Program-made: the position numbers and the translations under genes
Notes under the pieces: generated by a model
Database searches by the model: none
The model's input: the letters and a program-made list of their open reading frames with translations, nothing else
Told to the model about the DNA's origin: nothing
In this document: in pieces, positions 1 through 64,000 of the stretch
Layout: each line of letters begins with the position of its first letter
How positions within the stretch are numbered: position 1 is the stretch's first letter
Origin: Auanema rhodensis
Lineage: Eukaryota > Animalia > Nematoda
Direction of reading: 5' to 3'
NCBI GenBank assembly: GCA_964057225.1
Contig: OZ059894.1
Location: 12,090,001-12,154,000, forward strand
Length of the DNA stretch: 64,000 nt

Positions 1-230
1 GAAAACAAAACGAAAACAAAAACAACTTTTTTTTGAACATTTTCTCACACAAGGGTCCCCCCTTACCTACTTTTTTTCTCATTACTCGTTTCAACCTCAT
101 CCGATCACTCTGCAAACATGTTTAATCGTTCTAACTTGTTGAAATACGTCTTAAAAGTCTAAACAACATGCATATGCATAATAGAAACCACCCGAATAGG
201 CCCCCACGCACTAAACGAGATATATACATT

Positions 231-319
231 ACCAGTATAGTAATAGAACACATATTGAAGATTAATTCGATAAGAACAATTTATTGACGTAGAGAATGTT
301 TGTTCCGAAAAACTACAAT
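231..319 (-). pseudogene. Degenerate relic: element-B 3' end + U2 nt ~39-79 + element-B 5' end (present in every unit)
   Basis: 80/89 identity to the concatenation of 10365-10413 and 9631-9670. Confidence 0.85.
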
Positions 320-596
320 ATTAAACTATAAAAGTAACAAAAGCGTAGAGGCAGCAAAGACATGAATAAACATAAATGTAAATACAGAATTACCAGGTAG
401 TACATAAGTATGACAAAAAATTATAAGAAAGCCATGAAAATAGAAGGTTTGTGAACAAATGAGAGGTACATCTTTGATCGTATAGTCATTTCTAAACCGT
501 TCGTATGCTGCAGCATCGTCATAAGCGTCACTCAAGTTGAATTTCCATGTGTACTACACGATTTTCATTCTTATTGTTACATTCTTTCCCTGAGGG

Positions 597-782
597 AATG
601 GGCCGTTCCCGCCAGCAGTGCAAGAGCGGGTCGACCCGTGAGGTGGAGCTAGCAAGCCAGCATCTACCTCAAGTCTCAAAAATCGGTTAACCTTATTGTG
701 AACCAATGGAACACATATCGAAGGTTAATTCGATAAGAACGATTACTACACTTTGATCTTAGCCAAAAGGCCGAGAAGCGAT
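597..782 (-). ncRNA. U2: U2 snRNA, intact
   Basis: Minus strand ATCGCTTCTCGGCCTTTTGGCTAAGATCAAAGTGTAGTA; stem IIa TATCGAA/TTCGATA; IIc complement TTAACCTT/AAGGTTAA; Sm site GATTTTTG; stem-loop IV loop TTGCAC; 3' end approximate. Confidence 0.96.
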
Positions 783-860
783 ACAGCATAGCCATGAGTA
801 TCAAAGACATCAAGCAAATGTATCGTACTTGTTACGAGTGCACTCTCTCATTTGAATATA
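783..860 (-). promoter_or_regulatory. Presumed U2 Pol II promoter (PSE region); motif not identified
   Basis: Position only: immediately upstream of U2 +1 and near-invariant across units. Confidence 0.35.
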
Positions 861-1224
861 AAAGTGTGGTTTGACAATCTTGACTGTACAGGTCATAAAT
901 GGCTCATATAAACTGTGGATTTACTCAACTTTTGGACTTATTTTTTTCTTATTCGAAGCGCTGCACTTTTTTCTATTCTTTTTATTCAAATACTTGTATA
1001 TAGTTTTATATGTACGGTTGCAAAGTTTCCGAATATTTTATATATTTTTATACAATAATTAGGAGAAGGTTAATACAATGAAATCTCCCAACTTTACAGT
1101 GTTTGTATTGCTTACAGTATCTAGAACAACCACTCTTGTAATATTAGAGCACATATCAATCAACAACTTTTTCTAGTTATCAAAGTTTTTTTATTTCTTC
1201 AAGATATTTCAAATAAAATATAAA

Positions 1225-1343
1225 AGCTTACGACACCCGGGATTCCCAAGCCGTCTCCGATCCAAGTACTAACCGGGCCCAACGTTGCTTGACTTGCCAG
1301 ATCGGACGGGATGGCGTACTTTCAACGTGGTATGGTCGTAAGC
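1225..1343 (-). rRNA. 5S rRNA
   Basis: Minus strand GCTTACGACCATACCACGTTGAAAGTACGCCATCCCGTCCGATCTGGCAAGTCAAGC...GTTAGTACTTGGATCGGAGAC...GTCGTAAGCT, 119 nt, followed by a T-run Pol III terminator; close to nematode 5S as I recall it. Confidence 0.97.
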
Positions 1344-1584
1344 AATGTTATATTCTTCATTATCAGTTATATCACTCTAAATCTTGTTGTTAATAGTTAG
1401 GACCACAAAGAAAACAACAGGAACAGTAACAAATGAAATGCCCAAACTTTACAGTGTTCGAGTTATTTACAGTATCTAAGACTACCTCTGTCGTGTTATT
1501 AGAGCAAACATTCGATTAACAACAACTTTTTTTTAGTTATCAAAGCTTTTTTATTTCTTCAAAAAATTTCAAATAAAATATAAA

Positions 1585-1703
1585 AGCTTACGACACCCGG
1601 GATTCCCAAGCCGTCTCCGATCCAAGTACTAACCGGGCCCAACGTTGCTTGACTTGCCAGATCGGACGGGATGGCGTACTTTCAACGTGGTATGGTCGTA
1701 AGC
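1585..1703 (-). rRNA. 5S rRNA
   Basis: Identical to 1225-1343. Confidence 0.97.
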
Positions 1704-1845
1704 AATGTCATATTCTTCATTATCAGTTATATCACTCTAAATCTTGTTGTTAATAGATACGACCACAAAGAAAACAACAGGAACAGTAACAATAACAAAA
1801 AAAATTTTTTTTTCACCTATGTGTCTAAAGGTTAGCCATGTATCC

Positions 1846-1848
<3 letters not shown>

Positions 1849-1889
<41 letters not shown>
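1849..1889. repeat. (TA)n microsatellite, one per unit, length variable
   Basis: About 20 TA repeats; accounts for nearly all unit-length variation. Confidence 0.95.
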
Positions 1890-1891
<2 letters not shown>

Positions 1892-1984
1892 ACAGTAAAA
1901 AGTCCAATCAAGAGAGAAATTTTTTCAACACATAGTTGTTTTTTTTTTAAATATCATTGTTTTTCCTCATAACTCGGTTTAAAC

Positions 1985-2661
1985 TCGTTCTAACCCGTTG
2001 AAATACGTCTAGAAAGTCTTTATAACATGCATATGTATGATAGAACTTCATATTTATTGTAATAGAAAATTTTATTTTCAGACGTCTTGGTTAACAATGA
2101 TATGTTTTACCCCCTTATAATTTTTATCATAATGTTCCTTATACGGAACGCTCAATGAAACTTGCTTCCAGAAAAATTTCTTTCTATTTTTTCTTCATAT
2201 GTACGTAGATACTATAGAGAACTATGATAGAAAACTTTAACATTCACGAAATCATCATTTCTCATTACGCTACGGAGGTTTAAAAAGCTGTGTTTTACCT
2301 TATAATAGACCGGAAAACCCTTGTGTTAAAACTGGACCGTTTTTACACATATAAAAATGTCCCGTATTCGGGACCCTAATGTAACTTTTGATTCCCTATA
2401 TTTTTTTTCATGAAATTTACAATCTACTGTAGAAAGAAGAATTATTTTTATAAAAACTGTAAATTTTTGAAAAATGAAAACAAAACGAAAACAAAAACAA
2501 CTTTTTTTTGAACATTTTCTCACACAAGGGTCCCCCCTTACCTACTTTTTTTCTCATTACTCGTTTCAACCTCATCCGATCACTCTGCAAACATGTTTAA
2601 TCGTTCTAACTTGTTGAAATACGTCTTAAAAGTCTAAACAACATGCATATGCATAATAGAA
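1985..2661. repeat. Degenerate 61-bp direct repeat pair in spacer (1985-2045 and 2601-2661)
   Basis: tcgttctaac..gttgaaatacgtct..aaagtct...aacatgcatatg.at.atagaa, about 52/61 identical. Confidence 0.8.
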
Positions 2662-3071
2662 ACCACCCGAATAGGCCCCCACGCACTAAACGAGATATAT
2701 ACATTACCAGTATAGTAATAGAACACATATTGAAGATTAATTCGATAAGAACAATTTATTGACGTAGAGAATGTTTGTTCCGAAAAACTACAATATTAAA
2801 CTATAAAAGTAACAAAAGCGTAGAGGCAGCAAAGACATGAATAAACATAAATGTAAATACAGAATTACCAGGTAGTACATAAGTATGACAAAAAATTATA
2901 AGAAAGCCATGAAAATAGAAGGTTTGTGAACAAATGAGAGGTACATCTTTGATCGTATAGTCATTTCTAAACCGTTCGTATGCTGCAGCATCGTCATAAG
3001 CGTCACTCAAGTTGAATTTCCATGTGTACTACACGATTTTCATTCTTATTGTTACATTCTTTCCCTGAGGG

Positions 3072-3220
3072 AATGGGCCGTTCCCGCCAGCAGTGCAAGA
3101 GCGGGTCGACCCGTGAGGTGGAGCTAGCAAGCCAGCATCTACCTCAAGTCTCAAAAATCGGTTAACCTTATTGTGAACCAATGGAACACATATCGAAGGT
3201 TAATTCGATAAGAACGATTA
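3072..3220 (-). pseudogene. U2 3' part (nt 38-end) downstream of element A copy 1
   Basis: U2 sequence breaks at ...gaacgatta|atggttt. Confidence 0.9.
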
Positions 3221-6200
3221 ATGGTTTATTGAATAACTAATGTTATGATACAATAAATAACCAATAAAAAAGAGCCCAGAATCGGGGAGACGGTATTACC
3301 AGTACAACTTAAAACAGCAAGTAATTAAAAAGTACATAATAAGACACATTGCCAACAGAGGCTAAAACGACTCAAGAGTCGGGGGAGTGGGTTAAAAAAA
3401 ATGAACAAAAAAATGAATATTAAAGCAGAACAATGAGAAATCAAGTGCCGCTATGATCAAACAATTTGAGTGCCTACGGCAATGATGTTAAAAATAAACA
3501 ACAAAATACATGTACCAATGAAGGTCAGAAAGAAAGAAACAAAAGACAAAAATAAGTAATACAAAAAGTAAATACATTACAATCAAATCACAAACAAGTC
3601 AATTGATAATTTCTTCTTCATACTGCCTTACACCAGAAACATGTTCCACGTAGATATTCCTGGCCCACTTGATGGTATCGGCGACGACGAGCTTCTCCAT
3701 TAGCCGGTTGTAGTGGCTGCTGATCTTGAGTGATCGGAGGGCTTGTACGTTGAGCGGGTCCATAGTTCCAAGCATTCCTACGACATACGCTTCTACACTA
3801 GTCTTATAACCAAGACATTGGTATTGGCTGGCTATGTCAGCATATTTCCTCTCCTTTATCATACGCGCGGCTATCATGGCTTGTCGGCGGTTTTCATAGC
3901 TCACTGTAACATCAACGATACTACAGTGTTTTGCGTCATGATCGACCACTACTATGTCAGGTCGGAGTGTACTATTAATGCCAGGAAGAGGCTGGTTAGT
4001 GTAAACTTCTCCGTTTTTAGGCTCTGGCAGGGCTTTGATAAGACGGTCCACGATGTTGTTGTGGCGGAGTTGGATTGCTCTCGTGTGAAAGTGGCAGTGT
4101 CCAAGAACATGTGCAGCAGTTTCGTTGGGGTAACTACACCTGCGGCACTGTTTGTTTCCTTCTCCGTGTCTTCTACAGCCATTGAGCTGGAGAGTATTAA
4201 GTCGAGCCTTGTGGATGAATCGCCAATCAGCAAACCGTATGAAATCTCCCTTCGCCATAAAGTGATTGGACGCTTTGTTGAGCATTGTGACATCAAAGAC
4301 TTTCCCTTGATCCGGTTTTTGAAGAAGGATCCGAAGGTCTTTCAGCCATAATGCACGTCGCAGGCTTCTGTGGCATAGTGAAGGTGTTAACAGTTGGTTG
4401 TTTAGATTGAGTTCTAAACCACTTTCGAGGCATGTCCAGTTAGCGTTGATGAGTTTCTTGAGTTGACGCATCGCTACTCTTACTCTAGTCCAGATGGAGG
4501 AAACATCAGATGTTTCGGTGTCGAAAATGCCATCAACGGAACCGTTGTAATATGCAGCTGTCTCATCGTTACTGGCTTGACGTTTAATCCTTTTTGATGC
4601 TACTTTTATTGAGTCTTGATGCGCAATATCAGCTACTACAAGATCAGATGACTTCAAAAGTTGGTAGGCATGAGTGACTTCACAGACGTCTGACAGGTGT
4701 TGGAGTCGAGAGAGACCAAGTCCGCCGTAGTTAGTTGGCAGGTAGATTGGTTCAGCACTGGCGTTTGGAGGATAGTGCATCCATCTACGGGCACAGCGTT
4801 TGAGTTCTTTGTCAAAGGCGACTAGTTTACTCTTTGGGACGTGGCCATTCGTCATATGAAAATTAAGGCAGGGCATCAGGAAGGTGCGTACTGCGTCAGC
4901 TTTCTGCCATTCAGCCAGTAAGGATTTGTCAATTTTTTCCAAGTGTTGACTCATGATATTCACTGTTGGAACCGCAGACTTATGTAAATGCATTCCAGTA
5001 GGGATTCCCAGGTGGGAGTAGCTGTCAAATTTGCTGAGAGCGGGTAGAAAGCAGCTCTGAAGCATGTATGAGGCTGTTGATATTTTCCCTTTGTCGATCG
5101 TCAAAGTGGCGCATTTCGCTGGTTTGAAGGTCAAGCCTGTGAAATTAGCCGCATTTGATGCTGCGTCCAACATTTTCTGTAGATCTTCTGATGATGAGGA
5201 GACCAGGGCAAGGTCATCGGCGTACGCTAGCACAGCGATGTTGTGATTGTGTAGCTTATAGCCTGTAGAGGTTTCCAAGATGGTTTTAATTAGAGGTTCA
5301 ATGGCAAGGTTGAACAGGATCGGAGATAGTGGGGATCCTTGTAACACACCTGCGTGAACTGGAATGGTCGAAGTGAGTCCGGAGCCTGTCTGGATTCTTG
5401 TAGAGGCATCTGTGTATAGAGCTCGTACTCGGGATATTGAGGCTTCAGCCATTCCTGACCATCTTAGAACGTCTAGCAGAGTTTCGTGTGGCAGCGATCC
5501 AAAAGCGTTTGCGAGATCAAGCCAAGCAATTGCAATTTTCTCACGTTTACGTTTAGCGTCTGCAATGGTACTTTGCAACAAAAAGTTGTGTTCCATGCAT
5601 CCAGCTTTGGCCACAAAGCCCTTTTGGGAGGGAGAAAGTCTTTTTTCTGCTCTTGCCCATGTTAGCAGTCGATGCGTAAGACAAGCTGAGTACGTCTTAC
5701 CAATTGTGCACGAAAGTGCTATTGGTCGCCAGTTGTTAATGTCAGCTTTATCACCTTTCTTATGGATGAGGACGGTGGTCGACTCTTTCCAGGAAAAAGG
5801 GATGTGTCCTAGCTTGTGTACGGTGTTAAATATCGCTGCTAATATGTGACCTCCTTGGTCAAATTTCTTCCAGTGCGAGTATCGAAGTCCATCAGCTCCT
5901 GGAGCCGTATCGCTGCAACGTCGTATGCGTTCCCAGACTTCCAAAGGGGTGAAAACACCTTCTAATGGGTCGGTACTAGTTGGCAAATCCGGTCTGGTGA
6001 CTGTGATGGGGAGGGCTGGGCCTTGACTGCTGTGAACAGAAAGGAAGTGTTTTTCAACATCTGCAGATGGTATGGTGCAGGTTTCACTTTGTTCTCCGAG
6101 CAGTTGTCGAAAGGCTTTCTTCTTGTTGGCCCTCCAAAGCTTCTGGATCTTCATCGCCTGGGTTTTTTGGTCTTCCTCAGGTTGTGTGTGTGGTCGGCGC

Positions 6201-6929
6201 CTTTGTCGGAAGTTGGGAACTTTGATCATAATGTCAAGAGACTTTCTGATTGTGTCTACCAACTCTTCCAGGACCTGCTCGAGCTCACTTTTGCACACTA
6301 CCTTTTTAATTCTATCCACCCAAATATTTTCAGAGTTTCTATTCGGATCAGGGTCGGCAAAAGATGGTTCTGTACTCGGAACCCTGATCTCGTTGAATAT
6401 TTCACTCTCTCGCGGAAGGGGGGAAACTTCGGCCTCTGGGGACAAGTCCAGAATTGGGGCCTCAAATAAGCGTACCGTTGATGGAGATCCTTGTTCCTGT
6501 CCACTGGATGATGTTTCCTCCATTGTACGCTCCTCCACGGGCGGGGTGGTCGTCCTTGTGCCTGGTGGGCGGGTGTTCCTGATCCTCCGCAATATAGGGC
6601 GGGAACTGGGCTCTCTCGGAGATAGAGGTGAGATCACCACAGTTTCCTCTATGATGCGGAGGCATCCTTCAGCTTTTTTCTGATGGCTTTTAACGGCCTT
6701 CAGATTGCTGGTGAGGCCACAGGCACGGCACTCAAATTCTACTCCGACCTCATGTTCTCTCCGAAGATGGCGGACGAGACCATTGTGGTCTGAGTAGGAT
6801 CGCGGAATAGGAGCGCAGATTGAACAAGAAAAAGGGCTCTGAAGAGGCACCTTTAGCTTGTAAAGCCCTTGCTCCATCTCTAGCAGATCTAAAGACTTAC
6901 GTAGTACAGTTGCAATATCGATTTAGCCA
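3221..6929 (-). mobile_element. Element A copy 1: full-length U2-targeting RLE non-LTR retrotransposon (Utopia-like, NeSL/R2 group)
   Basis: Single ZnF-RT-RLE ORF; 3' end fused to U2 nt 38; same orientation as U2; 52-nt unique leader; ~380-nt 3' UTR ending TCAATAAACCAT. Confidence 0.93.
3599..6877 (-). CDS. Retrotransposon protein: N-terminal zinc fingers, reverse transcriptase, CCHC knuckle, restriction-like endonuclease (1092 aa)
   Basis: CSIC..HLRREH and CRAC..H..C; APGADG, WRPIAL, QKGF, LDLANAFGS, GVLQGSPLSPILF, YADD; CRRC..ETAAHVLGHC, RHN, RPDIVV..VDVT..YE, KERKY. Confidence 0.96.
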   Translation of the reverse strand: MEQGLYKLKVPLQSPFSCSICAPIPRSYSDHNGLVRHLRREHEVGVEFECRACGLTSNLKAVKSHQKKAEGCLRIIEETVVISPLSPREPSSRPILRRIRNTRPPGTRTTTPPVEERTMEETSSSGQEQGSPSTVRLFEAPILDLSPEAEVSPLPRESEIFNEIRVPSTEPSFADPDPNRNSENIWVDRIKKVVCKSELEQVLEELVDTIRKSLDIMIKVPNFRQRRRPHTQPEEDQKTQAMKIQKLWRANKKKAFRQLLGEQSETCTIPSADVEKHFLSVHSSQGPALPITVTRPDLPTSTDPLEGVFTPLEVWERIRRCSDTAPGADGLRYSHWKKFDQGGHILAAIFNTVHKLGHIPFSWKESTTVLIHKKGDKADINNWRPIALSCTIGKTYSACLTHRLLTWARAEKRLSPSQKGFVAKAGCMEHNFLLQSTIADAKRKREKIAIAWLDLANAFGSLPHETLLDVLRWSGMAEASISRVRALYTDASTRIQTGSGLTSTIPVHAGVLQGSPLSPILFNLAIEPLIKTILETSTGYKLHNHNIAVLAYADDLALVSSSSEDLQKMLDAASNAANFTGLTFKPAKCATLTIDKGKISTASYMLQSCFLPALSKFDSYSHLGIPTGMHLHKSAVPTVNIMSQHLEKIDKSLLAEWQKADAVRTFLMPCLNFHMTNGHVPKSKLVAFDKELKRCARRWMHYPPNASAEPIYLPTNYGGLGLSRLQHLSDVCEVTHAYQLLKSSDLVVADIAHQDSIKVASKRIKRQASNDETAAYYNGSVDGIFDTETSDVSSIWTRVRVAMRQLKKLINANWTCLESGLELNLNNQLLTPSLCHRSLRRALWLKDLRILLQKPDQGKVFDVTMLNKASNHFMAKGDFIRFADWRFIHKARLNTLQLNGCRRHGEGNKQCRRCSYPNETAAHVLGHCHFHTRAIQLRHNNIVDRLIKALPEPKNGEVYTNQPLPGINSTLRPDIVVVDHDAKHCSIVDVTVSYENRRQAMIAARMIKERKYADIASQYQCLGYKTSVEAYVVGMLGTMDPLNVQALRSLKISSHYNRLMEKLVVADTIKWARNIYVEHVSGVRQYEEEIIN

Positions 6930-6987
6930 TTAACCTTATTGTGAACCAATGGAACACATATCGAAGGTTAATTCGATAAGAACGATT
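6930..6987 (-). other. Duplicated U2 segment (nt 39-96) forming the head of element A copy 1
   Basis: Exact match to U2. Confidence 0.92.
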
Positions 6988-7153
6988 TATTGAATAACTA
7001 ATGTTATGAAACAATAAATAACCAATAAAAAAGAGCCCAGAATCGGGGAGACGGTATTACCAGTACAACTTAAAACAGCAAGTGATTAAAAAGTACAAAA
7101 TAAAACACATTACCAACAGAGGCTAAAACGACTCAAGAGTCGGGGGAGTGGGT
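6988..7153 (-). mobile_element. 166-bp 5'-truncated element A (3' UTR end only) inserted at U2 nt 38/39 in the regenerated target
   Basis: Matches the 3' UTR haplotype of the copies at 37 kb and 50.7 kb; flanked by U2 nt 39 and nt 38 with no TSD. Confidence 0.92.
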
Positions 7154-7191
7154 ACTACACTTTGATCTTAGCCAAAAGGCCGAGAAGCGAT
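7154..7191 (-). pseudogene. U2 5' part (nt 1-38)
   Basis: Exact match to the U2 5' end. Confidence 0.9.
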
Positions 7192-7633
7192 ACAGCATAG
7201 CCATGAGTATCAAAGACATCAAGCAAATGTATCGTACTTGTTACGAGTGCACTCTCTCATTTGAATATAAAAGTGTGGTTTGACAATCTTGACTGTACAG
7301 GTCATAAATGGCTCATATAAACTGTGGATTTACTCAACTTTTGGACTTATTTTTTTCTTATTCGAAGCGCTGCACTTTTTTCTATTCTTTTTATTCAAAT
7401 ACTTGTATATAGTTTTATATGTACGGTTGCAAAGTTTCCGAATATTTTATATATTTTTATACAATAATTAGGAGAAGGTTAATACAATGAAATCTCCCAA
7501 CTTTACAGTGTTTGTATTGCTTACAGTATCTAGAACAACCACTCTTGTAATATTAGAGCACATATCAATCAACAACTTTTTCTAGTTATCAAAGCTTTTT
7601 TATTTCTTCAAGATATTTCAAATAAAATATAAA

Positions 7634-7752
7634 AGCTTACGACACCCGGGATTCCCAAGCCGTCTCCGATCCAAGTACTAACCGGGCCCAACGTTGCTTG
7701 ACTTGCCAGATCGGACGGGATGGCGTACTTTCAACGTGGTATGGTCGTAAGC
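7634..7752 (-). rRNA. 5S rRNA
   Basis: Copy of 1225-1343. Confidence 0.96.
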
Positions 7753-7993
7753 AATGTTATATTCTTCATTATCAGTTATATCACTCTAAATCTTGTTGTT
7801 AATAGTTAGGACCACAAAGAAAACAACAGGAACAGTAACAAATGAAATGCCCAAACTTTACAGTGTTCGAGTTATTTACAGTATCTAAGACTACCTCTGT
7901 CGTGTTATTAGAGCAAACATTCGATTAACAACAACTTTTTTTTAGTTATCAAAGCTTTTTTATTTCTTCAAAAAATTTCAAATAAAATATAAA

Positions 7994-8112
7994 AGCTTAC
8001 GACACCCGGGATTCCCAAGCCGTCTCCGATCCAAGTACTAACCGGGCCCAACGTTGCTTGACTTGCCAGATCGGACGGGATGGCGTACTTTCAACGTGGT
8101 ATGGTCGTAAGC
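7994..8112 (-). rRNA. 5S rRNA
   Basis: Copy of 1225-1343. Confidence 0.96.
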
Positions 8113-8254
8113 AATGTCATATTCTTCATTATCAGTTATATCACTCTAAATCTTGTTGTTAATAGATACGACCACAAAGAAAACAACAGGAACAGTAACA
8201 ATAACAAAAAAAATTTTTTTTTCACCTATGTGTCTAAAGGTTAGCCATGTATCC

Positions 8255-8304
<50 letters not shown>

Positions 8305-9484
8305 ACAGTAAAAAGTCCAATCAAGAGAGAAATTTTTTCAACACATAGTTGTTTTTTTTTTAAATATCATTGTTTTTCCTCATAACTCGGTTTAAACTCG
8401 TTCTAACCCGTTGAAATACGTCTAGAAAGTCTTTATAACATGCATATGTATGATAGAACTTCATATTTATTGTAATAGAAAATTTTATTTTCAGACGTCT
8501 TGGTTAACAATGATATGTTTTACCCCCTTATAATTTTTATCATAATGTTCCTTATACGGAACGCTCAATGAAACTTGCTTCCAGAAAAATTTCTTTCTAT
8601 TTTTTCTTCATATGTACGTAGATACTATAGAGAACTATGATAGAAAACTTTAACATTCACGAAATCATCATTTCTCATTACGCTACGGAGGTTTAAAAAG
8701 CTGTGTTTTACCTTATAATAGACCGGAAAACCCTTGTGTTAAAACTGGACCGTTTTTACACATATAAAAATGTCCCGTATTCGGGACCCTAATGTAACTT
8801 TTGATTCCCTATATTTTTTTTCATGAAATTTACAATCTACTGTAGAAAGAAGAATTATTTTTATAAAAACTGTAAATTTTTGAAAAATGAAAACAAAACG
8901 AAAACAAAAACAACTTTTTTTTGAACATTTTCTCACACAAGGGTCCCCCCTTACCTACTTTTTTTCTCATTACTCGTTTCAACCTCATCCGATCACTCTG
9001 CAAACATGTTTAATCGTTCTAACTTGTTGAAATACGTCTTAAAAGTCTAAACAACATGCATATGCATAATAGAAACCACCCGAATAGGCCCCCACGCACT
9101 AAACGAGATATATACATTACCAGTATAGTAATAGAACACATATTGAAGATTAATTCGATAAGAACAATTTATTGACGTAGAGAATGTTTGTTCCGAAAAA
9201 CTACAATATTAAACTATAAAAGTAACAAAAGCGTAGAGGCAGCAAAGACATGAATAAACATAAATGTAAATACAGAATTACCAGGTAGTACATAAGTATG
9301 ACAAAAAATTATAAGAAAGCCATGAAAATAGAAGGTTTGTGAACAAATGAGAGGTACATCTTTGATCGTATAGTCATTTCTAAACCGTTCGTATGCTGCA
9401 GCATCGTCATAAGCGTCACTCAAGTTGAATTTCCATGTGTACTACACGATTTTCATTCTTATTGTTACATTCTTTCCCTGAGGG

Positions 9485-9632
9485 AATGGGCCGTTCCCGC
9501 CAGCAGTGCAAGAGCGGGTCGACCCGTGAGGTGGAGCTAGCAAGCCAGCATCTACCTCAAGTCTCAAAAATCGGTTAACCTTATTGTGAACCAATGGAAC
9601 ACATATCGAAGGTTAATTCGATAAGAACGATT
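9485..9632 (-). pseudogene. U2 3' part downstream of element B copy 1
   Basis: U2 breaks at ...gaacgatt|tattgacg. Confidence 0.9.
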
Positions 9633-10374
9633 TATTGACGTAGAGAATGTTTGTCCCGGAGGACTACAATTTAAAAAAATAATTACTGAAGCCGGAAGGC
9701 AGCGAGAAATAAAATGGATACTACCTGCACTGAGTGCGTCGTATCAAAAAAAAAAAGAGAATGATAGTCTTAAAGAAGAGAACAGCACATAAAGAAAAGT
9801 AGAACTTCCATCTGATGCTACGGGTTTAGAGGAATAGCTTATGTCAGATATCGGTTAAACATAAATGATTAGGGCAATTGCGGAACAAGGATAGTGTAAT
9901 TAACATTGTTTACAGAGTTCAGGTTCTGAAGCTACGGATAAAGAAGGGTTAGCTTGACAGATTGAAGTTAAAATGAACAACGTGGCATATTTCAGTACAG
10001 CACAATAGTAATAGCGAGACTACGGAAAAAAAAAAAAGCTCTGTTCTGGTCCTGGAACGGCGGCTTCGACGTCTTCTGGGTGCCACTGCGGTTTGAAGGG
10101 TCAGCTAGCTTAACAGTAGAACGGCGGCAAGGCGGAACAGGAGAAGAACATCGACGATCCTCCGGCTCGGCTGTCATAGTGTGCGACTTCTTGTTCATAA
10201 TGGTAGCGGTGTCCTCGTGCTTCTTCTTTCTCCACAAAAATTACTACACTATCTGAGCGGGAGAAGCCACAGATAACATAGGACCGCCTCAAGGCCTGGT
10301 AGATCAACCAGTGTTGCTTCAATCACCAAGTATTGCGGCCTGGGCCCTTGGATCAATTCACAACACCAGTATAG
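9633..10374 (-). mobile_element. Element B copy 1: 742-bp non-autonomous U2-targeted insertion (SINE-like or internally deleted retroelement)
   Basis: Same target site as A; ends TCAATAAA; no RT; preceded by U2 nt 1-79 (41-bp duplication); no extended similarity to A by eye. Confidence 0.85.
9992..10198 (-). CDS. Possible short ORF in element B (68 aa, MNKKSHTMTAEPEDRRCSSPVPP...), perhaps a remnant N-terminus of a parent element
   Basis: First ATG of the tracked ORF; GC-rich, Pro/Ser/Arg-rich; no domain recognised. Confidence 0.2.
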   Translation of the reverse strand: MNKKSHTMTAEPEDRRCSSPVPPCRRSTVKLADPSNRSGTQKTSKPPFQDQNRAFFFFRSLAITIVLY

Positions 10375-10453
10375 CAATGGAACACATATCGAAGGTTAAT
10401 TCGATAAGAACGATTACTACACTTTGATCTTAGCCAAAAGGCCGAGAAGCGAT
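10375..10453 (-). pseudogene. U2 nt 1-79 head fused to element B
   Basis: Exact match to U2. Confidence 0.9.
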
Positions 10454-10895
10454 ACAGCATAGCCATGAGTATCAAAGACATCAAGCAAATGTATCGTACT
10501 TGTTACGAGTGCACTCTCTCATTTGAATATAAAAGTGTGGTTTGACAATCTTGACTGTACAGGTCATAAATGGCTCATATAAACTGTGGATTTACTCAAC
10601 TTTTGGACTTATTTTTTTCTTATTCGAAGCGCTGCACTTTTTTCTATTCTTTTTATTCAAATACTTGTATATAGTTTTATATGTACGGTTGCAAAGTTTC
10701 CGAATATTTTATATATTTTTATACAATAATTAGGAGAAGGTTAATACAATGAAATCTCCCAACTTTACAGTGTTTGTATTGCTTACAGTATCTAGAACAA
10801 CCACTCTTGTAATATTAGAGCACATATCAATCAACAACTTTTTCTAGTTATCAAAGCTTTTTTATTTCTTCAAGATATTTCAAATAAAATATAAA

Positions 10896-11014
10896 AGCTT
10901 ACGACACCCGGGATTCCCAAGCCGTCTCCGATCCAAGTACTAACCGGGCCCAACGTTGCTTGACTTGCCAGATCGGACGGGATGGCGTACTTTCAACGTG
11001 GTATGGTCGTAAGC
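10896..11014 (-). rRNA. 5S rRNA
   Basis: Copy of 1225-1343. Confidence 0.96.
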
Positions 11015-11255
11015 AATGTTATATTCTTCATTATCAGTTATATCACTCTAAATCTTGTTGTTAATAGTTAGGACCACAAAGAAAACAACAGGAACAGTAA
11101 CAAATGAAATGCCCAAACTTTACAGTGTTCGAGTTATTTACAGTATCTAAGACTACCTCTGTCGTGTTATTAGAGCAAACATTCGATTAACAACAACTTT
11201 TTTTTAGTTATCAAAGCTTTTTTATTTCTTCAAAAAATTTCAAATAAAATATAAA

Positions 11256-11374
11256 AGCTTACGACACCCGGGATTCCCAAGCCGTCTCCGATCCAAGTAC
11301 TAACCGGGCCCAACGTTGCTTGACTTGCCAGATCGGACGGGATGGCGTACTTTCAACGTGGTATGGTCGTAAGC
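11256..11374 (-). rRNA. 5S rRNA
   Basis: Copy of 1225-1343. Confidence 0.96.
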
Positions 11375-11516
11375 AATGTCATATTCTTCATTATCAGTTA
11401 TATCACTCTAAATCTTGTTGTTAATAGATACGACCACAAAGAAAACAACAGGAACAGTAACAATAACAAAAAAAATTTTTTTTTCACCTATGTGTCTAAA
11501 GGTTAGCCATGTATCC

Positions 11517-11566
<50 letters not shown>

Positions 11567-12746
11567 ACAGTAAAAAGTCCAATCAAGAGAGAAATTTTTT
11601 CAACACATAGTTGTTTTTTTTTTAAATATCATTGTTTTTCCTCATAACTCGGTTTAAACTCGTTCTAACCCGTTGAAATACGTCTAGAAAGTCTTTATAA
11701 CATGCATATGTATGATAGAACTTCATATTTATTGTAATAGAAAATTTTATTTTCAGACGTCTTGGTTAACAATGATATGTTTTACCCCCTTATAATTTTT
11801 ATCATAATGTTCCTTATACGGAACGCTCAATGAAACTTGCTTCCAGAAAAATTTCTTTCTATTTTTTCTTCATATGTACGTAGATACTATAGAGAACTAT
11901 GATAGAAAACTTTAACATTCACGAAATCATCATTTCTCATTACGCTACGGAGGTTTAAAAAGCTGTGTTTTACCTTATAATAGACCGGAAAACCCTTGTG
12001 TTAAAACTGGACCGTTTTTACACATATAAAAATGTCCCGTATTCGGGACCCTAATGTAACTTTTGATTCCCTATATTTTTTTTCATGAAATTTACAATCT
12101 ACTGTAGAAAGAAGAATTATTTTTATAAAAACTGTAAATTTTTGAAAAATGAAAACAAAACGAAAACAAAAACAACTTTTTTTTGAACATTTTCTCACAC
12201 AAGGGTCCCCCCTTACCTACTTTTTTTCTCATTACTCGTTTCAACCTCATCCGATCACTCTGCAAACATGTTTAATCGTTCTAACTTGTTGAAATACGTC
12301 TTAAAAGTCTAAACAACATGCATATGCATAATAGAAACCACCCGAATAGGCCCCCACGCACTAAACGAGATATATACATTACCAGTATAGTAATAGAACA
12401 CATATTGAAGATTAATTCGATAAGAACAATTTATTGACGTAGAGAATGTTTGTTCCGAAAAACTACAATATTAAACTATAAAAGTAACAAAAGCGTAGAG
12501 GCAGCAAAGACATGAATAAACATAAATGTAAATACAGAATTACCAGGTAGTACATAAGTATGACAAAAAATTATAAGAAAGCCATGAAAATAGAAGGTTT
12601 GTGAACAAATGAGAGGTACATCTTTGATCGTATAGTCATTTCTAAACCGTTCGTATGCTGCAGCATCGTCATAAGCGTCACTCAAGTTGAATTTCCATGT
12701 GTACTACACGATTTTCATTCTTATTGTTACATTCTTTCCCTGAGGG

Positions 12747-12894
12747 AATGGGCCGTTCCCGCCAGCAGTGCAAGAGCGGGTCGACCCGTGAGGTGGAGCT
12801 AGCAAGCCAGCATCTACCTCAAGTCTCAAAAATCGGTTAACCTTATTGTGAACCAATGGAACACATATCGAAGGTTAATTCGATAAGAACGATT
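12747..12894 (-). pseudogene. U2 3' part downstream of element B copy 2
   Basis: As 9485-9632. Confidence 0.9.
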
Positions 12895-13636
12895 TATTGA
12901 CGTAGAGAATGTTTGTCCCGGAGGACTACAATTTAAAAAAATAATTACTGAAGCCGGAAGGCAGCGAGAAATAAAATGGATACTACCTGCACTGAGTGCG
13001 TCGTATCAAAAAAAAAAAGAGAATGATAGTCTTAAAGAAGAGAACAGCACATAAAGAAAAGTAGAACTTCCATCTGATGCTACGGGTTTAGAGGAATAGC
13101 TTATGTCAGATATCGGTTAAACATAAATGATTAGGGCAATTGCGGAACAAGGATAGTGTAATTAACATTGTTTACAGAGTTCAGGTTCTGAAGCTACGGA
13201 TAAAGAAGGGTTAGCTTGACAGATTGAAGTTAAAATGAACAACGTGGCATATTTCAGTACAGCACAATAGTAATAGCGAGACTACGGAAAAAAAAAAAAG
13301 CTCTGTTCTGGTCCTGGAACGGCGGCTTCGACGTCTTCTGGGTGCCACTGCGGTTTGAAGGGTCAGCTAGCTTAACAGTAGAACGGCGGCAAGGCGGAAC
13401 AGGAGAAGAACATCGACGATCCTCCGGCTCGGCTGTCATAGTGTGCGACTTCTTGTTCATAATGGTAGCGGTGTCCTCGTGCTTCTTCTTTCTCCACAAA
13501 AATTACTACACTATCTGAGCGGGAGAAGCCACAGATAACATAGGACCGCCTCAAGGCCTGGTAGATCAACCAGTGTTGCTTCAATCACCAAGTATTGCGG
13601 CCTGGGCCCTTGGATCAATTCACAACACCAGTATAG
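12895..13636 (-). mobile_element. Element B copy 2
   Basis: Apparently identical to 9633-10374, same junctions. Confidence 0.85.
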
Positions 13637-13715
13637 CAATGGAACACATATCGAAGGTTAATTCGATAAGAACGATTACTACACTTTGATCTTAGCCAAA
13701 AGGCCGAGAAGCGAT
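13637..13715 (-). pseudogene. U2 nt 1-79 head fused to element B
   Basis: Exact match to U2. Confidence 0.9.
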
Positions 13716-14157
13716 ACAGCATAGCCATGAGTATCAAAGACATCAAGCAAATGTATCGTACTTGTTACGAGTGCACTCTCTCATTTGAATATAAAAGTGT
13801 GGTTTGACAATCTTGACTGTACAGGTCATAAATGGCTCATATAAACTGTGGATTTACTCAACTTTTGGACTTATTTTTTTCTTATTCGAAGCGCTGCACT
13901 TTTTTCTATTCTTTTTATTCAAATACTTGTATATAGTTTTATATGTACGGTTGCAAAGTTTCCGAATATTTTATATATTTTTATACAATAATTAGGAGAA
14001 GGTTAATACAATGAAATCTCCCAACTTTACAGTGTTTGTATTGCTTACAGTATCTAGAACAACCACTCTTGTAATATTAGAGCACATATCAATCAACAAC
14101 TTTTTCTAGTTATCAAAGCTTTTTTATTTCTTCAAGATATTTCAAATAAAATATAAA

Positions 14158-14276
14158 AGCTTACGACACCCGGGATTCCCAAGCCGTCTCCGATCCAAGT
14201 ACTAACCGGGCCCAACGTTGCTTGACTTGCCAGATCGGACGGGATGGCGTACTTTCAACGTGGTATGGTCGTAAGC
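14158..14276 (-). rRNA. 5S rRNA
   Basis: Copy of 1225-1343. Confidence 0.96.
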
Positions 14277-14517
14277 AATGTTATATTCTTCATTATCAGT
14301 TATATCACTCTAAATCTTGTTGTTAATAGTTAGGACCACAAAGAAAACAACAGGAACAGTAACAAATGAAATGCCCAAACTTTACAGTGTTCGAGTTATT
14401 TACAGTATCTAAGACTACCTCTGTCGTGTTATTAGAGCAAACATTCGATTAACAACAACTTTTTTTTAGTTATCAAAGCTTTTTTATTTCTTCAAAAAAT
14501 TTCAAATAAAATATAAA

Positions 14518-14636
14518 AGCTTACGACACCCGGGATTCCCAAGCCGTCTCCGATCCAAGTACTAACCGGGCCCAACGTTGCTTGACTTGCCAGATCGGAC
14601 GGGATGGCGTACTTTCAACGTGGTATGGTCGTAAGC
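14518..14636 (-). rRNA. 5S rRNA
   Basis: Copy of 1225-1343. Confidence 0.96.
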
Positions 14637-14778
14637 AATGTCATATTCTTCATTATCAGTTATATCACTCTAAATCTTGTTGTTAATAGATACGACCACA
14701 AAGAAAACAACAGGAACAGTAACAATAACAAAAAAAATTTTTTTTTCACCTATGTGTCTAAAGGTTAGCCATGTATCC

Positions 14779-14820
<42 letters not shown>

Positions 14821-16000
14821 ACAGTAAAAAGTCCAATCAAGAGAGAAATTTTTTCAACACATAGTTGTTTTTTTTTTAAATATCATTGTTTTTCCTCATA
14901 ACTCGGTTTAAACTCGTTCTAACCCGTTGAAATACGTCTAGAAAGTCTTTATAACATGCATATGTATGATAGAACTTCATATTTATTGTAATAGAAAATT
15001 TTATTTTCAGACGTCTTGGTTAACAATGATATGTTTTACCCCCTTATAATTTTTATCATAATGTTCCTTATACGGAACGCTCAATGAAACTTGCTTCCAG
15101 AAAAATTTCTTTCTATTTTTTCTTCATATGTACGTAGATACTATAGAGAACTATGATAGAAAACTTTAACATTCACGAAATCATCATTTCTCATTACGCT
15201 ACGGAGGTTTAAAAAGCTGTGTTTTACCTTATAATAGACCGGAAAACCCTTGTGTTAAAACTGGACCGTTTTTACACATATAAAAATGTCCCGTATTCGG
15301 GACCCTAATGTAACTTTTGATTCCCTATATTTTTTTTCATGAAATTTACAATCTACTGTAGAAAGAAGAATTATTTTTATAAAAACTGTAAATTTTTGAA
15401 AAATGAAAACAAAACGAAAACAAAAACAACTTTTTTTTGAACATTTTCTCACACAAGGGTCCCCCCTTACCTACTTTTTTTCTCATTACTCGTTTCAACC
15501 TCATCCGATCACTCTGCAAACATGTTTAATCGTTCTAACTTGTTGAAATACGTCTTAAAAGTCTAAACAACATGCATATGCATAATAGAAACCACCCGAA
15601 TAGGCCCCCACGCACTAAACGAGATATATACATTACCAGTATAGTAATAGAACACATATTGAAGATTAATTCGATAAGAACAATTTATTGACGTAGAGAA
15701 TGTTTGTTCCGAAAAACTACAATATTAAACTATAAAAGTAACAAAAGCGTAGAGGCAGCAAAGACATGAATAAACATAAATGTAAATACAGAATTACCAG
15801 GTAGTACATAAGTATGACAAAAAATTATAAGAAAGCCATGAAAATAGAAGGTTTGTGAACAAATGAGAGGTACATCTTTGATCGTATAGTCATTTCTAAA
15901 CCGTTCGTATGCTGCAGCATCGTCATAAGCGTCACTCAAGTTGAATTTCCATGTGTACTACACGATTTTCATTCTTATTGTTACATTCTTTCCCTGAGGG

Positions 16001-16186
16001 AATGGGCCGTTCCCGCCAGCAGTGCAAGAGCGGGTCGACCCGTGAGGTGGAGCTAGCAAGCCAGCATCTACCTCAAGTCTCAAAAATCGGTTAACCTTAT
16101 TGTGAACCAATGGAACACATATCGAAGGTTAATTCGATAAGAACGATTACTACACTTTGATCTTAGCCAAAAGGCCGAGAAGCGAT
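16001..16186 (-). ncRNA. U2: U2 snRNA, intact
   Basis: Copy of 597-782. Confidence 0.95.
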
Positions 16187-16628
16187 ACAGCATAGCCATG
16201 AGTATCAAAGACATCAAGCAAATGTATCGTACTTGTTACGAGTGCACTCTCTCATTTGAATATAAAAGTGTGGTTTGACAATCTTGACTGTACAGGTCAT
16301 AAATGGCTCATATAAACTGTGGATTTACTCAACTTTTGGACTTATTTTTTTCTTATTCGAAGCGCTGCACTTTTTTCTATTCTTTTTATTCAAATACTTG
16401 TATATAGTTTTATATGTACGGTTGCAAAGTTTCCGAATATTTTATATATTTTTATACAATAATTAGGAGAAGGTTAATACAATGAAATCTCCCAACTTTA
16501 CAGTGTTTGTATTGCTTACAGTATCTAGAACAACCACTCTTGTAATATTAGAGCACATATCAATCAACAACTTTTTCTAGTTATCAAAGTTTTTTTATTT
16601 CTTCAAGATATTTCAAATAAAATATAAA

Positions 16629-16747
16629 AGCTTACGACACCCGGGATTCCCAAGCCGTCTCCGATCCAAGTACTAACCGGGCCCAACGTTGCTTGACTTG
16701 CCAGATCGGACGGGATGGCGTACTTTCAACGTGGTATGGTCGTAAGC
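16629..16747 (-). rRNA. 5S rRNA (only copy in this shortened unit)
   Basis: Copy of 1225-1343; unit is 360 bp shorter. Confidence 0.96.
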
Positions 16748-16889
16748 AATGTTATATTCTTCATTATCAGTTATATCACTCTAAATCTTGTTGTTAATAG
16801 TTAGGACCACAAAGAAAACAACAGGAACAGTAACAATAACAAAAAAAATTTTTTTTTCACCTATGTGTCTAAAGGTTAGCCATGTATCC

Positions 16890-16935
<46 letters not shown>

Positions 16936-18115
16936 ACAGTAAAAAGTCCAATCAAGAGAGAAATTTTTTCAACACATAGTTGTTTTTTTTTTAAATATCA
17001 TTGTTTTTCCTCATAACTCGGTTTAAACTCGTTCTAACCCGTTGAAATACGTCTAGAAAGTCTTTATAACATGCATATGTATGATAGAACTTCATATTTA
17101 TTGTAATAGAAAATTTTATTTTCAGACGTCTTGGTTAACAATGATATGTTTTACCCCCTTATAATTTTTATCATAATGTTCCTTATACGGAACGCTCAAT
17201 GAAACTTGCTTCCAGAAAAATTTCTTTCTATTTTTTCTTCATATGTACGTAGATACTATAGAGAACTATGATAGAAAACTTTAACATTCACGAAATCATC
17301 ATTTCTCATTACGCTACGGAGGTTTAAAAAGCTGTGTTTTACCTTATAATAGACCGGAAAACCCTTGTGTTAAAACTGGACCGTTTTTACACATATAAAA
17401 ATGTCCCGTATTCGGGACCCTAATGTAACTTTTGATTCCCTATATTTTTTTTCATGAAATTTACAATCTACTGTAGAAAGAAGAATTATTTTTATAAAAA
17501 CTGTAAATTTTTGAAAAATGAAAACAAAACGAAAACAAAAACAACTTTTTTTTGAACATTTTCTCACACAAGGGTCCCCCCTTACCTACTTTTTTTCTCA
17601 TTACTCGTTTCAACCTCATCCGATCACTCTGCAAACATGTTTAATCGTTCTAACTTGTTGAAATACGTCTTAAAAGTCTAAACAACATGCATATGCATAA
17701 TAGAAACCACCCGAATAGGCCCCCACGCACTAAACGAGATATATACATTACCAGTATAGTAATAGAACACATATTGAAGATTAATTCGATAAGAACAATT
17801 TATTGACGTAGAGAATGTTTGTTCCGAAAAACTACAATATTAAACTATAAAAGTAACAAAAGCGTAGAGGCAGCAAAGACATGAATAAACATAAATGTAA
17901 ATACAGAATTACCAGGTAGTACATAAGTATGACAAAAAATTATAAGAAAGCCATGAAAATAGAAGGTTTGTGAACAAATGAGAGGTACATCTTTGATCGT
18001 ATAGTCATTTCTAAACCGTTCGTATGCTGCAGCATCGTCATAAGCGTCACTCAAGTTGAATTTCCATGTGTACTACACGATTTTCATTCTTATTGTTACA
18101 TTCTTTCCCTGAGGG

Positions 18116-18301
18116 AATGGGCCGTTCCCGCCAGCAGTGCAAGAGCGGGTCGACCCGTGAGGTGGAGCTAGCAAGCCAGCATCTACCTCAAGTCTCAAAA
18201 ATCGGTTAACCTTATTGTGAACCAATGGAACACATATCGAAGGTTAATTCGATAAGAACGATTACTACACTTTGATCTTAGCCAAAAGGCCGAGAAGCGA
18301 T
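18116..18301 (-). ncRNA. U2: U2 snRNA, intact
   Basis: Copy of 597-782. Confidence 0.95.
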
Positions 18302-18743
18302 ACAGCATAGCCATGAGTATCAAAGACATCAAGCAAATGTATCGTACTTGTTACGAGTGCACTCTCTCATTTGAATATAAAAGTGTGGTTTGACAATCTT
18401 GACTGTACAGGTCATAAATGGCTCATATAAACTGTGGATTTACTCAACTTTTGGACTTATTTTTTTCTTATTCGAAGCGCTGCACTTTTTTCTATTCTTT
18501 TTATTCAAATACTTGTATATAGTTTTATATGTACGGTTGCAAAGTTTCCGAATATTTTATATATTTTTATACAATAATTAGGAGAAGGTTAATACAATGA
18601 AATCTCCCAACTTTACAGTGTTTGTATTGCTTACAGTATCTAGAACAACCACTCTTGTAATATTAGAGCACATATCAATCAACAACTTTTTCTAGTTATC
18701 AAAGTTTTTTTATTTCTTCAAGATATTTCAAATAAAATATAAA

Positions 18744-18862
18744 AGCTTACGACACCCGGGATTCCCAAGCCGTCTCCGATCCAAGTACTAACCGGGCCCA
18801 ACGTTGCTTGACTTGCCAGATCGGACGGGATGGCGTACTTTCAACGTGGTATGGTCGTAAGC
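18744..18862 (-). rRNA. 5S rRNA
   Basis: Copy of 1225-1343. Confidence 0.96.
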
Positions 18863-19103
18863 AATGTTATATTCTTCATTATCAGTTATATCACTCTAAA
18901 TCTTGTTGTTAATAGTTAGGACCACAAAGAAAACAACAGGAACAGTAACAAATGAAATGCCCAAACTTTACAGTGTTCGAGTTATTTACAGTATCTAAGA
19001 CTACCTCTGTCGTGTTATTAGAGCAAACATTCGATTAACAACAACTTTTTTTTAGTTATCAAAGCTTTTTTATTTCTTCAAAAAATTTCAAATAAAATAT
19101 AAA

Positions 19104-19222
19104 AGCTTACGACACCCGGGATTCCCAAGCCGTCTCCGATCCAAGTACTAACCGGGCCCAACGTTGCTTGACTTGCCAGATCGGACGGGATGGCGTACTT
19201 TCAACGTGGTATGGTCGTAAGC
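19104..19222 (-). rRNA. 5S rRNA
   Basis: Copy of 1225-1343. Confidence 0.96.
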
Positions 19223-19364
19223 AATGTCATATTCTTCATTATCAGTTATATCACTCTAAATCTTGTTGTTAATAGATACGACCACAAAGAAAACAACAGG
19301 AACAGTAACAATAACAAAAAAAATTTTTTTTTCACCTATGTGTCTAAAGGTTAGCCATGTATCC

Positions 19365-19412
<48 letters not shown>

Positions 19413-20592
19413 ACAGTAAAAAGTCCAATCAAGAGAGAAATTTTTTCAACACATAGTTGTTTTTTTTTTAAATATCATTGTTTTTCCTCATAACTCGGTT
19501 TAAACTCGTTCTAACCCGTTGAAATACGTCTAGAAAGTCTTTATAACATGCATATGTATGATAGAACTTCATATTTATTGTAATAGAAAATTTTATTTTC
19601 AGACGTCTTGGTTAACAATGATATGTTTTACCCCCTTATAATTTTTATCATAATGTTCCTTATACGGAACGCTCAATGAAACTTGCTTCCAGAAAAATTT
19701 CTTTCTATTTTTTCTTCATATGTACGTAGATACTATAGAGAACTATGATAGAAAACTTTAACATTCACGAAATCATCATTTCTCATTACGCTACGGAGGT
19801 TTAAAAAGCTGTGTTTTACCTTATAATAGACCGGAAAACCCTTGTGTTAAAACTGGACCGTTTTTACACATATAAAAATGTCCCGTATTCGGGACCCTAA
19901 TGTAACTTTTGATTCCCTATATTTTTTTTCATGAAATTTACAATCTACTGTAGAAAGAAGAATTATTTTTATAAAAACTGTAAATTTTTGAAAAATGAAA
20001 ACAAAACGAAAACAAAAACAACTTTTTTTTGAACATTTTCTCACACAAGGGTCCCCCCTTACCTACTTTTTTTCTCATTACTCGTTTCAACCTCATCCGA
20101 TCACTCTGCAAACATGTTTAATCGTTCTAACTTGTTGAAATACGTCTTAAAAGTCTAAACAACATGCATATGCATAATAGAAACCACCCGAATAGGCCCC
20201 CACGCACTAAACGAGATATATACATTACCAGTATAGTAATAGAACACATATTGAAGATTAATTCGATAAGAACAATTTATTGACGTAGAGAATGTTTGTT
20301 CCGAAAAACTACAATATTAAACTATAAAAGTAACAAAAGCGTAGAGGCAGCAAAGACATGAATAAACATAAATGTAAATACAGAATTACCAGGTAGTACA
20401 TAAGTATGACAAAAAATTATAAGAAAGCCATGAAAATAGAAGGTTTGTGAACAAATGAGAGGTACATCTTTGATCGTATAGTCATTTCTAAACCGTTCGT
20501 ATGCTGCAGCATCGTCATAAGCGTCACTCAAGTTGAATTTCCATGTGTACTACACGATTTTCATTCTTATTGTTACATTCTTTCCCTGAGGG

Positions 20593-20778
20593 AATGGGCC
20601 GTTCCCGCCAGCAGTGCAAGAGCGGGTCGACCCGTGAGGTGGAGCTAGCAAGCCAGCATCTACCTCAAGTCTCAAAAATCGGTTAACCTTATTGTGAACC
20701 AATGGAACACATATCGAAGGTTAATTCGATAAGAACGATTACTACACTTTGATCTTAGCCAAAAGGCCGAGAAGCGAT
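20593..20778 (-). ncRNA. U2: U2 snRNA, intact
   Basis: Copy of 597-782. Confidence 0.95.
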
Positions 20779-21220
20779 ACAGCATAGCCATGAGTATCAA
20801 AGACATCAAGCAAATGTATCGTACTTGTTACGAGTGCACTCTCTCATTTGAATATAAAAGTGTGGTTTGACAATCTTGACTGTACAGGTCATAAATGGCT
20901 CATATAAACTGTGGATTTACTCAACTTTTGGACTTATTTTTTTCTTATTCGAAGCGCTGCACTTTTTTCTATTCTTTTTATTCAAATACTTGTATATAGT
21001 TTTATATGTACGGTTGCAAAGTTTCCGAATATTTTATATATTTTTATACAATAATTAGGAGAAGGTTAATACAATGAAATCTCCCAACTTTACAGTGTTT
21101 GTATTGCTTACAGTATCTAGAACAACCACTCTTGTAATATTAGAGCACATATCAATCAACAACTTTTTCTAGTTATCAAAGCTTTTTTATTTCTTCAAGA
21201 TATTTCAAATAAAATATAAA

Positions 21221-21339
21221 AGCTTACGACACCCGGGATTCCCAAGCCGTCTCCGATCCAAGTACTAACCGGGCCCAACGTTGCTTGACTTGCCAGATCG
21301 GACGGGATGGCGTACTTTCAACGTGGTATGGTCGTAAGC
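21221..21339 (-). rRNA. 5S rRNA
   Basis: Copy of 1225-1343. Confidence 0.96.
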
Positions 21340-21580
21340 AATGTTATATTCTTCATTATCAGTTATATCACTCTAAATCTTGTTGTTAATAGTTAGGACC
21401 ACAAAGAAAACAACAGGAACAGTAACAAATGAAATGCCCAAACTTTACAGTGTTCGAGTTATTTACAGTATCTAAGACTACCTCTGTCGTGTTATTAGAG
21501 CAAACATTCGATTAACAACAACTTTTTTTTAGTTATCAAAGCTTTTTTATTTCTTCAAAAAATTTCAAATAAAATATAAA

Positions 21581-21699
21581 AGCTTACGACACCCGGGATT
21601 CCCAAGCCGTCTCCGATCCAAGTACTAACCGGGCCCAACGTTGCTTGACTTGCCAGATCGGACGGGATGGCGTACTTTCAACGTGGTATGGTCGTAAGC
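21581..21699 (-). rRNA. 5S rRNA
   Basis: Copy of 1225-1343. Confidence 0.96.
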
Positions 21700-21841
21700 A
21701 ATGTCATATTCTTCATTATCAGTTATATCACTCTAAATCTTGTTGTTAATAGATACGACCACAAAGAAAACAACAGGAACAGTAACAATAACAAAAAAAA
21801 TTTTTTTTTCACCTATGTGTCTAAAGGTTAGCCATGTATCC

Positions 21842-21895
<54 letters not shown>

Positions 21896-23075
21896 ACAGT
21901 AAAAAGTCCAATCAAGAGAGAAATTTTTTCAACACATAGTTGTTTTTTTTTTAAATATCATTGTTTTTCCTCATAACTCGGTTTAAACTCGTTCTAACCC
22001 GTTGAAATACGTCTAGAAAGTCTTTATAACATGCATATGTATGATAGAACTTCATATTTATTGTAATAGAAAATTTTATTTTCAGACGTCTTGGTTAACA
22101 ATGATATGTTTTACCCCCTTATAATTTTTATCATAATGTTCCTTATACGGAACGCTCAATGAAACTTGCTTCCAGAAAAATTTCTTTCTATTTTTTCTTC
22201 ATATGTACGTAGATACTATAGAGAACTATGATAGAAAACTTTAACATTCACGAAATCATCATTTCTCATTACGCTACGGAGGTTTAAAAAGCTGTGTTTT
22301 ACCTTATAATAGACCGGAAAACCCTTGTGTTAAAACTGGACCGTTTTTACACATATAAAAATGTCCCGTATTCGGGACCCTAATGTAACTTTTGATTCCC
22401 TATATTTTTTTTCATGAAATTTACAATCTACTGTAGAAAGAAGAATTATTTTTATAAAAACTGTAAATTTTTGAAAAATGAAAACAAAACGAAAACAAAA
22501 ACAACTTTTTTTTGAACATTTTCTCACACAAGGGTCCCCCCTTACCTACTTTTTTTCTCATTACTCGTTTCAACCTCATCCGATCACTCTGCAAACATGT
22601 TTAATCGTTCTAACTTGTTGAAATACGTCTTAAAAGTCTAAACAACATGCATATGCATAATAGAAACCACCCGAATAGGCCCCCACGCACTAAACGAGAT
22701 ATATACATTACCAGTATAGTAATAGAACACATATTGAAGATTAATTCGATAAGAACAATTTATTGACGTAGAGAATGTTTGTTCCGAAAAACTACAATAT
22801 TAAACTATAAAAGTAACAAAAGCGTAGAGGCAGCAAAGACATGAATAAACATAAATGTAAATACAGAATTACCAGGTAGTACATAAGTATGACAAAAAAT
22901 TATAAGAAAGCCATGAAAATAGAAGGTTTGTGAACAAATGAGAGGTACATCTTTGATCGTATAGTCATTTCTAAACCGTTCGTATGCTGCAGCATCGTCA
23001 TAAGCGTCACTCAAGTTGAATTTCCATGTGTACTACACGATTTTCATTCTTATTGTTACATTCTTTCCCTGAGGG

Positions 23076-23261
23076 AATGGGCCGTTCCCGCCAGCAGTGC
23101 AAGAGCGGGTCGACCCGTGAGGTGGAGCTAGCAAGCCAGCATCTACCTCAAGTCTCAAAAATCGGTTAACCTTATTGTGAACCAATGGAACACATATCGA
23201 AGGTTAATTCGATAAGAACGATTACTACACTTTGATCTTAGCCAAAAGGCCGAGAAGCGAT
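23076..23261 (-). ncRNA. U2: U2 snRNA, intact
   Basis: Copy of 597-782. Confidence 0.95.
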
Positions 23262-23703
23262 ACAGCATAGCCATGAGTATCAAAGACATCAAGCAAATGT
23301 ATCGTACTTGTTACGAGTGCACTCTCTCATTTGAATATAAAAGTGTGGTTTGACAATCTTGACTGTACAGGTCATAAATGGCTCATATAAACTGTGGATT
23401 TACTCAACTTTTGGACTTATTTTTTTCTTATTCGAAGCGCTGCACTTTTTTCTATTCTTTTTATTCAAATACTTGTATATAGTTTTATATGTACGGTTGC
23501 AAAGTTTCCGAATATTTTATATATTTTTATACAATAATTAGGAGAAGGTTAATACAATGAAATCTCCCAACTTTACAGTGTTTGTATTGCTTACAGTATC
23601 TAGAACAACCACTCTTGTAATATTAGAGCACATATCAATCAACAACTTTTTCTAGTTATCAAAGCTTTTTTATTTCTTCAAGATATTTCAAATAAAATAT
23701 AAA

Positions 23704-23822
23704 AGCTTACGACACCCGGGATTCCCAAGCCGTCTCCGATCCAAGTACTAACCGGGCCCAACGTTGCTTGACTTGCCAGATCGGACGGGATGGCGTACTT
23801 TCAACGTGGTATGGTCGTAAGC
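23704..23822 (-). rRNA. 5S rRNA
   Basis: Copy of 1225-1343. Confidence 0.96.
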
Positions 23823-24063
23823 AATGTTATATTCTTCATTATCAGTTATATCACTCTAAATCTTGTTGTTAATAGTTAGGACCACAAAGAAAACAACAGG
23901 AACAGTAACAAATGAAATGCCCAAACTTTACAGTGTTCGAGTTATTTACAGTATCTAAGACTACCTCTGTCGTGTTATTAGAGCAAACATTCGATTAACA
24001 ACAACTTTTTTTTAGTTATCAAAGCTTTTTTATTTCTTCAAAAAATTTCAAATAAAATATAAA

Positions 24064-24182
24064 AGCTTACGACACCCGGGATTCCCAAGCCGTCTCCGAT
24101 CCAAGTACTAACCGGGCCCAACGTTGCTTGACTTGCCAGATCGGACGGGATGGCGTACTTTCAACGTGGTATGGTCGTAAGC
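24064..24182 (-). rRNA. 5S rRNA
   Basis: Copy of 1225-1343. Confidence 0.96.
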
Positions 24183-24324
24183 AATGTCATATTCTTCATT
24201 ATCAGTTATATCACTCTAAATCTTGTTGTTAATAGATACGACCACAAAGAAAACAACAGGAACAGTAACAATAACAAAAAAAATTTTTTTTTCACCTATG
24301 TGTCTAAAGGTTAGCCATGTATCC

Positions 24325-24376
<52 letters not shown>

Positions 24377-25556
24377 ACAGTAAAAAGTCCAATCAAGAGA
24401 GAAATTTTTTCAACACATAGTTGTTTTTTTTTTAAATATCATTGTTTTTCCTCATAACTCGGTTTAAACTCGTTCTAACCCGTTGAAATACGTCTAGAAA
24501 GTCTTTATAACATGCATATGTATGATAGAACTTCATATTTATTGTAATAGAAAATTTTATTTTCAGACGTCTTGGTTAACAATGATATGTTTTACCCCCT
24601 TATAATTTTTATCATAATGTTCCTTATACGGAACGCTCAATGAAACTTGCTTCCAGAAAAATTTCTTTCTATTTTTTCTTCATATGTACGTAGATACTAT
24701 AGAGAACTATGATAGAAAACTTTAACATTCACGAAATCATCATTTCTCATTACGCTACGGAGGTTTAAAAAGCTGTGTTTTACCTTATAATAGACCGGAA
24801 AACCCTTGTGTTAAAACTGGACCGTTTTTACACATATAAAAATGTCCCGTATTCGGGACCCTAATGTAACTTTTGATTCCCTATATTTTTTTTCATGAAA
24901 TTTACAATCTACTGTAGAAAGAAGAATTATTTTTATAAAAACTGTAAATTTTTGAAAAATGAAAACAAAACGAAAACAAAAACAACTTTTTTTTGAACAT
25001 TTTCTCACACAAGGGTCCCCCCTTACCTACTTTTTTTCTCATTACTCGTTTCAACCTCATCCGATCACTCTGCAAACATGTTTAATCGTTCTAACTTGTT
25101 GAAATACGTCTTAAAAGTCTAAACAACATGCATATGCATAATAGAAACCACCCGAATAGGCCCCCACGCACTAAACGAGATATATACATTACCAGTATAG
25201 TAATAGAACACATATTGAAGATTAATTCGATAAGAACAATTTATTGACGTAGAGAATGTTTGTTCCGAAAAACTACAATATTAAACTATAAAAGTAACAA
25301 AAGCGTAGAGGCAGCAAAGACATGAATAAACATAAATGTAAATACAGAATTACCAGGTAGTACATAAGTATGACAAAAAATTATAAGAAAGCCATGAAAA
25401 TAGAAGGTTTGTGAACAAATGAGAGGTACATCTTTGATCGTATAGTCATTTCTAAACCGTTCGTATGCTGCAGCATCGTCATAAGCGTCACTCAAGTTGA
25501 ATTTCCATGTGTACTACACGATTTTCATTCTTATTGTTACATTCTTTCCCTGAGGG

Positions 25557-25705
25557 AATGGGCCGTTCCCGCCAGCAGTGCAAGAGCGGGTCGACCCGTG
25601 AGGTGGAGCTAGCAAGCCAGCATCTACCTCAAGTCTCAAAAATCGGTTAACCTTATTGTGAACCAATGGAACACATATCGAAGGTTAATTCGATAAGAAC
25701 GATTA
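25557..25705 (-). pseudogene. U2 3' part (nt 38-end); 5' part and promoter deleted
   Basis: U2 breaks at gattA|atggttt; no U2 5' end beyond the element. Confidence 0.9.
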
Positions 25706-28395
25706 ATGGTTTATTGAATAACTAATGTTATGATACAATAAATAACCAATAAAAAAGAGCCCAGAATCGGGGAGACGGTATTACCAGTACAACTTAAAAC
25801 AGCAAGTAATTAAAAAGTACATAATAAGACACATTGCCAACAGAGGCTAAAACGACTCAAGAGTCGGGGGAGTGGGTTAAAAAAAAATGAACAAAAAAAA
25901 TGAATATTAAAGCAGAACAATGAGAAATCAAGTGCCGCTATGATCAAACAATTTGAGTGCCTACGGCAATGATGTTAAAAATAAACAACAAAATACATGT
26001 ACCAATGAAGGTCAGAAAGAAAGAAACAAAAGACAAAATAAGTAATACAAAAAGTAAATACATTACAATCAAATCACAAACAAGTCAATTGATAATTTCT
26101 TCTTCATATTGCCTTACACCAGAAACATGTTCCACGTAGATATTCCTGGCCCACTTGATGGTATCGGCGACGACGAGCTTCTCCATTAGCCGGTTGTAGT
26201 GGCTGCTGATCTTGAGTGATCGGAGGGCTTGTCCGTTGAGCGGGTCCATAGTTCCAAGCATTCCTACGACATACGCTTCTACACTAGTCTTATAACCAAG
26301 ACATTGGTATTGGCTGGCTATGTCAGCATATTTCCTCTCCTTTATCATACGCGCGGCTATCATGGCTTGACGGCGGTTTTCATAGCTCACTGTAACATCA
26401 ACGATACTACAGTGTTTTGCGTCATGATCGACCACTACTATGTCAGGTCGGAGTGTACTATTAATGCCAGGAAGAGGCTGGTTAGTGTAAACTTCTCCGT
26501 TTTTAGGCTCTGGCAGGGCTTTGATAAGACGGTCCACGATGTTGTTGTGGCGGAGTTGGATTGCTCTCGTGTGAGAGTGGCAGTGTCCAAGAACATGTGC
26601 AGCAGTTTCGTTGGAGTAACTACACCTGCGGCACTGTTTGTTTCCTTCTCCGTGTCTTCTACAGCCATTGAGCTGGAGAGTATTGAGTCGAGCCTTGTGG
26701 ATGAATCGCCAATCAGCAAACCGTATGAAATCTCCCTTCGCCATAAAGTGATTGGACGCTTTGTTGAGCATTGTGACATCAAAGACTTTCCCTTGATCCG
26801 GTTTTTGAAGAAGGATCCGAAGGTCTTTCAGCCATAATGCACGTCGCAGGCTTCTGTGGCATAGTGAAGGTGTTAACAGTTGGTTGTTTAGATTGAGTTC
26901 TAAACCACTTTCGAGGCATGTCCAGTTAGCGTTGATGAGTTTCTTGAGTTGACGCATCGCTACTCTTACTCTAGTCCAGATGGAGGAAACATCAGATGTT
27001 TCGGTGTCGAAAATGCCATCAACGGAACCGTTGTAATATGCAGCTGTCTCATCGTTACTGGCTTGACGTTTAATCCTTTTTGATGCTACTTTTTTTGAGT
27101 CTTGATGCGCAATATCAGCTACTACAAGATCAGATGACTTCAAAAGTTGGTAGGCATGAGTGACTTCACAGACGTCTGACAGGTGTTGGAGTCGAGAGAG
27201 ACCAAGTCCGCCGTAGTTAGTTGGCAGGTAGATTGGTTCAGCACTGGCGTTTGGAGGATAGTGCATCCATCTACGGGCACAGCGTTTGAGTTCTTTGTCA
27301 AAGGCGACTAGTTTACTCTTTGGGACGTGGCCATTCGTCATATGAAAATTAAGGCAGGGCATCAGGAAGGTGCGTACTGCGTCAGCTTTCTGCCATTCAG
27401 CAAGTAAGGATTTGTCAATTTTTTCCAAGTGTTGACTCATAATATTCACTGTTGGAACCGCAGACTTATGTAAATGCATTCCAGTAGGGATTCCCAGGTG
27501 GGAGTAGCTGTCAAATTTGCTAAGAGCGGGTAGAGAGGAGCTCTGTAGCATGTATGAGGCTGTTGATATTTTCCCTTTGTCGATCGTCAAGGTGGCGCAT
27601 TTCGCTGGTTTGAAGGTCAAGCCTGTGAAATTAGCCGCATTTGATGCTGCGTCCAACATTTTCTGTAGATCTTCTGATGATGAGGAGACCAGGGCAAGGT
27701 CATCGGCGTACGCTAGCACAGCGATGTTGTGGTTGTGTAGCTTATAGCCTGTAGAGGTTTCCAAGATGGTTTTAATTAGAGGTTCAATGGCAAGGTTGAA
27801 CAGGATCGGAGATAGTGGGGATCCTTGTAACACACCTGCGTGAACTGGAATGGTCGAAGTGAGTCCGGAGCCTGTCTGGATTCTTGTAGAGGCATCTGTG
27901 TATAGAGCTCGTACTCGGGATATTGAGGCTTCAGCCATTCCTGACCATCTTAGAACGTCTAGCAGAGTTTCGTGTGGCAGCGATCCAAAAGCGTTTGCGA
28001 GATCAAGCCAAGCAATTGCAATTTTCTCACGTTTACGTTTAGCGTCCGCAATGGTACTTTGCAACATAAAGTTGTGTTCCATGCATCCAGCTTTGGCCAC
28101 AAAGCCCTTTTGGGAGGGAGAAAGTCTTTTTTCTGCTCTTGCCCATGTTAGCAGTCGATGCGTAAGACAAGCTGAGTACGTCTTACCAATTGTGCACGAA
28201 AGTGCTATTGGTCGCCAGTTGTTAATGTCAGCTTTATCACCTTTCTTATGGATGAGGACGGTGGTCGACTCTTTCCAGGAAAAAGGGATGTGTCCTAGCT
28301 TGTGTACGGTGTTAAATATCGCTGCTAATATGTGACCTCCTTGGTCAAATTTCTTCCAGTGCGAGTATCGAAGTCCATCAGCTCCTGGAGCCGTA
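25706..28395 (-). mobile_element. Element A copy 2: 5'-truncated (~2.7 kb), diverged haplotype, with ~1.24 kb upstream host deletion
   Basis: Breaks in the codons for DTAPGADG (ggagccgta|cgt|ttctaaccc) and joins the spacer at the equivalent of position ~1988. Confidence 0.92.
26085..28395 (-). pseudogene. 5'-truncated RT-RLE reading frame (tracked as 26085-28100, 671 aa); lacks zinc fingers and native start
   Basis: About 99% identical to the C-terminal part of the 1092-aa protein. Confidence 0.88.
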
Positions 28396-29482
28396 CGTTT
28401 CTAACCCGTTGAAATACGTCTAGAAAGTCTTTATAACATGCATATGTATGATAGAACTTCATATTTATTGTAATAGAAAATTTTATTTTCAGACGTCTTG
28501 GTTAACAATGATATGTTTTACCCCCTTATAATTTTTATCATAATGTTCCTTATACGGAACGCTCAATGAAACTTGCTTCCAGAAAAATTTCTTTCTATTT
28601 TTTCTTCATATGTACGTAGATACTATAGAGAACTATGATAGAAAACTTTAACATTCACGAAATCATCATTTCTCATTACGCTACGGAGGTTTAAAAAGCT
28701 GTGTTTTACCTTATAATAGACCGGAAAACCCTTGTGTTAAAACTGGACCGTTTTTACACATATAAAAATGTCCCGTATTCGGGACCCTAATGTAACTTTT
28801 GATTCCCTATATTTTTTTTCATGAAATTTACAATCTACTGTAGAAAGAAGAATTATTTTTATAAAAACTGTAAATTTTTGAAAAATGAAAACAAAACGAA
28901 AACAAAAACAACTTTTTTTTGAACATTTTCTCACACAAGGGTCCCCCCTTACCTACTTTTTTTCTCATTACTCGTTTCAACCTCATCCGATCACTCTGCA
29001 AACATGTTTAATCGTTCTAACTTGTTGAAATACGTCTTAAAAGTCTAAACAACATGCATATGCATAATAGAAACCACCCGAATAGGCCCCCACGCACTAA
29101 ACGAGATATATACATTACCAGTATAGTAATAGAACACATATTGAAGATTAATTCGATAAGAACAATTTATTGACGTAGAGAATGTTTGTTCCGAAAAACT
29201 ACAATATTAAACTATAAAAGTAACAAAAGCGTAGAGGCAGCAAAGACATGAATAAACATAAATGTAAATACAGAATTACCAGGTAGTACATAAGTATGAC
29301 AAAAAATTATAAGAAAGCCATGAAAATAGAAGGTTTGTGAACAAATGAGAGGTACATCTTTGATCGTATAGTCATTTCTAAACCGTTCGTATGCTGCAGC
29401 ATCGTCATAAGCGTCACTCAAGTTGAATTTCCATGTGTACTACACGATTTTCATTCTTATTGTTACATTCTTTCCCTGAGGG

Positions 29483-29668
29483 AATGGGCCGTTCCCGCCA
29501 GCAGTGCAAGAGCGGGTCGACCCGTGAGGTGGAGCTAGCAAGCCAGCATCTACCTCAAGTCTCAAAAATCGGTTAACCTTATTGTGAACCAATGGAACAC
29601 ATATCGAAGGTTAATTCGATAAGAACGATTACTACACTTTGATCTTAGCCAAAAGGCCGAGAAGCGAT
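29483..29668 (-). ncRNA. U2: U2 snRNA, intact
   Basis: Copy of 597-782. Confidence 0.95.
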
Positions 29669-30110
29669 ACAGCATAGCCATGAGTATCAAAGACATCAAG
29701 CAAATGTATCGTACTTGTTACGAGTGCACTCTCTCATTTGAATATAAAAGTGTGGTTTGACAATCTTGACTGTACAGGTCATAAATGGCTCATATAAACT
29801 GTGGATTTACTCAACTTTTGGACTTATTTTTTTCTTATTCGAGGCGCTGCACTTTTTTCTATTCTTTTTATTCAAATACTTGTATATAGTTTTATATGTA
29901 CGGTTGCAAAGTTTCCGAATATTTTATATATTTTTATACAATAATTAGGAGAAGGTTAATACAATGAAATCTCCCAACTTTACAGTGTTTGTATTGCTTA
30001 CAGTATCTAGAACAACCACTCTTGTAATATTAGAGCACATATCAATCAACAACTTTTTCTAGTTATCAAAGCTTTTTTATTTCTTCAAGATATTTCAAAT
30101 AAAATATAAA

Positions 30111-30229
30111 AGCTTACGACACCCGGGATTCCCAAGCCGTCTCCGATCCAAGTACTAACCGGGCCCAACGTTGCTTGACTTGCCAGATCGGACGGGATGG
30201 CGTACTTTCAACGTGGTATGGTCGTAAGC
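30111..30229 (-). rRNA. 5S rRNA
   Basis: Copy of 1225-1343. Confidence 0.96.
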
Positions 30230-30470
30230 AATGTTATATTCTTCATTATCAGTTATATCACTCTAAATCTTGTTGTTAATAGTTAGGACCACAAAGAAAA
30301 CAACAGGAACAGTAACAAATGAAATGCCCAAACTTTACAGTGTTCGAGTTATTTACAGTATCTAAGACTACCTCTGTCGTGTTATTAGAGCAAACATTCG
30401 ATTAACAACAACTTTTTTTTAGTTATCAAAGCTTTTTTATTTCTTCAAAAAATTTCAAATAAAATATAAA

Positions 30471-30589
30471 AGCTTACGACACCCGGGATTCCCAAGCCGT
30501 CTCCGATCCAAGTACTAACCGGGCCCAACGTTGCTTGACTTGCCAGATCGGACGGGATGGCGTACTTTCAACGTGGTATGGTCGTAAGC
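30471..30589 (-). rRNA. 5S rRNA
   Basis: Copy of 1225-1343. Confidence 0.96.
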
Positions 30590-30731
30590 AATGTCATATT
30601 CTTCATTATCAGTTATATCACTCTAAATCTTGTTGTTAATAGATACGACCACAAAGAAAACAACAGGAACAGTAACAATAACAAAAAAAATTTTTTTTTC
30701 ACCTATGTGTCTAAAGGTTAGCCATGTATCC

Positions 30732-30781
<50 letters not shown>

Positions 30782-31961
30782 ACAGTAAAAAGTCCAATCA
30801 AGAGAGAAATTTTTTCAACACATAGTTGTTTTTTTTTTAAATATCATTGTTTTTCCTCATAACTCGGTTTAAACTCGTTCTAACCCGTTGAAATACGTCT
30901 AGAAAGTCTTTATAACATGCATATGTATGATAGAACTTCATATTTATTGTAATAGAAAATTTTATTTTCAGACGTCTTGGTTAACAATGATATGTTTTAC
31001 CCCCTTATAATTTTTATCATAATGTTCCTTATACGGAACGCTCAATGAAACTTGCTTCCAGAAAAATTTCTTTCTATTTTTTCTTCATATGTACGTAGAT
31101 ACTATAGAGAACTATGATAGAAAACTTTAACATTCACGAAATCATCATTTCTCATTACGCTACGGAGGTTTAAAAAGCTGTGTTTTACCTTATAATAGAC
31201 CGGAAAACCCTTGTGTTAAAACTGGACCGTTTTTACACATATAAAAATGTCCCGTATTCGGGACCCTAATGTAACTTTTGATTCCCTATATTTTTTTTCA
31301 TGAAATTTACAATCTACTGTAGAAAGAAGAATTATTTTTATAAAAACTGTAAATTTTTGAAAAATGAAAACAAAACGAAAACAAAAACAACTTTTTTTTG
31401 AACATTTTCTCACACAAGGGTCCCCCCTTACCTACTTTTTTTCTCATTACTCGTTTCAACCTCATCCGATCACTCTGCAAACATGTTTAATCGTTCTAAC
31501 TTGTTGAAATACGTCTTAAAAGTCTAAACAACATGCATATGCATAATAGAAACCACCCGAATAGGCCCCCACGCACTAAACGAGATATATACATTACCAG
31601 TATAGTAATAGAACACATATTGAAGATTAATTCGATAAGAACAATTTATTGACGTAGAGAATGTTTGTTCCGAAAAACTACAATATTAAACTATAAAAGT
31701 AACAAAAGCGTAGAGGCAGCAAAGACATGAATAAACATAAATGTAAATACAGAATTACCAGGTAGTACATAAGTATGACAAAAAATTATAAGAAAGCCAT
31801 GAAAATAGAAGGTTTGTGAACAAATGAGAGGTACATCTTTGATCGTATAGTCATTTCTAAACCGTTCGTATGCTGCAGCATCGTCATAAGCGTCACTCAA
31901 GTTGAATTTCCATGTGTACTACACGATTTTCATTCTTATTGTTACATTCTTTCCCTGAGGG

Positions 31962-32147
31962 AATGGGCCGTTCCCGCCAGCAGTGCAAGAGCGGGTCGAC
32001 CCGTGAGGTGGAGCTAGCAAGCCAGCATCTACCTCAAGTCTCAAAAATCGGTTAACCTTATTGTGAACCAATGGAACACATATCGAAGGTTAATTCGATA
32101 AGAACGATTACTACACTTTGATCTTAGCCAAAAGGCCGAGAAGCGAT
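31962..32147 (-). ncRNA. U2: U2 snRNA, intact
   Basis: Copy of 597-782. Confidence 0.95.
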
Positions 32148-32589
32148 ACAGCATAGCCATGAGTATCAAAGACATCAAGCAAATGTATCGTACTTGTTAC
32201 GAGTGCACTCTCTCATTTGAATATAAAAGTGTGGTTTGACAATCTTGACTGTACAGGTCATAAATGGCTCATATAAACTGTGGATTTACTCAACTTTTGG
32301 ACTTATTTTTTTCTTATTCGAGGCGCTGCACTTTTTTCTATTCTTTTTATTCAAATACTTGTATATAGTTTTATATGTACGGTTGCAAAGTTTCCGAATA
32401 TTTTATATATTTTTATACAATAATTAGGAGAAGGTTAATACAATGAAATCTCCCAACTTTACAGTGTTTGTATTGCTTACAGTATCTAGAACAACCACTC
32501 TTGTAATATTAGAGCACATATCAATCAACAACTTTTTCTAGTTATCAAAGCTTTTTTATTTCTTCAAGATATTTCAAATAAAATATAAA

Positions 32590-32708
32590 AGCTTACGACA
32601 CCCGGGATTCCCAAGCCGTCTCCGATCCAAGTACTAACCGGGCCCAACGTTGCTTGACTTGCCAGATCGGACGGGATGGCGTACTTTCAACGTGGTATGG
32701 TCGTAAGC
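32590..32708 (-). rRNA. 5S rRNA
   Basis: Copy of 1225-1343. Confidence 0.96.
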
Positions 32709-32949
32709 AATGTTATATTCTTCATTATCAGTTATATCACTCTAAATCTTGTTGTTAATAGTTAGGACCACAAAGAAAACAACAGGAACAGTAACAAATG
32801 AAATGCCCAAACTTTACAGTGTTCGAGTTATTTACAGTATCTAAGACTACCTCTGTCGTGTTATTAGAGCAAACATTCGATTAACAACAACTTTTTTTTA
32901 GTTATCAAAGCTTTTTTATTTCTTCAAAAAATTTCAAATAAAATATAAA

Positions 32950-33068
32950 AGCTTACGACACCCGGGATTCCCAAGCCGTCTCCGATCCAAGTACTAACCG
33001 GGCCCAACGTTGCTTGACTTGCCAGATCGGACGGGATGGCGTACTTTCAACGTGGTATGGTCGTAAGC
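32950..33068 (-). rRNA. 5S rRNA
   Basis: Copy of 1225-1343. Confidence 0.96.
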
Positions 33069-33210
33069 AATGTCATATTCTTCATTATCAGTTATATCAC
33101 TCTAAATCTTGTTGTTAATAGATACGACCACAAAGAAAACAACAGGAACAGTAACAATAACAAAAAAAATTTTTTTTTCACCTATGTGTCTAAAGGTTAG
33201 CCATGTATCC

Positions 33211-33254
<44 letters not shown>

Positions 33255-34434
33255 ACAGTAAAAAGTCCAATCAAGAGAGAAATTTTTTCAACACATAGTT
33301 GTTTTTTTTTTAAATATCATTGTTTTTCCTCATAACTCGGTTTAAACTCGTTCTAACCCGTTGAAATACGTCTAGAAAGTCTTTATAACATGCATATGTA
33401 TGATAGAACTTCATATTTATTGTAATAGAAAATTTTATTTTCAGACGTCTTGGTTAACAATGATATGTTTTACCCCCTTATAATTTTTATCATAATGTTC
33501 CTTATACGGAACGCTCAATGAAACTTGCTTCCAGAAAAATTTCTTTCTATTTTTTCTTCATATGTACGTAGATACTATAGAGAACTATGATAGAAAACTT
33601 TAACATTCACGAAATCATCATTTCTCATTACGCTACGGAGGTTTAAAAAGCTGTGTTTTACCTTATAATAGACCGGAAAACCCTTGTGTTAAAACTGGAC
33701 CGTTTTTACACATATAAAAATGTCCCGTATTCGGGACCCTAATGTAACTTTTGATTCCCTATATTTTTTTTCATGAAATTTACAATCTACTGTAGAAAGA
33801 AGAATTATTTTTATAAAAACTGTAAATTTTTGAAAAATGAAAACAAAACGAAAACAAAAACAACTTTTTTTTGAACATTTTCTCACACAAGGGTCCCCCC
33901 TTACCTACTTTTTTTCTCATTACTCGTTTCAACCTCATCCGATCACTCTGCAAACATGTTTAATCGTTCTAACTTGTTGAAATACGTCTTAAAAGTCTAA
34001 ACAACATGCATATGCATAATAGAAACCACCCGAATAGGCCCCCACGCACTAAACGAGATATATACATTACCAGTATAGTAATAGAACACATATTGAAGAT
34101 TAATTCGATAAGAACAATTTATTGACGTAGAGAATGTTTGTTCCGAAAAACTACAATATTAAACTATAAAAGTAACAAAAGCGTAGAGGCAGCAAAGACA
34201 TGAATAAACATAAATGTAAATACAGAATTACCAGGTAGTACATAAGTATGACAAAAAATTATAAGAAAGCCATGAAAATAGAAGGTTTGTGAACAAATGA
34301 GAGGTACATCTTTGATCGTATAGTCATTTCTAAACCGTTCGTATGCTGCAGCATCGTCATAAGCGTCACTCAAGTTGAATTTCCATGTGTACTACACGAT
34401 TTTCATTCTTATTGTTACATTCTTTCCCTGAGGG

Positions 34435-34620
34435 AATGGGCCGTTCCCGCCAGCAGTGCAAGAGCGGGTCGACCCGTGAGGTGGAGCTAGCAAGCCAGCA
34501 TCTACCTCAAGTCTCAAAAATCGGTTAACCTTATTGTGAACCAATGGAACACATATCGAAGGTTAATTCGATAAGAACGATTACTACACTTTGATCTTAG
34601 CCAAAAGGCCGAGAAGCGAT
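34435..34620 (-). ncRNA. U2: U2 snRNA, intact
   Basis: Copy of 597-782. Confidence 0.95.
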
Positions 34621-35062
34621 ACAGCATAGCCATGAGTATCAAAGACATCAAGCAAATGTATCGTACTTGTTACGAGTGCACTCTCTCATTTGAATATAAA
34701 AGTGTGGTTTGACAATCTTGACTGTACAGGTCATAAATGGCTCATATAAACTGTGGATTTACTCAACTTTTGGACTTATTTTTTTCTTATTCGAAGCGCT
34801 GCACTTTTTTCTATTCTTTTTATTCAAATACTTGTATATAGTTTTATATGTACGGTTGCAAAGTTTCCGAATATTTTATATATTTTTATACAATAATTAG
34901 GAGAAGGTTAATACAATGAAATCTCCCAACTTTACAGTGTTTGTATTGCTTACAGTATCTAGAACAACCACTCTTGTAATATTAGAGCACATATCAATCA
35001 ACAACTTTTTCTAGTTATCAAAGCTTTTTTATTTCTTCAAGATATTTCAAATAAAATATAAA

Positions 35063-35181
35063 AGCTTACGACACCCGGGATTCCCAAGCCGTCTCCGATC
35101 CAAGTACTAACCGGGCCCAACGTTGCTTGACTTGCCAGATCGGACGGGATGGCGTACTTTCAACGTGGTATGGTCGTAAGC
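35063..35181 (-). rRNA. 5S rRNA
   Basis: Copy of 1225-1343. Confidence 0.96.
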
Positions 35182-35422
35182 AATGTTATATTCTTCATTA
35201 TCAGTTATATCACTCTAAATCTTGTTGTTAATAGTTAGGACCACAAAGAAAACAACAGGAACAGTAACAAATGAAATGCCCAAACTTTACAGTGTTCGAG
35301 TTATTTACAGTATCTAAGACTACCTCTGTCGTGTTATTAGAGCAAACATTCGATTAACAACAACTTTTTTTTAGTTATCAAAGCTTTTTTATTTCTTCAA
35401 AAAATTTCAAATAAAATATAAA

Positions 35423-35541
35423 AGCTTACGACACCCGGGATTCCCAAGCCGTCTCCGATCCAAGTACTAACCGGGCCCAACGTTGCTTGACTTGCCAGAT
35501 CGGACGGGATGGCGTACTTTCAACGTGGTATGGTCGTAAGC
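35423..35541 (-). rRNA. 5S rRNA
   Basis: Copy of 1225-1343. Confidence 0.96.
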
Positions 35542-35683
35542 AATGTCATATTCTTCATTATCAGTTATATCACTCTAAATCTTGTTGTTAATAGATACGA
35601 CCACAAAGAAAACAACAGGAACAGTAACAATAACAAAAAAAATTTTTTTTTCACCTATGTGTCTAAAGGTTAGCCATGTATCC

Positions 35684-35733
<50 letters not shown>

Positions 35734-36913
35734 ACAGTAAAAAGTCCAATCAAGAGAGAAATTTTTTCAACACATAGTTGTTTTTTTTTTAAATATCATT
35801 GTTTTTCCTCATAACTCGGTTTAAACTCGTTCTAACCCGTTGAAATACGTCTAGAAAGTCTTTATAACATGCATATGTATGATAGAACTTCATATTTATT
35901 GTAATAGAAAATTTTATTTTCAGACGTCTTGGTTAACAATGATATGTTTTACCCCCTTATAATTTTTATCATAATGTTCCTTATACGGAACGCTCAATGA
36001 AACTTGCTTCCAGAAAAATTTCTTTCTATTTTTTCTTCATATGTACGTAGATACTATAGAGAACTATGATAGAAAACTTTAACATTCACGAAATCATCAT
36101 TTCTCATTACGCTACGGAGGTTTAAAAAGCTGTGTTTTACCTTATAATAGACCGGAAAACCCTTGTGTTAAAACTGGACCGTTTTTACACATATAAAAAT
36201 GTCCCGTATTCGGGACCCTAATGTAACTTTTGATTCCCTATATTTTTTTTCATGAAATTTACAATCTACTGTAGAAAGAAGAATTATTTTTATAAAAACT
36301 GTAAATTTTTGAAAAATGAAAACAAAACGAAAACAAAAACAACTTTTTTTTGAACATTTTCTCACACAAGGGTCCCCCCTTACCTACTTTTTTTCTCATT
36401 ACTCGTTTCAACCTCATCCGATCACTCTGCAAACATGTTTAATCGTTCTAACTTGTTGAAATACGTCTTAAAAGTCTAAACAACATGCATATGCATAATA
36501 GAAACCACCCGAATAGGCCCCCACGCACTAAACGAGATATATACATTACCAGTATAGTAATAGAACACATATTGAAGATTAATTCGATAAGAACAATTTA
36601 TTGACGTAGAGAATGTTTGTTCCGAAAAACTACAATATTAAACTATAAAAGTAACAAAAGCGTAGAGGCAGCAAAGACATGAATAAACATAAATGTAAAT
36701 ACAGAATTACCAGGTAGTACATAAGTATGACAAAAAATTATAAGAAAGCCATGAAAATAGAAGGTTTGTGAACAAATGAGAGGTACATCTTTGATCGTAT
36801 AGTCATTTCTAAACCGTTCGTATGCTGCAGCATCGTCATAAGCGTCACTCAAGTTGAATTTCCATGTGTACTATACGATTTTCATTCTTATTGTTACATT
36901 CTTTCCCTGAGGG

Positions 36914-37062
36914 AATGGGCCGTTCCCGCCAGCAGTGCAAGAGCGGGTCGACCCGTGAGGTGGAGCTAGCAAGCCAGCATCTACCTCAAGTCTCAAAAAT
37001 CGGTTAACCTTATTGTGAACCAATGGAACACATATCGAAGGTTAATTCGATAAGAACGATTA
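36914..37062 (-). pseudogene. U2 3' part downstream of element A copy 3
   Basis: Breaks at U2 nt 38. Confidence 0.9.
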
Positions 37063-40000
37063 ATGGTTTATTGGATAACTAATGTTATGAAACAATAAAT
37101 AACCAATAAAAAAGAGCCCAGAATCGGGGAGACGGTATTACCAGTACAACTTAAAACAACAAGTGATTAAAAAGTACAAAATAAAACACATTACCAACAG
37201 AGGCTAAAACGACTCAAGAGTCGGGGGAGTGGGTTAAAAAAAGTAATGAATAACAAAAAAAATGAATAATAAAGCAGAACAGTGAAAAGTAAATATCAAG
37301 TGCCGCTATGATCAAACAATTTGAGTGCCTACGGCAATGGTGTTAAAAATAAACAACAAAATACATGTACCAATGAAGGTCAGAAAGAGAGAAAGAAAAA
37401 AGACAAAAATAAGTAATACAAAAAGTAAAAAATATATTACAATCAAATCACAAACAAGTCAATGGATAATTTCTTCTTCATACTGCCTTACACCAGAAAC
37501 ATGTTCCACGTAGATATTCCTGGCCCACTTGATGGTATCGGCGACGACGAGCTTCTCCATTAGCCGGTTGTAGTGGCTGCTGATCTTGAGTGATCGGAGG
37601 GCTTGTACGTTGAGCGGGTCCATAGTTCCAAGCATTCCTACAACATACGCTTCTACACTAGTCTTATAACCAAGACATTGGTATTGGCTGGCTATGTCAG
37701 CATATTTCCTCTCCTTTATCATACGCGCGGCTATCATGGCTTGTCGGCGGTTTTCATAGCTCACTGTAACATCAACGATACTACAGTGTTTTGCGTCATG
37801 ATCGACCACTACTATGTCAGGTCGGAGTGTACTATTAATGCCAGGAAGAGGCTGGTTAGTGTAAACTTCTCCGTTTTTAGGCTCTGGCAGGGCTTTGATA
37901 AGACGGTCCACGATGTTGTTGTGGCGGAGTTGGATTGCTCTCGTGTGAAAGTGGCAGTGTCCAAGAACATGTGCAGCAGTTTCGTTGGGGTAACTACACC
38001 TGCGGCACTGTTTGTTTCCTTCTCCGTGTCTTCTACAGCCATTGAGCTGGAGAGTATTAAGTCGAGCCTTGTGGATGAATCGCCAATCAGCAAACCGTAT
38101 GAAATCTCCCTTCGCCATAAAGTGATTGGACGCTTTGTTGAGCATTGTGACATCAAAGACTTTCCCTTGATCCGGTTTTTGAAGAAGGATCCGAAGGTCT
38201 TTCAGCCATAATGCACGTCGCAGGCTTCTGTGGCATAGTGAAGGTGTTAACAGTTGGTTGTTTAGATTGAGTTCTAAACCACTTTCGAGGCATGTCCAGT
38301 TAGCGTTGATGAGTTTCTTGAGTTGACGCATCGCTACTCTTACTCTAGTCCAGATGGAGGAAACATCAGATGTTTCGGTGTCGAAAATGCCATCAACGGA
38401 ACCGTTGTAATATGCAGCTGTCTCATCGTTACTGGCTTGACGTTTAATCCTTTTTGATGCTACTTTTATTGAGTCTTGATGCGCAATATCAGCTACTACA
38501 AGATCAGATGACTTCAAAAGTTGGTAGGCATGAGTGACTTCACAGACGTCTGACAGGTGTTGGAGTCGAGAGAGACCAAGTCCGCCGTAGTTAGTTGGCA
38601 GGTAGATTGGTTCAGCACTGGCGTTTGGAGGATAGTGCATCCATCTACGGGCACAGCGTTTGAGTTCTTTGTCAAAGGCGACTAGTTTACTCTTTGGGAC
38701 GTGGCCATTCGTCATATGAAAATTAAGGCAGGGCATCAGGAAGGTGCGTACTGCGTCAGCTTTCTGCCATTCAGCCAGTAAGGATTTGTCAATTTTTTCC
38801 AAGTGTTGACTCATGATATTCACTGTTGGAACCGCAGACTTATGTAAATGCATTCCAGTAGGGATTCCCAGGTGGGAGTAGCTGTCAAATTTGCTGAGAG
38901 CGGGTAGAAAGCAGCTCTGAAGCATGTATGAGGCTGTTGATATTTTCCCTTTGTCGATCGTCAAAGTGGCGCATTTCGCTGGTTTGAAGGTCAAGCCTGT
39001 GAAATTAGCCGCATTTGATGCTGCGTCCAACATTTTCTGTAGATCTTCTGATGATGAGGAGACCAGGGCAAGGTCATCGGCGTACGCTAGCACAGCGATG
39101 TTGTGATTGTGTAGCTTATAGCCTGTAGAGGTTTCCAAGATGGTTTTAATTAGAGGTTCAATGGCAAGGTTGAACAGGATCGGAGATAGTGGGGATCCTT
39201 GTAACACACCTGCGTGAACTGGAATGGTCGAAGTGAGTCCGGAGCCTGTCTGGATTCTTGTAGAGGCATCTGTGTATAGAGCTCGTACTCGGGATATTGA
39301 GGCTTCAGCCATTCCTGACCATCTTAGAACGTCTAGCAGAGTTTCGTGTGGCAGCGATCCAAAAGCGTTTGCGAGATCAAGCCAAGCAATTGCAATTTTC
39401 TCACGTTTACGTTTAGCGTCTGCAATGGTACTTTGCAACAAAAAGTTGTGTTCCATGCATCCAGCTTTGGCCACAAAGCCCTTTTGGGAGGGAGAAAGTC
39501 TTTTTTCTGCTCTTGCCCATGTTAGCAGTCGATGCGTAAGACAAGCTGAGTACGTCTTACCAATTGTGCACGAAAGTGCTATTGGTCGCCAGTTGTTAAT
39601 GTCAGCTTTATCACCTTTCTTATGGATGAGGACGGTGGTCGACTCTTTCCAGGAAAAAGGGATGTGTCCTAGCTTGTGTACGGTGTTAAATATCGCTGCT
39701 AATATGTGACCTCCTTGGTCAAATTTCTTCCAGTGCGAGTATCGAAGTCCATCAGCTCCTGGAGCCGTATCGCTGCAACGTCGTATGCGTTCCCAGACTT
39801 CCAAAGGGGTGAAAACACCTTCTAATGGGTCGGTACTAGTTGGCAAATCCGGTCTGGTGACTGTGATGGGGAGGGCTGGGCCTTGACTGCTGTGAACAGA
39901 AAGGAAGTGTTTTTCAACATCTGCAGATGGTATGGTGCAGGTTTCACTTTGTTCTCCGAGCAGTTGTCGAAAGGCTTTCTTCTTGTTGGCCCTCCAAAGC

Positions 40001-40789
40001 TTCTGGATCTTCATCGCCTGGGTTTTTTGGTCTTCCTCAGGTTGTGTGTGTGGTCGGCGCCTTTGTCGGAAGTTGGGAACTTTGATCATAATGTCAAGAG
40101 ACTTTCTGATTGTGTCTACCAACTCTTCCAGGACCTGCTCGAGCTCACTTTTGCACACTACCTTTTTAATTCTATCCACCCAAATATTTTCAGAGTTTCT
40201 ATTCGGATCAGGGTCGGCAAAAGATGGTTCTGTACTCGGAACCCTGATCTCGTTGAATATTTCACTCTCTCGCGGAAGGGGGGAAACTTCGGCCTCTGGG
40301 GACAAGTCCAGAATTGGGGCCTCAAACAAGCGTACCGTTGATGGAGATCCTTGTTCCTGTCCACTGGATGATGTTTCCTCCATTGTACGCTCCTCCACGG
40401 GCGGGGTGGTCGTCCTTGTGCCTGGTGGGCGGGTGTTCCTGATCCTCCGCAATATAGGGCGGGAACTGGGCTCTCTCGGAGATAGAGGTGAGATCACCAC
40501 AGTTTCCTCTATGATGCGGAGGCATCCTTCAGCTTTTTTCTGATGGCTTTTAACGGCCTTCAGATTGCTGGTGAGGCCACAGGCACGGCACTCAAATTCT
40601 ACTCCGACCTCATGTTCTCTCCGAAGATGGCGGACGAGACCATTGTGGTCTGAGTAGGATCGCGGAATAGGAGCGCAGATTGAACAAGAAAAAGGGCTCT
40701 GAAGAGGCACCTTTAGCTTGTAAAGCCCTTGCTCCATCTCTAGCAGATCTAAAGACTTACGTAGTACAGTTGCAATATCGATTTAGCCA
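37063..40789 (-). mobile_element. Element A copy 3: full-length Utopia-like non-LTR retrotransposon
   Basis: Intact ORF; same junctions as copy 1. Confidence 0.93.
37459..40737 (-). CDS. Retrotransposon ZnF-RT-RLE protein (1092 aa)
   Basis: Same motifs as 3599-6877; differs only at the last residue (H vs N). Confidence 0.96.
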   Translation of the reverse strand: MEQGLYKLKVPLQSPFSCSICAPIPRSYSDHNGLVRHLRREHEVGVEFECRACGLTSNLKAVKSHQKKAEGCLRIIEETVVISPLSPREPSSRPILRRIRNTRPPGTRTTTPPVEERTMEETSSSGQEQGSPSTVRLFEAPILDLSPEAEVSPLPRESEIFNEIRVPSTEPSFADPDPNRNSENIWVDRIKKVVCKSELEQVLEELVDTIRKSLDIMIKVPNFRQRRRPHTQPEEDQKTQAMKIQKLWRANKKKAFRQLLGEQSETCTIPSADVEKHFLSVHSSQGPALPITVTRPDLPTSTDPLEGVFTPLEVWERIRRCSDTAPGADGLRYSHWKKFDQGGHILAAIFNTVHKLGHIPFSWKESTTVLIHKKGDKADINNWRPIALSCTIGKTYSACLTHRLLTWARAEKRLSPSQKGFVAKAGCMEHNFLLQSTIADAKRKREKIAIAWLDLANAFGSLPHETLLDVLRWSGMAEASISRVRALYTDASTRIQTGSGLTSTIPVHAGVLQGSPLSPILFNLAIEPLIKTILETSTGYKLHNHNIAVLAYADDLALVSSSSEDLQKMLDAASNAANFTGLTFKPAKCATLTIDKGKISTASYMLQSCFLPALSKFDSYSHLGIPTGMHLHKSAVPTVNIMSQHLEKIDKSLLAEWQKADAVRTFLMPCLNFHMTNGHVPKSKLVAFDKELKRCARRWMHYPPNASAEPIYLPTNYGGLGLSRLQHLSDVCEVTHAYQLLKSSDLVVADIAHQDSIKVASKRIKRQASNDETAAYYNGSVDGIFDTETSDVSSIWTRVRVAMRQLKKLINANWTCLESGLELNLNNQLLTPSLCHRSLRRALWLKDLRILLQKPDQGKVFDVTMLNKASNHFMAKGDFIRFADWRFIHKARLNTLQLNGCRRHGEGNKQCRRCSYPNETAAHVLGHCHFHTRAIQLRHNNIVDRLIKALPEPKNGEVYTNQPLPGINSTLRPDIVVVDHDAKHCSIVDVTVSYENRRQAMIAARMIKERKYADIASQYQCLGYKTSVEAYVVGMLGTMDPLNVQALRSLKISSHYNRLMEKLVVADTIKWARNIYVEHVSGVRQYEEEIIH

Positions 40790-40885
40790 TTAACCTTATT
40801 GTGAACCAATGGAACACATATCGAAGGTTAATTCGATAAGAACGATTACTACACTTTGATCTTAGCCAAAAGGCCGAGAAGCGAT
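40790..40885 (-). pseudogene. U2 nt 1-96 head fused to element A (nt 38-96 duplicated)
   Basis: Exact match to U2; normal upstream flank retained. Confidence 0.92.
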
Positions 40886-41327
40886 ACAGCATAGCCATGA
40901 GTATCAAAGACATCAAGCAAATGTATCGTACTTGTTACGAGTGCACTCTCTCATTTGAATATAAAAGTGTGGTTTGACAATCTTGACTGTACAGGTCATA
41001 AATGGCTCATATAAACTGTGGATTTACTCAACTTTTGGACTTATTTTTTTCTTATTCGAAGCGCTGCACTTTTTTCTATTCTTTTTATTCAAATACTTGT
41101 ATATAGTTTTATATGTACGGTTGCAAAGTTTCCGAATATTTTATATATTTTTATACAATAATTAGGAGAAGGTTAATACAATGAAATCTCCCAACTTTAC
41201 AGTGTTTGTATTGCTTACAGTATCTAGAACAACCACTCTTGTAATATTAGAGCACATATCAATCAACAACTTTTTCTAGTTATCAAAGCTTTTTTATTTC
41301 TTCAAGATATTTCAAATAAAATATAAA

Positions 41328-41446
41328 AGCTTACGACACCCGGGATTCCCAAGCCGTCTCCGATCCAAGTACTAACCGGGCCCAACGTTGCTTGACTTGC
41401 CAGATCGGACGGGATGGCGTACTTTCAACGTGGTATGGTCGTAAGC
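41328..41446 (-). rRNA. 5S rRNA
   Basis: Copy of 1225-1343. Confidence 0.96.
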
Positions 41447-41687
41447 AATGTTATATTCTTCATTATCAGTTATATCACTCTAAATCTTGTTGTTAATAGT
41501 TAGGACCACAAAGAAAACAACAGGAACAGTAACAAATGAAATGCCCAAACTTTACAGTGTTCGAGTTATTTACAGTATCTAAGACTACCTCTGTCGTGTT
41601 ATTAGAGCAAACATTCGATTAACAACAACTTTTTTTTAGTTATCAAAGCTTTTTTATTTCTTCAAAAAATTTCAAATAAAATATAAA

Positions 41688-41806
41688 AGCTTACGACACC
41701 CGGGATTCCCAAGCCGTCTCCGATCCAAGTACTAACCGGGCCCAACGTTGCTTGACTTGCCAGATCGGACGGGATGGCGTACTTTCAACGTGGTATGGTC
41801 GTAAGC
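41688..41806 (-). rRNA. 5S rRNA
   Basis: Copy of 1225-1343. Confidence 0.96.
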
Positions 41807-41948
41807 AATGTCATATTCTTCATTATCAGTTATATCACTCTAAATCTTGTTGTTAATAGATACGACCACAAAGAAAACAACAGGAACAGTAACAATAACA
41901 AAAAAAATTTTTTTTTCACCTATGTGTCTAAAGGTTAGCCATGTATCC

Positions 41949-41998
<50 letters not shown>

Positions 41999-43178
41999 AC
42001 AGTAAAAAGTCCAATCAAGAGAGAAATTTTTTCAACACATAGTTGTTTTTTTTTTAAATATCATTGTTTTTCCTCATAACTCGGTTTAAACTCGTTCTAA
42101 CCCGTTGAAATACGTCTAGAAAGTCTTTATAACATGCATATGTATGATAGAACTTCATATTTATTGTAATAGAAAATTTTATTTTCAGACGTCTTGGTTA
42201 ACAATGATATGTTTTACCCCCTTATAATTTTTATCATAATGTTCCTTATACGGAACGCTCAATGAAACTTGCTTCCAGAAAAATTTCTTTCTATTTTTTC
42301 TTCATATGTACGTAGATACTATAGAGAACTATGATAGAAAACTTTAACATTCACGAAATCATCATTTCTCATTACGCTACGGAGGTTTAAAAAGCTGTGT
42401 TTTACCTTATAATAGACCGGAAAACCCTTGTGTTAAAACTGGACCGTTTTTACACATATAAAAATGTCCCGTATTCGGGACCCTAATGTAACTTTTGATT
42501 CCCTATATTTTTTTTCATGAAATTTACAATCTACTGTAGAAAGAAGAATTATTTTTATAAAAACTGTAAATTTTTGAAAAATGAAAACAAAACGAAAACA
42601 AAAACAACTTTTTTTTGAACATTTTCTCACACAAGGGTCCCCCCTTACCTACTTTTTTTCTCATTACTCGTTTCAACCTCATCCGATCACTCTGCAAACA
42701 TGTTTAATCGTTCTAACTTGTTGAAATACGTCTTAAAAGTCTAAACAACATGCATATGCATAATAGAAACCACCCGAATAGGCCCCCACGCACTAAACGA
42801 GATATATACATTACCAGTATAGTAATAGAACACATATTGAAGATTAATTCGATAAGAACAATTTATTGACGTAGAGAATGTTTGTTCCGAAAAACTACAA
42901 TATTAAACTATAAAAGTAACAAAAGCGTAGAGGCAGCAAAGACATGAATAAACATAAATGTAAATACAGAATTACCAGGTAGTACATAAGTATGACAAAA
43001 AATTATAAGAAAGCCATGAAAATAGAAGGTTTGTGAACAAATGAGAGGTACATCTTTGATCGTATAGTCATTTCTAAACCGTTCGTATGCTGCAGCATCG
43101 TCATAAGCGTCACTCAAGTTGAATTTCCATGTGTACTACACGATTTTCATTCTTATTGTTACATTCTTTCCCTGAGGG

Positions 43179-43364
43179 AATGGGCCGTTCCCGCCAGCAG
43201 TGCAAGAGCGGGTCGACCCGTGAGGTGGAGCTAGCAAGCCAGCATCTACCTCAAGTCTCAAAAATCGGTTAACCTTATTGTGAACCAATGGAACACATAT
43301 CGAAGGTTAATTCGATAAGAACGATTACTACACTTTGATCTTAGCCAAAAGGCCGAGAAGCGAT
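43179..43364 (-). ncRNA. U2: U2 snRNA, intact
   Basis: Copy of 597-782. Confidence 0.95.
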
Positions 43365-43806
43365 ACAGCATAGCCATGAGTATCAAAGACATCAAGCAAA
43401 TGTATCGTACTTGTTACGAGTGCACTCTCTCATTTGAATATAAAAGTGTGGTTTGACAATCTTGACTGTACAGGTCATAAATGGCTCATATAAACTGTGG
43501 ATTTACTCAACTTTTGGACTTATTTTTTTCTTATTCGAAGCGCTGCACTTTTTTCTATTCTTTTTATTCAAATACTTGTATATAGTTTTATATGTACGGT
43601 TGCAAAGTTTCCGAATATTTTATATATTTTTATACAATAATTAGGAGAAGGTTAATACAATGAAATCTCCCAACTTTACAGTGTTTGTATTGCTTACAGT
43701 ATCTAGAACAACCACTCTTGTAATATTAGAGCACATATCAATCAACAACTTTTTCTAGTTATCAAAGCTTTTTTATTTCTTCAAGATATTTCAAATAAAA
43801 TATAAA

Positions 43807-43925
43807 AGCTTACGACACCCGGGATTCCCAAGCCGTCTCCGATCCAAGTACTAACCGGGCCCAACGTTGCTTGACTTGCCAGATCGGACGGGATGGCGTA
43901 CTTTCAACGTGGTATGGTCGTAAGC
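43807..43925 (-). rRNA. 5S rRNA
   Basis: Copy of 1225-1343. Confidence 0.96.
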
Positions 43926-44166
43926 AATGTTATATTCTTCATTATCAGTTATATCACTCTAAATCTTGTTGTTAATAGTTAGGACCACAAAGAAAACAAC
44001 AGGAACAGTAACAAATGAAATGCCCAAACTTTACAGTGTTCGAGTTATTTACAGTATCTAAGACTACCTCTGTCGTGTTATTAGAGCAAACATTCGATTA
44101 ACAACAACTTTTTTTTAGTTATCAAAGCTTTTTTATTTCTTCAAAAAATTTCAAATAAAATATAAA

Positions 44167-44285
44167 AGCTTACGACACCCGGGATTCCCAAGCCGTCTCC
44201 GATCCAAGTACTAACCGGGCCCAACGTTGCTTGACTTGCCAGATCGGACGGGATGGCGTACTTTCAACGTGGTATGGTCGTAAGC
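44167..44285 (-). rRNA. 5S rRNA
   Basis: Copy of 1225-1343. Confidence 0.96.
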
Positions 44286-44427
44286 AATGTCATATTCTTC
44301 ATTATCAGTTATATCACTCTAAATCTTGTTGTTAATAGATACGACCACAAAGAAAACAACAGGAACAGTAACAATAACAAAAAAAATTTTTTTTTCACCT
44401 ATGTGTCTAAAGGTTAGCCATGTATCC

Positions 44428-44473
<46 letters not shown>

Positions 44474-45653
44474 ACAGTAAAAAGTCCAATCAAGAGAGAA
44501 ATTTTTTCAACACATAGTTGTTTTTTTTTTAAATATCATTGTTTTTCCTCATAACTCGGTTTAAACTCGTTCTAACCCGTTGAAATACGTCTAGAAAGTC
44601 TTTATAACATGCATATGTATGATAGAACTTCATATTTATTGTAATAGAAAATTTTATTTTCAGACGTCTTGGTTAACAATGATATGTTTTACCCCCTTAT
44701 AATTTTTATCATAATGTTCCTTATACGGAACGCTCAATGAAACTTGCTTCCAGAAAAATTTCTTTCTATTTTTTCTTCATATGTACGTAGATACTATAGA
44801 GAACTATGATAGAAAACTTTAACATTCACGAAATCATCATTTCTCATTACGCTACGGAGGTTTAAAAAGCTGTGTTTTACCTTATAATAGACCGGAAAAC
44901 CCTTGTGTTAAAACTGGACCGTTTTTACACATATAAAAATGTCCCGTATTCGGGACCCTAATGTAACTTTTGATTCCCTATATTTTTTTTCATGAAATTT
45001 ACAATCTACTGTAGAAAGAAGAATTATTTTTATAAAAACTGTAAATTTTTGAAAAATGAAAACAAAACGAAAACAAAAACAACTTTTTTTTGAACATTTT
45101 CTCACACAAGGGTCCCCCCTTACCTACTTTTTTTCTCATTACTCGTTTCAACCTCATCCGATCACTCTGCAAACATGTTTAATCGTTCTAACTTGTTGAA
45201 ATACGTCTTAAAAGTCTAAACAACATGCATATGCATAATAGAAACCACCCGAATAGGCCCCCACGCACTAAACGAGATATATACATTACCAGTATAGTAA
45301 TAGAACACATATTGAAGATTAATTCGATAAGAACAATTTATTGACGTAGAGAATGTTTGTTCCGAAAAACTACAATATTAAACTATAAAAGTAACAAAAG
45401 CGTAGAGGCAGCAAAGACATGAATAAACATAAATGTAAATACAGAATTACCAGGTAGTACATAAGTATGACAAAAAATTATAAGAAAGCCATGAAAATAG
45501 AAGGTTTGTGAACAAATGAGAGGTACATCTTTGATCGTATAGTCATTTCTAAACCGTTCGTATGCTGCAGCATCGTCATAAGCGTCACTCAAGTTGAATT
45601 TCCATGTGTACTACACGATTTTCATTCTTATTGTTACATTCTTTCCCTGAGGG

Positions 45654-45839
45654 AATGGGCCGTTCCCGCCAGCAGTGCAAGAGCGGGTCGACCCGTGAGG
45701 TGGAGCTAGCAAGCCAGCATCTACCTCAAGTCTCAAAAATCGGTTAACCTTATTGTGAACCAATGGAACACATATCGAAGGTTAATTCGATAAGAACGAT
45801 TACTACACTTTGATCTTAGCCAAAAGGCCGAGAAGCGAT
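45654..45839 (-). ncRNA. U2: U2 snRNA, intact
   Basis: Copy of 597-782. Confidence 0.95.
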
Positions 45840-46281
45840 ACAGCATAGCCATGAGTATCAAAGACATCAAGCAAATGTATCGTACTTGTTACGAGTGCAC
45901 TCTCTCATTTGAATATAAAAGTGTGGTTTGACAATCTTGACTGTACAGGTCATAAATGGCTCATATAAACTGTGGATTTACTCAACTTTTGGACTTATTT
46001 TTTTCTTATTCGAAGCGCTGCACTTTTTTCTATTCTTTTTATTCAAATACTTGTATATAGTTTTATATGTACGGTTGCAAAGTTTCCGAATATTTTATAT
46101 ATTTTTATACAATAATTAGGAGAAGGTTAATACAATGAAATCTCCCAACTTTACAGTGTTTGTATTGCTTACAGTATCTAGAACAACCACTCTTGTAATA
46201 TTAGAGCACATATCAATCAACAACTTTTTCTAGTTATCAAAGCTTTTTTATTTCTTCAAGATATTTCAAATAAAATATAAA

Positions 46282-46400
46282 AGCTTACGACACCCGGGAT
46301 TCCCAAGCCGTCTCCGATCCAAGTACTAACCGGGCCCAACGTTGCTTGACTTGCCAGATCGGACGGGATGGCGTACTTTCAACGTGGTATGGTCGTAAGC
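46282..46400 (-). rRNA. 5S rRNA
   Basis: Copy of 1225-1343. Confidence 0.96.
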
Positions 46401-46641
46401 AATGTTATATTCTTCATTATCAGTTATATCACTCTAAATCTTGTTGTTAATAGTTAGGACCACAAAGAAAACAACAGGAACAGTAACAAATGAAATGCCC
46501 AAACTTTACAGTGTTCGAGTTATTTACAGTATCTAAGACTACCTCTGTCGTGTTATTAGAGCAAACATTCGATTAACAACAACTTTTTTTTAGTTATCAA
46601 AGCTTTTTTATTTCTTCAAAAAATTTCAAATAAAATATAAA

Positions 46642-46760
46642 AGCTTACGACACCCGGGATTCCCAAGCCGTCTCCGATCCAAGTACTAACCGGGCCCAAC
46701 GTTGCTTGACTTGCCAGATCGGACGGGATGGCGTACTTTCAACGTGGTATGGTCGTAAGC
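46642..46760 (-). rRNA. 5S rRNA
   Basis: Copy of 1225-1343. Confidence 0.96.
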
Positions 46761-46902
46761 AATGTCATATTCTTCATTATCAGTTATATCACTCTAAATC
46801 TTGTTGTTAATAGATACGACCACAAAGAAAACAACAGGAACAGTAACAATAACAAAAAAAATTTTTTTTTCACCTATGTGTCTAAAGGTTAGCCATGTAT
46901 CC

Positions 46903-46944
<42 letters not shown>

Positions 46945-48124
46945 ACAGTAAAAAGTCCAATCAAGAGAGAAATTTTTTCAACACATAGTTGTTTTTTTTT
47001 TAAATATCATTGTTTTTCCTCATAACTCGGTTTAAACTCGTTCTAACCCGTTGAAATACGTCTAGAAAGTCTTTATAACATGCATATGTATGATAGAACT
47101 TCATATTTATTGTAATAGAAAATTTTATTTTCAGACGTCTTGGTTAACAATGATATGTTTTACCCCCTTATAATTTTTATCATAATGTTCCTTATACGGA
47201 ACGCTCAATGAAACTTGCTTCCAGAAAAATTTCTTTCTATTTTTTCTTCATATGTACGTAGATACTATAGAGAACTATGATAGAAAACTTTAACATTCAC
47301 GAAATCATCATTTCTCATTACGCTACGGAGGTTTAAAAAGCTGTGTTTTACCTTATAATAGACCGGAAAACCCTTGTGTTAAAACTGGACCGTTTTTACA
47401 CATATAAAAATGTCCCGTATTCGGGACCCTAATGTAACTTTTGATTCCCTATATTTTTTTTCATGAAATTTACAATCTACTGTAGAAAGAAGAATTATTT
47501 TTATAAAAACTGTAAATTTTTGAAAAATGAAAACAAAACGAAAACAAAAACAACTTTTTTTTGAACATTTTCTCACACAAGGGTCCCCCCTTACCTACTT
47601 TTTTTCTCATTACTCGTTTCAACCTCATCCGATCACTCTGCAAACATGTTTAATCGTTCTAACTTGTTGAAATACGTCTTAAAAGTCTAAACAACATGCA
47701 TATGCATAATAGAAACCACCCGAATAGGCCCCCACGCACTAAACGAGATATATACATTACCAGTATAGTAATAGAACACATATTGAAGATTAATTCGATA
47801 AGAACAATTTATTGACGTAGAGAATGTTTGTTCCGAAAAACTACAATATTAAACTATAAAAGTAACAAAAGCGTAGAGGCAGCAAAGACATGAATAAACA
47901 TAAATGTAAATACAGAATTACCAGGTAGTACATAAGTATGACAAAAAATTATAAGAAAGCCATGAAAATAGAAGGTTTGTGAACAAATGAGAGGTACATC
48001 TTTGATCGTATAGTCATTTCTAAACCGTTCGTATGCTGCAGCATCGTCATAAGCGTCACTCAAGTTGAATTTCCATGTGTACTACACGATTTTCATTCTT
48101 ATTGTTACATTCTTTCCCTGAGGG

Positions 48125-48310
48125 AATGGGCCGTTCCCGCCAGCAGTGCAAGAGCGGGTCGACCCGTGAGGTGGAGCTAGCAAGCCAGCATCTACCTCAA
48201 GTCTCAAAAATCGGTTAACCTTATTGTGAACCAATGGAACACATATCGAAGGTTAATTCGATAAGAACGATTACTACACTTTGATCTTAGCCAAAAGGCC
48301 GAGAAGCGAT
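48125..48310 (-). ncRNA. U2: U2 snRNA, intact
   Basis: Copy of 597-782 (SNP at -2 in flank). Confidence 0.95.
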
Positions 48311-48752
48311 ATAGCATAGCCATGAGTATCAAAGACATCAAGCAAATGTATCGTACTTGTTACGAGTGCACTCTCTCATTTGAATATAAAAGTGTGGTTT
48401 GACAATCTTGACTGTACAGGTCATAAATGGCTCATATAAACTGTGGATTTACTCAACTTTTGGACTTATTTTTTTCTTATTCGAAGCGCTGCACTTTTTT
48501 CTATTCTTTTTATTCAAATACTTGTATATAGTTTTATATGTACGGTTGCAAAGTTTCCGAATATTTTATATATTTTTATACAATAATTAGGAGAAGGTTA
48601 ATACAATGAAATCTCCCAACTTTACAGTGTTTGTATTGCTTACAGTATCTAGAACAACCACTCTTGTAATATTAGAGCACATATCAATCAACAACTTTTT
48701 CTAGTTATCAAAGCTTTTTTATTTCTTCAAGATATTTCAAATAAAATATAAA

Positions 48753-48871
48753 AGCTTACGACACCCGGGATTCCCAAGCCGTCTCCGATCCAAGTACTAA
48801 CCGGGCCCAACGTTGCTTGACTTGCCAGATCGGACGGGATGGCGTACTTTCAACGTGGTATGGTCGTAAGC
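48753..48871 (-). rRNA. 5S rRNA
   Basis: Copy of 1225-1343. Confidence 0.96.
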
Positions 48872-49112
48872 AATGTTATATTCTTCATTATCAGTTATAT
48901 CACTCTAAATCTTGTTGTTAATAGTTAGGACCACAAAGAAAACAACAGGAACAGTAACAAATGAAATGCCCAAACTTTACAGTGTTCGAGTTATTTACAG
49001 TATCTAAGACTACCTCTGTCGTGTTATTAGAGCAAACATTCGATTAACAACAACTTTTTTTTAGTTATCAAAGCTTTTTTATTTCTTCAAAAAATTTCAA
49101 ATAAAATATAAA

Positions 49113-49231
49113 AGCTTACGACACCCGGGATTCCCAAGCCGTCTCCGATCCAAGTACTAACCGGGCCCAACGTTGCTTGACTTGCCAGATCGGACGGGAT
49201 GGCGTACTTTCAACGTGGTATGGTCGTAAGC
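49113..49231 (-). rRNA. 5S rRNA
   Basis: Copy of 1225-1343. Confidence 0.96.
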
Positions 49232-49373
49232 AATGTCATATTCTTCATTATCAGTTATATCACTCTAAATCTTGTTGTTAATAGATACGACCACAAAGAA
49301 AACAACAGGAACAGTAACAATAACAAAAAAAATTTTTTTTTCACCTATGTGTCTAAAGGTTAGCCATGTATCC

Positions 49374-49421
<48 letters not shown>

Positions 49422-50601
49422 ACAGTAAAAAGTCCAATCAAGAGAGAAATTTTTTCAACACATAGTTGTTTTTTTTTTAAATATCATTGTTTTTCCTCAT
49501 AACTCGGTTTAAACTCGTTCTAACCCGTTGAAATACGTCTAGAAAGTCTTTATAACATGCATATGTATGATAGAACTTCATATTTATTGTAATAGAAAAT
49601 TTTATTTTCAGACGTCTTGGTTAACAATGATATGTTTTACCCCCTTATAATTTTTATCATAATGTTCCTTATACGGAACGCTCAATGAAACTTGCTTCCA
49701 GAAAAATTTCTTTCTATTTTTTCTTCATATGTACGTAGATACTATAGAGAACTATGATAGAAAACTTTAACATTCACGAAATCATCATTTCTCATTACGC
49801 TACGGAGGTTTAAAAAGCTGTGTTTTACCTTATAATAGACCGGAAAACCCTTGTGTTAAAACTGGACCGTTTTTACACATATAAAAATGTCCCGTATTCG
49901 GGACCCTAATGTAACTTTTGATTCCCTATATTTTTTTTCATGAAATTTACAATCTACTGTAGAAAGAAGAATTATTTTTATAAAAACTGTAAATTTTTGA
50001 AAAATGAAAACAAAACGAAAACAAAAACAACTTTTTTTTGAACATTTTCTCACACAAGGGTCCCCCCTTACCTACTTTTTTTCTCATTACTCGTTTCAAC
50101 CTCATCCGATCACTCTGCAAACATGTTTAATCGTTCTAACTTGTTGAAATACGTCTTAAAAGTCTAAACAACATGCATATGCATAATAGAAACCACCCGA
50201 ATAGGCCCCCACGCACTAAACGAGATATATACATTACCAGTATAGTAATAGAACACATATTGAAGATTAATTCGATAAGAACAATTTATTGACGTAGAGA
50301 ATGTTTGTTCCGAAAAACTACAATATTAAACTATAAAAGTAACAAAAGCGTAGAGGCAGCAAAGACATGAATAAACATAAATGTAAATACAGAATTACCA
50401 GGTAGTACATAAGTATGACAAAAAATTATAAGAAAGCCATGAAAATAGAAGGTTTGTGAACAAATGAGAGGTACATCTTTGATCGTATAGTCATTTCTAA
50501 ACCGTTCGTATGCTGCAGCATCGTCATAAGCGTCACTCAAGTTGAATTTCCATGTGTACTACACGATTTTCATTCTTATTGTTACATTCTTTCCCTGAGG
50601 G

Positions 50602-50750
50602 AATGGGCCGTTCCCGCCAGCAGTGCAAGAGCGGGTCGACCCGTGAGGTGGAGCTAGCAAGCCAGCATCTACCTCAAGTCTCAAAAATCGGTTAACCTTA
50701 TTGTGAACCAATGGAACACATATCGAAGGTTAATTCGATAAGAACGATTA
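50602..50750 (-). pseudogene. U2 3' part downstream of element A copy 4
   Basis: Breaks at U2 nt 38. Confidence 0.9.
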
Positions 50751-53700
50751 ATGGTTTATTGAATAACTAATGTTATGAAACAATAAATAACCAATAAAAA
50801 AGAGCCCAGAATCGGGGAGACGGTATTACCAGTACAACTTAAAACAGCAAGTGATTAAAAAGTACAAAATAAAACACATTACCAACAGAGGCTAAAACGA
50901 CTCAAGAGTCGGGGGAGTGGGTTAAAAAAAGTAATGAATAACAAAAAAAATGAATAATAAAGCAGAACAGTGAAAAGTAAATATCAAGTGCCGCTATGAT
51001 CAAACAATTTGAGTGCCTACGGCAATGGTGTTAAAAATAAACAACAAAATACATGTACCAATGAAGGTCAGAAAGAGAGAAAGAAAAAAGACAAAAATAA
51101 GTAATACAAAAAGTAAAAAATATATTACAATCAAATCACAAACAAGTCAATGGATAATTTCTTCTTCATACTGCCTTACACCAGAAACATGTTCCACGTA
51201 GATATTCCTGGCCCACTTGATGGTATCGGCGACGACGAGCTTCTCCATTAGCCGGTTGTAGTGGCTGCTGATCTTGAGTGATCGGAGGGCTTGTACGTTG
51301 AGCGGGTCCATAGTTCCAAGCATTCCTACGACATACGCTTCTACACTAGTCTTATAACCAAGACATTGGTATTGGCTGGCTATGTCAGCATATTTCCTCT
51401 CCTTTATCATACGCGCGGCTATCATGGCTTGTCGGCGGTTTTCATAGCTCACTGTAACATCAACGATACTACAGTGTTTTGCGTCATGATCGACCACTAC
51501 TATGTCAGGTCGGAGTGTACTATTAATGCCAGGAAGAGGCTGGTTAGTGTAAACTTCTCCGTTTTTAGGCTCTGGCAGGGCTTTGATAAGACGGTCCACG
51601 ATGTTGTTGTGGCGGAGTTGGATTGCTCTCGTGTGAAAGTGGCAGTGTCCAAGAACATGTGCAGCAGTTTCGTTGGGGTAACTACACCTGCGGCACTGTT
51701 TGTTTCCTTCTCCGTGTCTTCTACAGCCATTGAGCTGGAGAGTATTAAGTCGAGCCTTGTGGATGAATCGCCAATCAGCAAACCGTATGAAATCTCCCTT
51801 CGCCATAAAGTGATTGGACGCTTTGTTGAGCATTGTGACATCAAAGACTTTCCCTTGATCCGGTTTTTGAAGAAGGATCCGAAGGTCTTTCAGCCATAAT
51901 GCACGTCGCAGGCTTCTGTGGCATAGTGAAGGTGTTAACAGTTGGTTGTTTAGATTGAGTTCTAAACCACTTTCGAGGCATGTCCAGTTAGCGTTGATGA
52001 GTTTCTTGAGTTGACGCATCGCTACTCTTACTCTAGTCCAGATGGAGGAAACATCAGATGTTTCGGTGTCGAAAATGCCATCAACGGAACCGTTGTAATA
52101 TGCAGCTGTCTCATCGTTACTGGCTTGACGTTTAATCCTTTTTGATGCTACTTTTATTGAGTCTTGATGCGCAATATCAGCTACTACAAGATCAGATGAC
52201 TTCAAAAGTTGGTAGGCATGAGTGACTTCACAGACGTCTGACAGGTGTTGGAGTCGAGAGAGACCAAGTCCGCCGTAGTTGGTTGGCAGGTAGATTGGTT
52301 CAGCACTGGCGTTTGGAGGATAGTGCATCCATCTACGGGCACAGCGTTTGAGTTCTTTGTCAAAGGCGACTAGTTTACTCTTTGGGACGTGGCCATTCGT
52401 CATATGAAAATTAAGGCAGGGCATCAGGAAGGTGCGTACTGCGTCAGCTTTCTGCCATTCAGCCAGTAAGGATTTGTCAATTTTTTCCAAGTGTTGACTC
52501 ATGATATTCACTGTTGGAACCGCAGACTTATGTAAATGCATTCCAGTAGGGATTCCCAGGTGGGAGTAGCTGTCAAATTTGCTGAGAGCGGGTAGAAAGC
52601 AGCTCTGAAGCATGTATGAGGCTGTTGATATTTTCCCTTTGTCGATCGTCAAAGTGGCGCATTTCGCTGGTTTGAAGGTCAAGCCTGTGAAATTAGCCGC
52701 ATTTGATGCTGCGTCCAACATTTTCTGTAGATCTTCTGATGATGAGGAGACCAGGGCAAGGTCATCGGCGTACGCTAGCACAGCGATGTTGTGATTGTGT
52801 AGCTTATAGCCTGTAGAGGTTTCCAAGATGGTTTTAATTAGAGGTTCAATGGCAAGGTTGAACAGGATCGGAGATAGTGGGGATCCTTGTAACACACCTG
52901 CGTGAACTGGAATGGTCGAAGTGAGTCCGGAGCCTGTCTGGATTCTTGTAGAGGCATCTGTGTATAGAGCTCGTACTCGGGATATTGAGGCTTCAGCCAT
53001 TCCTGACCATCTTAGAACGTCTAGCAGAGTTTCGTGTGGCAGCGATCCAAAAGCGTTTGCGAGATCAAGCCAAGCAATTGCAATTTTCTCACGTTTACGT
53101 TTAGCGTCTGCAATGGTACTTTGCAACAAAAAGTTGTGTTCCATGCATCCAGCTTTGGCCACAAAGCCCTTTTGGGAGGGAGAAAGTCTTTTTTCTGCTC
53201 TTGCCCATGTTAGCAGTCGATGCGTAAGACAAGCTGAGTACGTCTTACCAATTGTGCACGAAAGTGCTATTGGTCGCCAGTTGTTAATGTCAGCTTTATC
53301 ACCTTTCTTATGGATGAGGACGGTGGTCGACTCTTTCCAGGAAAAAGGGATGTGTCCTAGCTTGTGTACGGTGTTAAATATCGCTGCTAATATGTGACCT
53401 CCTTGGTCAAATTTCTTCCAGTGCGAGTATCGAAGTCCATCAGCTCCTGGAGCCGTATCGCTGCAACGTCGTATGCGTTCCCAGACTTCCAAAGGGGTGA
53501 AAACACCTTCTAATGGGTCGGTACTAGTTGGCAAATCCGGTCTGGTGACTGTGATGGGGAGGGCTGGGCCTTGACTGCTGTGAACAGAAAGGAAGTGTTT
53601 TTCAACATCTGCAGATGGTATGGTGCAGGTTTCACTTTGTTCTCCGAGCAGTTGTCGAAAGGCTTTCTTCTTGTTGGCCCTCCAAAGCTTCTGGATCTTC

Positions 53701-54477
53701 ATCGCCTGGGTTTTTTGGTCTTCCTCAGGTTGTGTGTGTGGTCGGCGCCTTTGTCGGAAGTTGGGAACTTTGATCATAATGTCAAGAGACTTTCTGATTG
53801 TGTCTATCAACTCTTCCAGGACCTGCTCGAGCTCACTTTTGCACACTACCTTTTTAATTCTATCCACCCAAATATTTTCAGAGTTTCTATTCGGATCAGG
53901 GTCGGCAAAAGATGGTTCTGTACTCGGAACCCTGATCTCGTTGAATATTTCACTCTCTCGCGGAAGGGGGGAAACTTCGGCCTCTGGGGACAAGTCCAGA
54001 ATTGGGGCCTCAAACAAGCGTACCGTTGATGGAGATCCTTGTTCCTGTCCACTGGATGATGTTTCCTCCATTGTACGCTCCTCCACGGGCGGGGTGGTCG
54101 TCCTTGTGCCTGGTGGGCGGGTGTTCCTGATCCTCCGCAATATAGGGCGGGAACTGGGCTCTCTCGGAGATAGAGGTGAGATCACCACAGTTTCCTCTAT
54201 GATGCGGAGGCATCCTTCAGCTTTTTTCTGATGGCTTTTAACGGCCTTCAGATTGCTGGTGAGGCCACAGGCACGGCACTCAAATTCTACTCCGACCTCA
54301 TGTTCTCTCCGAAGATGGCGGACGAGACCATTGTGGTCTGAGTAGGATCGCGGAATAGGAGCGCAGATTGAACAAGAAAAAGGGCTCTGAAGAGGCACCT
54401 TTAGCTTGTAAAGCCCTTGCTCCATCTCTAGCAGATCTAAAGACTTACGTAGTACAGTTGCAATATCGATTTAGCCA
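50751..54477 (-). mobile_element. Element A copy 4: full-length Utopia-like non-LTR retrotransposon
   Basis: Intact ORF; same junctions as copies 1 and 3. Confidence 0.93.
51147..54425 (-). CDS. Retrotransposon ZnF-RT-RLE protein (1092 aa)
   Basis: Same motifs; one V>I change versus copy 3. Confidence 0.96.
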   Translation of the reverse strand: MEQGLYKLKVPLQSPFSCSICAPIPRSYSDHNGLVRHLRREHEVGVEFECRACGLTSNLKAVKSHQKKAEGCLRIIEETVVISPLSPREPSSRPILRRIRNTRPPGTRTTTPPVEERTMEETSSSGQEQGSPSTVRLFEAPILDLSPEAEVSPLPRESEIFNEIRVPSTEPSFADPDPNRNSENIWVDRIKKVVCKSELEQVLEELIDTIRKSLDIMIKVPNFRQRRRPHTQPEEDQKTQAMKIQKLWRANKKKAFRQLLGEQSETCTIPSADVEKHFLSVHSSQGPALPITVTRPDLPTSTDPLEGVFTPLEVWERIRRCSDTAPGADGLRYSHWKKFDQGGHILAAIFNTVHKLGHIPFSWKESTTVLIHKKGDKADINNWRPIALSCTIGKTYSACLTHRLLTWARAEKRLSPSQKGFVAKAGCMEHNFLLQSTIADAKRKREKIAIAWLDLANAFGSLPHETLLDVLRWSGMAEASISRVRALYTDASTRIQTGSGLTSTIPVHAGVLQGSPLSPILFNLAIEPLIKTILETSTGYKLHNHNIAVLAYADDLALVSSSSEDLQKMLDAASNAANFTGLTFKPAKCATLTIDKGKISTASYMLQSCFLPALSKFDSYSHLGIPTGMHLHKSAVPTVNIMSQHLEKIDKSLLAEWQKADAVRTFLMPCLNFHMTNGHVPKSKLVAFDKELKRCARRWMHYPPNASAEPIYLPTNYGGLGLSRLQHLSDVCEVTHAYQLLKSSDLVVADIAHQDSIKVASKRIKRQASNDETAAYYNGSVDGIFDTETSDVSSIWTRVRVAMRQLKKLINANWTCLESGLELNLNNQLLTPSLCHRSLRRALWLKDLRILLQKPDQGKVFDVTMLNKASNHFMAKGDFIRFADWRFIHKARLNTLQLNGCRRHGEGNKQCRRCSYPNETAAHVLGHCHFHTRAIQLRHNNIVDRLIKALPEPKNGEVYTNQPLPGINSTLRPDIVVVDHDAKHCSIVDVTVSYENRRQAMIAARMIKERKYADIASQYQCLGYKTSVEAYVVGMLGTMDPLNVQALRSLKISSHYNRLMEKLVVADTIKWARNIYVEHVSGVRQYEEEIIH

Positions 54478-54573
54478 TTAACCTTATTGTGAACCAATGG
54501 AACACATATCGAAGGTTAATTCGATAAGAACGATTACTACACTTTGATCTTAGCCAAAAGGCCGAGAAGCGAT
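54478..54573 (-). pseudogene. U2 nt 1-96 head fused to element A
   Basis: Exact match to U2. Confidence 0.92.
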
Positions 54574-55015
54574 ACAGCATAGCCATGAGTATCAAAGACA
54601 TCAAGCAAATGTATCGTACTTGTTACGAGTGCACTCTCTCATTTGAATATAAAAGTGTGGTTTGACAATCTTGACTGTACAGGTCATAAATGGCTCATAT
54701 AAACTGTGGATTTACTCAACTTTTGGACTTATTTTTTTCTTATTCGAAGCGCTGCACTTTTTTCTATTCTTTTTATTCAAATACTTGTATATAGTTTTAT
54801 ATGTACGGTTGCAAAGTTTCCGAATATTTTATATATTTTTATACAATAATTAGGAGAAGGTTAATACAATGAAATCTCCCAACTTTACAGTGTTTGTATT
54901 GCTTACAGTATCTAGAACAACCACTCTTGTAATATTAGAGCACATATCAATCAACAACTTTTTCTAGTTATCAAAGCTTTTTTATTTCTTCAAGATATTT
55001 CAAATAAAATATAAA

Positions 55016-55134
55016 AGCTTACGACACCCGGGATTCCCAAGCCGTCTCCGATCCAAGTACTAACCGGGCCCAACGTTGCTTGACTTGCCAGATCGGACGG
55101 GATGGCGTACTTTCAACGTGGTATGGTCGTAAGC
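55016..55134 (-). rRNA. 5S rRNA
   Basis: Copy of 1225-1343. Confidence 0.96.
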
Positions 55135-55375
55135 AATGTTATATTCTTCATTATCAGTTATATCACTCTAAATCTTGTTGTTAATAGTTAGGACCACAAA
55201 GAAAACAACAGGAACAGTAACAAATGAAATGCCCAAACTTTACAGTGTTCGAGTTATTTACAGTATCTAAGACTACCTCTGTCGTGTTATTAGAGCAAAC
55301 ATTCGATTAACAACAACTTTTTTTTAGTTATCAAAGCTTTTTTATTTCTTCAAAAAATTTCAAATAAAATATAAA

Positions 55376-55494
55376 AGCTTACGACACCCGGGATTCCCAA
55401 GCCGTCTCCGATCCAAGTACTAACCGGGCCCAACGTTGCTTGACTTGCCAGATCGGACGGGATGGCGTACTTTCAACGTGGTATGGTCGTAAGC
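55376..55494 (-). rRNA. 5S rRNA
   Basis: Copy of 1225-1343. Confidence 0.96.
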
Positions 55495-55636
55495 AATGTC
55501 ATATTCTTCATTATCAGTTATATCACTCTAAATCTTGTTGTTAATAGATACGACCACAAAGAAAACAACAGGAACAGTAACAATAACAAAAAAAATTTTT
55601 TTTTCACCTATGTGTCTAAAGGTTAGCCATGTATCC

Positions 55637-55692
<56 letters not shown>

Positions 55693-56872
55693 ACAGTAAA
55701 AAGTCCAATCAAGAGAGAAATTTTTTCAACACATAGTTGTTTTTTTTTTAAATATCATTGTTTTTCCTCATAACTCGGTTTAAACTCGTTCTAACCCGTT
55801 GAAATACGTCTAGAAAGTCTTTATAACATGCATATGTATGATAGAACTTCATATTTATTGTAATAGAAAATTTTATTTTCAGACGTCTTGGTTAACAATG
55901 ATATGTTTTACCCCCTTATAATTTTTATCATAATGTTCCTTATACGGAACGCTCAATGAAACTTGCTTCCAGAAAAATTTCTTTCTATTTTTTCTTCATA
56001 TGTACGTAGATACTATAGAGAACTATGATAGAAAACTTTAACATTCACGAAATCATCATTTCTCATTACGCTACGGAGGTTTAAAAAGCTGTGTTTTACC
56101 TTATAATAGACCGGAAAACCCTTGTGTTAAAACTGGACCGTTTTTACACATATAAAAATGTCCCGTATTCGGGACCCTAATGTAACTTTTGATTCCCTAT
56201 ATTTTTTTTCATGAAATTTACAATCTACTGTAGAAAGAAGAATTATTTTTATAAAAACTGTAAATTTTTGAAAAATGAAAACAAAACGAAAACAAAAACA
56301 ACTTTTTTTTGAACATTTTCTCACACAAGGGTCCCCCCTTACCTACTTTTTTTCTCATTACTCGTTTCAACCTCATCCGATCACTCTGCAAACATGTTTA
56401 ATCGTTCTAACTTGTTGAAATACGTCTTAAAAGTCTAAACAACATGCATATGCATAATAGAAACCACCCGAATAGGCCCCCACGCACTAAACGAGATATA
56501 TACATTACCAGTATAGTAATAGAACACATATTGAAGATTAATTCGATAAGAACAATTTATTGACGTAGAGAATGTTTGTTCCGAAAAACTACAATATTAA
56601 ACTATAAAAGTAACAAAAGCGTAGAGGCAGCAAAGACATGAATAAACATAAATGTAAATACAGAATTACCAGGTAGTACATAAGTATGACAAAAAATTAT
56701 AAGAAAGCCATGAAAATAGAAGGTTTGTGAACAAATGAGAGGTACATCTTTGATCGTATAGTCATTTCTAAACCGTTCGTATGCTGCAGCATCGTCATAA
56801 GCGTCACTCAAGTTGAATTTCCATGTGTACTACACGATTTTCATTCTTATTGTTACATTCTTTCCCTGAGGG

Positions 56873-57058
56873 AATGGGCCGTTCCCGCCAGCAGTGCAAG
56901 AGCGGGTCGACCCGTGAGGTGGAGCTAGCAAGCCAGCATCTACCTCAAGTCTCAAAAATCGGTTAACCTTATTGTGAACCAATGGAACACATATCGAAGG
57001 TTAATTCGATAAGAACGATTACTACACTTTGATCTTAGCCAAAAGGCCGAGAAGCGAT
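56873..57058 (-). ncRNA. U2: U2 snRNA, intact
   Basis: Copy of 597-782. Confidence 0.95.
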
Positions 57059-57500
57059 ACAGCATAGCCATGAGTATCAAAGACATCAAGCAAATGTATC
57101 GTACTTGTTACGAGTGCACTCTCTCATTTGAATATAAAAGTGTGGTTTGACAATCTTGACTGTACAGGTCATAAATGGCTCATATAAACTGTGGATTTAC
57201 TCAACTTTTGGACTTATTTTTTTCTTATTCGAAGCGCTGCACTTTTTTCTATTCTTTTTATTCAAATACTTGTATATAGTTTTATATGTACGGTTGCAAA
57301 GTTTCCGAATATTTTATATATTTTTATACAATAATTAGGAGAAGGTTAATACAATGAAATCTCCCAACTTTACAGTGTTTGTATTGCTTACAGTATCTAG
57401 AACAACCACTCTTGTAATATTAGAGCACATATCAATCAACAACTTTTTCTAGTTATCAAAGCTTTTTTATTTCTTCAAGATATTTCAAATAAAATATAAA

Positions 57501-57619
57501 AGCTTACGACACCCGGGATTCCCAAGCCGTCTCCGATCCAAGTACTAACCGGGCCCAACGTTGCTTGACTTGCCAGATCGGACGGGATGGCGTACTTTCA
57601 ACGTGGTATGGTCGTAAGC
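57501..57619 (-). rRNA. 5S rRNA
   Basis: Copy of 1225-1343. Confidence 0.96.
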
Positions 57620-57860
57620 AATGTTATATTCTTCATTATCAGTTATATCACTCTAAATCTTGTTGTTAATAGTTAGGACCACAAAGAAAACAACAGGAAC
57701 AGTAACAAATGAAATGCCCAAACTTTACAGTGTTCGAGTTATTTACAGTATCTAAGACTACCTCTGTCGTGTTATTAGAGCAAACATTCGATTAACAACA
57801 ACTTTTTTTTAGTTATCAAAGCTTTTTTATTTCTTCAAAAAATTTCAAATAAAATATAAA

Positions 57861-57979
57861 AGCTTACGACACCCGGGATTCCCAAGCCGTCTCCGATCCA
57901 AGTACTAACCGGGCCCAACGTTGCTTGACTTGCCAGATCGGACGGGATGGCGTACTTTCAACGTGGTATGGTCGTAAGC
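57861..57979 (-). rRNA. 5S rRNA
   Basis: Copy of 1225-1343. Confidence 0.96.
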
Positions 57980-58121
57980 AATGTCATATTCTTCATTATC
58001 AGTTATATCACTCTAAATCTTGTTGTTAATAGATACGACCACAAAGAAAACAACAGGAACAGTAACAATAACAAAAAAAATTTTTTTTTCACCTATGTGT
58101 CTAAAGGTTAGCCATGTATCC

Positions 58122-58169
<48 letters not shown>

Positions 58170-59349
58170 ACAGTAAAAAGTCCAATCAAGAGAGAAATTT
58201 TTTCAACACATAGTTGTTTTTTTTTTAAATATCATTGTTTTTCCTCATAACTCGGTTTAAACTCGTTCTAACCCGTTGAAATACGTCTAGAAAGTCTTTA
58301 TAACATGCATATGTATGATAGAACTTCATATTTATTGTAATAGAAAATTTTATTTTCAGACGTCTTGGTTAACAATGATATGTTTTACCCCCTTATAATT
58401 TTTATCATAATGTTCCTTATACGGAACGCTCAATGAAACTTGCTTCCAGAAAAATTTCTTTCTATTTTTTCTTCATATGTACGTAGATACTATAGAGAAC
58501 TATGATAGAAAACTTTAACATTCACGAAATCATCATTTCTCATTACGCTACGGAGGTTTAAAAAGCTGTGTTTTACCTTATAATAGACCGGAAAACCCTT
58601 GTGTTAAAACTGGACCGTTTTTACACATATAAAAATGTCCCGTATTCGGGACCCTAATGTAACTTTTGATTCCCTATATTTTTTTTCATGAAATTTACAA
58701 TCTACTGTAGAAAGAAGAATTATTTTTATAAAAACTGTAAATTTTTGAAAAATGAAAACAAAACGAAAACAAAAACAACTTTTTTTTGAACATTTTCTCA
58801 CACAAGGGTCCCCCCTTACCTACTTTTTTTCTCATTACTCGTTTCAACCTCATCCGATCACTCTGCAAACATGTTTAATCGTTCTAACTTGTTGAAATAC
58901 GTCTTAAAAGTCTAAACAACATGCATATGCATAATAGAAACCACCCGAATAGGCCCCCACGCACTAAACGAGATATATACATTACCAGTATAGTAATAGA
59001 ACACATATTGAAGATTAATTCGATAAGAACAATTTATTGACGTAGAGAATGTTTGTTCCGAAAAACTACAATATTAAACTATAAAAGTAACAAAAGCGTA
59101 GAGGCAGCAAAGACATGAATAAACATAAATGTAAATACAGAATTACCAGGTAGTACATAAGTATGACAAAAAATTATAAGAAAGCCATGAAAATAGAAGG
59201 TTTGTGAACAAATGAGAGGTACATCTTTGATCGTATAGTCATTTCTAAACCGTTCGTATGCTGCAGCATCGTCATAAGCGTCACTCAAGTTGAATTTCCA
59301 TGTGTACTACACGATTTTCATTCTTATTGTTACATTCTTTCCCTGAGGG

Positions 59350-59535
59350 AATGGGCCGTTCCCGCCAGCAGTGCAAGAGCGGGTCGACCCGTGAGGTGGA
59401 GCTAGCAAGCCAGCATCTACCTCAAGTCTCAAAAATCGGTTAACCTTATTGTGAACCAATGGAACACATATCGAAGGTTAATTCGATAAGAACGATTACT
59501 ACACTTTGATCTTAGCCAAAAGGCCGAGAAGCGAT
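59350..59535 (-). ncRNA. U2: U2 snRNA, intact
   Basis: Copy of 597-782. Confidence 0.95.
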
Positions 59536-59977
59536 ACAGCATAGCCATGAGTATCAAAGACATCAAGCAAATGTATCGTACTTGTTACGAGTGCACTCTC
59601 TCATTTGAATATAAAAGTGTGGTTTGACAATCTTGACTGTACAGGTCATAAATGGCTCATATAAACTGTGGATTTACTCAACTTTTGGACTTATTTTTTT
59701 CTTATTCGAAGCGCTGCACTTTTTTCTATTCTTTTTATTCAAATACTTGTATATAGTTTTATATGTACGGTTGCAAAGTTTCCGAATATTTTATATATTT
59801 TTATACAATAATTAGGAGAAGGTTAATACAATGAAATCTCCCAACTTTACAGTGTTTGTATTGCTTACAGTATCTAGAACAACCACTCTTGTAATATTAG
59901 AGCACATATCAATCAACAACTTTTTCTAGTTATCAAAGCTTTTTTATTTCTTCAAGATATTTCAAATAAAATATAAA

Positions 59978-60096
59978 AGCTTACGACACCCGGGATTCCC
60001 AAGCCGTCTCCGATCCAAGTACTAACCGGGCCCAACGTTGCTTGACTTGCCAGATCGGACGGGATGGCGTACTTTCAACGTGGTATGGTCGTAAGC
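59978..60096 (-). rRNA. 5S rRNA
   Basis: Copy of 1225-1343. Confidence 0.96.
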
Positions 60097-60337
60097 AATG
60101 TTATATTCTTCATTATCAGTTATATCACTCTAAATCTTGTTGTTAATAGTTAGGACCACAAAGAAAACAACAGGAACAGTAACAAATGAAATGCCCAAAC
60201 TTTACAGTGTTCGAGTTATTTACAGTATCTAAGACTACCTCTGTCGTGTTATTAGAGCAAACATTCGATTAACAACAACTTTTTTTTAGTTATCAAAGCT
60301 TTTTTATTTCTTCAAAAAATTTCAAATAAAATATAAA

Positions 60338-60456
60338 AGCTTACGACACCCGGGATTCCCAAGCCGTCTCCGATCCAAGTACTAACCGGGCCCAACGTTG
60401 CTTGACTTGCCAGATCGGACGGGATGGCGTACTTTCAACGTGGTATGGTCGTAAGC
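60338..60456 (-). rRNA. 5S rRNA
   Basis: Copy of 1225-1343. Confidence 0.96.
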
Positions 60457-60598
60457 AATGTCATATTCTTCATTATCAGTTATATCACTCTAAATCTTGT
60501 TGTTAATAGATACGACCACAAAGAAAACAACAGGAACAGTAACAATAACAAAAAAAATTTTTTTTTCACCTATGTGTCTAAAGGTTAGCCATGTATCC

Positions 60599-60652
<54 letters not shown>

Positions 60653-61831
60653 ACAGTAAAAAGTCCAATCAAGAGAGAAATTTTTTCAACACATAGTTGT
60701 TTTTTTTTAAATATCATTGTTTTTCCTCATAACTCGGTTTAAACTCGTTCTAACCCGTTGAAATACGTCTAGAAAGTCTTTATAACATGCATATGTATGA
60801 TAGAACTTCATATTTATTGTAATAGAAAATTTTATTTTCAGACGTCTTGGTTAACAATGATATGTTTTACCCCCTTATAATTTTTATCATAATGTTCCTT
60901 ATACGGAACGCTCAATGAAACTTGCTTCCAGAAAAATTTCTTTCTATTTTTTCTTCATATGTACGTAGATACTATAGAGAACTATGATAGAAAACTTTAA
61001 CATTCACGAAATCATCATTTCTCATTACGCTACGGAGGTTTAAAAAGCTGTGTTTTACCTTATAATAGACCGGAAAACCCTTGTGTTAAAACTGGACCGT
61101 TTTTACACATATAAAAATGTCCCGTATTCGGGACCCTAATGTAACTTTTGATTCCCTATATTTTTTTTCATGAAATTTACAATCTACTGTAGAAAGAAGA
61201 ATTATTTTTATAAAAACTGTAAATTTTTGAAAAATGAAAACAAAACGAAAACAAAAACAACTTTTTTTTGAACATTTTCTCACACAAGGGTCCCCCCTTA
61301 CCTACTTTTTTTCTCATTACTCGTTTCAACCTCATCCGATCACTCTGCAAACATGTTTAATCGTTCTAACTTGTTGAAATACGTCTTAAAAGTCTAAACA
61401 ACATGCATATGCATAATAGAAACCACCCGAATAGGCCCCCACGCACTAAACGAGATATATACATTACCAGTATAGTAATAGAACACATATTGAAGATTAA
61501 TTCGATAAGAACAATTTATTGACGTAGAGAATGTTTGTTCCGAAAAACTACAATATTAAACTATAAAAGTAACAAAAGCGTAGAGGCAGCAAAGACATGA
61601 ATAAACATAAATGTAAATACAGAATTACCAGGTAGTACATAAGTATGACAAAAAATTATAAGAAAGCCATGAAAATAGAAGGTTTGTGAACAAATGAGAG
61701 GTACATCTTTGATCGTATAGTCATTTCTAAACCGTTCGTATGCTGCAGCATCGTCATAAGCGTCACTCAAGTTGAATTTCCATGTGTACTACACGATTTT
61801 CATTCTTATTGTTACATTCTTTCCCTGAGGG

Positions 61832-62017
61832 AATGGGCCGTTCCCGCCAGCAGTGCAAGAGCGGGTCGACCCGTGAGGTGGAGCTAGCAAGCCAGCATCT
61901 ACCTCAAGTCTCAAAAATCGGTTAACCTTATTGTGAACCAATGGAACACATATCGAAGGTTAATTCGATAAGAACGATTACTACACTTTGATCTTAGCCA
62001 AAAGGCCGAGAAGCGAT
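61832..62017 (-). ncRNA. U2: U2 snRNA, intact
   Basis: Copy of 597-782. Confidence 0.95.
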
Positions 62018-62459
62018 ACAGCATAGCCATGAGTATCAAAGACATCAAGCAAATGTATCGTACTTGTTACGAGTGCACTCTCTCATTTGAATATAAAAGT
62101 GTGGTTTGACAATCTTGACTGTACAGGTCATAAATGGCTCATATAAACTGTGGATTTACTCAACTTTTGGACTTATTTTTTTCTTATTCGAAGCGCTGCA
62201 CTTTTTTCTATTCTTTTTATTCAAATACTTGTATATAGTTTTATATGTACGGTTGCAAAGTTTCCGAATATTTTATATATTTTTATACAATAATTAGGAG
62301 AAGGTTAATACAATGAAATCTCCCAACTTTACAGTGTTTGTATTGCTTACAGTATCTAGAACAACCACTCTTGTAATATTAGAGCACATATCAATCAACA
62401 ACTTTTTCTAGTTATCAAAGCTTTTTTATTTCTTCAAGATATTTCAAATAAAATATAAA

Positions 62460-62578
62460 AGCTTACGACACCCGGGATTCCCAAGCCGTCTCCGATCCAA
62501 GTACTAACCGGGCCCAACGTTGCTTGACTTGCCAGATCGGACGGGATGGCGTACTTTCAACGTGGTATGGTCGTAAGC
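62460..62578 (-). rRNA. 5S rRNA
   Basis: Copy of 1225-1343. Confidence 0.96.
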
Positions 62579-62819
62579 AATGTTATATTCTTCATTATCA
62601 GTTATATCACTCTAAATCTTGTTGTTAATAGTTAGGACCACAAAGAAAACAACAGGAACAGTAACAAATGAAATGCCCAAACTTTACAGTGTTCGAGTTA
62701 TTTACAGTATCTAAGACTACCTCTGTCGTGTTATTAGAGCAAACATTCGATTAACAACAACTTTTTTTTAGTTATCAAAGCTTTTTTATTTCTTCAAAAA
62801 ATTTCAAATAAAATATAAA

Positions 62820-62938
62820 AGCTTACGACACCCGGGATTCCCAAGCCGTCTCCGATCCAAGTACTAACCGGGCCCAACGTTGCTTGACTTGCCAGATCGG
62901 ACGGGATGGCGTACTTTCAACGTGGTATGGTCGTAAGC
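62820..62938 (-). rRNA. 5S rRNA
   Basis: Copy of 1225-1343. Confidence 0.96.
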
Positions 62939-63080
62939 AATGTCATATTCTTCATTATCAGTTATATCACTCTAAATCTTGTTGTTAATAGATACGACCA
63001 CAAAGAAAACAACAGGAACAGTAACAATAACAAAAAAAATTTTTTTTTCACCTATGTGTCTAAAGGTTAGCCATGTATCC

Positions 63081-63128
<48 letters not shown>

Positions 63129-64000
63129 ACAGTAAAAAGTCCAATCAAGAGAGAAATTTTTTCAACACATAGTTGTTTTTTTTTTAAATATCATTGTTTT
63201 TCCTCATAACTCGGTTTAAACTCGTTCTAACCCGTTGAAATACGTCTAGAAAGTCTTTATAACATGCATATGTATGATAGAACTTCATATTTATTGTAAT
63301 AGAAAATTTTATTTTCAGACGTCTTGGTTAACAATGATATGTTTTACCCCCTTATAATTTTTATCATAATGTTCCTTATACGGAACGCTCAATGAAACTT
63401 GCTTCCAGAAAAATTTCTTTCTATTTTTTCTTCATATGTACGTAGATACTATAGAGAACTATGATAGAAAACTTTAACATTCACGAAATCATCATTTCTC
63501 ATTACGCTACGGAGGTTTAAAAAGCTGTGTTTTACCTTATAATAGACCGGAAAACCCTTGTGTTAAAACTGGACCGTTTTTACACATATAAAAATGTCCC
63601 GTATTCGGGACCCTAATGTAACTTTTGATTCCCTATATTTTTTTTCATGAAATTTACAATCTACTGTAGAAAGAAGAATTATTTTTATAAAAACTGTAAA
63701 TTTTTGAAAAATGAAAACAAAACGAAAACAAAAACAACTTTTTTTTGAACATTTTCTCACACAAGGGTCCCCCCTTACCTACTTTTTTTCTCATTACTCG
63801 TTTCAACCTCATCCGATCACTCTGCAAACATGTTTAATCGTTCTAACTTGTTGAAATACGTCTTAAAAGTCTAAACAACATGCATATGCATAATAGAAAC
63901 CACCCGAATAGGCCCCCACGCACTAAACGAGATATATACATTACCAGTATAGTAATAGAACACATATTGAAGATTAATTCGATAAGAACAATTTATTGAC

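What the first reader, a model, noticed from the sequence alone, without database searches (positions are those of the whole stretch)
736..750. U2 has a non-canonical sequence exactly at the retroelement target, next to the branch-site motif
Seen: all intact copies read GTGTAGTA-ATC-GTTC. Established: this stretch is GTGTAGTA-TCT-GTTC from yeast to C. elegans to human, and it forms the 3' arm of the branch-point-interacting stem-loop (BSL) and carries modified uridines. The change (one A gained, one T lost) starts within ~2 nt of the insertion site and would weaken BSL pairing to AGATCAAAG. Inference: either a lineage-specific spliceosome variant, or a host escape mutation or repair scar that swept the array and that elements A and B have since tracked, i.e. 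an arms race in a near-invariant RNA.
Basis: partly seen in the sequence, partly recalled or inferred. Interest (0 to 1): 0.75.

Follow-up and report, generated by a model that had tools for sequence, protein, structure and literature searches.

The report
Altered U2 snRNA at retrotransposon site
Every U2 spliceosomal RNA gene in this roundworm genome has three changed bases (AUC instead of the near-universal UCU) right after the branch-site-binding motif, exactly where U2-specific jumping genes cut; it is very probably the worm's working U2, but a causal link to the jumping genes is not shown.

Summary
The window is a tandem U2 + 5S array on the minus strand. All 14 intact U2 genes and 4 U2 heads read GUAGUA-AUC-GUUC (737-751, one base off the stated coordinates).

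- **Whole assembly (181 Mb):** the variant 15-mer occurs 399 times and the canonical one never. No canonical fossil was found.
- **Dispersed genes:** U2 genes on three other contigs have unrelated flanks but a conserved promoter-like block, and they also carry the variant. It is therefore the species' U2, not an array-only sweep.
- **Control:** 25 distinct eukaryotic U2 types found as contaminants in public genomes all read UCU.
- **Insertion site:** elements A (Utopia-like) and B join U2 at nt 38|39 in human numbering, the published Utopia site. The three changed bases are the first three after that junction.
- **No protection:** at least 116 element junctions sit on the variant site. Relatives of A (46-47% identical) hit canonical TCTGTTC.

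The arms-race and repair-scar readings remain untested. The scan had already flagged this variant elsewhere in this genome.

The parts
593..782 (-). Intact U2 snRNA gene (190 nt). It is the first of 14 identical copies in the window. The others are at 15997-16186, 18112-18301, 20589-20778, 23072-23261, 29479-29668, 31958-32147, 34431-34620, 43175-43364, 45650-45839, 48121-48310, 56869-57058, 59346-59535 and 61828-62017.
   Evidence: RF00004 at 148.4 bits, full model 1-192. The copies are identical.
741..743 (-). The changed triplet AUC (own U2 nt 40-42; human-numbering nt 39-41, canonically UCU).
   Evidence: The cmscan alignment shows no match to the consensus at these three columns.
744..749 (-). 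Branch-point recognition sequence GUAGUA, unchanged.
750..758 (-). 5' arm of the branchpoint-interacting stem-loop (GAUCAAAGU). It is unchanged and of the same type as in C. elegans and insects, with the extra A.
   Evidence: Pairing scheme from PMC13019295.
737..744 (-). 3' arm of the branchpoint-interacting stem-loop, here AAUCGUUC instead of AUCUGUUC. It is also the start of the extended branch helix.
820..845 (-). Promoter-like (PSE-like) block at -63 to -38 upstream of U2. It is conserved at the same distance in the array and in the dispersed U2 loci on C3, C4 and C8.
   Evidence: The flanks are otherwise unalignable.
3247..6930 (-). Element A, full length (3.7 kb). It carries a 1092-aa ORF (3599-6877) with a reverse transcriptase domain and is Utopia-like. 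Other copies are at 37089-40790 and 50777-54478. A 5'-truncated copy is at 25732-28395 and a 146-bp nested 3' fragment at 7008-7153.
9684..10374 (-). Element B, non-coding, 691 bp. A second identical copy is at 12946-13636.
3230..3250 (-). 3' junction of element A with U2: ...CCATT|AATCGTTC. The U2 body resumes at the changed triplet.
   Evidence: The same junction string occurs 68 times in the genome.
9675..9690 (-). 3' junction of element B with U2: ...CAATAA|ATCGTTC.
   Evidence: The same junction string occurs 48 times in the genome.
7150..7191 (-). U2 head nt 1-39 ending in GUAGUA and joined to a nested 5'-truncated element A. This fixes the upstream side of the insertion point.
258..292 (-). 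Fossil element-B/U2 junction in the array spacer. It reads ATTG rather than ATCG, which is C-to-T decay of the variant and not the canonical TCTG.

Best explanation
This is the worm's only U2 snRNA and almost certainly its working one. It carries a fixed, lineage-specific three-base change: human-numbering nt 39-41 read AUC instead of UCU.

Shown:
- The change is present in all of about 400 U2 copies, including independent loci on other contigs that keep a promoter-like block.
- No canonical copy or canonical fossil exists in the assembly.
- The rest of the RNA is canonical: the 5' end, the U6-pairing region, GUAGUA, stem-loops IIa, III and IV, and the Sm region.

Inferred mechanism:
- The RNA works as ordinary U2. 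Its branchpoint-interacting stem-loop loses the loop-proximal G31·U39 wobble pair. The A-U pair next to C28-G42 moves up by one step.
- The hairpin is therefore somewhat easier to open, which human mutants link to weaker discrimination between branch sites. This should matter little in nematodes, whose branch sites are loosely defined.
- The universally pseudouridylated U41 is replaced by C, so the modification pattern must differ.

Origin is not resolved. The changed bases are the first three after the nick made by U2-specific Utopia retrotransposons, which are abundant here. My odds are about 60% that this is unrelated to the elements and about 35-40% that they caused it. The elements insert freely into the variant site today.
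For: - **Fixation:** searches show the variant fixed in the window and genome-wide, with the canonical form absent.
- **Dispersed loci:** one search shows copies on C3, C4 and C8 that differ from the array at 3-6 positions in the 3' domain but share the variant.
- **Promoter block:** one search shows a promoter-like block at -63 to -38 in all four locus classes, whose flanks are otherwise unrelated.
- **Intact RNA:** one search gives full-length Rfam matches at 148 bits. The only mismatch to strongly conserved consensus positions in the 5' 50 nt is at the triplet.
- **Structure and modification:** searches give the stem-loop pair list and roughly 2 kcal/mol of weakening. One search shows the overall predicted fold is unchanged. 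One search gives pseudouridines at the equivalents of rat 39 and 41 in C. elegans, with 41 universal.
- **Rarity:** searches show 25 of 25 distinct U2 types elsewhere read TCT. One search agrees from the literature supplements.
- **Insertion site and load:** searches place the junction at nt 38|39 and count at least 116 occupied variant sites.
Against: - No expression data could be reached, so the claim that this is the working U2 rests on the absence of any alternative and on promoter conservation.
- The assembly could lack a canonical copy in an unassembled region.
- U2 loci exchange sequence by gene conversion, so sharing the variant does not prove independent selection at each locus.
- Nearest-neighbour energies say little about a hairpin that exists only when held by proteins.
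- The exact coincidence with the nick site argues somewhat against a purely unrelated origin.
Confidence: 0.75

Rival explanations
1. Nick-site scar. Repeated nicking or abortive target-primed reverse transcription by Utopia at nt 38|39 added an A. A later loss of one U restored the spacing. Concerted evolution then spread the nearly neutral product through all U2 genes, possibly helped by elements that carry U2 nt 1-95 on their own RNA and rewrite the head of each gene they enter.
For: - The change can be read as +A directly at the junction and -U three bases on.
- Element 3' ends finish in A.
- Full-length A and B insertions duplicate U2 nt 39-95 or 40-79, so each insertion carries a complete U2 head that includes the site.
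- The nicking load is heavy, with at least 116 junctions.
- The triplet is otherwise invariant, so an unusual mutational input would help to explain a change there.
Against: - No intermediate form (AUCUG or UCG) exists in the genome.
- The same end state is reached by three substitutions.
- Other Utopia-laden species in the 2015 survey keep TCT.
- The C3 and C4 loci show no element traces nearby.
Confidence: 0.2
2. Arms race. The target changed because it reduced cutting or priming by Utopia and so swept. Elements A and B then adapted to the new site.
For: - The changed bases are the first three downstream of the nick.
- The closest fetched relatives of element A (46-47% identity) insert at canonical TCTGTTC, so this element lineage now uses a different flank.
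I could not test that.
Against: - There is no protection now: 22% of U2 bodies are preceded by an element, and the full-length A copies are 99-100% identical to one another.
- No older insertions into a canonical site survive to show the order of events.
- Nothing shows that Utopia proteins read these three bases.
- A change in an essential RNA is a costly defence against an element that is tolerated in a 400-copy array.
Confidence: 0.12
3. The array copies are not the expressed U2, and a canonical gene elsewhere does the work.
For: Large arrays can hold inactive copies, and no expression data were available.
Against: - The canonical string is absent from 181 Mb, and the best Rfam hits all carry the variant.
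- A looser pattern finds no U2 with any base other than A at the first changed position.
Confidence: 0.03

Closest known systems
Canonical U2 snRNA (Rfam RF00004), e.g. C. elegans, Drosophila, human
   Same: It has full-length architecture and the same 5' end, U6-pairing region, GUAGUA, stem-loops and Sm region. The extra A before GUGUAGUA is shared with C. elegans and insects.
   Different: Human-numbering nt 39-41 read AUC instead of UCU. This alters two stem-loop pairs and removes the U that is pseudouridylated in every U2 mapped so far.
Utopia, U2-specific restriction-like-endonuclease non-LTR retrotransposons (Kojima and Jurka 2015, PMC4640811)
   Same: The 3' junction is the same: the U2 flank starts at nt 39. 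The 5' junction is variable. The element has a single ORF with a reverse transcriptase domain. Its protein relatives include known Utopia hosts and metagenome copies flanked by U2.
   Different: The flank here begins ATCGTTC, not TCTGTTC. Target duplications are long (57 bp for A, 40 bp for B), compared with none in arthropods and 20 bp in reptiles.
Engineered human BSL mutants (NAR 2026, PMC13019295)
   Same: Loss of the loop-proximal G31·U39 pair resembles mutant M6. The disturbed A29-U41 pair resembles M5. Such mutants are tolerated and flatten the advantage of strong branch sites.
   Different: Those mutants change the 5' arm and are minority orthogonal RNAs in cultured cells. Here the 3' arm is changed in the sole U2 of a whole animal.
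R2 elements and their invariant 28S rDNA target
   Same: A site-specific element lives in a multicopy essential RNA gene, and concerted evolution homogenises the host array.
   Different: To my knowledge (from memory, not tested here) the R2 target stays conserved in host lineages. Here the host target itself differs at the nick.

Membership tests
U2 spliceosomal snRNA (RF00004) | Covariance-model score above the gathering threshold over the full model | tested here: met
   148.4 bits against a threshold of 46, model positions 1-192. Dispersed copies score 146.7-150.6 bits.
U2 spliceosomal snRNA (RF00004) | Branch-point recognition sequence GUAGUA and the U6-pairing 5' region | tested here: met
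   Identical to the consensus in the cmscan alignment.
U2 spliceosomal snRNA (RF00004) | Invariant UCUGUUC directly 3' of GUAGUA | tested here: not met
   It reads AUCGUUC in all copies. 25 of 25 other U2 types read UCU.
U2 spliceosomal snRNA (RF00004) | Expressed, capped and Sm-bound RNA | not testable with these tools
   No transcript data were available. The only indirect support is a promoter-like block conserved at four locus classes.
Utopia retrotransposons | 3' junction at U2 nt 38|39 | tested here: met
   Searches compared.
Utopia retrotransposons | Single ORF with a reverse transcriptase domain, related to Utopia-type proteins | tested here: met
   RVT_1 at E = 5e-28. Relatives at 46-47% identity are followed by U2 bodies.
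Utopia retrotransposons | C-terminal restriction-like (PD-(D/E)xK) endonuclease and zinc fingers | not tested
   The only indication is a weak zf-RVT hit at residues 881-932. The motif was not inspected because the element is not the subject of this finding.

The most novel reading that the evidence does not exclude
A site-specific retrotransposon has reshaped its own target in an essential, otherwise invariant spliceosomal RNA. Either its nicking created the change, or the host changed the site to escape and the element followed. The whole animal would then splice with a U2 whose branchpoint-interacting stem-loop and conserved pseudouridine site were altered by a conflict with a mobile element.
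Probability: 0.3. Interest if true: 0.85.

Novelty: new variant of a known kind. Interest (0 to 1): 0.6.

Why it matters
Nucleotides 39-45 of U2 are treated as invariant. They form one arm of the stem-loop that presents the branch-site-binding bases, then part of the extended branch helix, and they carry pseudouridines needed for snRNP assembly in vertebrate systems.

An animal that lives with AUC instead of UCU is a natural experiment on how much of that conservation is really required. It also bears on whether the U41 pseudouridine is dispensable or can be relocated.

If the change is tied to the Utopia nick, it would be a rare case of a mobile element altering the sequence of a core RNA machine. 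It would also offer a matched pair of targets (ATC and TCT) for studying how restriction-like-endonuclease retrotransposons choose their site, which matters for their use as insertion tools.

Tried and rejected
1. **Metagenome scan for the variant.** Scanning 241 million JGI metagenome records for the variant 20-mer gave 2 hits, and neither is U2.
2. **Literature search.** A full-text search for the variant string found only unrelated primer matches. No paper links Utopia, nematodes and U2 after 2015.
3. **Relatives' U2 through Utopia protein homologues.**
   - The best hits (55-56% identity, soil metagenomes) and the Diploscapter contig end before the 3' junction.
   - Two hits at 46-47% identity gave arthropod-type canonical flanks.
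   - The representative search named relatives in Plectus sambesii and Mesorhabditis spiculigera.
The lead that a second nematode genus is also altered therefore stays untested.
4. **Synteny route.** A search with the trefoil exon next to the intronic U2 on C4 found nothing.
5. **Spurious ORFs across U2 as handles.** They are not in the protein collection.
6. **Branch-site consensus.** The loci already held contain only 9 candidate introns, too few for a consensus.
7. **Viral collection.** It holds no relative of the element.
8. **Alternative fold created by the variant.** Rejected: the predicted fold and energy of U2 are the same with either triplet.
9. **Perriman and Ares 2010.** The paper is not held, so its content is cited from memory only.

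The third large protein search was left unused, because without contig retrieval it could not yield U2 DNA.

Full report
**What is in the window.** The window is a tandem array on the minus strand. Each unit holds one U2 snRNA gene and usually two 5S rRNA genes. Rfam finds 14 full-length U2 genes at 148.4 bits, 37 5S genes, and ten partial U2 hits where units are interrupted. The U2 is of the nematode/insect type, with an extra A before GUGUAGUA and a UUAACC loop in stem-loop IIa.

**The observation.**
- GTGTAGTAATCGTTC occurs 18 times in the window, in 14 intact genes and 4 U2 heads, with 0 expected by chance. The canonical GTGTAGTATCTGTTC does not occur even with one mismatch allowed.
In the first gene the AUC triplet is at 743-741 and GUAGUA at 749-744.
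- In the cmscan alignment these three columns are the only mismatch to strongly conserved consensus positions in the first 50 nt.

**It is genome-wide, not an array sweep.**
- In the 181-Mb assembly the variant 15-mer occurs 399 times and the canonical one 0 times.
- A pattern allowing any base but A at the first changed position finds two places, neither of them U2.
- A search for a canonical 3' flank joined to this species' own stem IIa, with up to two mismatches, finds only ATTG, AATG and GTTG forms. ATTG and GTTG fit decay of ATCG or of the junction. AATG is ambiguous and cannot be assigned to either the ATCG or the canonical TCTG state. None reads TCTG.
- U2 genes on contigs C3, C4 and C8 differ from the array copies at 3-6 positions in the 3' domain but have the same 5' half, including AUC.
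- Their flanks are unrelated to the array and to each other, except for one block. It reads GAGTGCACTCGTAACAAGTACGATAC in the array, lies at -63 to -38 in every class, and has clear relatives in the other loci. This is what a proximal sequence element of an snRNA promoter looks like.
- So several independently placed, promoter-bearing genes carry the variant and no alternative exists. I take it to be the working U2. Expression itself could not be tested.

**How unusual it is.**
- I scanned the public bacterial and archaeal genome collection with a degenerate pattern that allows eight triplets at the site. It pulled out 48 U2 copies from eukaryotic contamination, representing 25 distinct U2 types of animal, plant/protist and oomycete kind. 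All 48 read TCT.
- The twelve matches outside a U2 context, eleven of them non-TCT and including the single ATC, lie in ordinary bacterial sequence.
- The supplements of the Utopia paper hold about 100 TCTGTTCT flanks and no GTAGTAA. C. elegans and Trichinella are canonical there.
- The variant 20-mer is absent from U2 genes in 241 million metagenome records and from the searchable literature.

**Relation to the retroelements.**
- Element A is 3.7 kb with a 1092-aa ORF that has a reverse transcriptase domain. The window holds three full-length copies, one 5'-truncated copy and one 146-bp nested fragment.
- Element B is a 691-bp non-coding element present twice.
- All 3' ends abut (A)ATCGTTC. 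The nested copy shows GUAGUA directly upstream and ATCG directly downstream of the insert. The insertion point is therefore between A38 and nt 39 in human numbering. This is exactly the junction reported for Utopia and, in parallel, for Keno (PMC4640811). The three changed bases are the first three after it.
- The 5' junctions lie after U2 nt 95 (A) or nt 79 (B). Each insertion therefore duplicates 57 or 40 nt of U2 and leaves a complete U2 head, target included, in front of the element.
- Genome-wide there are 48 + 68 exact element/U2 junction strings on the variant site, against 399 uninterrupted sites. Full-length A copies are 99-100% identical to one another. The variant gives no protection today.
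- Two metagenome relatives of A at 46-47% identity are followed by arthropod-type U2 bodies that start at canonical (A)TCTGTTC. This element lineage uses TCT elsewhere and ATC here. Either it adapted, or it does not read these bases.

**What the change does to the RNA.**
- The human branchpoint-interacting stem-loop pairs G25-C45, A26-U44, U27·U43, C28-G42, A29-U41, A30·C40, G31·U39 and U32-A38 (PMC13019295).
- With AAUCGUUC as the 3' arm, C28-G42 and the base of the stem are kept. The A-U pair can form only one step further up, with U40. The G·U wobble next to the loop becomes G·A.
- Evaluated as naked RNA, the canonical register costs +4.0 kcal/mol and the best variant registers +5.8 to +6.4. 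Neither hairpin is stable without proteins, as the literature also says.
- The overall predicted fold of U2 is unchanged.
- In the human study, loss of loop-proximal pairs was tolerated and reduced the advantage of strongly complementary branch sites. By inference, the worm's U2 should open slightly more easily, which fits an animal group with loosely defined branch sites.
- C. elegans U2 carries pseudouridines at the equivalents of rat positions 39 and 41, and position 41 is modified in every U2 mapped (PMC1276797). Here 39 is A and 41 is C, and only U40 remains. The modification pattern, and any guide RNA for it, must differ.

**Origin.** Three readings remain.
- *Unrelated lineage-specific change.* Nothing contradicts it except the coincidence of position.
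- *Scar of nicking or abortive reverse transcription, spread by concerted evolution.* The change can be read as +A at the junction and -U three bases on, and element ends finish in A. But no intermediate survives, and other Utopia hosts are canonical.
- *Escape followed by adaptation of the elements.* The position fits, but there is no protection now, no older insertions in a canonical site, and no evidence that the protein reads these bases.

I put about 60% on no causal link and 35-40% on a link (scar 20%, arms race 12%).

If true, that would raise the odds of a link or show that the variant is older than this genus. I could not test it.

**Limits.**
Only 9 candidate introns lie in the loci already held.
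- No collection of eukaryotic genomes was available.
The one exon search was done by reference and found nothing.
- The scan had already flagged this same variant in other windows of this genome (s1-393702, s1-407203 and others). My tests agree with those notes. They add the 25-type control, the promoter comparison across loci, the junction counts and the canonical flanks of the element's relatives.

**Verdict.** It is a new variant of a known RNA and very probably functional. Its link to the retrotransposon is suggestive but unproven.

Noticed in passing
L059:13-202 with exons at L056:8976-9281 and L059:661-960 (G000 contig C4, about 15.44 Mb): One dispersed U2 gene lies inside an intron of a GH31 alpha-glucosidase-like gene, in the same orientation. 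A trefoil exon lies upstream and exons with a WIDMNEP-type motif lie downstream.
   Followed up: partly
L032, L033, L035, L037 (G000 contig C8): The eight identical U2 genes on C8 are followed a few bases after their 3' end by head-less U2 copies that begin at AATCGTTC, the element junction point.
   Followed up: partly
L070, L073, L079, L091, L100, L103 (Anaerolineae MAG CBDAUV01) and L080, L083 (Metamycoplasmataceae MAG): Public 'bacterial' metagenome-assembled genomes contain tandem arrays of eukaryotic U2 genes, spaced about 2.08 kb and 1.41 kb apart. This is host or eukaryote contamination in those bins.
   Followed up: partly
window 3230-3250 versus 6985-7000 and 9675-9690: Element A 3' ends come in two forms. 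Full-length copies end ...AATAAACCATT before AATCG. The nested 146-bp copy ends ...AATAA before ATCG, as element B does.
   Followed up: no
window 258-292 and every array unit (e.g. 2740-2775): The variant creates a CpG (AUCG). The fossil junction fixed in each spacer reads ATTG and carries further C-to-T changes, so it is older than the current homogenised U2 but already of the variant type.
   Followed up: partly
window 16629-16747: One array unit has a single 5S gene where the other units have two, 360 bp apart.
   Followed up: no
window 25732-28395: A 5'-truncated element A copy (2.68 kb, 98.2% identical to the full-length copy). I did not find a U2 head at its 5' end.
   Followed up: no
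L046-L049 (G000 contig C5, about 7.68 Mb): A tandem repeat with about 1.9-kb spacing has units containing ...GAATAA|ATGTTCTTATCGAATTAACC. This is a U2 body fragment whose junction differs from both ATCG and TCTG.
   Followed up: no

What the first reader, a model, noticed from the sequence alone, without database searches (positions are those of the whole stretch)
9633..10453. Element B: a non-autonomous U2-headed, U2-targeted hyperparasite
Seen: a 742-bp insert with no RT sits at the same nucleotide and orientation as A, behind a U2 nt 1-79 head (41-bp duplication). By eye it shares with A only the terminal TCAATAAA; it has a GC-rich 5' half and a T-rich 3' half. Inference: a SINE-like element that uses the U2 Pol II promoter and is mobilised in trans by A or by a second Utopia lineage, analogous to SIDE elements of R2 in rDNA. 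Host array, autonomous A and satellite B together form a three-tier system competing for one site. Caveat: the two copies are adjacent and identical, so they are probably one insertion duplicated; the fixed relic is the evidence for repeated mobility.
Basis: partly seen in the sequence, partly recalled or inferred. Interest (0 to 1): 0.87.

Follow-up and report, generated by a model that had tools for sequence, protein, structure and literature searches.

The report
Non-coding passenger in U2 genes
A short DNA element that encodes no protein sits in U2 spliceosomal RNA genes at the spot where a known jumping gene (Utopia) inserts; it most likely borrows that gene's enzyme and the U2 promoter, and its RNA is predicted to fold so as to hide the U2 piece it carries, but nobody has shown that it jumps today.

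Summary
Observation confirmed. B is 742 bp (9633-10374, - strand), has no RT remnant, follows U2 nt 1-79 and is followed by U2 nt 39-190, at the same base as the Utopia-type element A. The two copies lie in identical units, so they are one event.

Found here:
(1) Public contigs show B in two DNA studies at under 1% of array depth, plus sibling subfamilies with the same U2-79 junction and ends but unlike middles.
(2) Every spacer holds a fossil B-end/U2 40-79/B-start junction.
(3) The 'duplication' is probably a head carried by the element: a truncated A at this site has none.
(4) B's first 92 nt are predicted to pair with and mask U2 nt 1-41.
(5) A presumed RNA run holds B but not the spacer.

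Best reading (0.72): a non-autonomous retroelement family driven by the U2 promoter and copied by Utopia-type protein. It works like an R2 SIDE but fails the SIDE and SINE membership tests: no ribozyme found, no Pol III promoter, no tail shared with A. That A is the helper, and that B jumps now, are not shown. The scan noted this family earlier in other windows of this genome.

The parts
10454..10853 (-). U2 upstream (promoter) region, unchanged in B-bearing units
   Evidence: 0 differences in 400 nt against intact units
10375..10453 (-). U2 nt 1-79 head; keeps the insertion site (after nt 39), lacks the Sm site (nt 100-106)
   Evidence: 100% to U2 1-79
9633..10374 (-). Element B, 742 bp, non-coding
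10269..10374 (-). 5' module shared with sibling subfamilies; shared part ends at or 8 nt after the first ATG (10279-10277)
   Evidence: joints at 10269 and 10277, 0 differences over 10280-10400 in run X4
10368..10378 (-). Anti-branch-point segment across the head/B junction; pairs with U2 nt 31-41 (11 bp, 2 G-U)
   Evidence: predicted fold
10283..10307 (-). Anti-U2 segments pairing with U2 nt 1-8, 11-15, 19-20, 24-30
   Evidence: predicted fold
10234..10267 (-). Degenerate sense copy of U2 nt 4-41 followed by an Sm-site-like T run; outside the shared module
   Evidence: alignment score reached by 1 of 2000 shuffles
9759..10268 (-). Variable middle (about 510 nt), replaced by unlike 558-559 nt middles in siblings; holds a T12 run at 10037-10026
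9811..10009 (-). Decayed internal duplication, about 85 nt twice at 114-nt spacing (10009-9925, 9895-9811)
   Evidence: 0 of 3000 shuffles; region chosen after the repeat scan
9633..9758 (-). 3' module about 92-93% shared with siblings; ends at the AATAAA signal
9481..9632 (-). U2 nt 39-190, the downstream remainder of the disrupted gene
9119..9219 (-). Fossil B-B junction in the spacer of every unit: B 3' end (9219-9169), U2 40-79 (9168-9129, 35/40), first 10 nt of B (9128-9119)
12895..13715 (-). Second, identical copy of head plus B (unit duplication)
3221..6987 (-). Element A, candidate helper: 1092-aa ORF (6877-3599) with RT, CCHC, RHN and PD..D motifs, behind U2 39-96
6988..7152 (-). 165-bp 5'-truncated A inserted in the head of A copy 1, no duplication, same 3' junction as B

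Best explanation
B is one subfamily of an old family of non-autonomous retroelements that depend on a Utopia-type RT/endonuclease (A, or another lineage using the same site). Proposed cycle: (1) the untouched U2 promoter makes a chimeric RNA, U2 1-79 plus B (inferred; weak RNA support). (2) B's first 92 nt fold back on U2 1-41 and hide the U6-pairing and branch-point regions, so the chimera is less likely to poison splicing (structure predicted, purpose inferred). (3) The RNA ends at B's AATAAA or runs on into U2 40-190 (inferred). (4) Utopia protein nicks another U2 gene after nt 39 and copies the RNA by target-primed reverse transcription (site shown, enzyme inferred). (5) The cDNA ends in U2 1-39 sequence, anneals to the upstream half of the target and primes the second strand, so U2 40-79 is re-created each time. 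The repeat is then cargo, not a staggered-cut duplication, and the target is rebuilt so that elements can stack (junctions shown, mechanism from the R2 model). (6) Unequal crossing-over in the array then multiplies or removes units, which explains the two identical neighbours and the fixed fossil.
For: Same base and orientation as A. Repeat length is fixed per family (40 for B, 57 for A) and zero for a 5'-truncated A at the same site, which a fixed staggered cut would not give. Earwig R2 carries 22 bp of downstream 28S at every 5' end, and the authors explain this by propagation through the RNA template (PMC3774820). The fossil junction needs two B-type elements head to tail with the same U2-79 junction. 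At least two siblings share both ends around unlike middles, and a fourth, more diverged family shares the 5' module. Masking: mean pairing of U2 1-41 is 0.78 vs 0.21 in shuffles, reached by 1 of 500; duplex energy reached by 5 of 1000. The diverged family keeps the fold and turns a G-U into a G-C pair at the branch-point helix. Two of three scorpion Utopia-like loci carry a clear anti-U2 box before the ATG, the third a weaker one. Run X10 (RNA by guess) holds B's middle at depth 23.6 and none of the spacer 8962-9231, while DNA runs hold the spacer 125-160 times deeper than B. U2 40-190 itself occurs as head-to-tail repeats starting at this site, which suggests an RT with loose template choice.
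Against: B shares no 3' UTR with A beyond 7-8 nt, whereas R2 and R1 SIDEs keep the partner's 3' end (PMC3414825). No fresh or 5'-truncated young B copy was seen. B's middle is identical in three runs, so its present copies could all be one insertion amplified. Substitutions in the diverged family do not significantly avoid the pairing positions (3 of 14 fall on 29 of 100 positions, one of them improving the pair; p 0.16-0.37). X10 is RNA only by guess, and contigs give no strand, ends or level. Uniform 5' junctions cannot be used to count events.
Confidence: 0.72

Rival explanations
1. B-type elements once retrotransposed but are now passive. They persist and diversify only through unequal crossing-over and gene conversion in the array, which also keeps their ends uniform next to U2 sequence.
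For: The two window copies are one duplicated unit. The array is strongly homogenised: flanks 0-1 differences, all 20 fossils identical. The abrupt change from an identical 5' module to unlike middles looks like recombination. No 3' homology to the active A.
Against: Several distinct middles persist between conserved ends, while the fossil, which is exposed to the same conversion, has decayed (35/40 in its U2 part, all changes transitions). The anti-U2 fold is kept in a family about 87% alike. B appears transcribed.
Confidence: 0.17
2. B is a host RNA or locus captured once by template switching onto U2 during a Utopia insertion, with no further mobility.
For: It ends at a generic AATAAA. It has no homology to A. 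RLE-type RTs template-jump in vivo (U12 and tRNA at R2 5' ends, PMC3414825). The host genome could not be searched for a source of the middle.
Against: Sibling subfamilies and the fossil tandem junction require more than one event with the same U2-79 junction. The antisense module matches U2 itself. The middle holds a decayed duplication, which points to age. A capture may still be how the family began.
Confidence: 0.05
3. B-bearing units are domesticated U2-variant genes whose chimeric RNA has a host role, for example a switchable decoy or Sm-bound RNA.
For: Intact promoter region; an internal U2 mimic with an Sm-like site that is mostly single-stranded in the predicted fold; two alternative folds, in which the antisense pairs with the head or with the mimic; presence in a presumed RNA run.
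Against: Insertion at the exact retroelement site; stacking; B is under 1% of units; the mimic lies outside the module that siblings share.
Confidence: 0.04

Closest known systems
[quoted passage not shown]
   Same: Non-autonomous, sits at the autonomous partner's exact site in a tandem RNA-gene array, relies on the host gene's promoter, old lineages with conserved ends.
   Different: Target is U2, not 28S. No HDV ribozyme found. Ends are not detectably those of the resident autonomous element A. Carries target sequence from downstream of the cut as a fixed head, and an anti-U2 module.
Utopia (NeSL clade, RLE-type, U2-specific; PMC4640811)
   Same: Same insertion site (downstream flank starts at human U2 nt 39), tandem stacking as in Nasonia, several families co-maintained in U2 arrays. 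A has this architecture, and its homologues end in AATAAA plus a short tail plus U2.
   Different: B encodes nothing. The parts of the paper I read (1-3 of 5, all results) describe no non-autonomous partner, and report no duplication in arthropods and 20 bp in reptiles, not 40 or 57 nt heads.
SINEU of crocodilians (PMC4494074)
   Same: U2-derived 5' head, oligo-T inside, no internal promoter.
   Different: SINEUs are mostly under 500 bp, are thought to use Tx1-type machinery and prefer Mariner-N4. B returns to U2 itself and so regains a real U2 promoter at every insertion.
Earwig R2 with a 5' copy of downstream 28S (PMC3774820)
   Same: Uniform 5' junction with target sequence from downstream of the cut, explained by cDNA annealing to the upstream target.
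   Different: Autonomous, 22 bp, released by a ribozyme. In B the RNA 5' end would be the U2 start itself.

Membership tests
SIDE (R2 type) | Non-coding and inserted at the autonomous element's specific site | tested here: met
SIDE (R2 type) | 5' and 3' ends derived from an autonomous element by internal deletion | tested here: not met
   No significant match to A's ends or to the seven fetched loci; another parent in the genome cannot be excluded
SIDE (R2 type) | 5' HDV-like ribozyme | tested here: not met
   Rfam E<=10 gave one chance hit; my own HDV descriptor gave 0 hits and no hammerhead core; the descriptor had no positive control and cleavage was not assayed
SIDE (R2 type) | Co-transcribed from the host gene promoter | tested here: inconclusive
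   Upstream 400 nt identical to intact units; B present in a presumed RNA run; start site not testable with contigs
SINE | Head derived from a small RNA gene | tested here: met
   U2 1-79
SINE | Internal Pol III promoter | tested here: not met
   Head is U2, a Pol II gene with an upstream promoter (PMC4494074); T12 and T11 runs in B; no tRNA, 5S or 7SL match in B
SINE | 3' tail shared with the partner LINE | tested here: not met
   Only the last 7-8 nt are shared with A
SINE | Interspersed copies | tested here: inconclusive
   All junctions seen are in U2; the whole genome could not be searched
SINEU | Tx1-type partner and Mariner-N4 target preference, length under 500 bp | tested here: not met
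   742 bp, U2 target, resident partner is RLE-type
Utopia (for element A) | Single ORF with RT, C-terminal zinc finger and restriction-like endonuclease | tested here: met
   RVT_1 E 5e-28; YADD 552, CCHC 911, RHN 938, PD..D 973
Utopia (for element A) | 3' junction at the conserved U2 site after the branch-point sequence | tested here: met
   homologues L003, L005, L007 have the same junction
Utopia (for element A) | RT phylogeny inside the Utopia/NeSL lineage | not tested
   No named Utopia reference sequences were on hand

The most novel reading that the evidence does not exclude
B is a currently active class of retro-parasite that needs no 3' homology to its helper. It is recognised and placed by U2 homology on both flanks, takes a new U2 promoter at each insertion, masks its U2 head with an antisense module, and may use an Sm-like site to enter the snRNA export and re-import route where it meets Utopia protein.
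Probability: 0.2. Interest if true: 0.8.

Novelty: new variant of a known kind. Interest (0 to 1): 0.55.

Why it matters
It would be a non-autonomous partner of Utopia, which I found no report of in the searchable literature (Repbase could not be searched). It suggests how an snRNA-headed retroposon can be transcribed without an internal promoter, a question left open for SINEU: by always landing behind a U2 promoter. It also gives a natural minimal template for an RLE-type RT at a site other than rDNA, which makes template recognition and 5' end joining directly testable. The anti-U2 module offers a testable answer to how U2-headed chimeric RNAs avoid disturbing splicing.

Tried and rejected
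Assembly artefact: rejected; B's middle has 0 differences in runs of three studies, though one may be the assembly's source.
True staggered-cut duplication: rejected as unlikely (lengths 40, 57 and 0 at one site).
Internal deletion of A: rejected.
Ribozyme: none found.
Small ORFs in B: no Pfam support; the single tblastn hit (P0019, E 0.01 among 104 queries) is taken as chance.
B 3'-end structure shared with A: none stable or consistent.
Fossil homology: firm for the last 50 nt; the further 150 nt align but do not beat shuffles.
An upstream U2 22-36-like remnant at 9370-9355, which would make the fossil a 5'-truncated copy, is only suggestive (p 0.02-0.05).
An internal duplication within the 5' module was not significant (154 of 2000).
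A metagenome pattern scan for head plus antisense gave one unrelated U2 fold-back (L004).
The findings search by sequence was blank and means nothing here.
The bacterial promoter scan is irrelevant to this organism.

Full report
Setting. The window is a tandem array of about 2477-bp units, each with a U2 gene and usually two 5S genes on the minus strand.

Observation. U2 1-79 (10453-10375), B (10374-9633) and U2 39-190 (9632-9481) are as reported. The next unit is identical over 3262 bp, so the two copies are one event. B has no Utopia protein remnant and no supported ORF. It has no significant similarity to A at either end. A encodes 1092 aa with RT, CCHC, RHN and PD..D motifs. Its homologues from other animals end in AATAAA, a short tail and the U2 sequence that follows the branch-point region, the Utopia site of PMC4640811.

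The duplication. At this one site B repeats U2 40-79, full-length A repeats U2 40-96, and a 165-bp truncated A stacked in the head of A copy 1 repeats nothing. A fixed staggered cut does not explain this. A head carried in the RNA does: the cDNA anneals to upstream target and primes the second strand, as proposed for R2, where earwig elements carry 22 bp of downstream 28S at every 5' end (PMC3774820). The head rebuilds the target, so elements stack and do not exclude each other.

Repeated insertion. Every unit's spacer contains B's 3' end (last 50 nt 84%, E 1e-9), then U2 40-79 (35/40), then the first 10 bases of B. This is a head-to-tail junction of two B-type elements and mirrors the A-in-A stack. 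All 20 complete fossils are identical, so the array homogenised one old junction. Contigs laid on 8800-10415 show B's middle unchanged in DNA runs X9 and X4, at about 0.8% and 0.6% of spacer depth (a rough ratio, not a copy number). They also show two siblings that share the 5' module and about 92-93% of the 3' module but have unlike middles of 559 and 558 nt; one lies at about 9% of spacer depth. A fourth family lays on 10260-10404 with 19 differences and an 11-nt insertion at the head junction. B is therefore one member of a diversified family with a constant junction, not a single capture. A decayed duplication in its middle points to age.

Transcription. The 400 nt upstream of B units equal those of intact genes. 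Run X10, RNA by the tool's guess, holds B's middle and both siblings but not the spacer, which is over 100 times deeper than B in DNA. This fits transcription. It does not show strand, start, end or level.

The 5' module. Head plus B 1-100 folds so that 33 of U2 nt 1-41 pair with nt 76-79 and B 1-92, covering the regions that pair with U6 and the branch point. Shuffles reach this masking in 1 of 500. The diverged family, rebuilt from the 14 listed substitutions and the insertion (five differences were not listed), keeps the fold and improves the branch-point helix. The avoidance of paired positions is not significant. A masks the branch point more weakly (16 of 300 shuffles). Scorpion homologues carry an anti-U2 box just before the ATG, and B's shared module ends at or just after its first ATG. 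This suggests, without proving, that the module descends from the 5' UTR of some Utopia lineage. A sense U2 mimic with an Sm-like run follows at 10267-10234 (1 of 2000 shuffles; lead s1-393757). It can pair with the antisense when the head is absent, but it lies outside the part siblings share. No ribozyme was found.

Mechanism. Shown: the site, the orientation, the fixed head, stacking, subfamilies, the intact upstream region. Predicted: the masking fold. Inferred: transcription from the U2 promoter, copying by Utopia-type protein, cDNA annealing. Open: whether A is the helper. B lacks A's 3' UTR, so either another lineage serves it or recognition rests on flanking U2 homology and the AATAAA end. 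Head-to-tail repeats of U2 40-190 starting at this site hint that the RT accepts U2-type RNAs.

Comparison. B works like an R2 SIDE (PMC3414825) and has a head like SINEU (PMC4494074). It fails defining tests of both: no ends from the resident autonomous element, no ribozyme found, no Pol III promoter, no shared tail. Literature searches returned no non-autonomous Utopia partner, but the library is partial and Repbase was not searched.

Verdict. A real feature and a new variant of a known kind, interest 0.55.

Noticed in passing
window 9481-9631 and 10366-10415, runs X9, X4, X14: U2 40-190 occurs head to tail with a 13-nt linker, and short U2 40-78-like repeats reach depths of 1e4-1e5, far above the array spacer: a U2-derived satellite probably lies elsewhere in the genome.
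   Followed up: no
window 9591-9623, run X4: A further junction type at U2 nt 79/80 with 25 other letters, at depth about 497: possibly another U2-headed family.
   Followed up: no
window 736-750 and all U2 copies: The array's U2 reads ATC where most U2 genes read TCT, directly after the branch-point sequence, that is at the retroelement cut site.
   Followed up: no
window 6988-7152: 5'-truncated A variant (4 substitutions against copy 1) stacked in the head of A copy 1; it lacks the 7-nt tail of full-length copies.
   Followed up: yes
window 25706-28395: A copy lacking its first 1020 nt and joined directly to spacer; the head, the U2 5' part and the 5S genes of that unit are deleted.
   Followed up: partly
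window 9355-9370: Weak U2 22-36-like match just upstream of the fossil's B-like part (p 0.02-0.05); if real, the fossil is a 5'-truncated B inserted in another B's head.
   Followed up: yes
L004 2043-2168: Unrelated animal contig with U2 4-47 followed by an inverted copy of U2 1-39 that ends at the Utopia site: a possible route by which anti-U2 boxes arise.
   Followed up: partly
L007 4338-22691: Scorpion cluster of stacked Utopia-like elements, each behind short U2-derived heads; a 1.84-kb non-coding segment ends in 347 nt of element 3' UTR.
   Followed up: partly
window 16187-18111: One unit has a single 5S gene (16629-16747) in place of two.
   Followed up: no
window 9890-9909: A second, weaker antisense match to the U2 target region inside B's middle (72-75% over 18-20 nt).
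   Followed up: no

What the first reader, a model, noticed from the sequence alone, without database searches (positions are those of the whole stretch)
40790..40885. Full-length elements carry a 59-bp U2 duplication that regenerates their own target (U2-headed retrotransposon)
Seen: the 3' junction is at U2 nt 38, but the 5' junction of all three full-length copies (6930, 40790, 54478) is at U2 nt 96, so nt 38-96 flank both sides. The 166-bp truncated copy has no duplication, and element B has a different fixed length (to nt 79). Inference: this is not an endonuclease-stagger TSD. The U2 segment is part of the element RNA, transcribed from the host U2 promoter as a U2(1-96)-element chimera. 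Its cDNA could anneal to the upstream target for precise 5' joining, and each full insertion restores an insertable site.
Basis: partly seen in the sequence, partly recalled or inferred. Interest (0 to 1): 0.88.

Follow-up and report, generated by a model that had tools for sequence, protein, structure and literature searches.

The report
U2-headed Utopia retrotransposon, inherited pseudo-duplication
A jumping gene that lands only inside this roundworm's U2 snRNA genes carries the first 96 bases of U2 on its own RNA, so the 58-59-base repeat around each complete copy is inherited and not made by a staggered cut, and it rebuilds the landing site.

Summary

- **Setting.** The window is part of a roughly 1.3-Mb U2 + 5S tandem array. 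A 3.7-kb Utopia-type retrotransposon (RT plus restriction-like endonuclease) sits at U2 nt 38|39.
- **Duplication.** All three full copies in the window have U2 1-96 upstream and U2 38-190 downstream.
- **Genome-wide.** Every one of the 47 junctions at U2 nt 96 joins element nt 1. About 28 copies that lack the 5' end never abut nt 96. Three of them abut nt 38/39 exactly.
- **RNA start.** All eight U2 5' ends in the genome with a non-canonical upstream sequence are heads of this element. They start at U2 +1 or +2 and are joined to non-promoter DNA, as expected if a cDNA had been copied to the cap site.
- **Stacking.** Seven element|head|element stacks show that the rebuilt site is reused.

No RNA data could be obtained, and the top-strand cut site is inferred, not mapped.

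The principle was already proposed for R2, including an earwig R2 with an inherited 22-bp duplication of downstream target. I therefore rate this a new variant of a known kind. Two earlier follow-ups in this scan reached the same reading on other parts of the same array.

The parts
40790..40885 (-). U2 nt 1-96 'head' of the full-length copy (the finding). Nt 39-96 (40790-40847) repeat the downstream target.
   Evidence: BLAST of the intact U2 against the window, 100% identity; cmscan U2 hit
37063..40789 (-). Element A, full length, 3727 bp: 52-nt 5' UTR, ORF, ~395-nt 3' UTR ending ..CAATAAACCAT(T)
37459..40737 (-). ORF of 1092 aa: N-terminal zinc fingers, RT (YADD at 552), CCHC knuckle at 911, RLE motif RPD..D..K from 972
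36910..37062 (-). Downstream target half, U2 nt 38-190
54478..54573 (-). U2 nt 1-96 head of the second full-length copy
50751..54477 (-). Element A, full length (5 differences from the copy at 37063-40789), followed by U2 38-190 at 50598-50750
3221..6929 (-). Element A, 3709-bp subfamily, followed by U2 38-190 at 3068-3220
6930..6987 (-). U2 nt 39-96, the remainder of that copy's head after a second insertion split it
6988..7152 (-). 165-bp 5'-truncated A copy inserted at nt 38|39 of the head. No duplication, no deletion. Its 3' end is ..CAATA|AATCG.
7153..7191 (-). U2 nt 1-38/39 upstream of the truncated copy
25706..28395 (-). 5'-truncated A copy (nt ~1022-3727) joined to spacer position 1080. 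About 1.24 kb of spacer plus U2 1-37 are missing. U2 38-190 lies at 25553-25705.
9633..10374 (-). Element B (742 bp, non-coding) with a U2 1-79 head at 10375-10453 and U2 39-190 at 9481-9632. An identical copy is at 12895-13636.

Best explanation
Element A is a Utopia-type non-LTR retrotransposon. It has a single ORF with zinc fingers, a reverse transcriptase, a CCHC knuckle and a PD-(D/E)xK restriction-like endonuclease. It inserts in sense orientation at nt 38|39 of U2 snRNA genes.

Its template RNA starts at the host U2 transcription start, so it reads U2(1-96) + element. No ribozyme trims it.

Proposed cycle:
1. The bottom strand is nicked at 38|39 and reverse transcription is primed from the nick.
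2. A complete cDNA ends with the complement of U2 1-96.
3. The top strand is broken at or next to the same position (blunt to within about 1 nt).
4. The part of the cDNA complementary to nt 1-38 pairs with the upstream half of the target.
5. Second-strand synthesis then copies nt 39-96 plus the element.

The result is U2 1-96 | element | U2 39-190.

The 58-59-nt repeat is therefore inherited with the element (a pseudo-TSD). It appears only when the cDNA is complete, and it rebuilds an intact 38|39 site that later copies use.

If homology pairing fails, the complete cDNA is end-joined to a distant upstream break. That leaves a head starting at U2 +1 next to foreign DNA.

Shown here: the anatomy, the all-or-none link between the duplication and a complete 5' end, the cDNA ends at U2 +1/+2, and the stacking. 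Inferred: the use of the U2 promoter, the pairing step and the position of the top-strand break.
For: 1. Anatomy.
- All three window copies and all 30 fetched copies have U2 39-96 directly 5' of element nt 1.

2. Genome-wide junctions at nt 96.
- U2 nt 83-96 is followed only by plain U2 or by 'TG'. There are 47 such 'TG' sites.
- All 47 continue as element nt 1-18.

3. Truncated copies.
- 74 element 3' ends were counted against 47 5' ends.
- Pairing the coordinates gives 41 full-length copies, about 5 internally deleted ones and about 28 that lack the 5' end.
- None of the truncated copies abuts nt 96.
- Only three junctions in the genome have U2 nt 38/39 next to something other than U2. All three are truncated A copies: the 165-bp window copy, one truncated at nt 379, and one of ~1.4 kb at C1:10967097.

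4. Non-canonical U2 5' ends.
- All eight in the genome (base -1 not T, or base +1 not A) lie exactly 96 nt upstream of an element nt 1 (compared with 25).
- In the fetched copies the upstream partner is spacer position 310, 285 (plus a T run), 844 or 1025. Two further copies (L020, L023) carry ~40-bp promoter deletions that end at U2 nt 1 and nt 3-5.
- These six junction types fall in five of seven sequence clusters of the element.

5. Reuse of the rebuilt site.
- Seven A|59 nt|A stacks.
- A/B stacks in which A has a 1-96 head upstream of a B head that ends at nt 79.

6. No ribozyme or other Rfam family in the element at E <= 1.

7. Conservation of the leader.
- The 58-nt head and the 52-nt 5' UTR have no variable column in 30 copies.
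- The ORF has 2.6% variable columns and the 3' UTR 19.8%.
- The invariance of the head therefore need not mean it is copied afresh from the target.

8. Precedent.
- R2 RNAs that keep upstream 28S sequence give uniform 5' junctions.
- Earwig R2 carries an inherited 22-bp duplication of downstream 28S (PMC3774820).
Against: - There is no RNA evidence.
- The copies are not independent, because unequal crossing-over amplifies array units. L016 and L017 are one event, and several promoter-context copies are near-identical.
I only know that they abut neither nt 96 nor nt 38-40. Partial duplications ending between nt 41 and 95 were excluded only in the 264 kb I hold.
- One copy (L026) has a head that starts at nt 38/39 after 14 nt of filler and spacer DNA. 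This model does not predict that.
- The head never differs from the host U2, so no sequence marker tracks its inheritance.
- snRNA-type Pol II promoters are not known to make long translatable RNAs.
Confidence: 0.8

Rival explanations
1. True target-site duplication. The endonuclease nicks the bottom strand at 38|39 and the top strand at 96|97, and fill-in of the 58-nt stagger duplicates nt 39-96 at every insertion. This is the reading Kojima and Jurka 2015 gave for the 20-bp Utopia TSDs, and the one given for the 126-bp TSD of rotifer R9.
For: - The length is fixed and the two repeat copies are 100% identical.
- Duplication length differs between Utopia lineages: 0 and 20 bp in the literature and about 21 nt in a scorpion relative.
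- Stacks could also form by repeated insertion at X|U2 39 junctions.
Against: - None of about 28 truncated copies abuts nt 96, and three abut nt 38/39 exactly.
- Heads that begin at U2 +1/+2 next to non-promoter DNA cannot be target DNA.
- An A with a 1-96 head sits upstream of B heads that end at nt 79. That fits this model only if every stack grew from the downstream side.
Confidence: 0.04
2. Hybrid model. The RNA does carry U2 1-96, but the enzyme also cuts the top strand at 96|97. The cDNA then pairs with the 39-96 overhang, and both the RNA and the stagger contribute to the repeat.
For: It is compatible with the heads that start at U2 +1 and with the uniform full-length junctions.
Against: Truncated cDNAs should then often join at or near nt 96. 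None does, and three join exactly at 38/39. An extra assumption is needed for no gain in explanation.
Confidence: 0.08
3. One odd ancestral insertion, later multiplied only by unequal crossing-over and segmental duplication of the array. The fixed junction would then say nothing about mechanism.
For: - The array is extremely homogeneous. All U2 copies are identical.
- It contains inverted and tandem segmental duplicates, such as L016/L017 and L021/L022.
Against: - There are at least 10 different 5' contexts.
- There are seven sequence clusters with up to ~1.8% divergence and different lengths.
- Insertions occur inside heads of A and of B.
- There are truncated copies at the exact site.
- More than 40 ORFs are intact.
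- The upstream deletions all end at U2 +1.
Confidence: 0.04

Closest known systems
Utopia (U2 snRNA gene-targeting RLE non-LTR retrotransposons; Kojima & Jurka 2015, PMC4640811)
   Same: - Single ORF with N-terminal zinc fingers, RT, CCHC and a PD-(D/E)xK endonuclease.
- Sense insertion at the same U2 position, with downstream U2 starting at nt 39. The match is within the 1-nt ambiguity and a 1-nt numbering shift caused by an extra A in this U2.
- Tandem insertions are known in Nasonia.
- Nematode families are known.
   Different: - The reported flanking changes are 0 bp (arthropods), 20 bp (reptiles) or a deletion (oomycetes), and they are read as different top-strand cut sites.
- Here the repeat is 58-59 bp, is limited to complete copies, and is shown by cDNA-end footprints to be RNA-borne.
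- The paper does not discuss the promoter or transcript.
R2 co-transcript and heteroduplex model, including earwig R2 (Eickbush, Burke & Eickbush 2013, PMC3774820)
   Same: - Template RNA keeps upstream target sequence.
- The cDNA pairs with the upstream target and gives uniform 5' junctions.
- Junction oddities are carried in the RNA and propagated.
- Earwig R2 has a 22-bp duplication of downstream 28S at the 5' end of all copies.
   Different: - In R2, Pol I read-through is trimmed by an HDV-like ribozyme. Here no ribozyme was found and the RNA 5' end is the U2 start site of a Pol II snRNA gene.
- The head is longer (96 nt, of which 58 are downstream target).
- The rebuilt site is demonstrably reused.
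R9 of bdelloid rotifers (Gladyshev & Arkhipova 2009, Gene 448:145; cited in PMC5035012 and PMC13580325; not read here)
   Same: A site-specific RLE element flanked by an unusually long direct repeat of its target (126 bp, by its title).
   Different: It is described as a duplication generated upon insertion. Whether it is restricted to full-length copies is not known to me. Its target is 28S.
Keno (Tx1 clade; Kojima & Fujiwara 2004, as cited in PMC4640811)
   Same: The same U2 insertion site.
   Different: It has an APE-type endonuclease and belongs to a different clade. It is not related by protein.
SINEU (Kojima 2015, PMC4494074)
   Same: Retroelements whose 5' head is U1- or U2-derived. Transcription from an upstream promoter has been discussed for them.
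   Different: - They are dispersed, non-autonomous and found in crocodilians.
- The head is thought to be gained by template switching onto snRNA.
- They are not inserted in U2 genes, and the head does not rebuild a target.

Membership tests
Utopia | Single ORF with RT followed by a CCHC motif and a PD-(D/E)xK restriction-like endonuclease, and N-terminal zinc finger(s) | tested here: met
   - Pfam RVT_1, E = 5e-28.
- R2 protein structures match residues 237-772, E = 1e-67.
- CCHC at residue 911 and RPD..D..K from residue 972; C2H2-like motifs near the N-terminus.
Utopia | Sense insertion in U2 snRNA genes with the 3' flank starting at U2 nt 39 | tested here: met
   - In the 33 full-length copies held (30 fetched, 3 in the window), the 3' flank starts at U2 nt 36-40, mostly 38/39.
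- All element matches found lie in the U2-5S array.
Utopia | RT groups with Utopia in a phylogeny | tested here: inconclusive
   - No Repbase sequences were available and no tree was built.
- The best named relatives (38-44% identity) are scorpion proteins. Two scorpion copies (L033, L034) are flanked by U2 from the same site.
- Turtle and nematode proteins follow. R2 proteins are more distant.
R2-type co-transcript with heteroduplex 5' joining | Template RNA carries target sequence upstream of the element | tested here: met
   This rests on genomic footprints only: eight heads start at U2 +1/+2 next to non-promoter DNA. No RNA data.
R2-type co-transcript with heteroduplex 5' joining | The 5' end is set by a self-cleaving HDV-like ribozyme | tested here: not met
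   No ribozyme family at the gathering threshold in the window, and none at E <= 1 in 37000-40852. The cDNA ends lie at the U2 start site.
Endonuclease-stagger target-site duplication | The duplication is present whatever the length of the cDNA, so 5'-truncated copies have it too | tested here: not met
   47 of 47 complete 5' ends have it, and none of about 28 truncated copies abuts nt 96. Three truncated copies abut nt 38/39.
SINEU | Short, non-autonomous, dispersed element with an snRNA-derived head | tested here: not met
   The element is autonomous (3.7 kb, with an intact ORF) and confined to U2 genes.

The most novel reading that the evidence does not exclude
The U2(1-96) leader may be a working part of the element, not just a passenger. 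A U2 gene's Pol II snRNA promoter would make a chimeric RNA that lacks the Sm site, because the head stops a few nt before it. Such an RNA would escape snRNP maturation and could serve as both mRNA and template.

The 'TSDs' reported across Utopia would then all be inherited heads of this kind: 20 bp in reptiles, about 21 nt in the scorpion relative, and 41 nt for element B. That would be a general strategy in which a site-specific element carries and re-plants its own landing site.
Probability: 0.3. Interest if true: 0.75.

Novelty: new variant of a known kind. Interest (0 to 1): 0.6.

Why it matters
- **Separating two things usually confused.** It separates a duplication made by the enzyme from one carried by the RNA. 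It does so from sequence alone, using truncated copies and mis-joined copies as natural controls.
- **Reinterpreting earlier work.** It suggests that the variable 'TSDs' used to infer top-strand cut sites in Utopia may not report cut sites at all.
- **An unusual promoter.** It points to an snRNA-gene Pol II promoter driving a 3.8-kb coding RNA, which would be unusual.
- **Target requirement.** It shows that the element needs no more than U2 nt 1-79 as a target.
- **Relevance to engineering.** The design resembles the homology arms now added to R2 templates for precise 5' joining, in a natural element with a 96-nt arm.

Tried and rejected
- **RNA evidence.** The later Rfam scan was run beside them, on 37000-40852.
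- **Fetching the whole array.** The genome-wide tallies therefore rest on pattern searches. About 23 truncated junctions were not read.
- **Closest protein relatives.** They are 55-56% identical and come from metagenome contigs L031 and L032. Both contigs end inside the element and show no flanks.
- **Ribozyme at the 5' end.** None found.
- **Similarity between A and B.** None beyond the terminal CAATA. The argument 'one enzyme, two head lengths' therefore stays weak, because I could not show which enzyme moves B. The protein search listed only A copies among the scored candidates.
- **Invariant head as evidence for fresh copying from the target.** Rejected, because the element's own 52-nt 5' UTR is just as invariant.
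- **Leader fold.** The predicted fold of the chimeric leader is only modestly better than shuffles (z = -2.7). I did not use it as evidence.

Full report
**What is there.** cmscan finds 14 intact U2 snRNA genes, 37 5S rRNA genes and 10 partial U2 hits in the window, all on the minus strand, in a unit of about 2477 bp. BLAST of the intact U2 against the window resolves the partial hits into fragments with sharp ends: 1-96, 38/39-96, 1-79, 1-39 and 38/39-190. The window is G000:C1:12090001-12154000, in a 181-Mb genome. Earlier notes of this scan call the host a rhabditid nematode. I did not test this, but nematode proteins are among the named relatives of the ORF.

**The element.** Between U2 1-96 and U2 38-190 lies a 3727-bp element in U2 orientation, with a 1092-aa ORF (40737..37459). 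The ORF has these features:
- N-terminal C2H2-type fingers
- an RT domain (Pfam RVT_1, E = 5e-28; YADD at residue 552)
- a CCHC knuckle at residue 911
- an RPD..D..K restriction-like endonuclease motif from residue 972

Solved R2 proteins match residues 237-772 at E = 1e-67. The downstream U2 begins at nt 38/39, the site that defines Utopia and Keno (PMC4640811). This U2 has one extra A upstream of the site, so its nt 38|39 corresponds to the published position within the 1-nt junction ambiguity. The closest named relatives (38-44% identity) are scorpion proteins. Two scorpion loci that I fetched are flanked by U2 from the same site, and there stacked elements are separated by about 21 nt of U2. 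I file the element as a Utopia family member. The formal RT tree was not done.

**The observation.** All three full-length window copies have the stated structure. The repeat is 58 nt, or 59 with an ambiguous T. The short copy is 165 bp and has neither a duplication nor a deletion. Element B (742 bp, two identical copies) has a head ending at nt 79. A fourth A copy at 25706-28395 is truncated at about nt 1022. It is joined to spacer position 1080, with about 1.24 kb of upstream target missing.

The element occurs only in the U2-5S array on contig C1, between 10.93 and 12.22 Mb. I fetched 30 full-length copies with 1.5-kb flanks, and all carry U2 39-96 directly before element nt 1. Pattern searches of the whole genome then gave these tallies:

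| Pattern searched | Result |
|---|---|
| U2 nt 83-96 followed by something other than plain U2 or 'TG' | none in the array; four stray hits on other contigs |
| U2 nt 96 followed by 'TG' | 47 sites, all continuing as element nt 1-18 |
| Element 3' ends | 74 |
| U2 nt 38 or 39 followed by non-U2 | 3 sites, all truncated A copies |

Pairing the coordinates gives 41 full-length copies, about 5 with internal deletions and about 28 without a 5' end. The three truncated copies that abut nt 38/39 are the 165-bp window copy, one truncated at nt 379, and one of about 1.4 kb at C1:10967097. As raw counts, 47 of 47 complete 5' ends carry the duplication against 0 of 27 truncated copies (taking the 74 - 47 difference), Fisher p = 9e-21. 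That p overstates the evidence, because array units are amplified by recombination.

**A natural 5' RACE.** In 18 of the 30 fetched copies the head is preceded by the normal promoter. Six are stacked behind another A or B. Eight have foreign sequence upstream of the head:

| Locus | Upstream partner | Head starts at |
|---|---|---|
| L012 | spacer position 310, 1-3 nt before a fossil B-like\|U2-like junction present in every unit | nt 1 |
| L016 / L017 (one event, inverted duplicate) | spacer 285 plus a T run | nt 2 |
| L025 | spacer 844 | nt 1 |
| L030 | spacer 1025 | nt 2 |
| L020 | promoter with a ~40-bp deletion | nt 1 |
| L023 | promoter with a ~40-bp deletion | nt 3-5 |
| L026 | spacer 896 plus 14 nt of filler | nt 38/39 |

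I then searched the genome for every U2 5' end whose base -1 is not T or whose base +1 is not A. There are eight. Each lies exactly 96 nt upstream of an element nt 1, and none belongs to an uninterrupted U2 gene (against 25). L020 and L023 escape these two patterns, so they add two further junction types. In the window only 3 of about 20 U2 5' ends head an A copy.

In the fetched loci the junction types fall in five of seven sequence clusters of the element. Independent deletions that all stop at the transcription start are what is expected if a cDNA was copied to the 5' end of an RNA starting at U2 +1 and then end-joined upstream. In these copies the whole head, including nt 39-96, must therefore have come from RNA. 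By parsimony the same holds for the others.

**Top-strand break.** Three truncated copies sit between intact U2 1-38/39 and U2 39 onward, with at most 4 unassigned nt. In those events the top strand was broken at the bottom-strand nick to within about 1 nt, as in arthropod Utopia without a TSD. The other truncated copies that I could read carry large upstream deletions (L028). None of this fits a fixed cut at 96|97.

**Reuse of the rebuilt site.** Seven A|59 nt|A stacks exist. Four of them have a truncated, dead-on-arrival copy upstream of a full one. That is the order expected if new copies enter the head of a resident one. A and B also enter each other's heads, for example U2 1-96|A|38-79|B''|39-96|A|38-190 in L012 and L029. 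If stacks grow from the upstream side, A entered targets that end at nt 79. U2 nt 1-79 would then be enough for recognition, and nt 80-96 of the new head cannot be target-derived. Taken alone, the stacks could also be read as growth from the downstream side by a staggered cut. It is the truncated copies and the +1 footprints that decide.

**An objection considered.** The head never differs from host U2, although the subfamilies differ by up to ~1.8%. This could suggest that the head is copied afresh from each target. However, the element's own 52-nt 5' UTR also has no variable column in 30 copies, against 2.6% of columns in the ORF and 19.8% in the 3' UTR. The whole leader is therefore conserved, whether by selection or by conversion, and the objection does not discriminate between the models.

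**What is not shown.**
- No RNA data could be obtained.
- Use of the U2 promoter is inferred from where the cDNAs end.
- The pairing step is taken from the R2 model.
- No ribozyme was found, which fits an untrimmed 5' end.
- L026 remains unexplained.

**Comparison with what is known.** Kojima and Jurka 2015 describe Utopia TSDs of 0 or 20 bp, or deletions. They read these as different top-strand cut sites, and the word 'promoter' does not occur in their paper. Eickbush et al. 2013 show three relevant things for R2:
- R2 RNAs that keep upstream 28S sequence give uniform 5' junctions.
- Junction variants can be carried in the RNA and propagated.
- All earwig R2 copies carry 22 bp of downstream 28S at their 5' end.

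The principle is therefore established. What is new here:
- It applies to a Utopia element.
- A Pol II snRNA gene start site serves as the RNA 5' end, without a ribozyme.
- The head is long (96 nt, 58 of them downstream target).
- Sequence-only proof comes from truncated and mis-joined copies.
- The rebuilt site is demonstrably reused.

Two earlier follow-ups of this scan (s1-429772, s1-409952) reached the same reading on other stretches of the same array. They are not independent evidence.

**Verdict.** This is a new variant of a known kind, with interest 0.6.

Noticed in passing
G000 contigs C1 (13.3-18.8 Mb), C3, C4; e.g. C1:18483831(-)/18498244(+), C3:7454417/7454472/7454527: The 16-mer U2 nt 64-79 followed by a non-G occurs 249 times in the genome, mostly outside the U2-5S array, with a few recurrent continuations. 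Many sites form inverted pairs about 14.4 kb apart or 55-bp tandem steps. U2 nt 1-21 is not dispersed in this way. A partial U2 piece therefore seems to be built into another repeat family, possibly the ends of a ~14-kb element or B-related elements. I could not fetch any of them.
   Followed up: partly
window 246-331, and the same place in every unit (spacer positions ~262-351): Every repeat unit carries a fossil junction: about 50 bp resembling the 3' end of element B (84%), ending in CAATA, followed by a U2-like nt 39-78 stretch (90-94%). Two upstream deletions next to A heads start at or near this fossil site (spacer 310 and 285), so it may still be cut as a pseudo-target.
   Followed up: partly
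window 40738-40847 and 30 loci L001-L030: The U2 39-96 head plus the 52-nt 5' UTR (110 nt) show no variable position in 30 copies. The 3' UTR varies at 19.8% of columns and the ORF at 2.6%. The leader looks strongly constrained.
   Followed up: partly
window 37063-37075, 6988-6995, 9633-9640; L018, L021-L023: The 3' junction has small variants: ..CAATAAACCATT|AATCG (most A copies), ..CAATAAACCAGT|AATCG (L018), ..CAATAAAC|CATCG (L021-23), and ..CAATA|AATCG (the 165-bp A copy, all B variants and the fossil). A and B share only this terminal CAATA.
   Followed up: no
L026:5211-5290 (G000:C1 ~11388946-11389020): One full-length A copy has a head that starts at U2 nt 38/39, not at nt 1. It is preceded by 14 A/T-rich filler bases and spacer position 896. 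No model considered here explains it.
   Followed up: no
L033:2640-2680 and 6820-6860; L034:1870-1900, 2590-2625, 6905-6935: In the scorpion Centruroides sculpturatus, related elements are stacked with about 21 nt of U2, starting at the same site, between the 3' end of one and the leader of the next. In L033 this piece differs by one base from the copy on the 3' side. This looks like the same head architecture at a shorter length.
   Followed up: partly
window 40798-40820 (U2 nt 66-89): The U2 head contains an AUG at nt 66 that opens a 7-codon reading frame ending in UAA at nt 87-89, about 60 nt before the element's start codon. It would act as an upstream ORF in the chimeric RNA.
   Followed up: no
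window 15997-18112; L006, L011, L016/L017: The array is not uniform. One unit is 2115 bp and carries a single 5S gene. Elsewhere there are inverted segmental duplications and spacer deletions unrelated to U2 +1 (L006: spacer 1045-2213 missing).
   Followed up: no
L005, L012, L020, L025, L028, L029: Element B exists in at least four structural variants of about 740-860 bp. They share roughly the first 115 and last 125 nt and all have a head ending at U2 nt 79. One variant starts with an extra AACAATCGATA and occurs 12 times in the array.
   Followed up: partly
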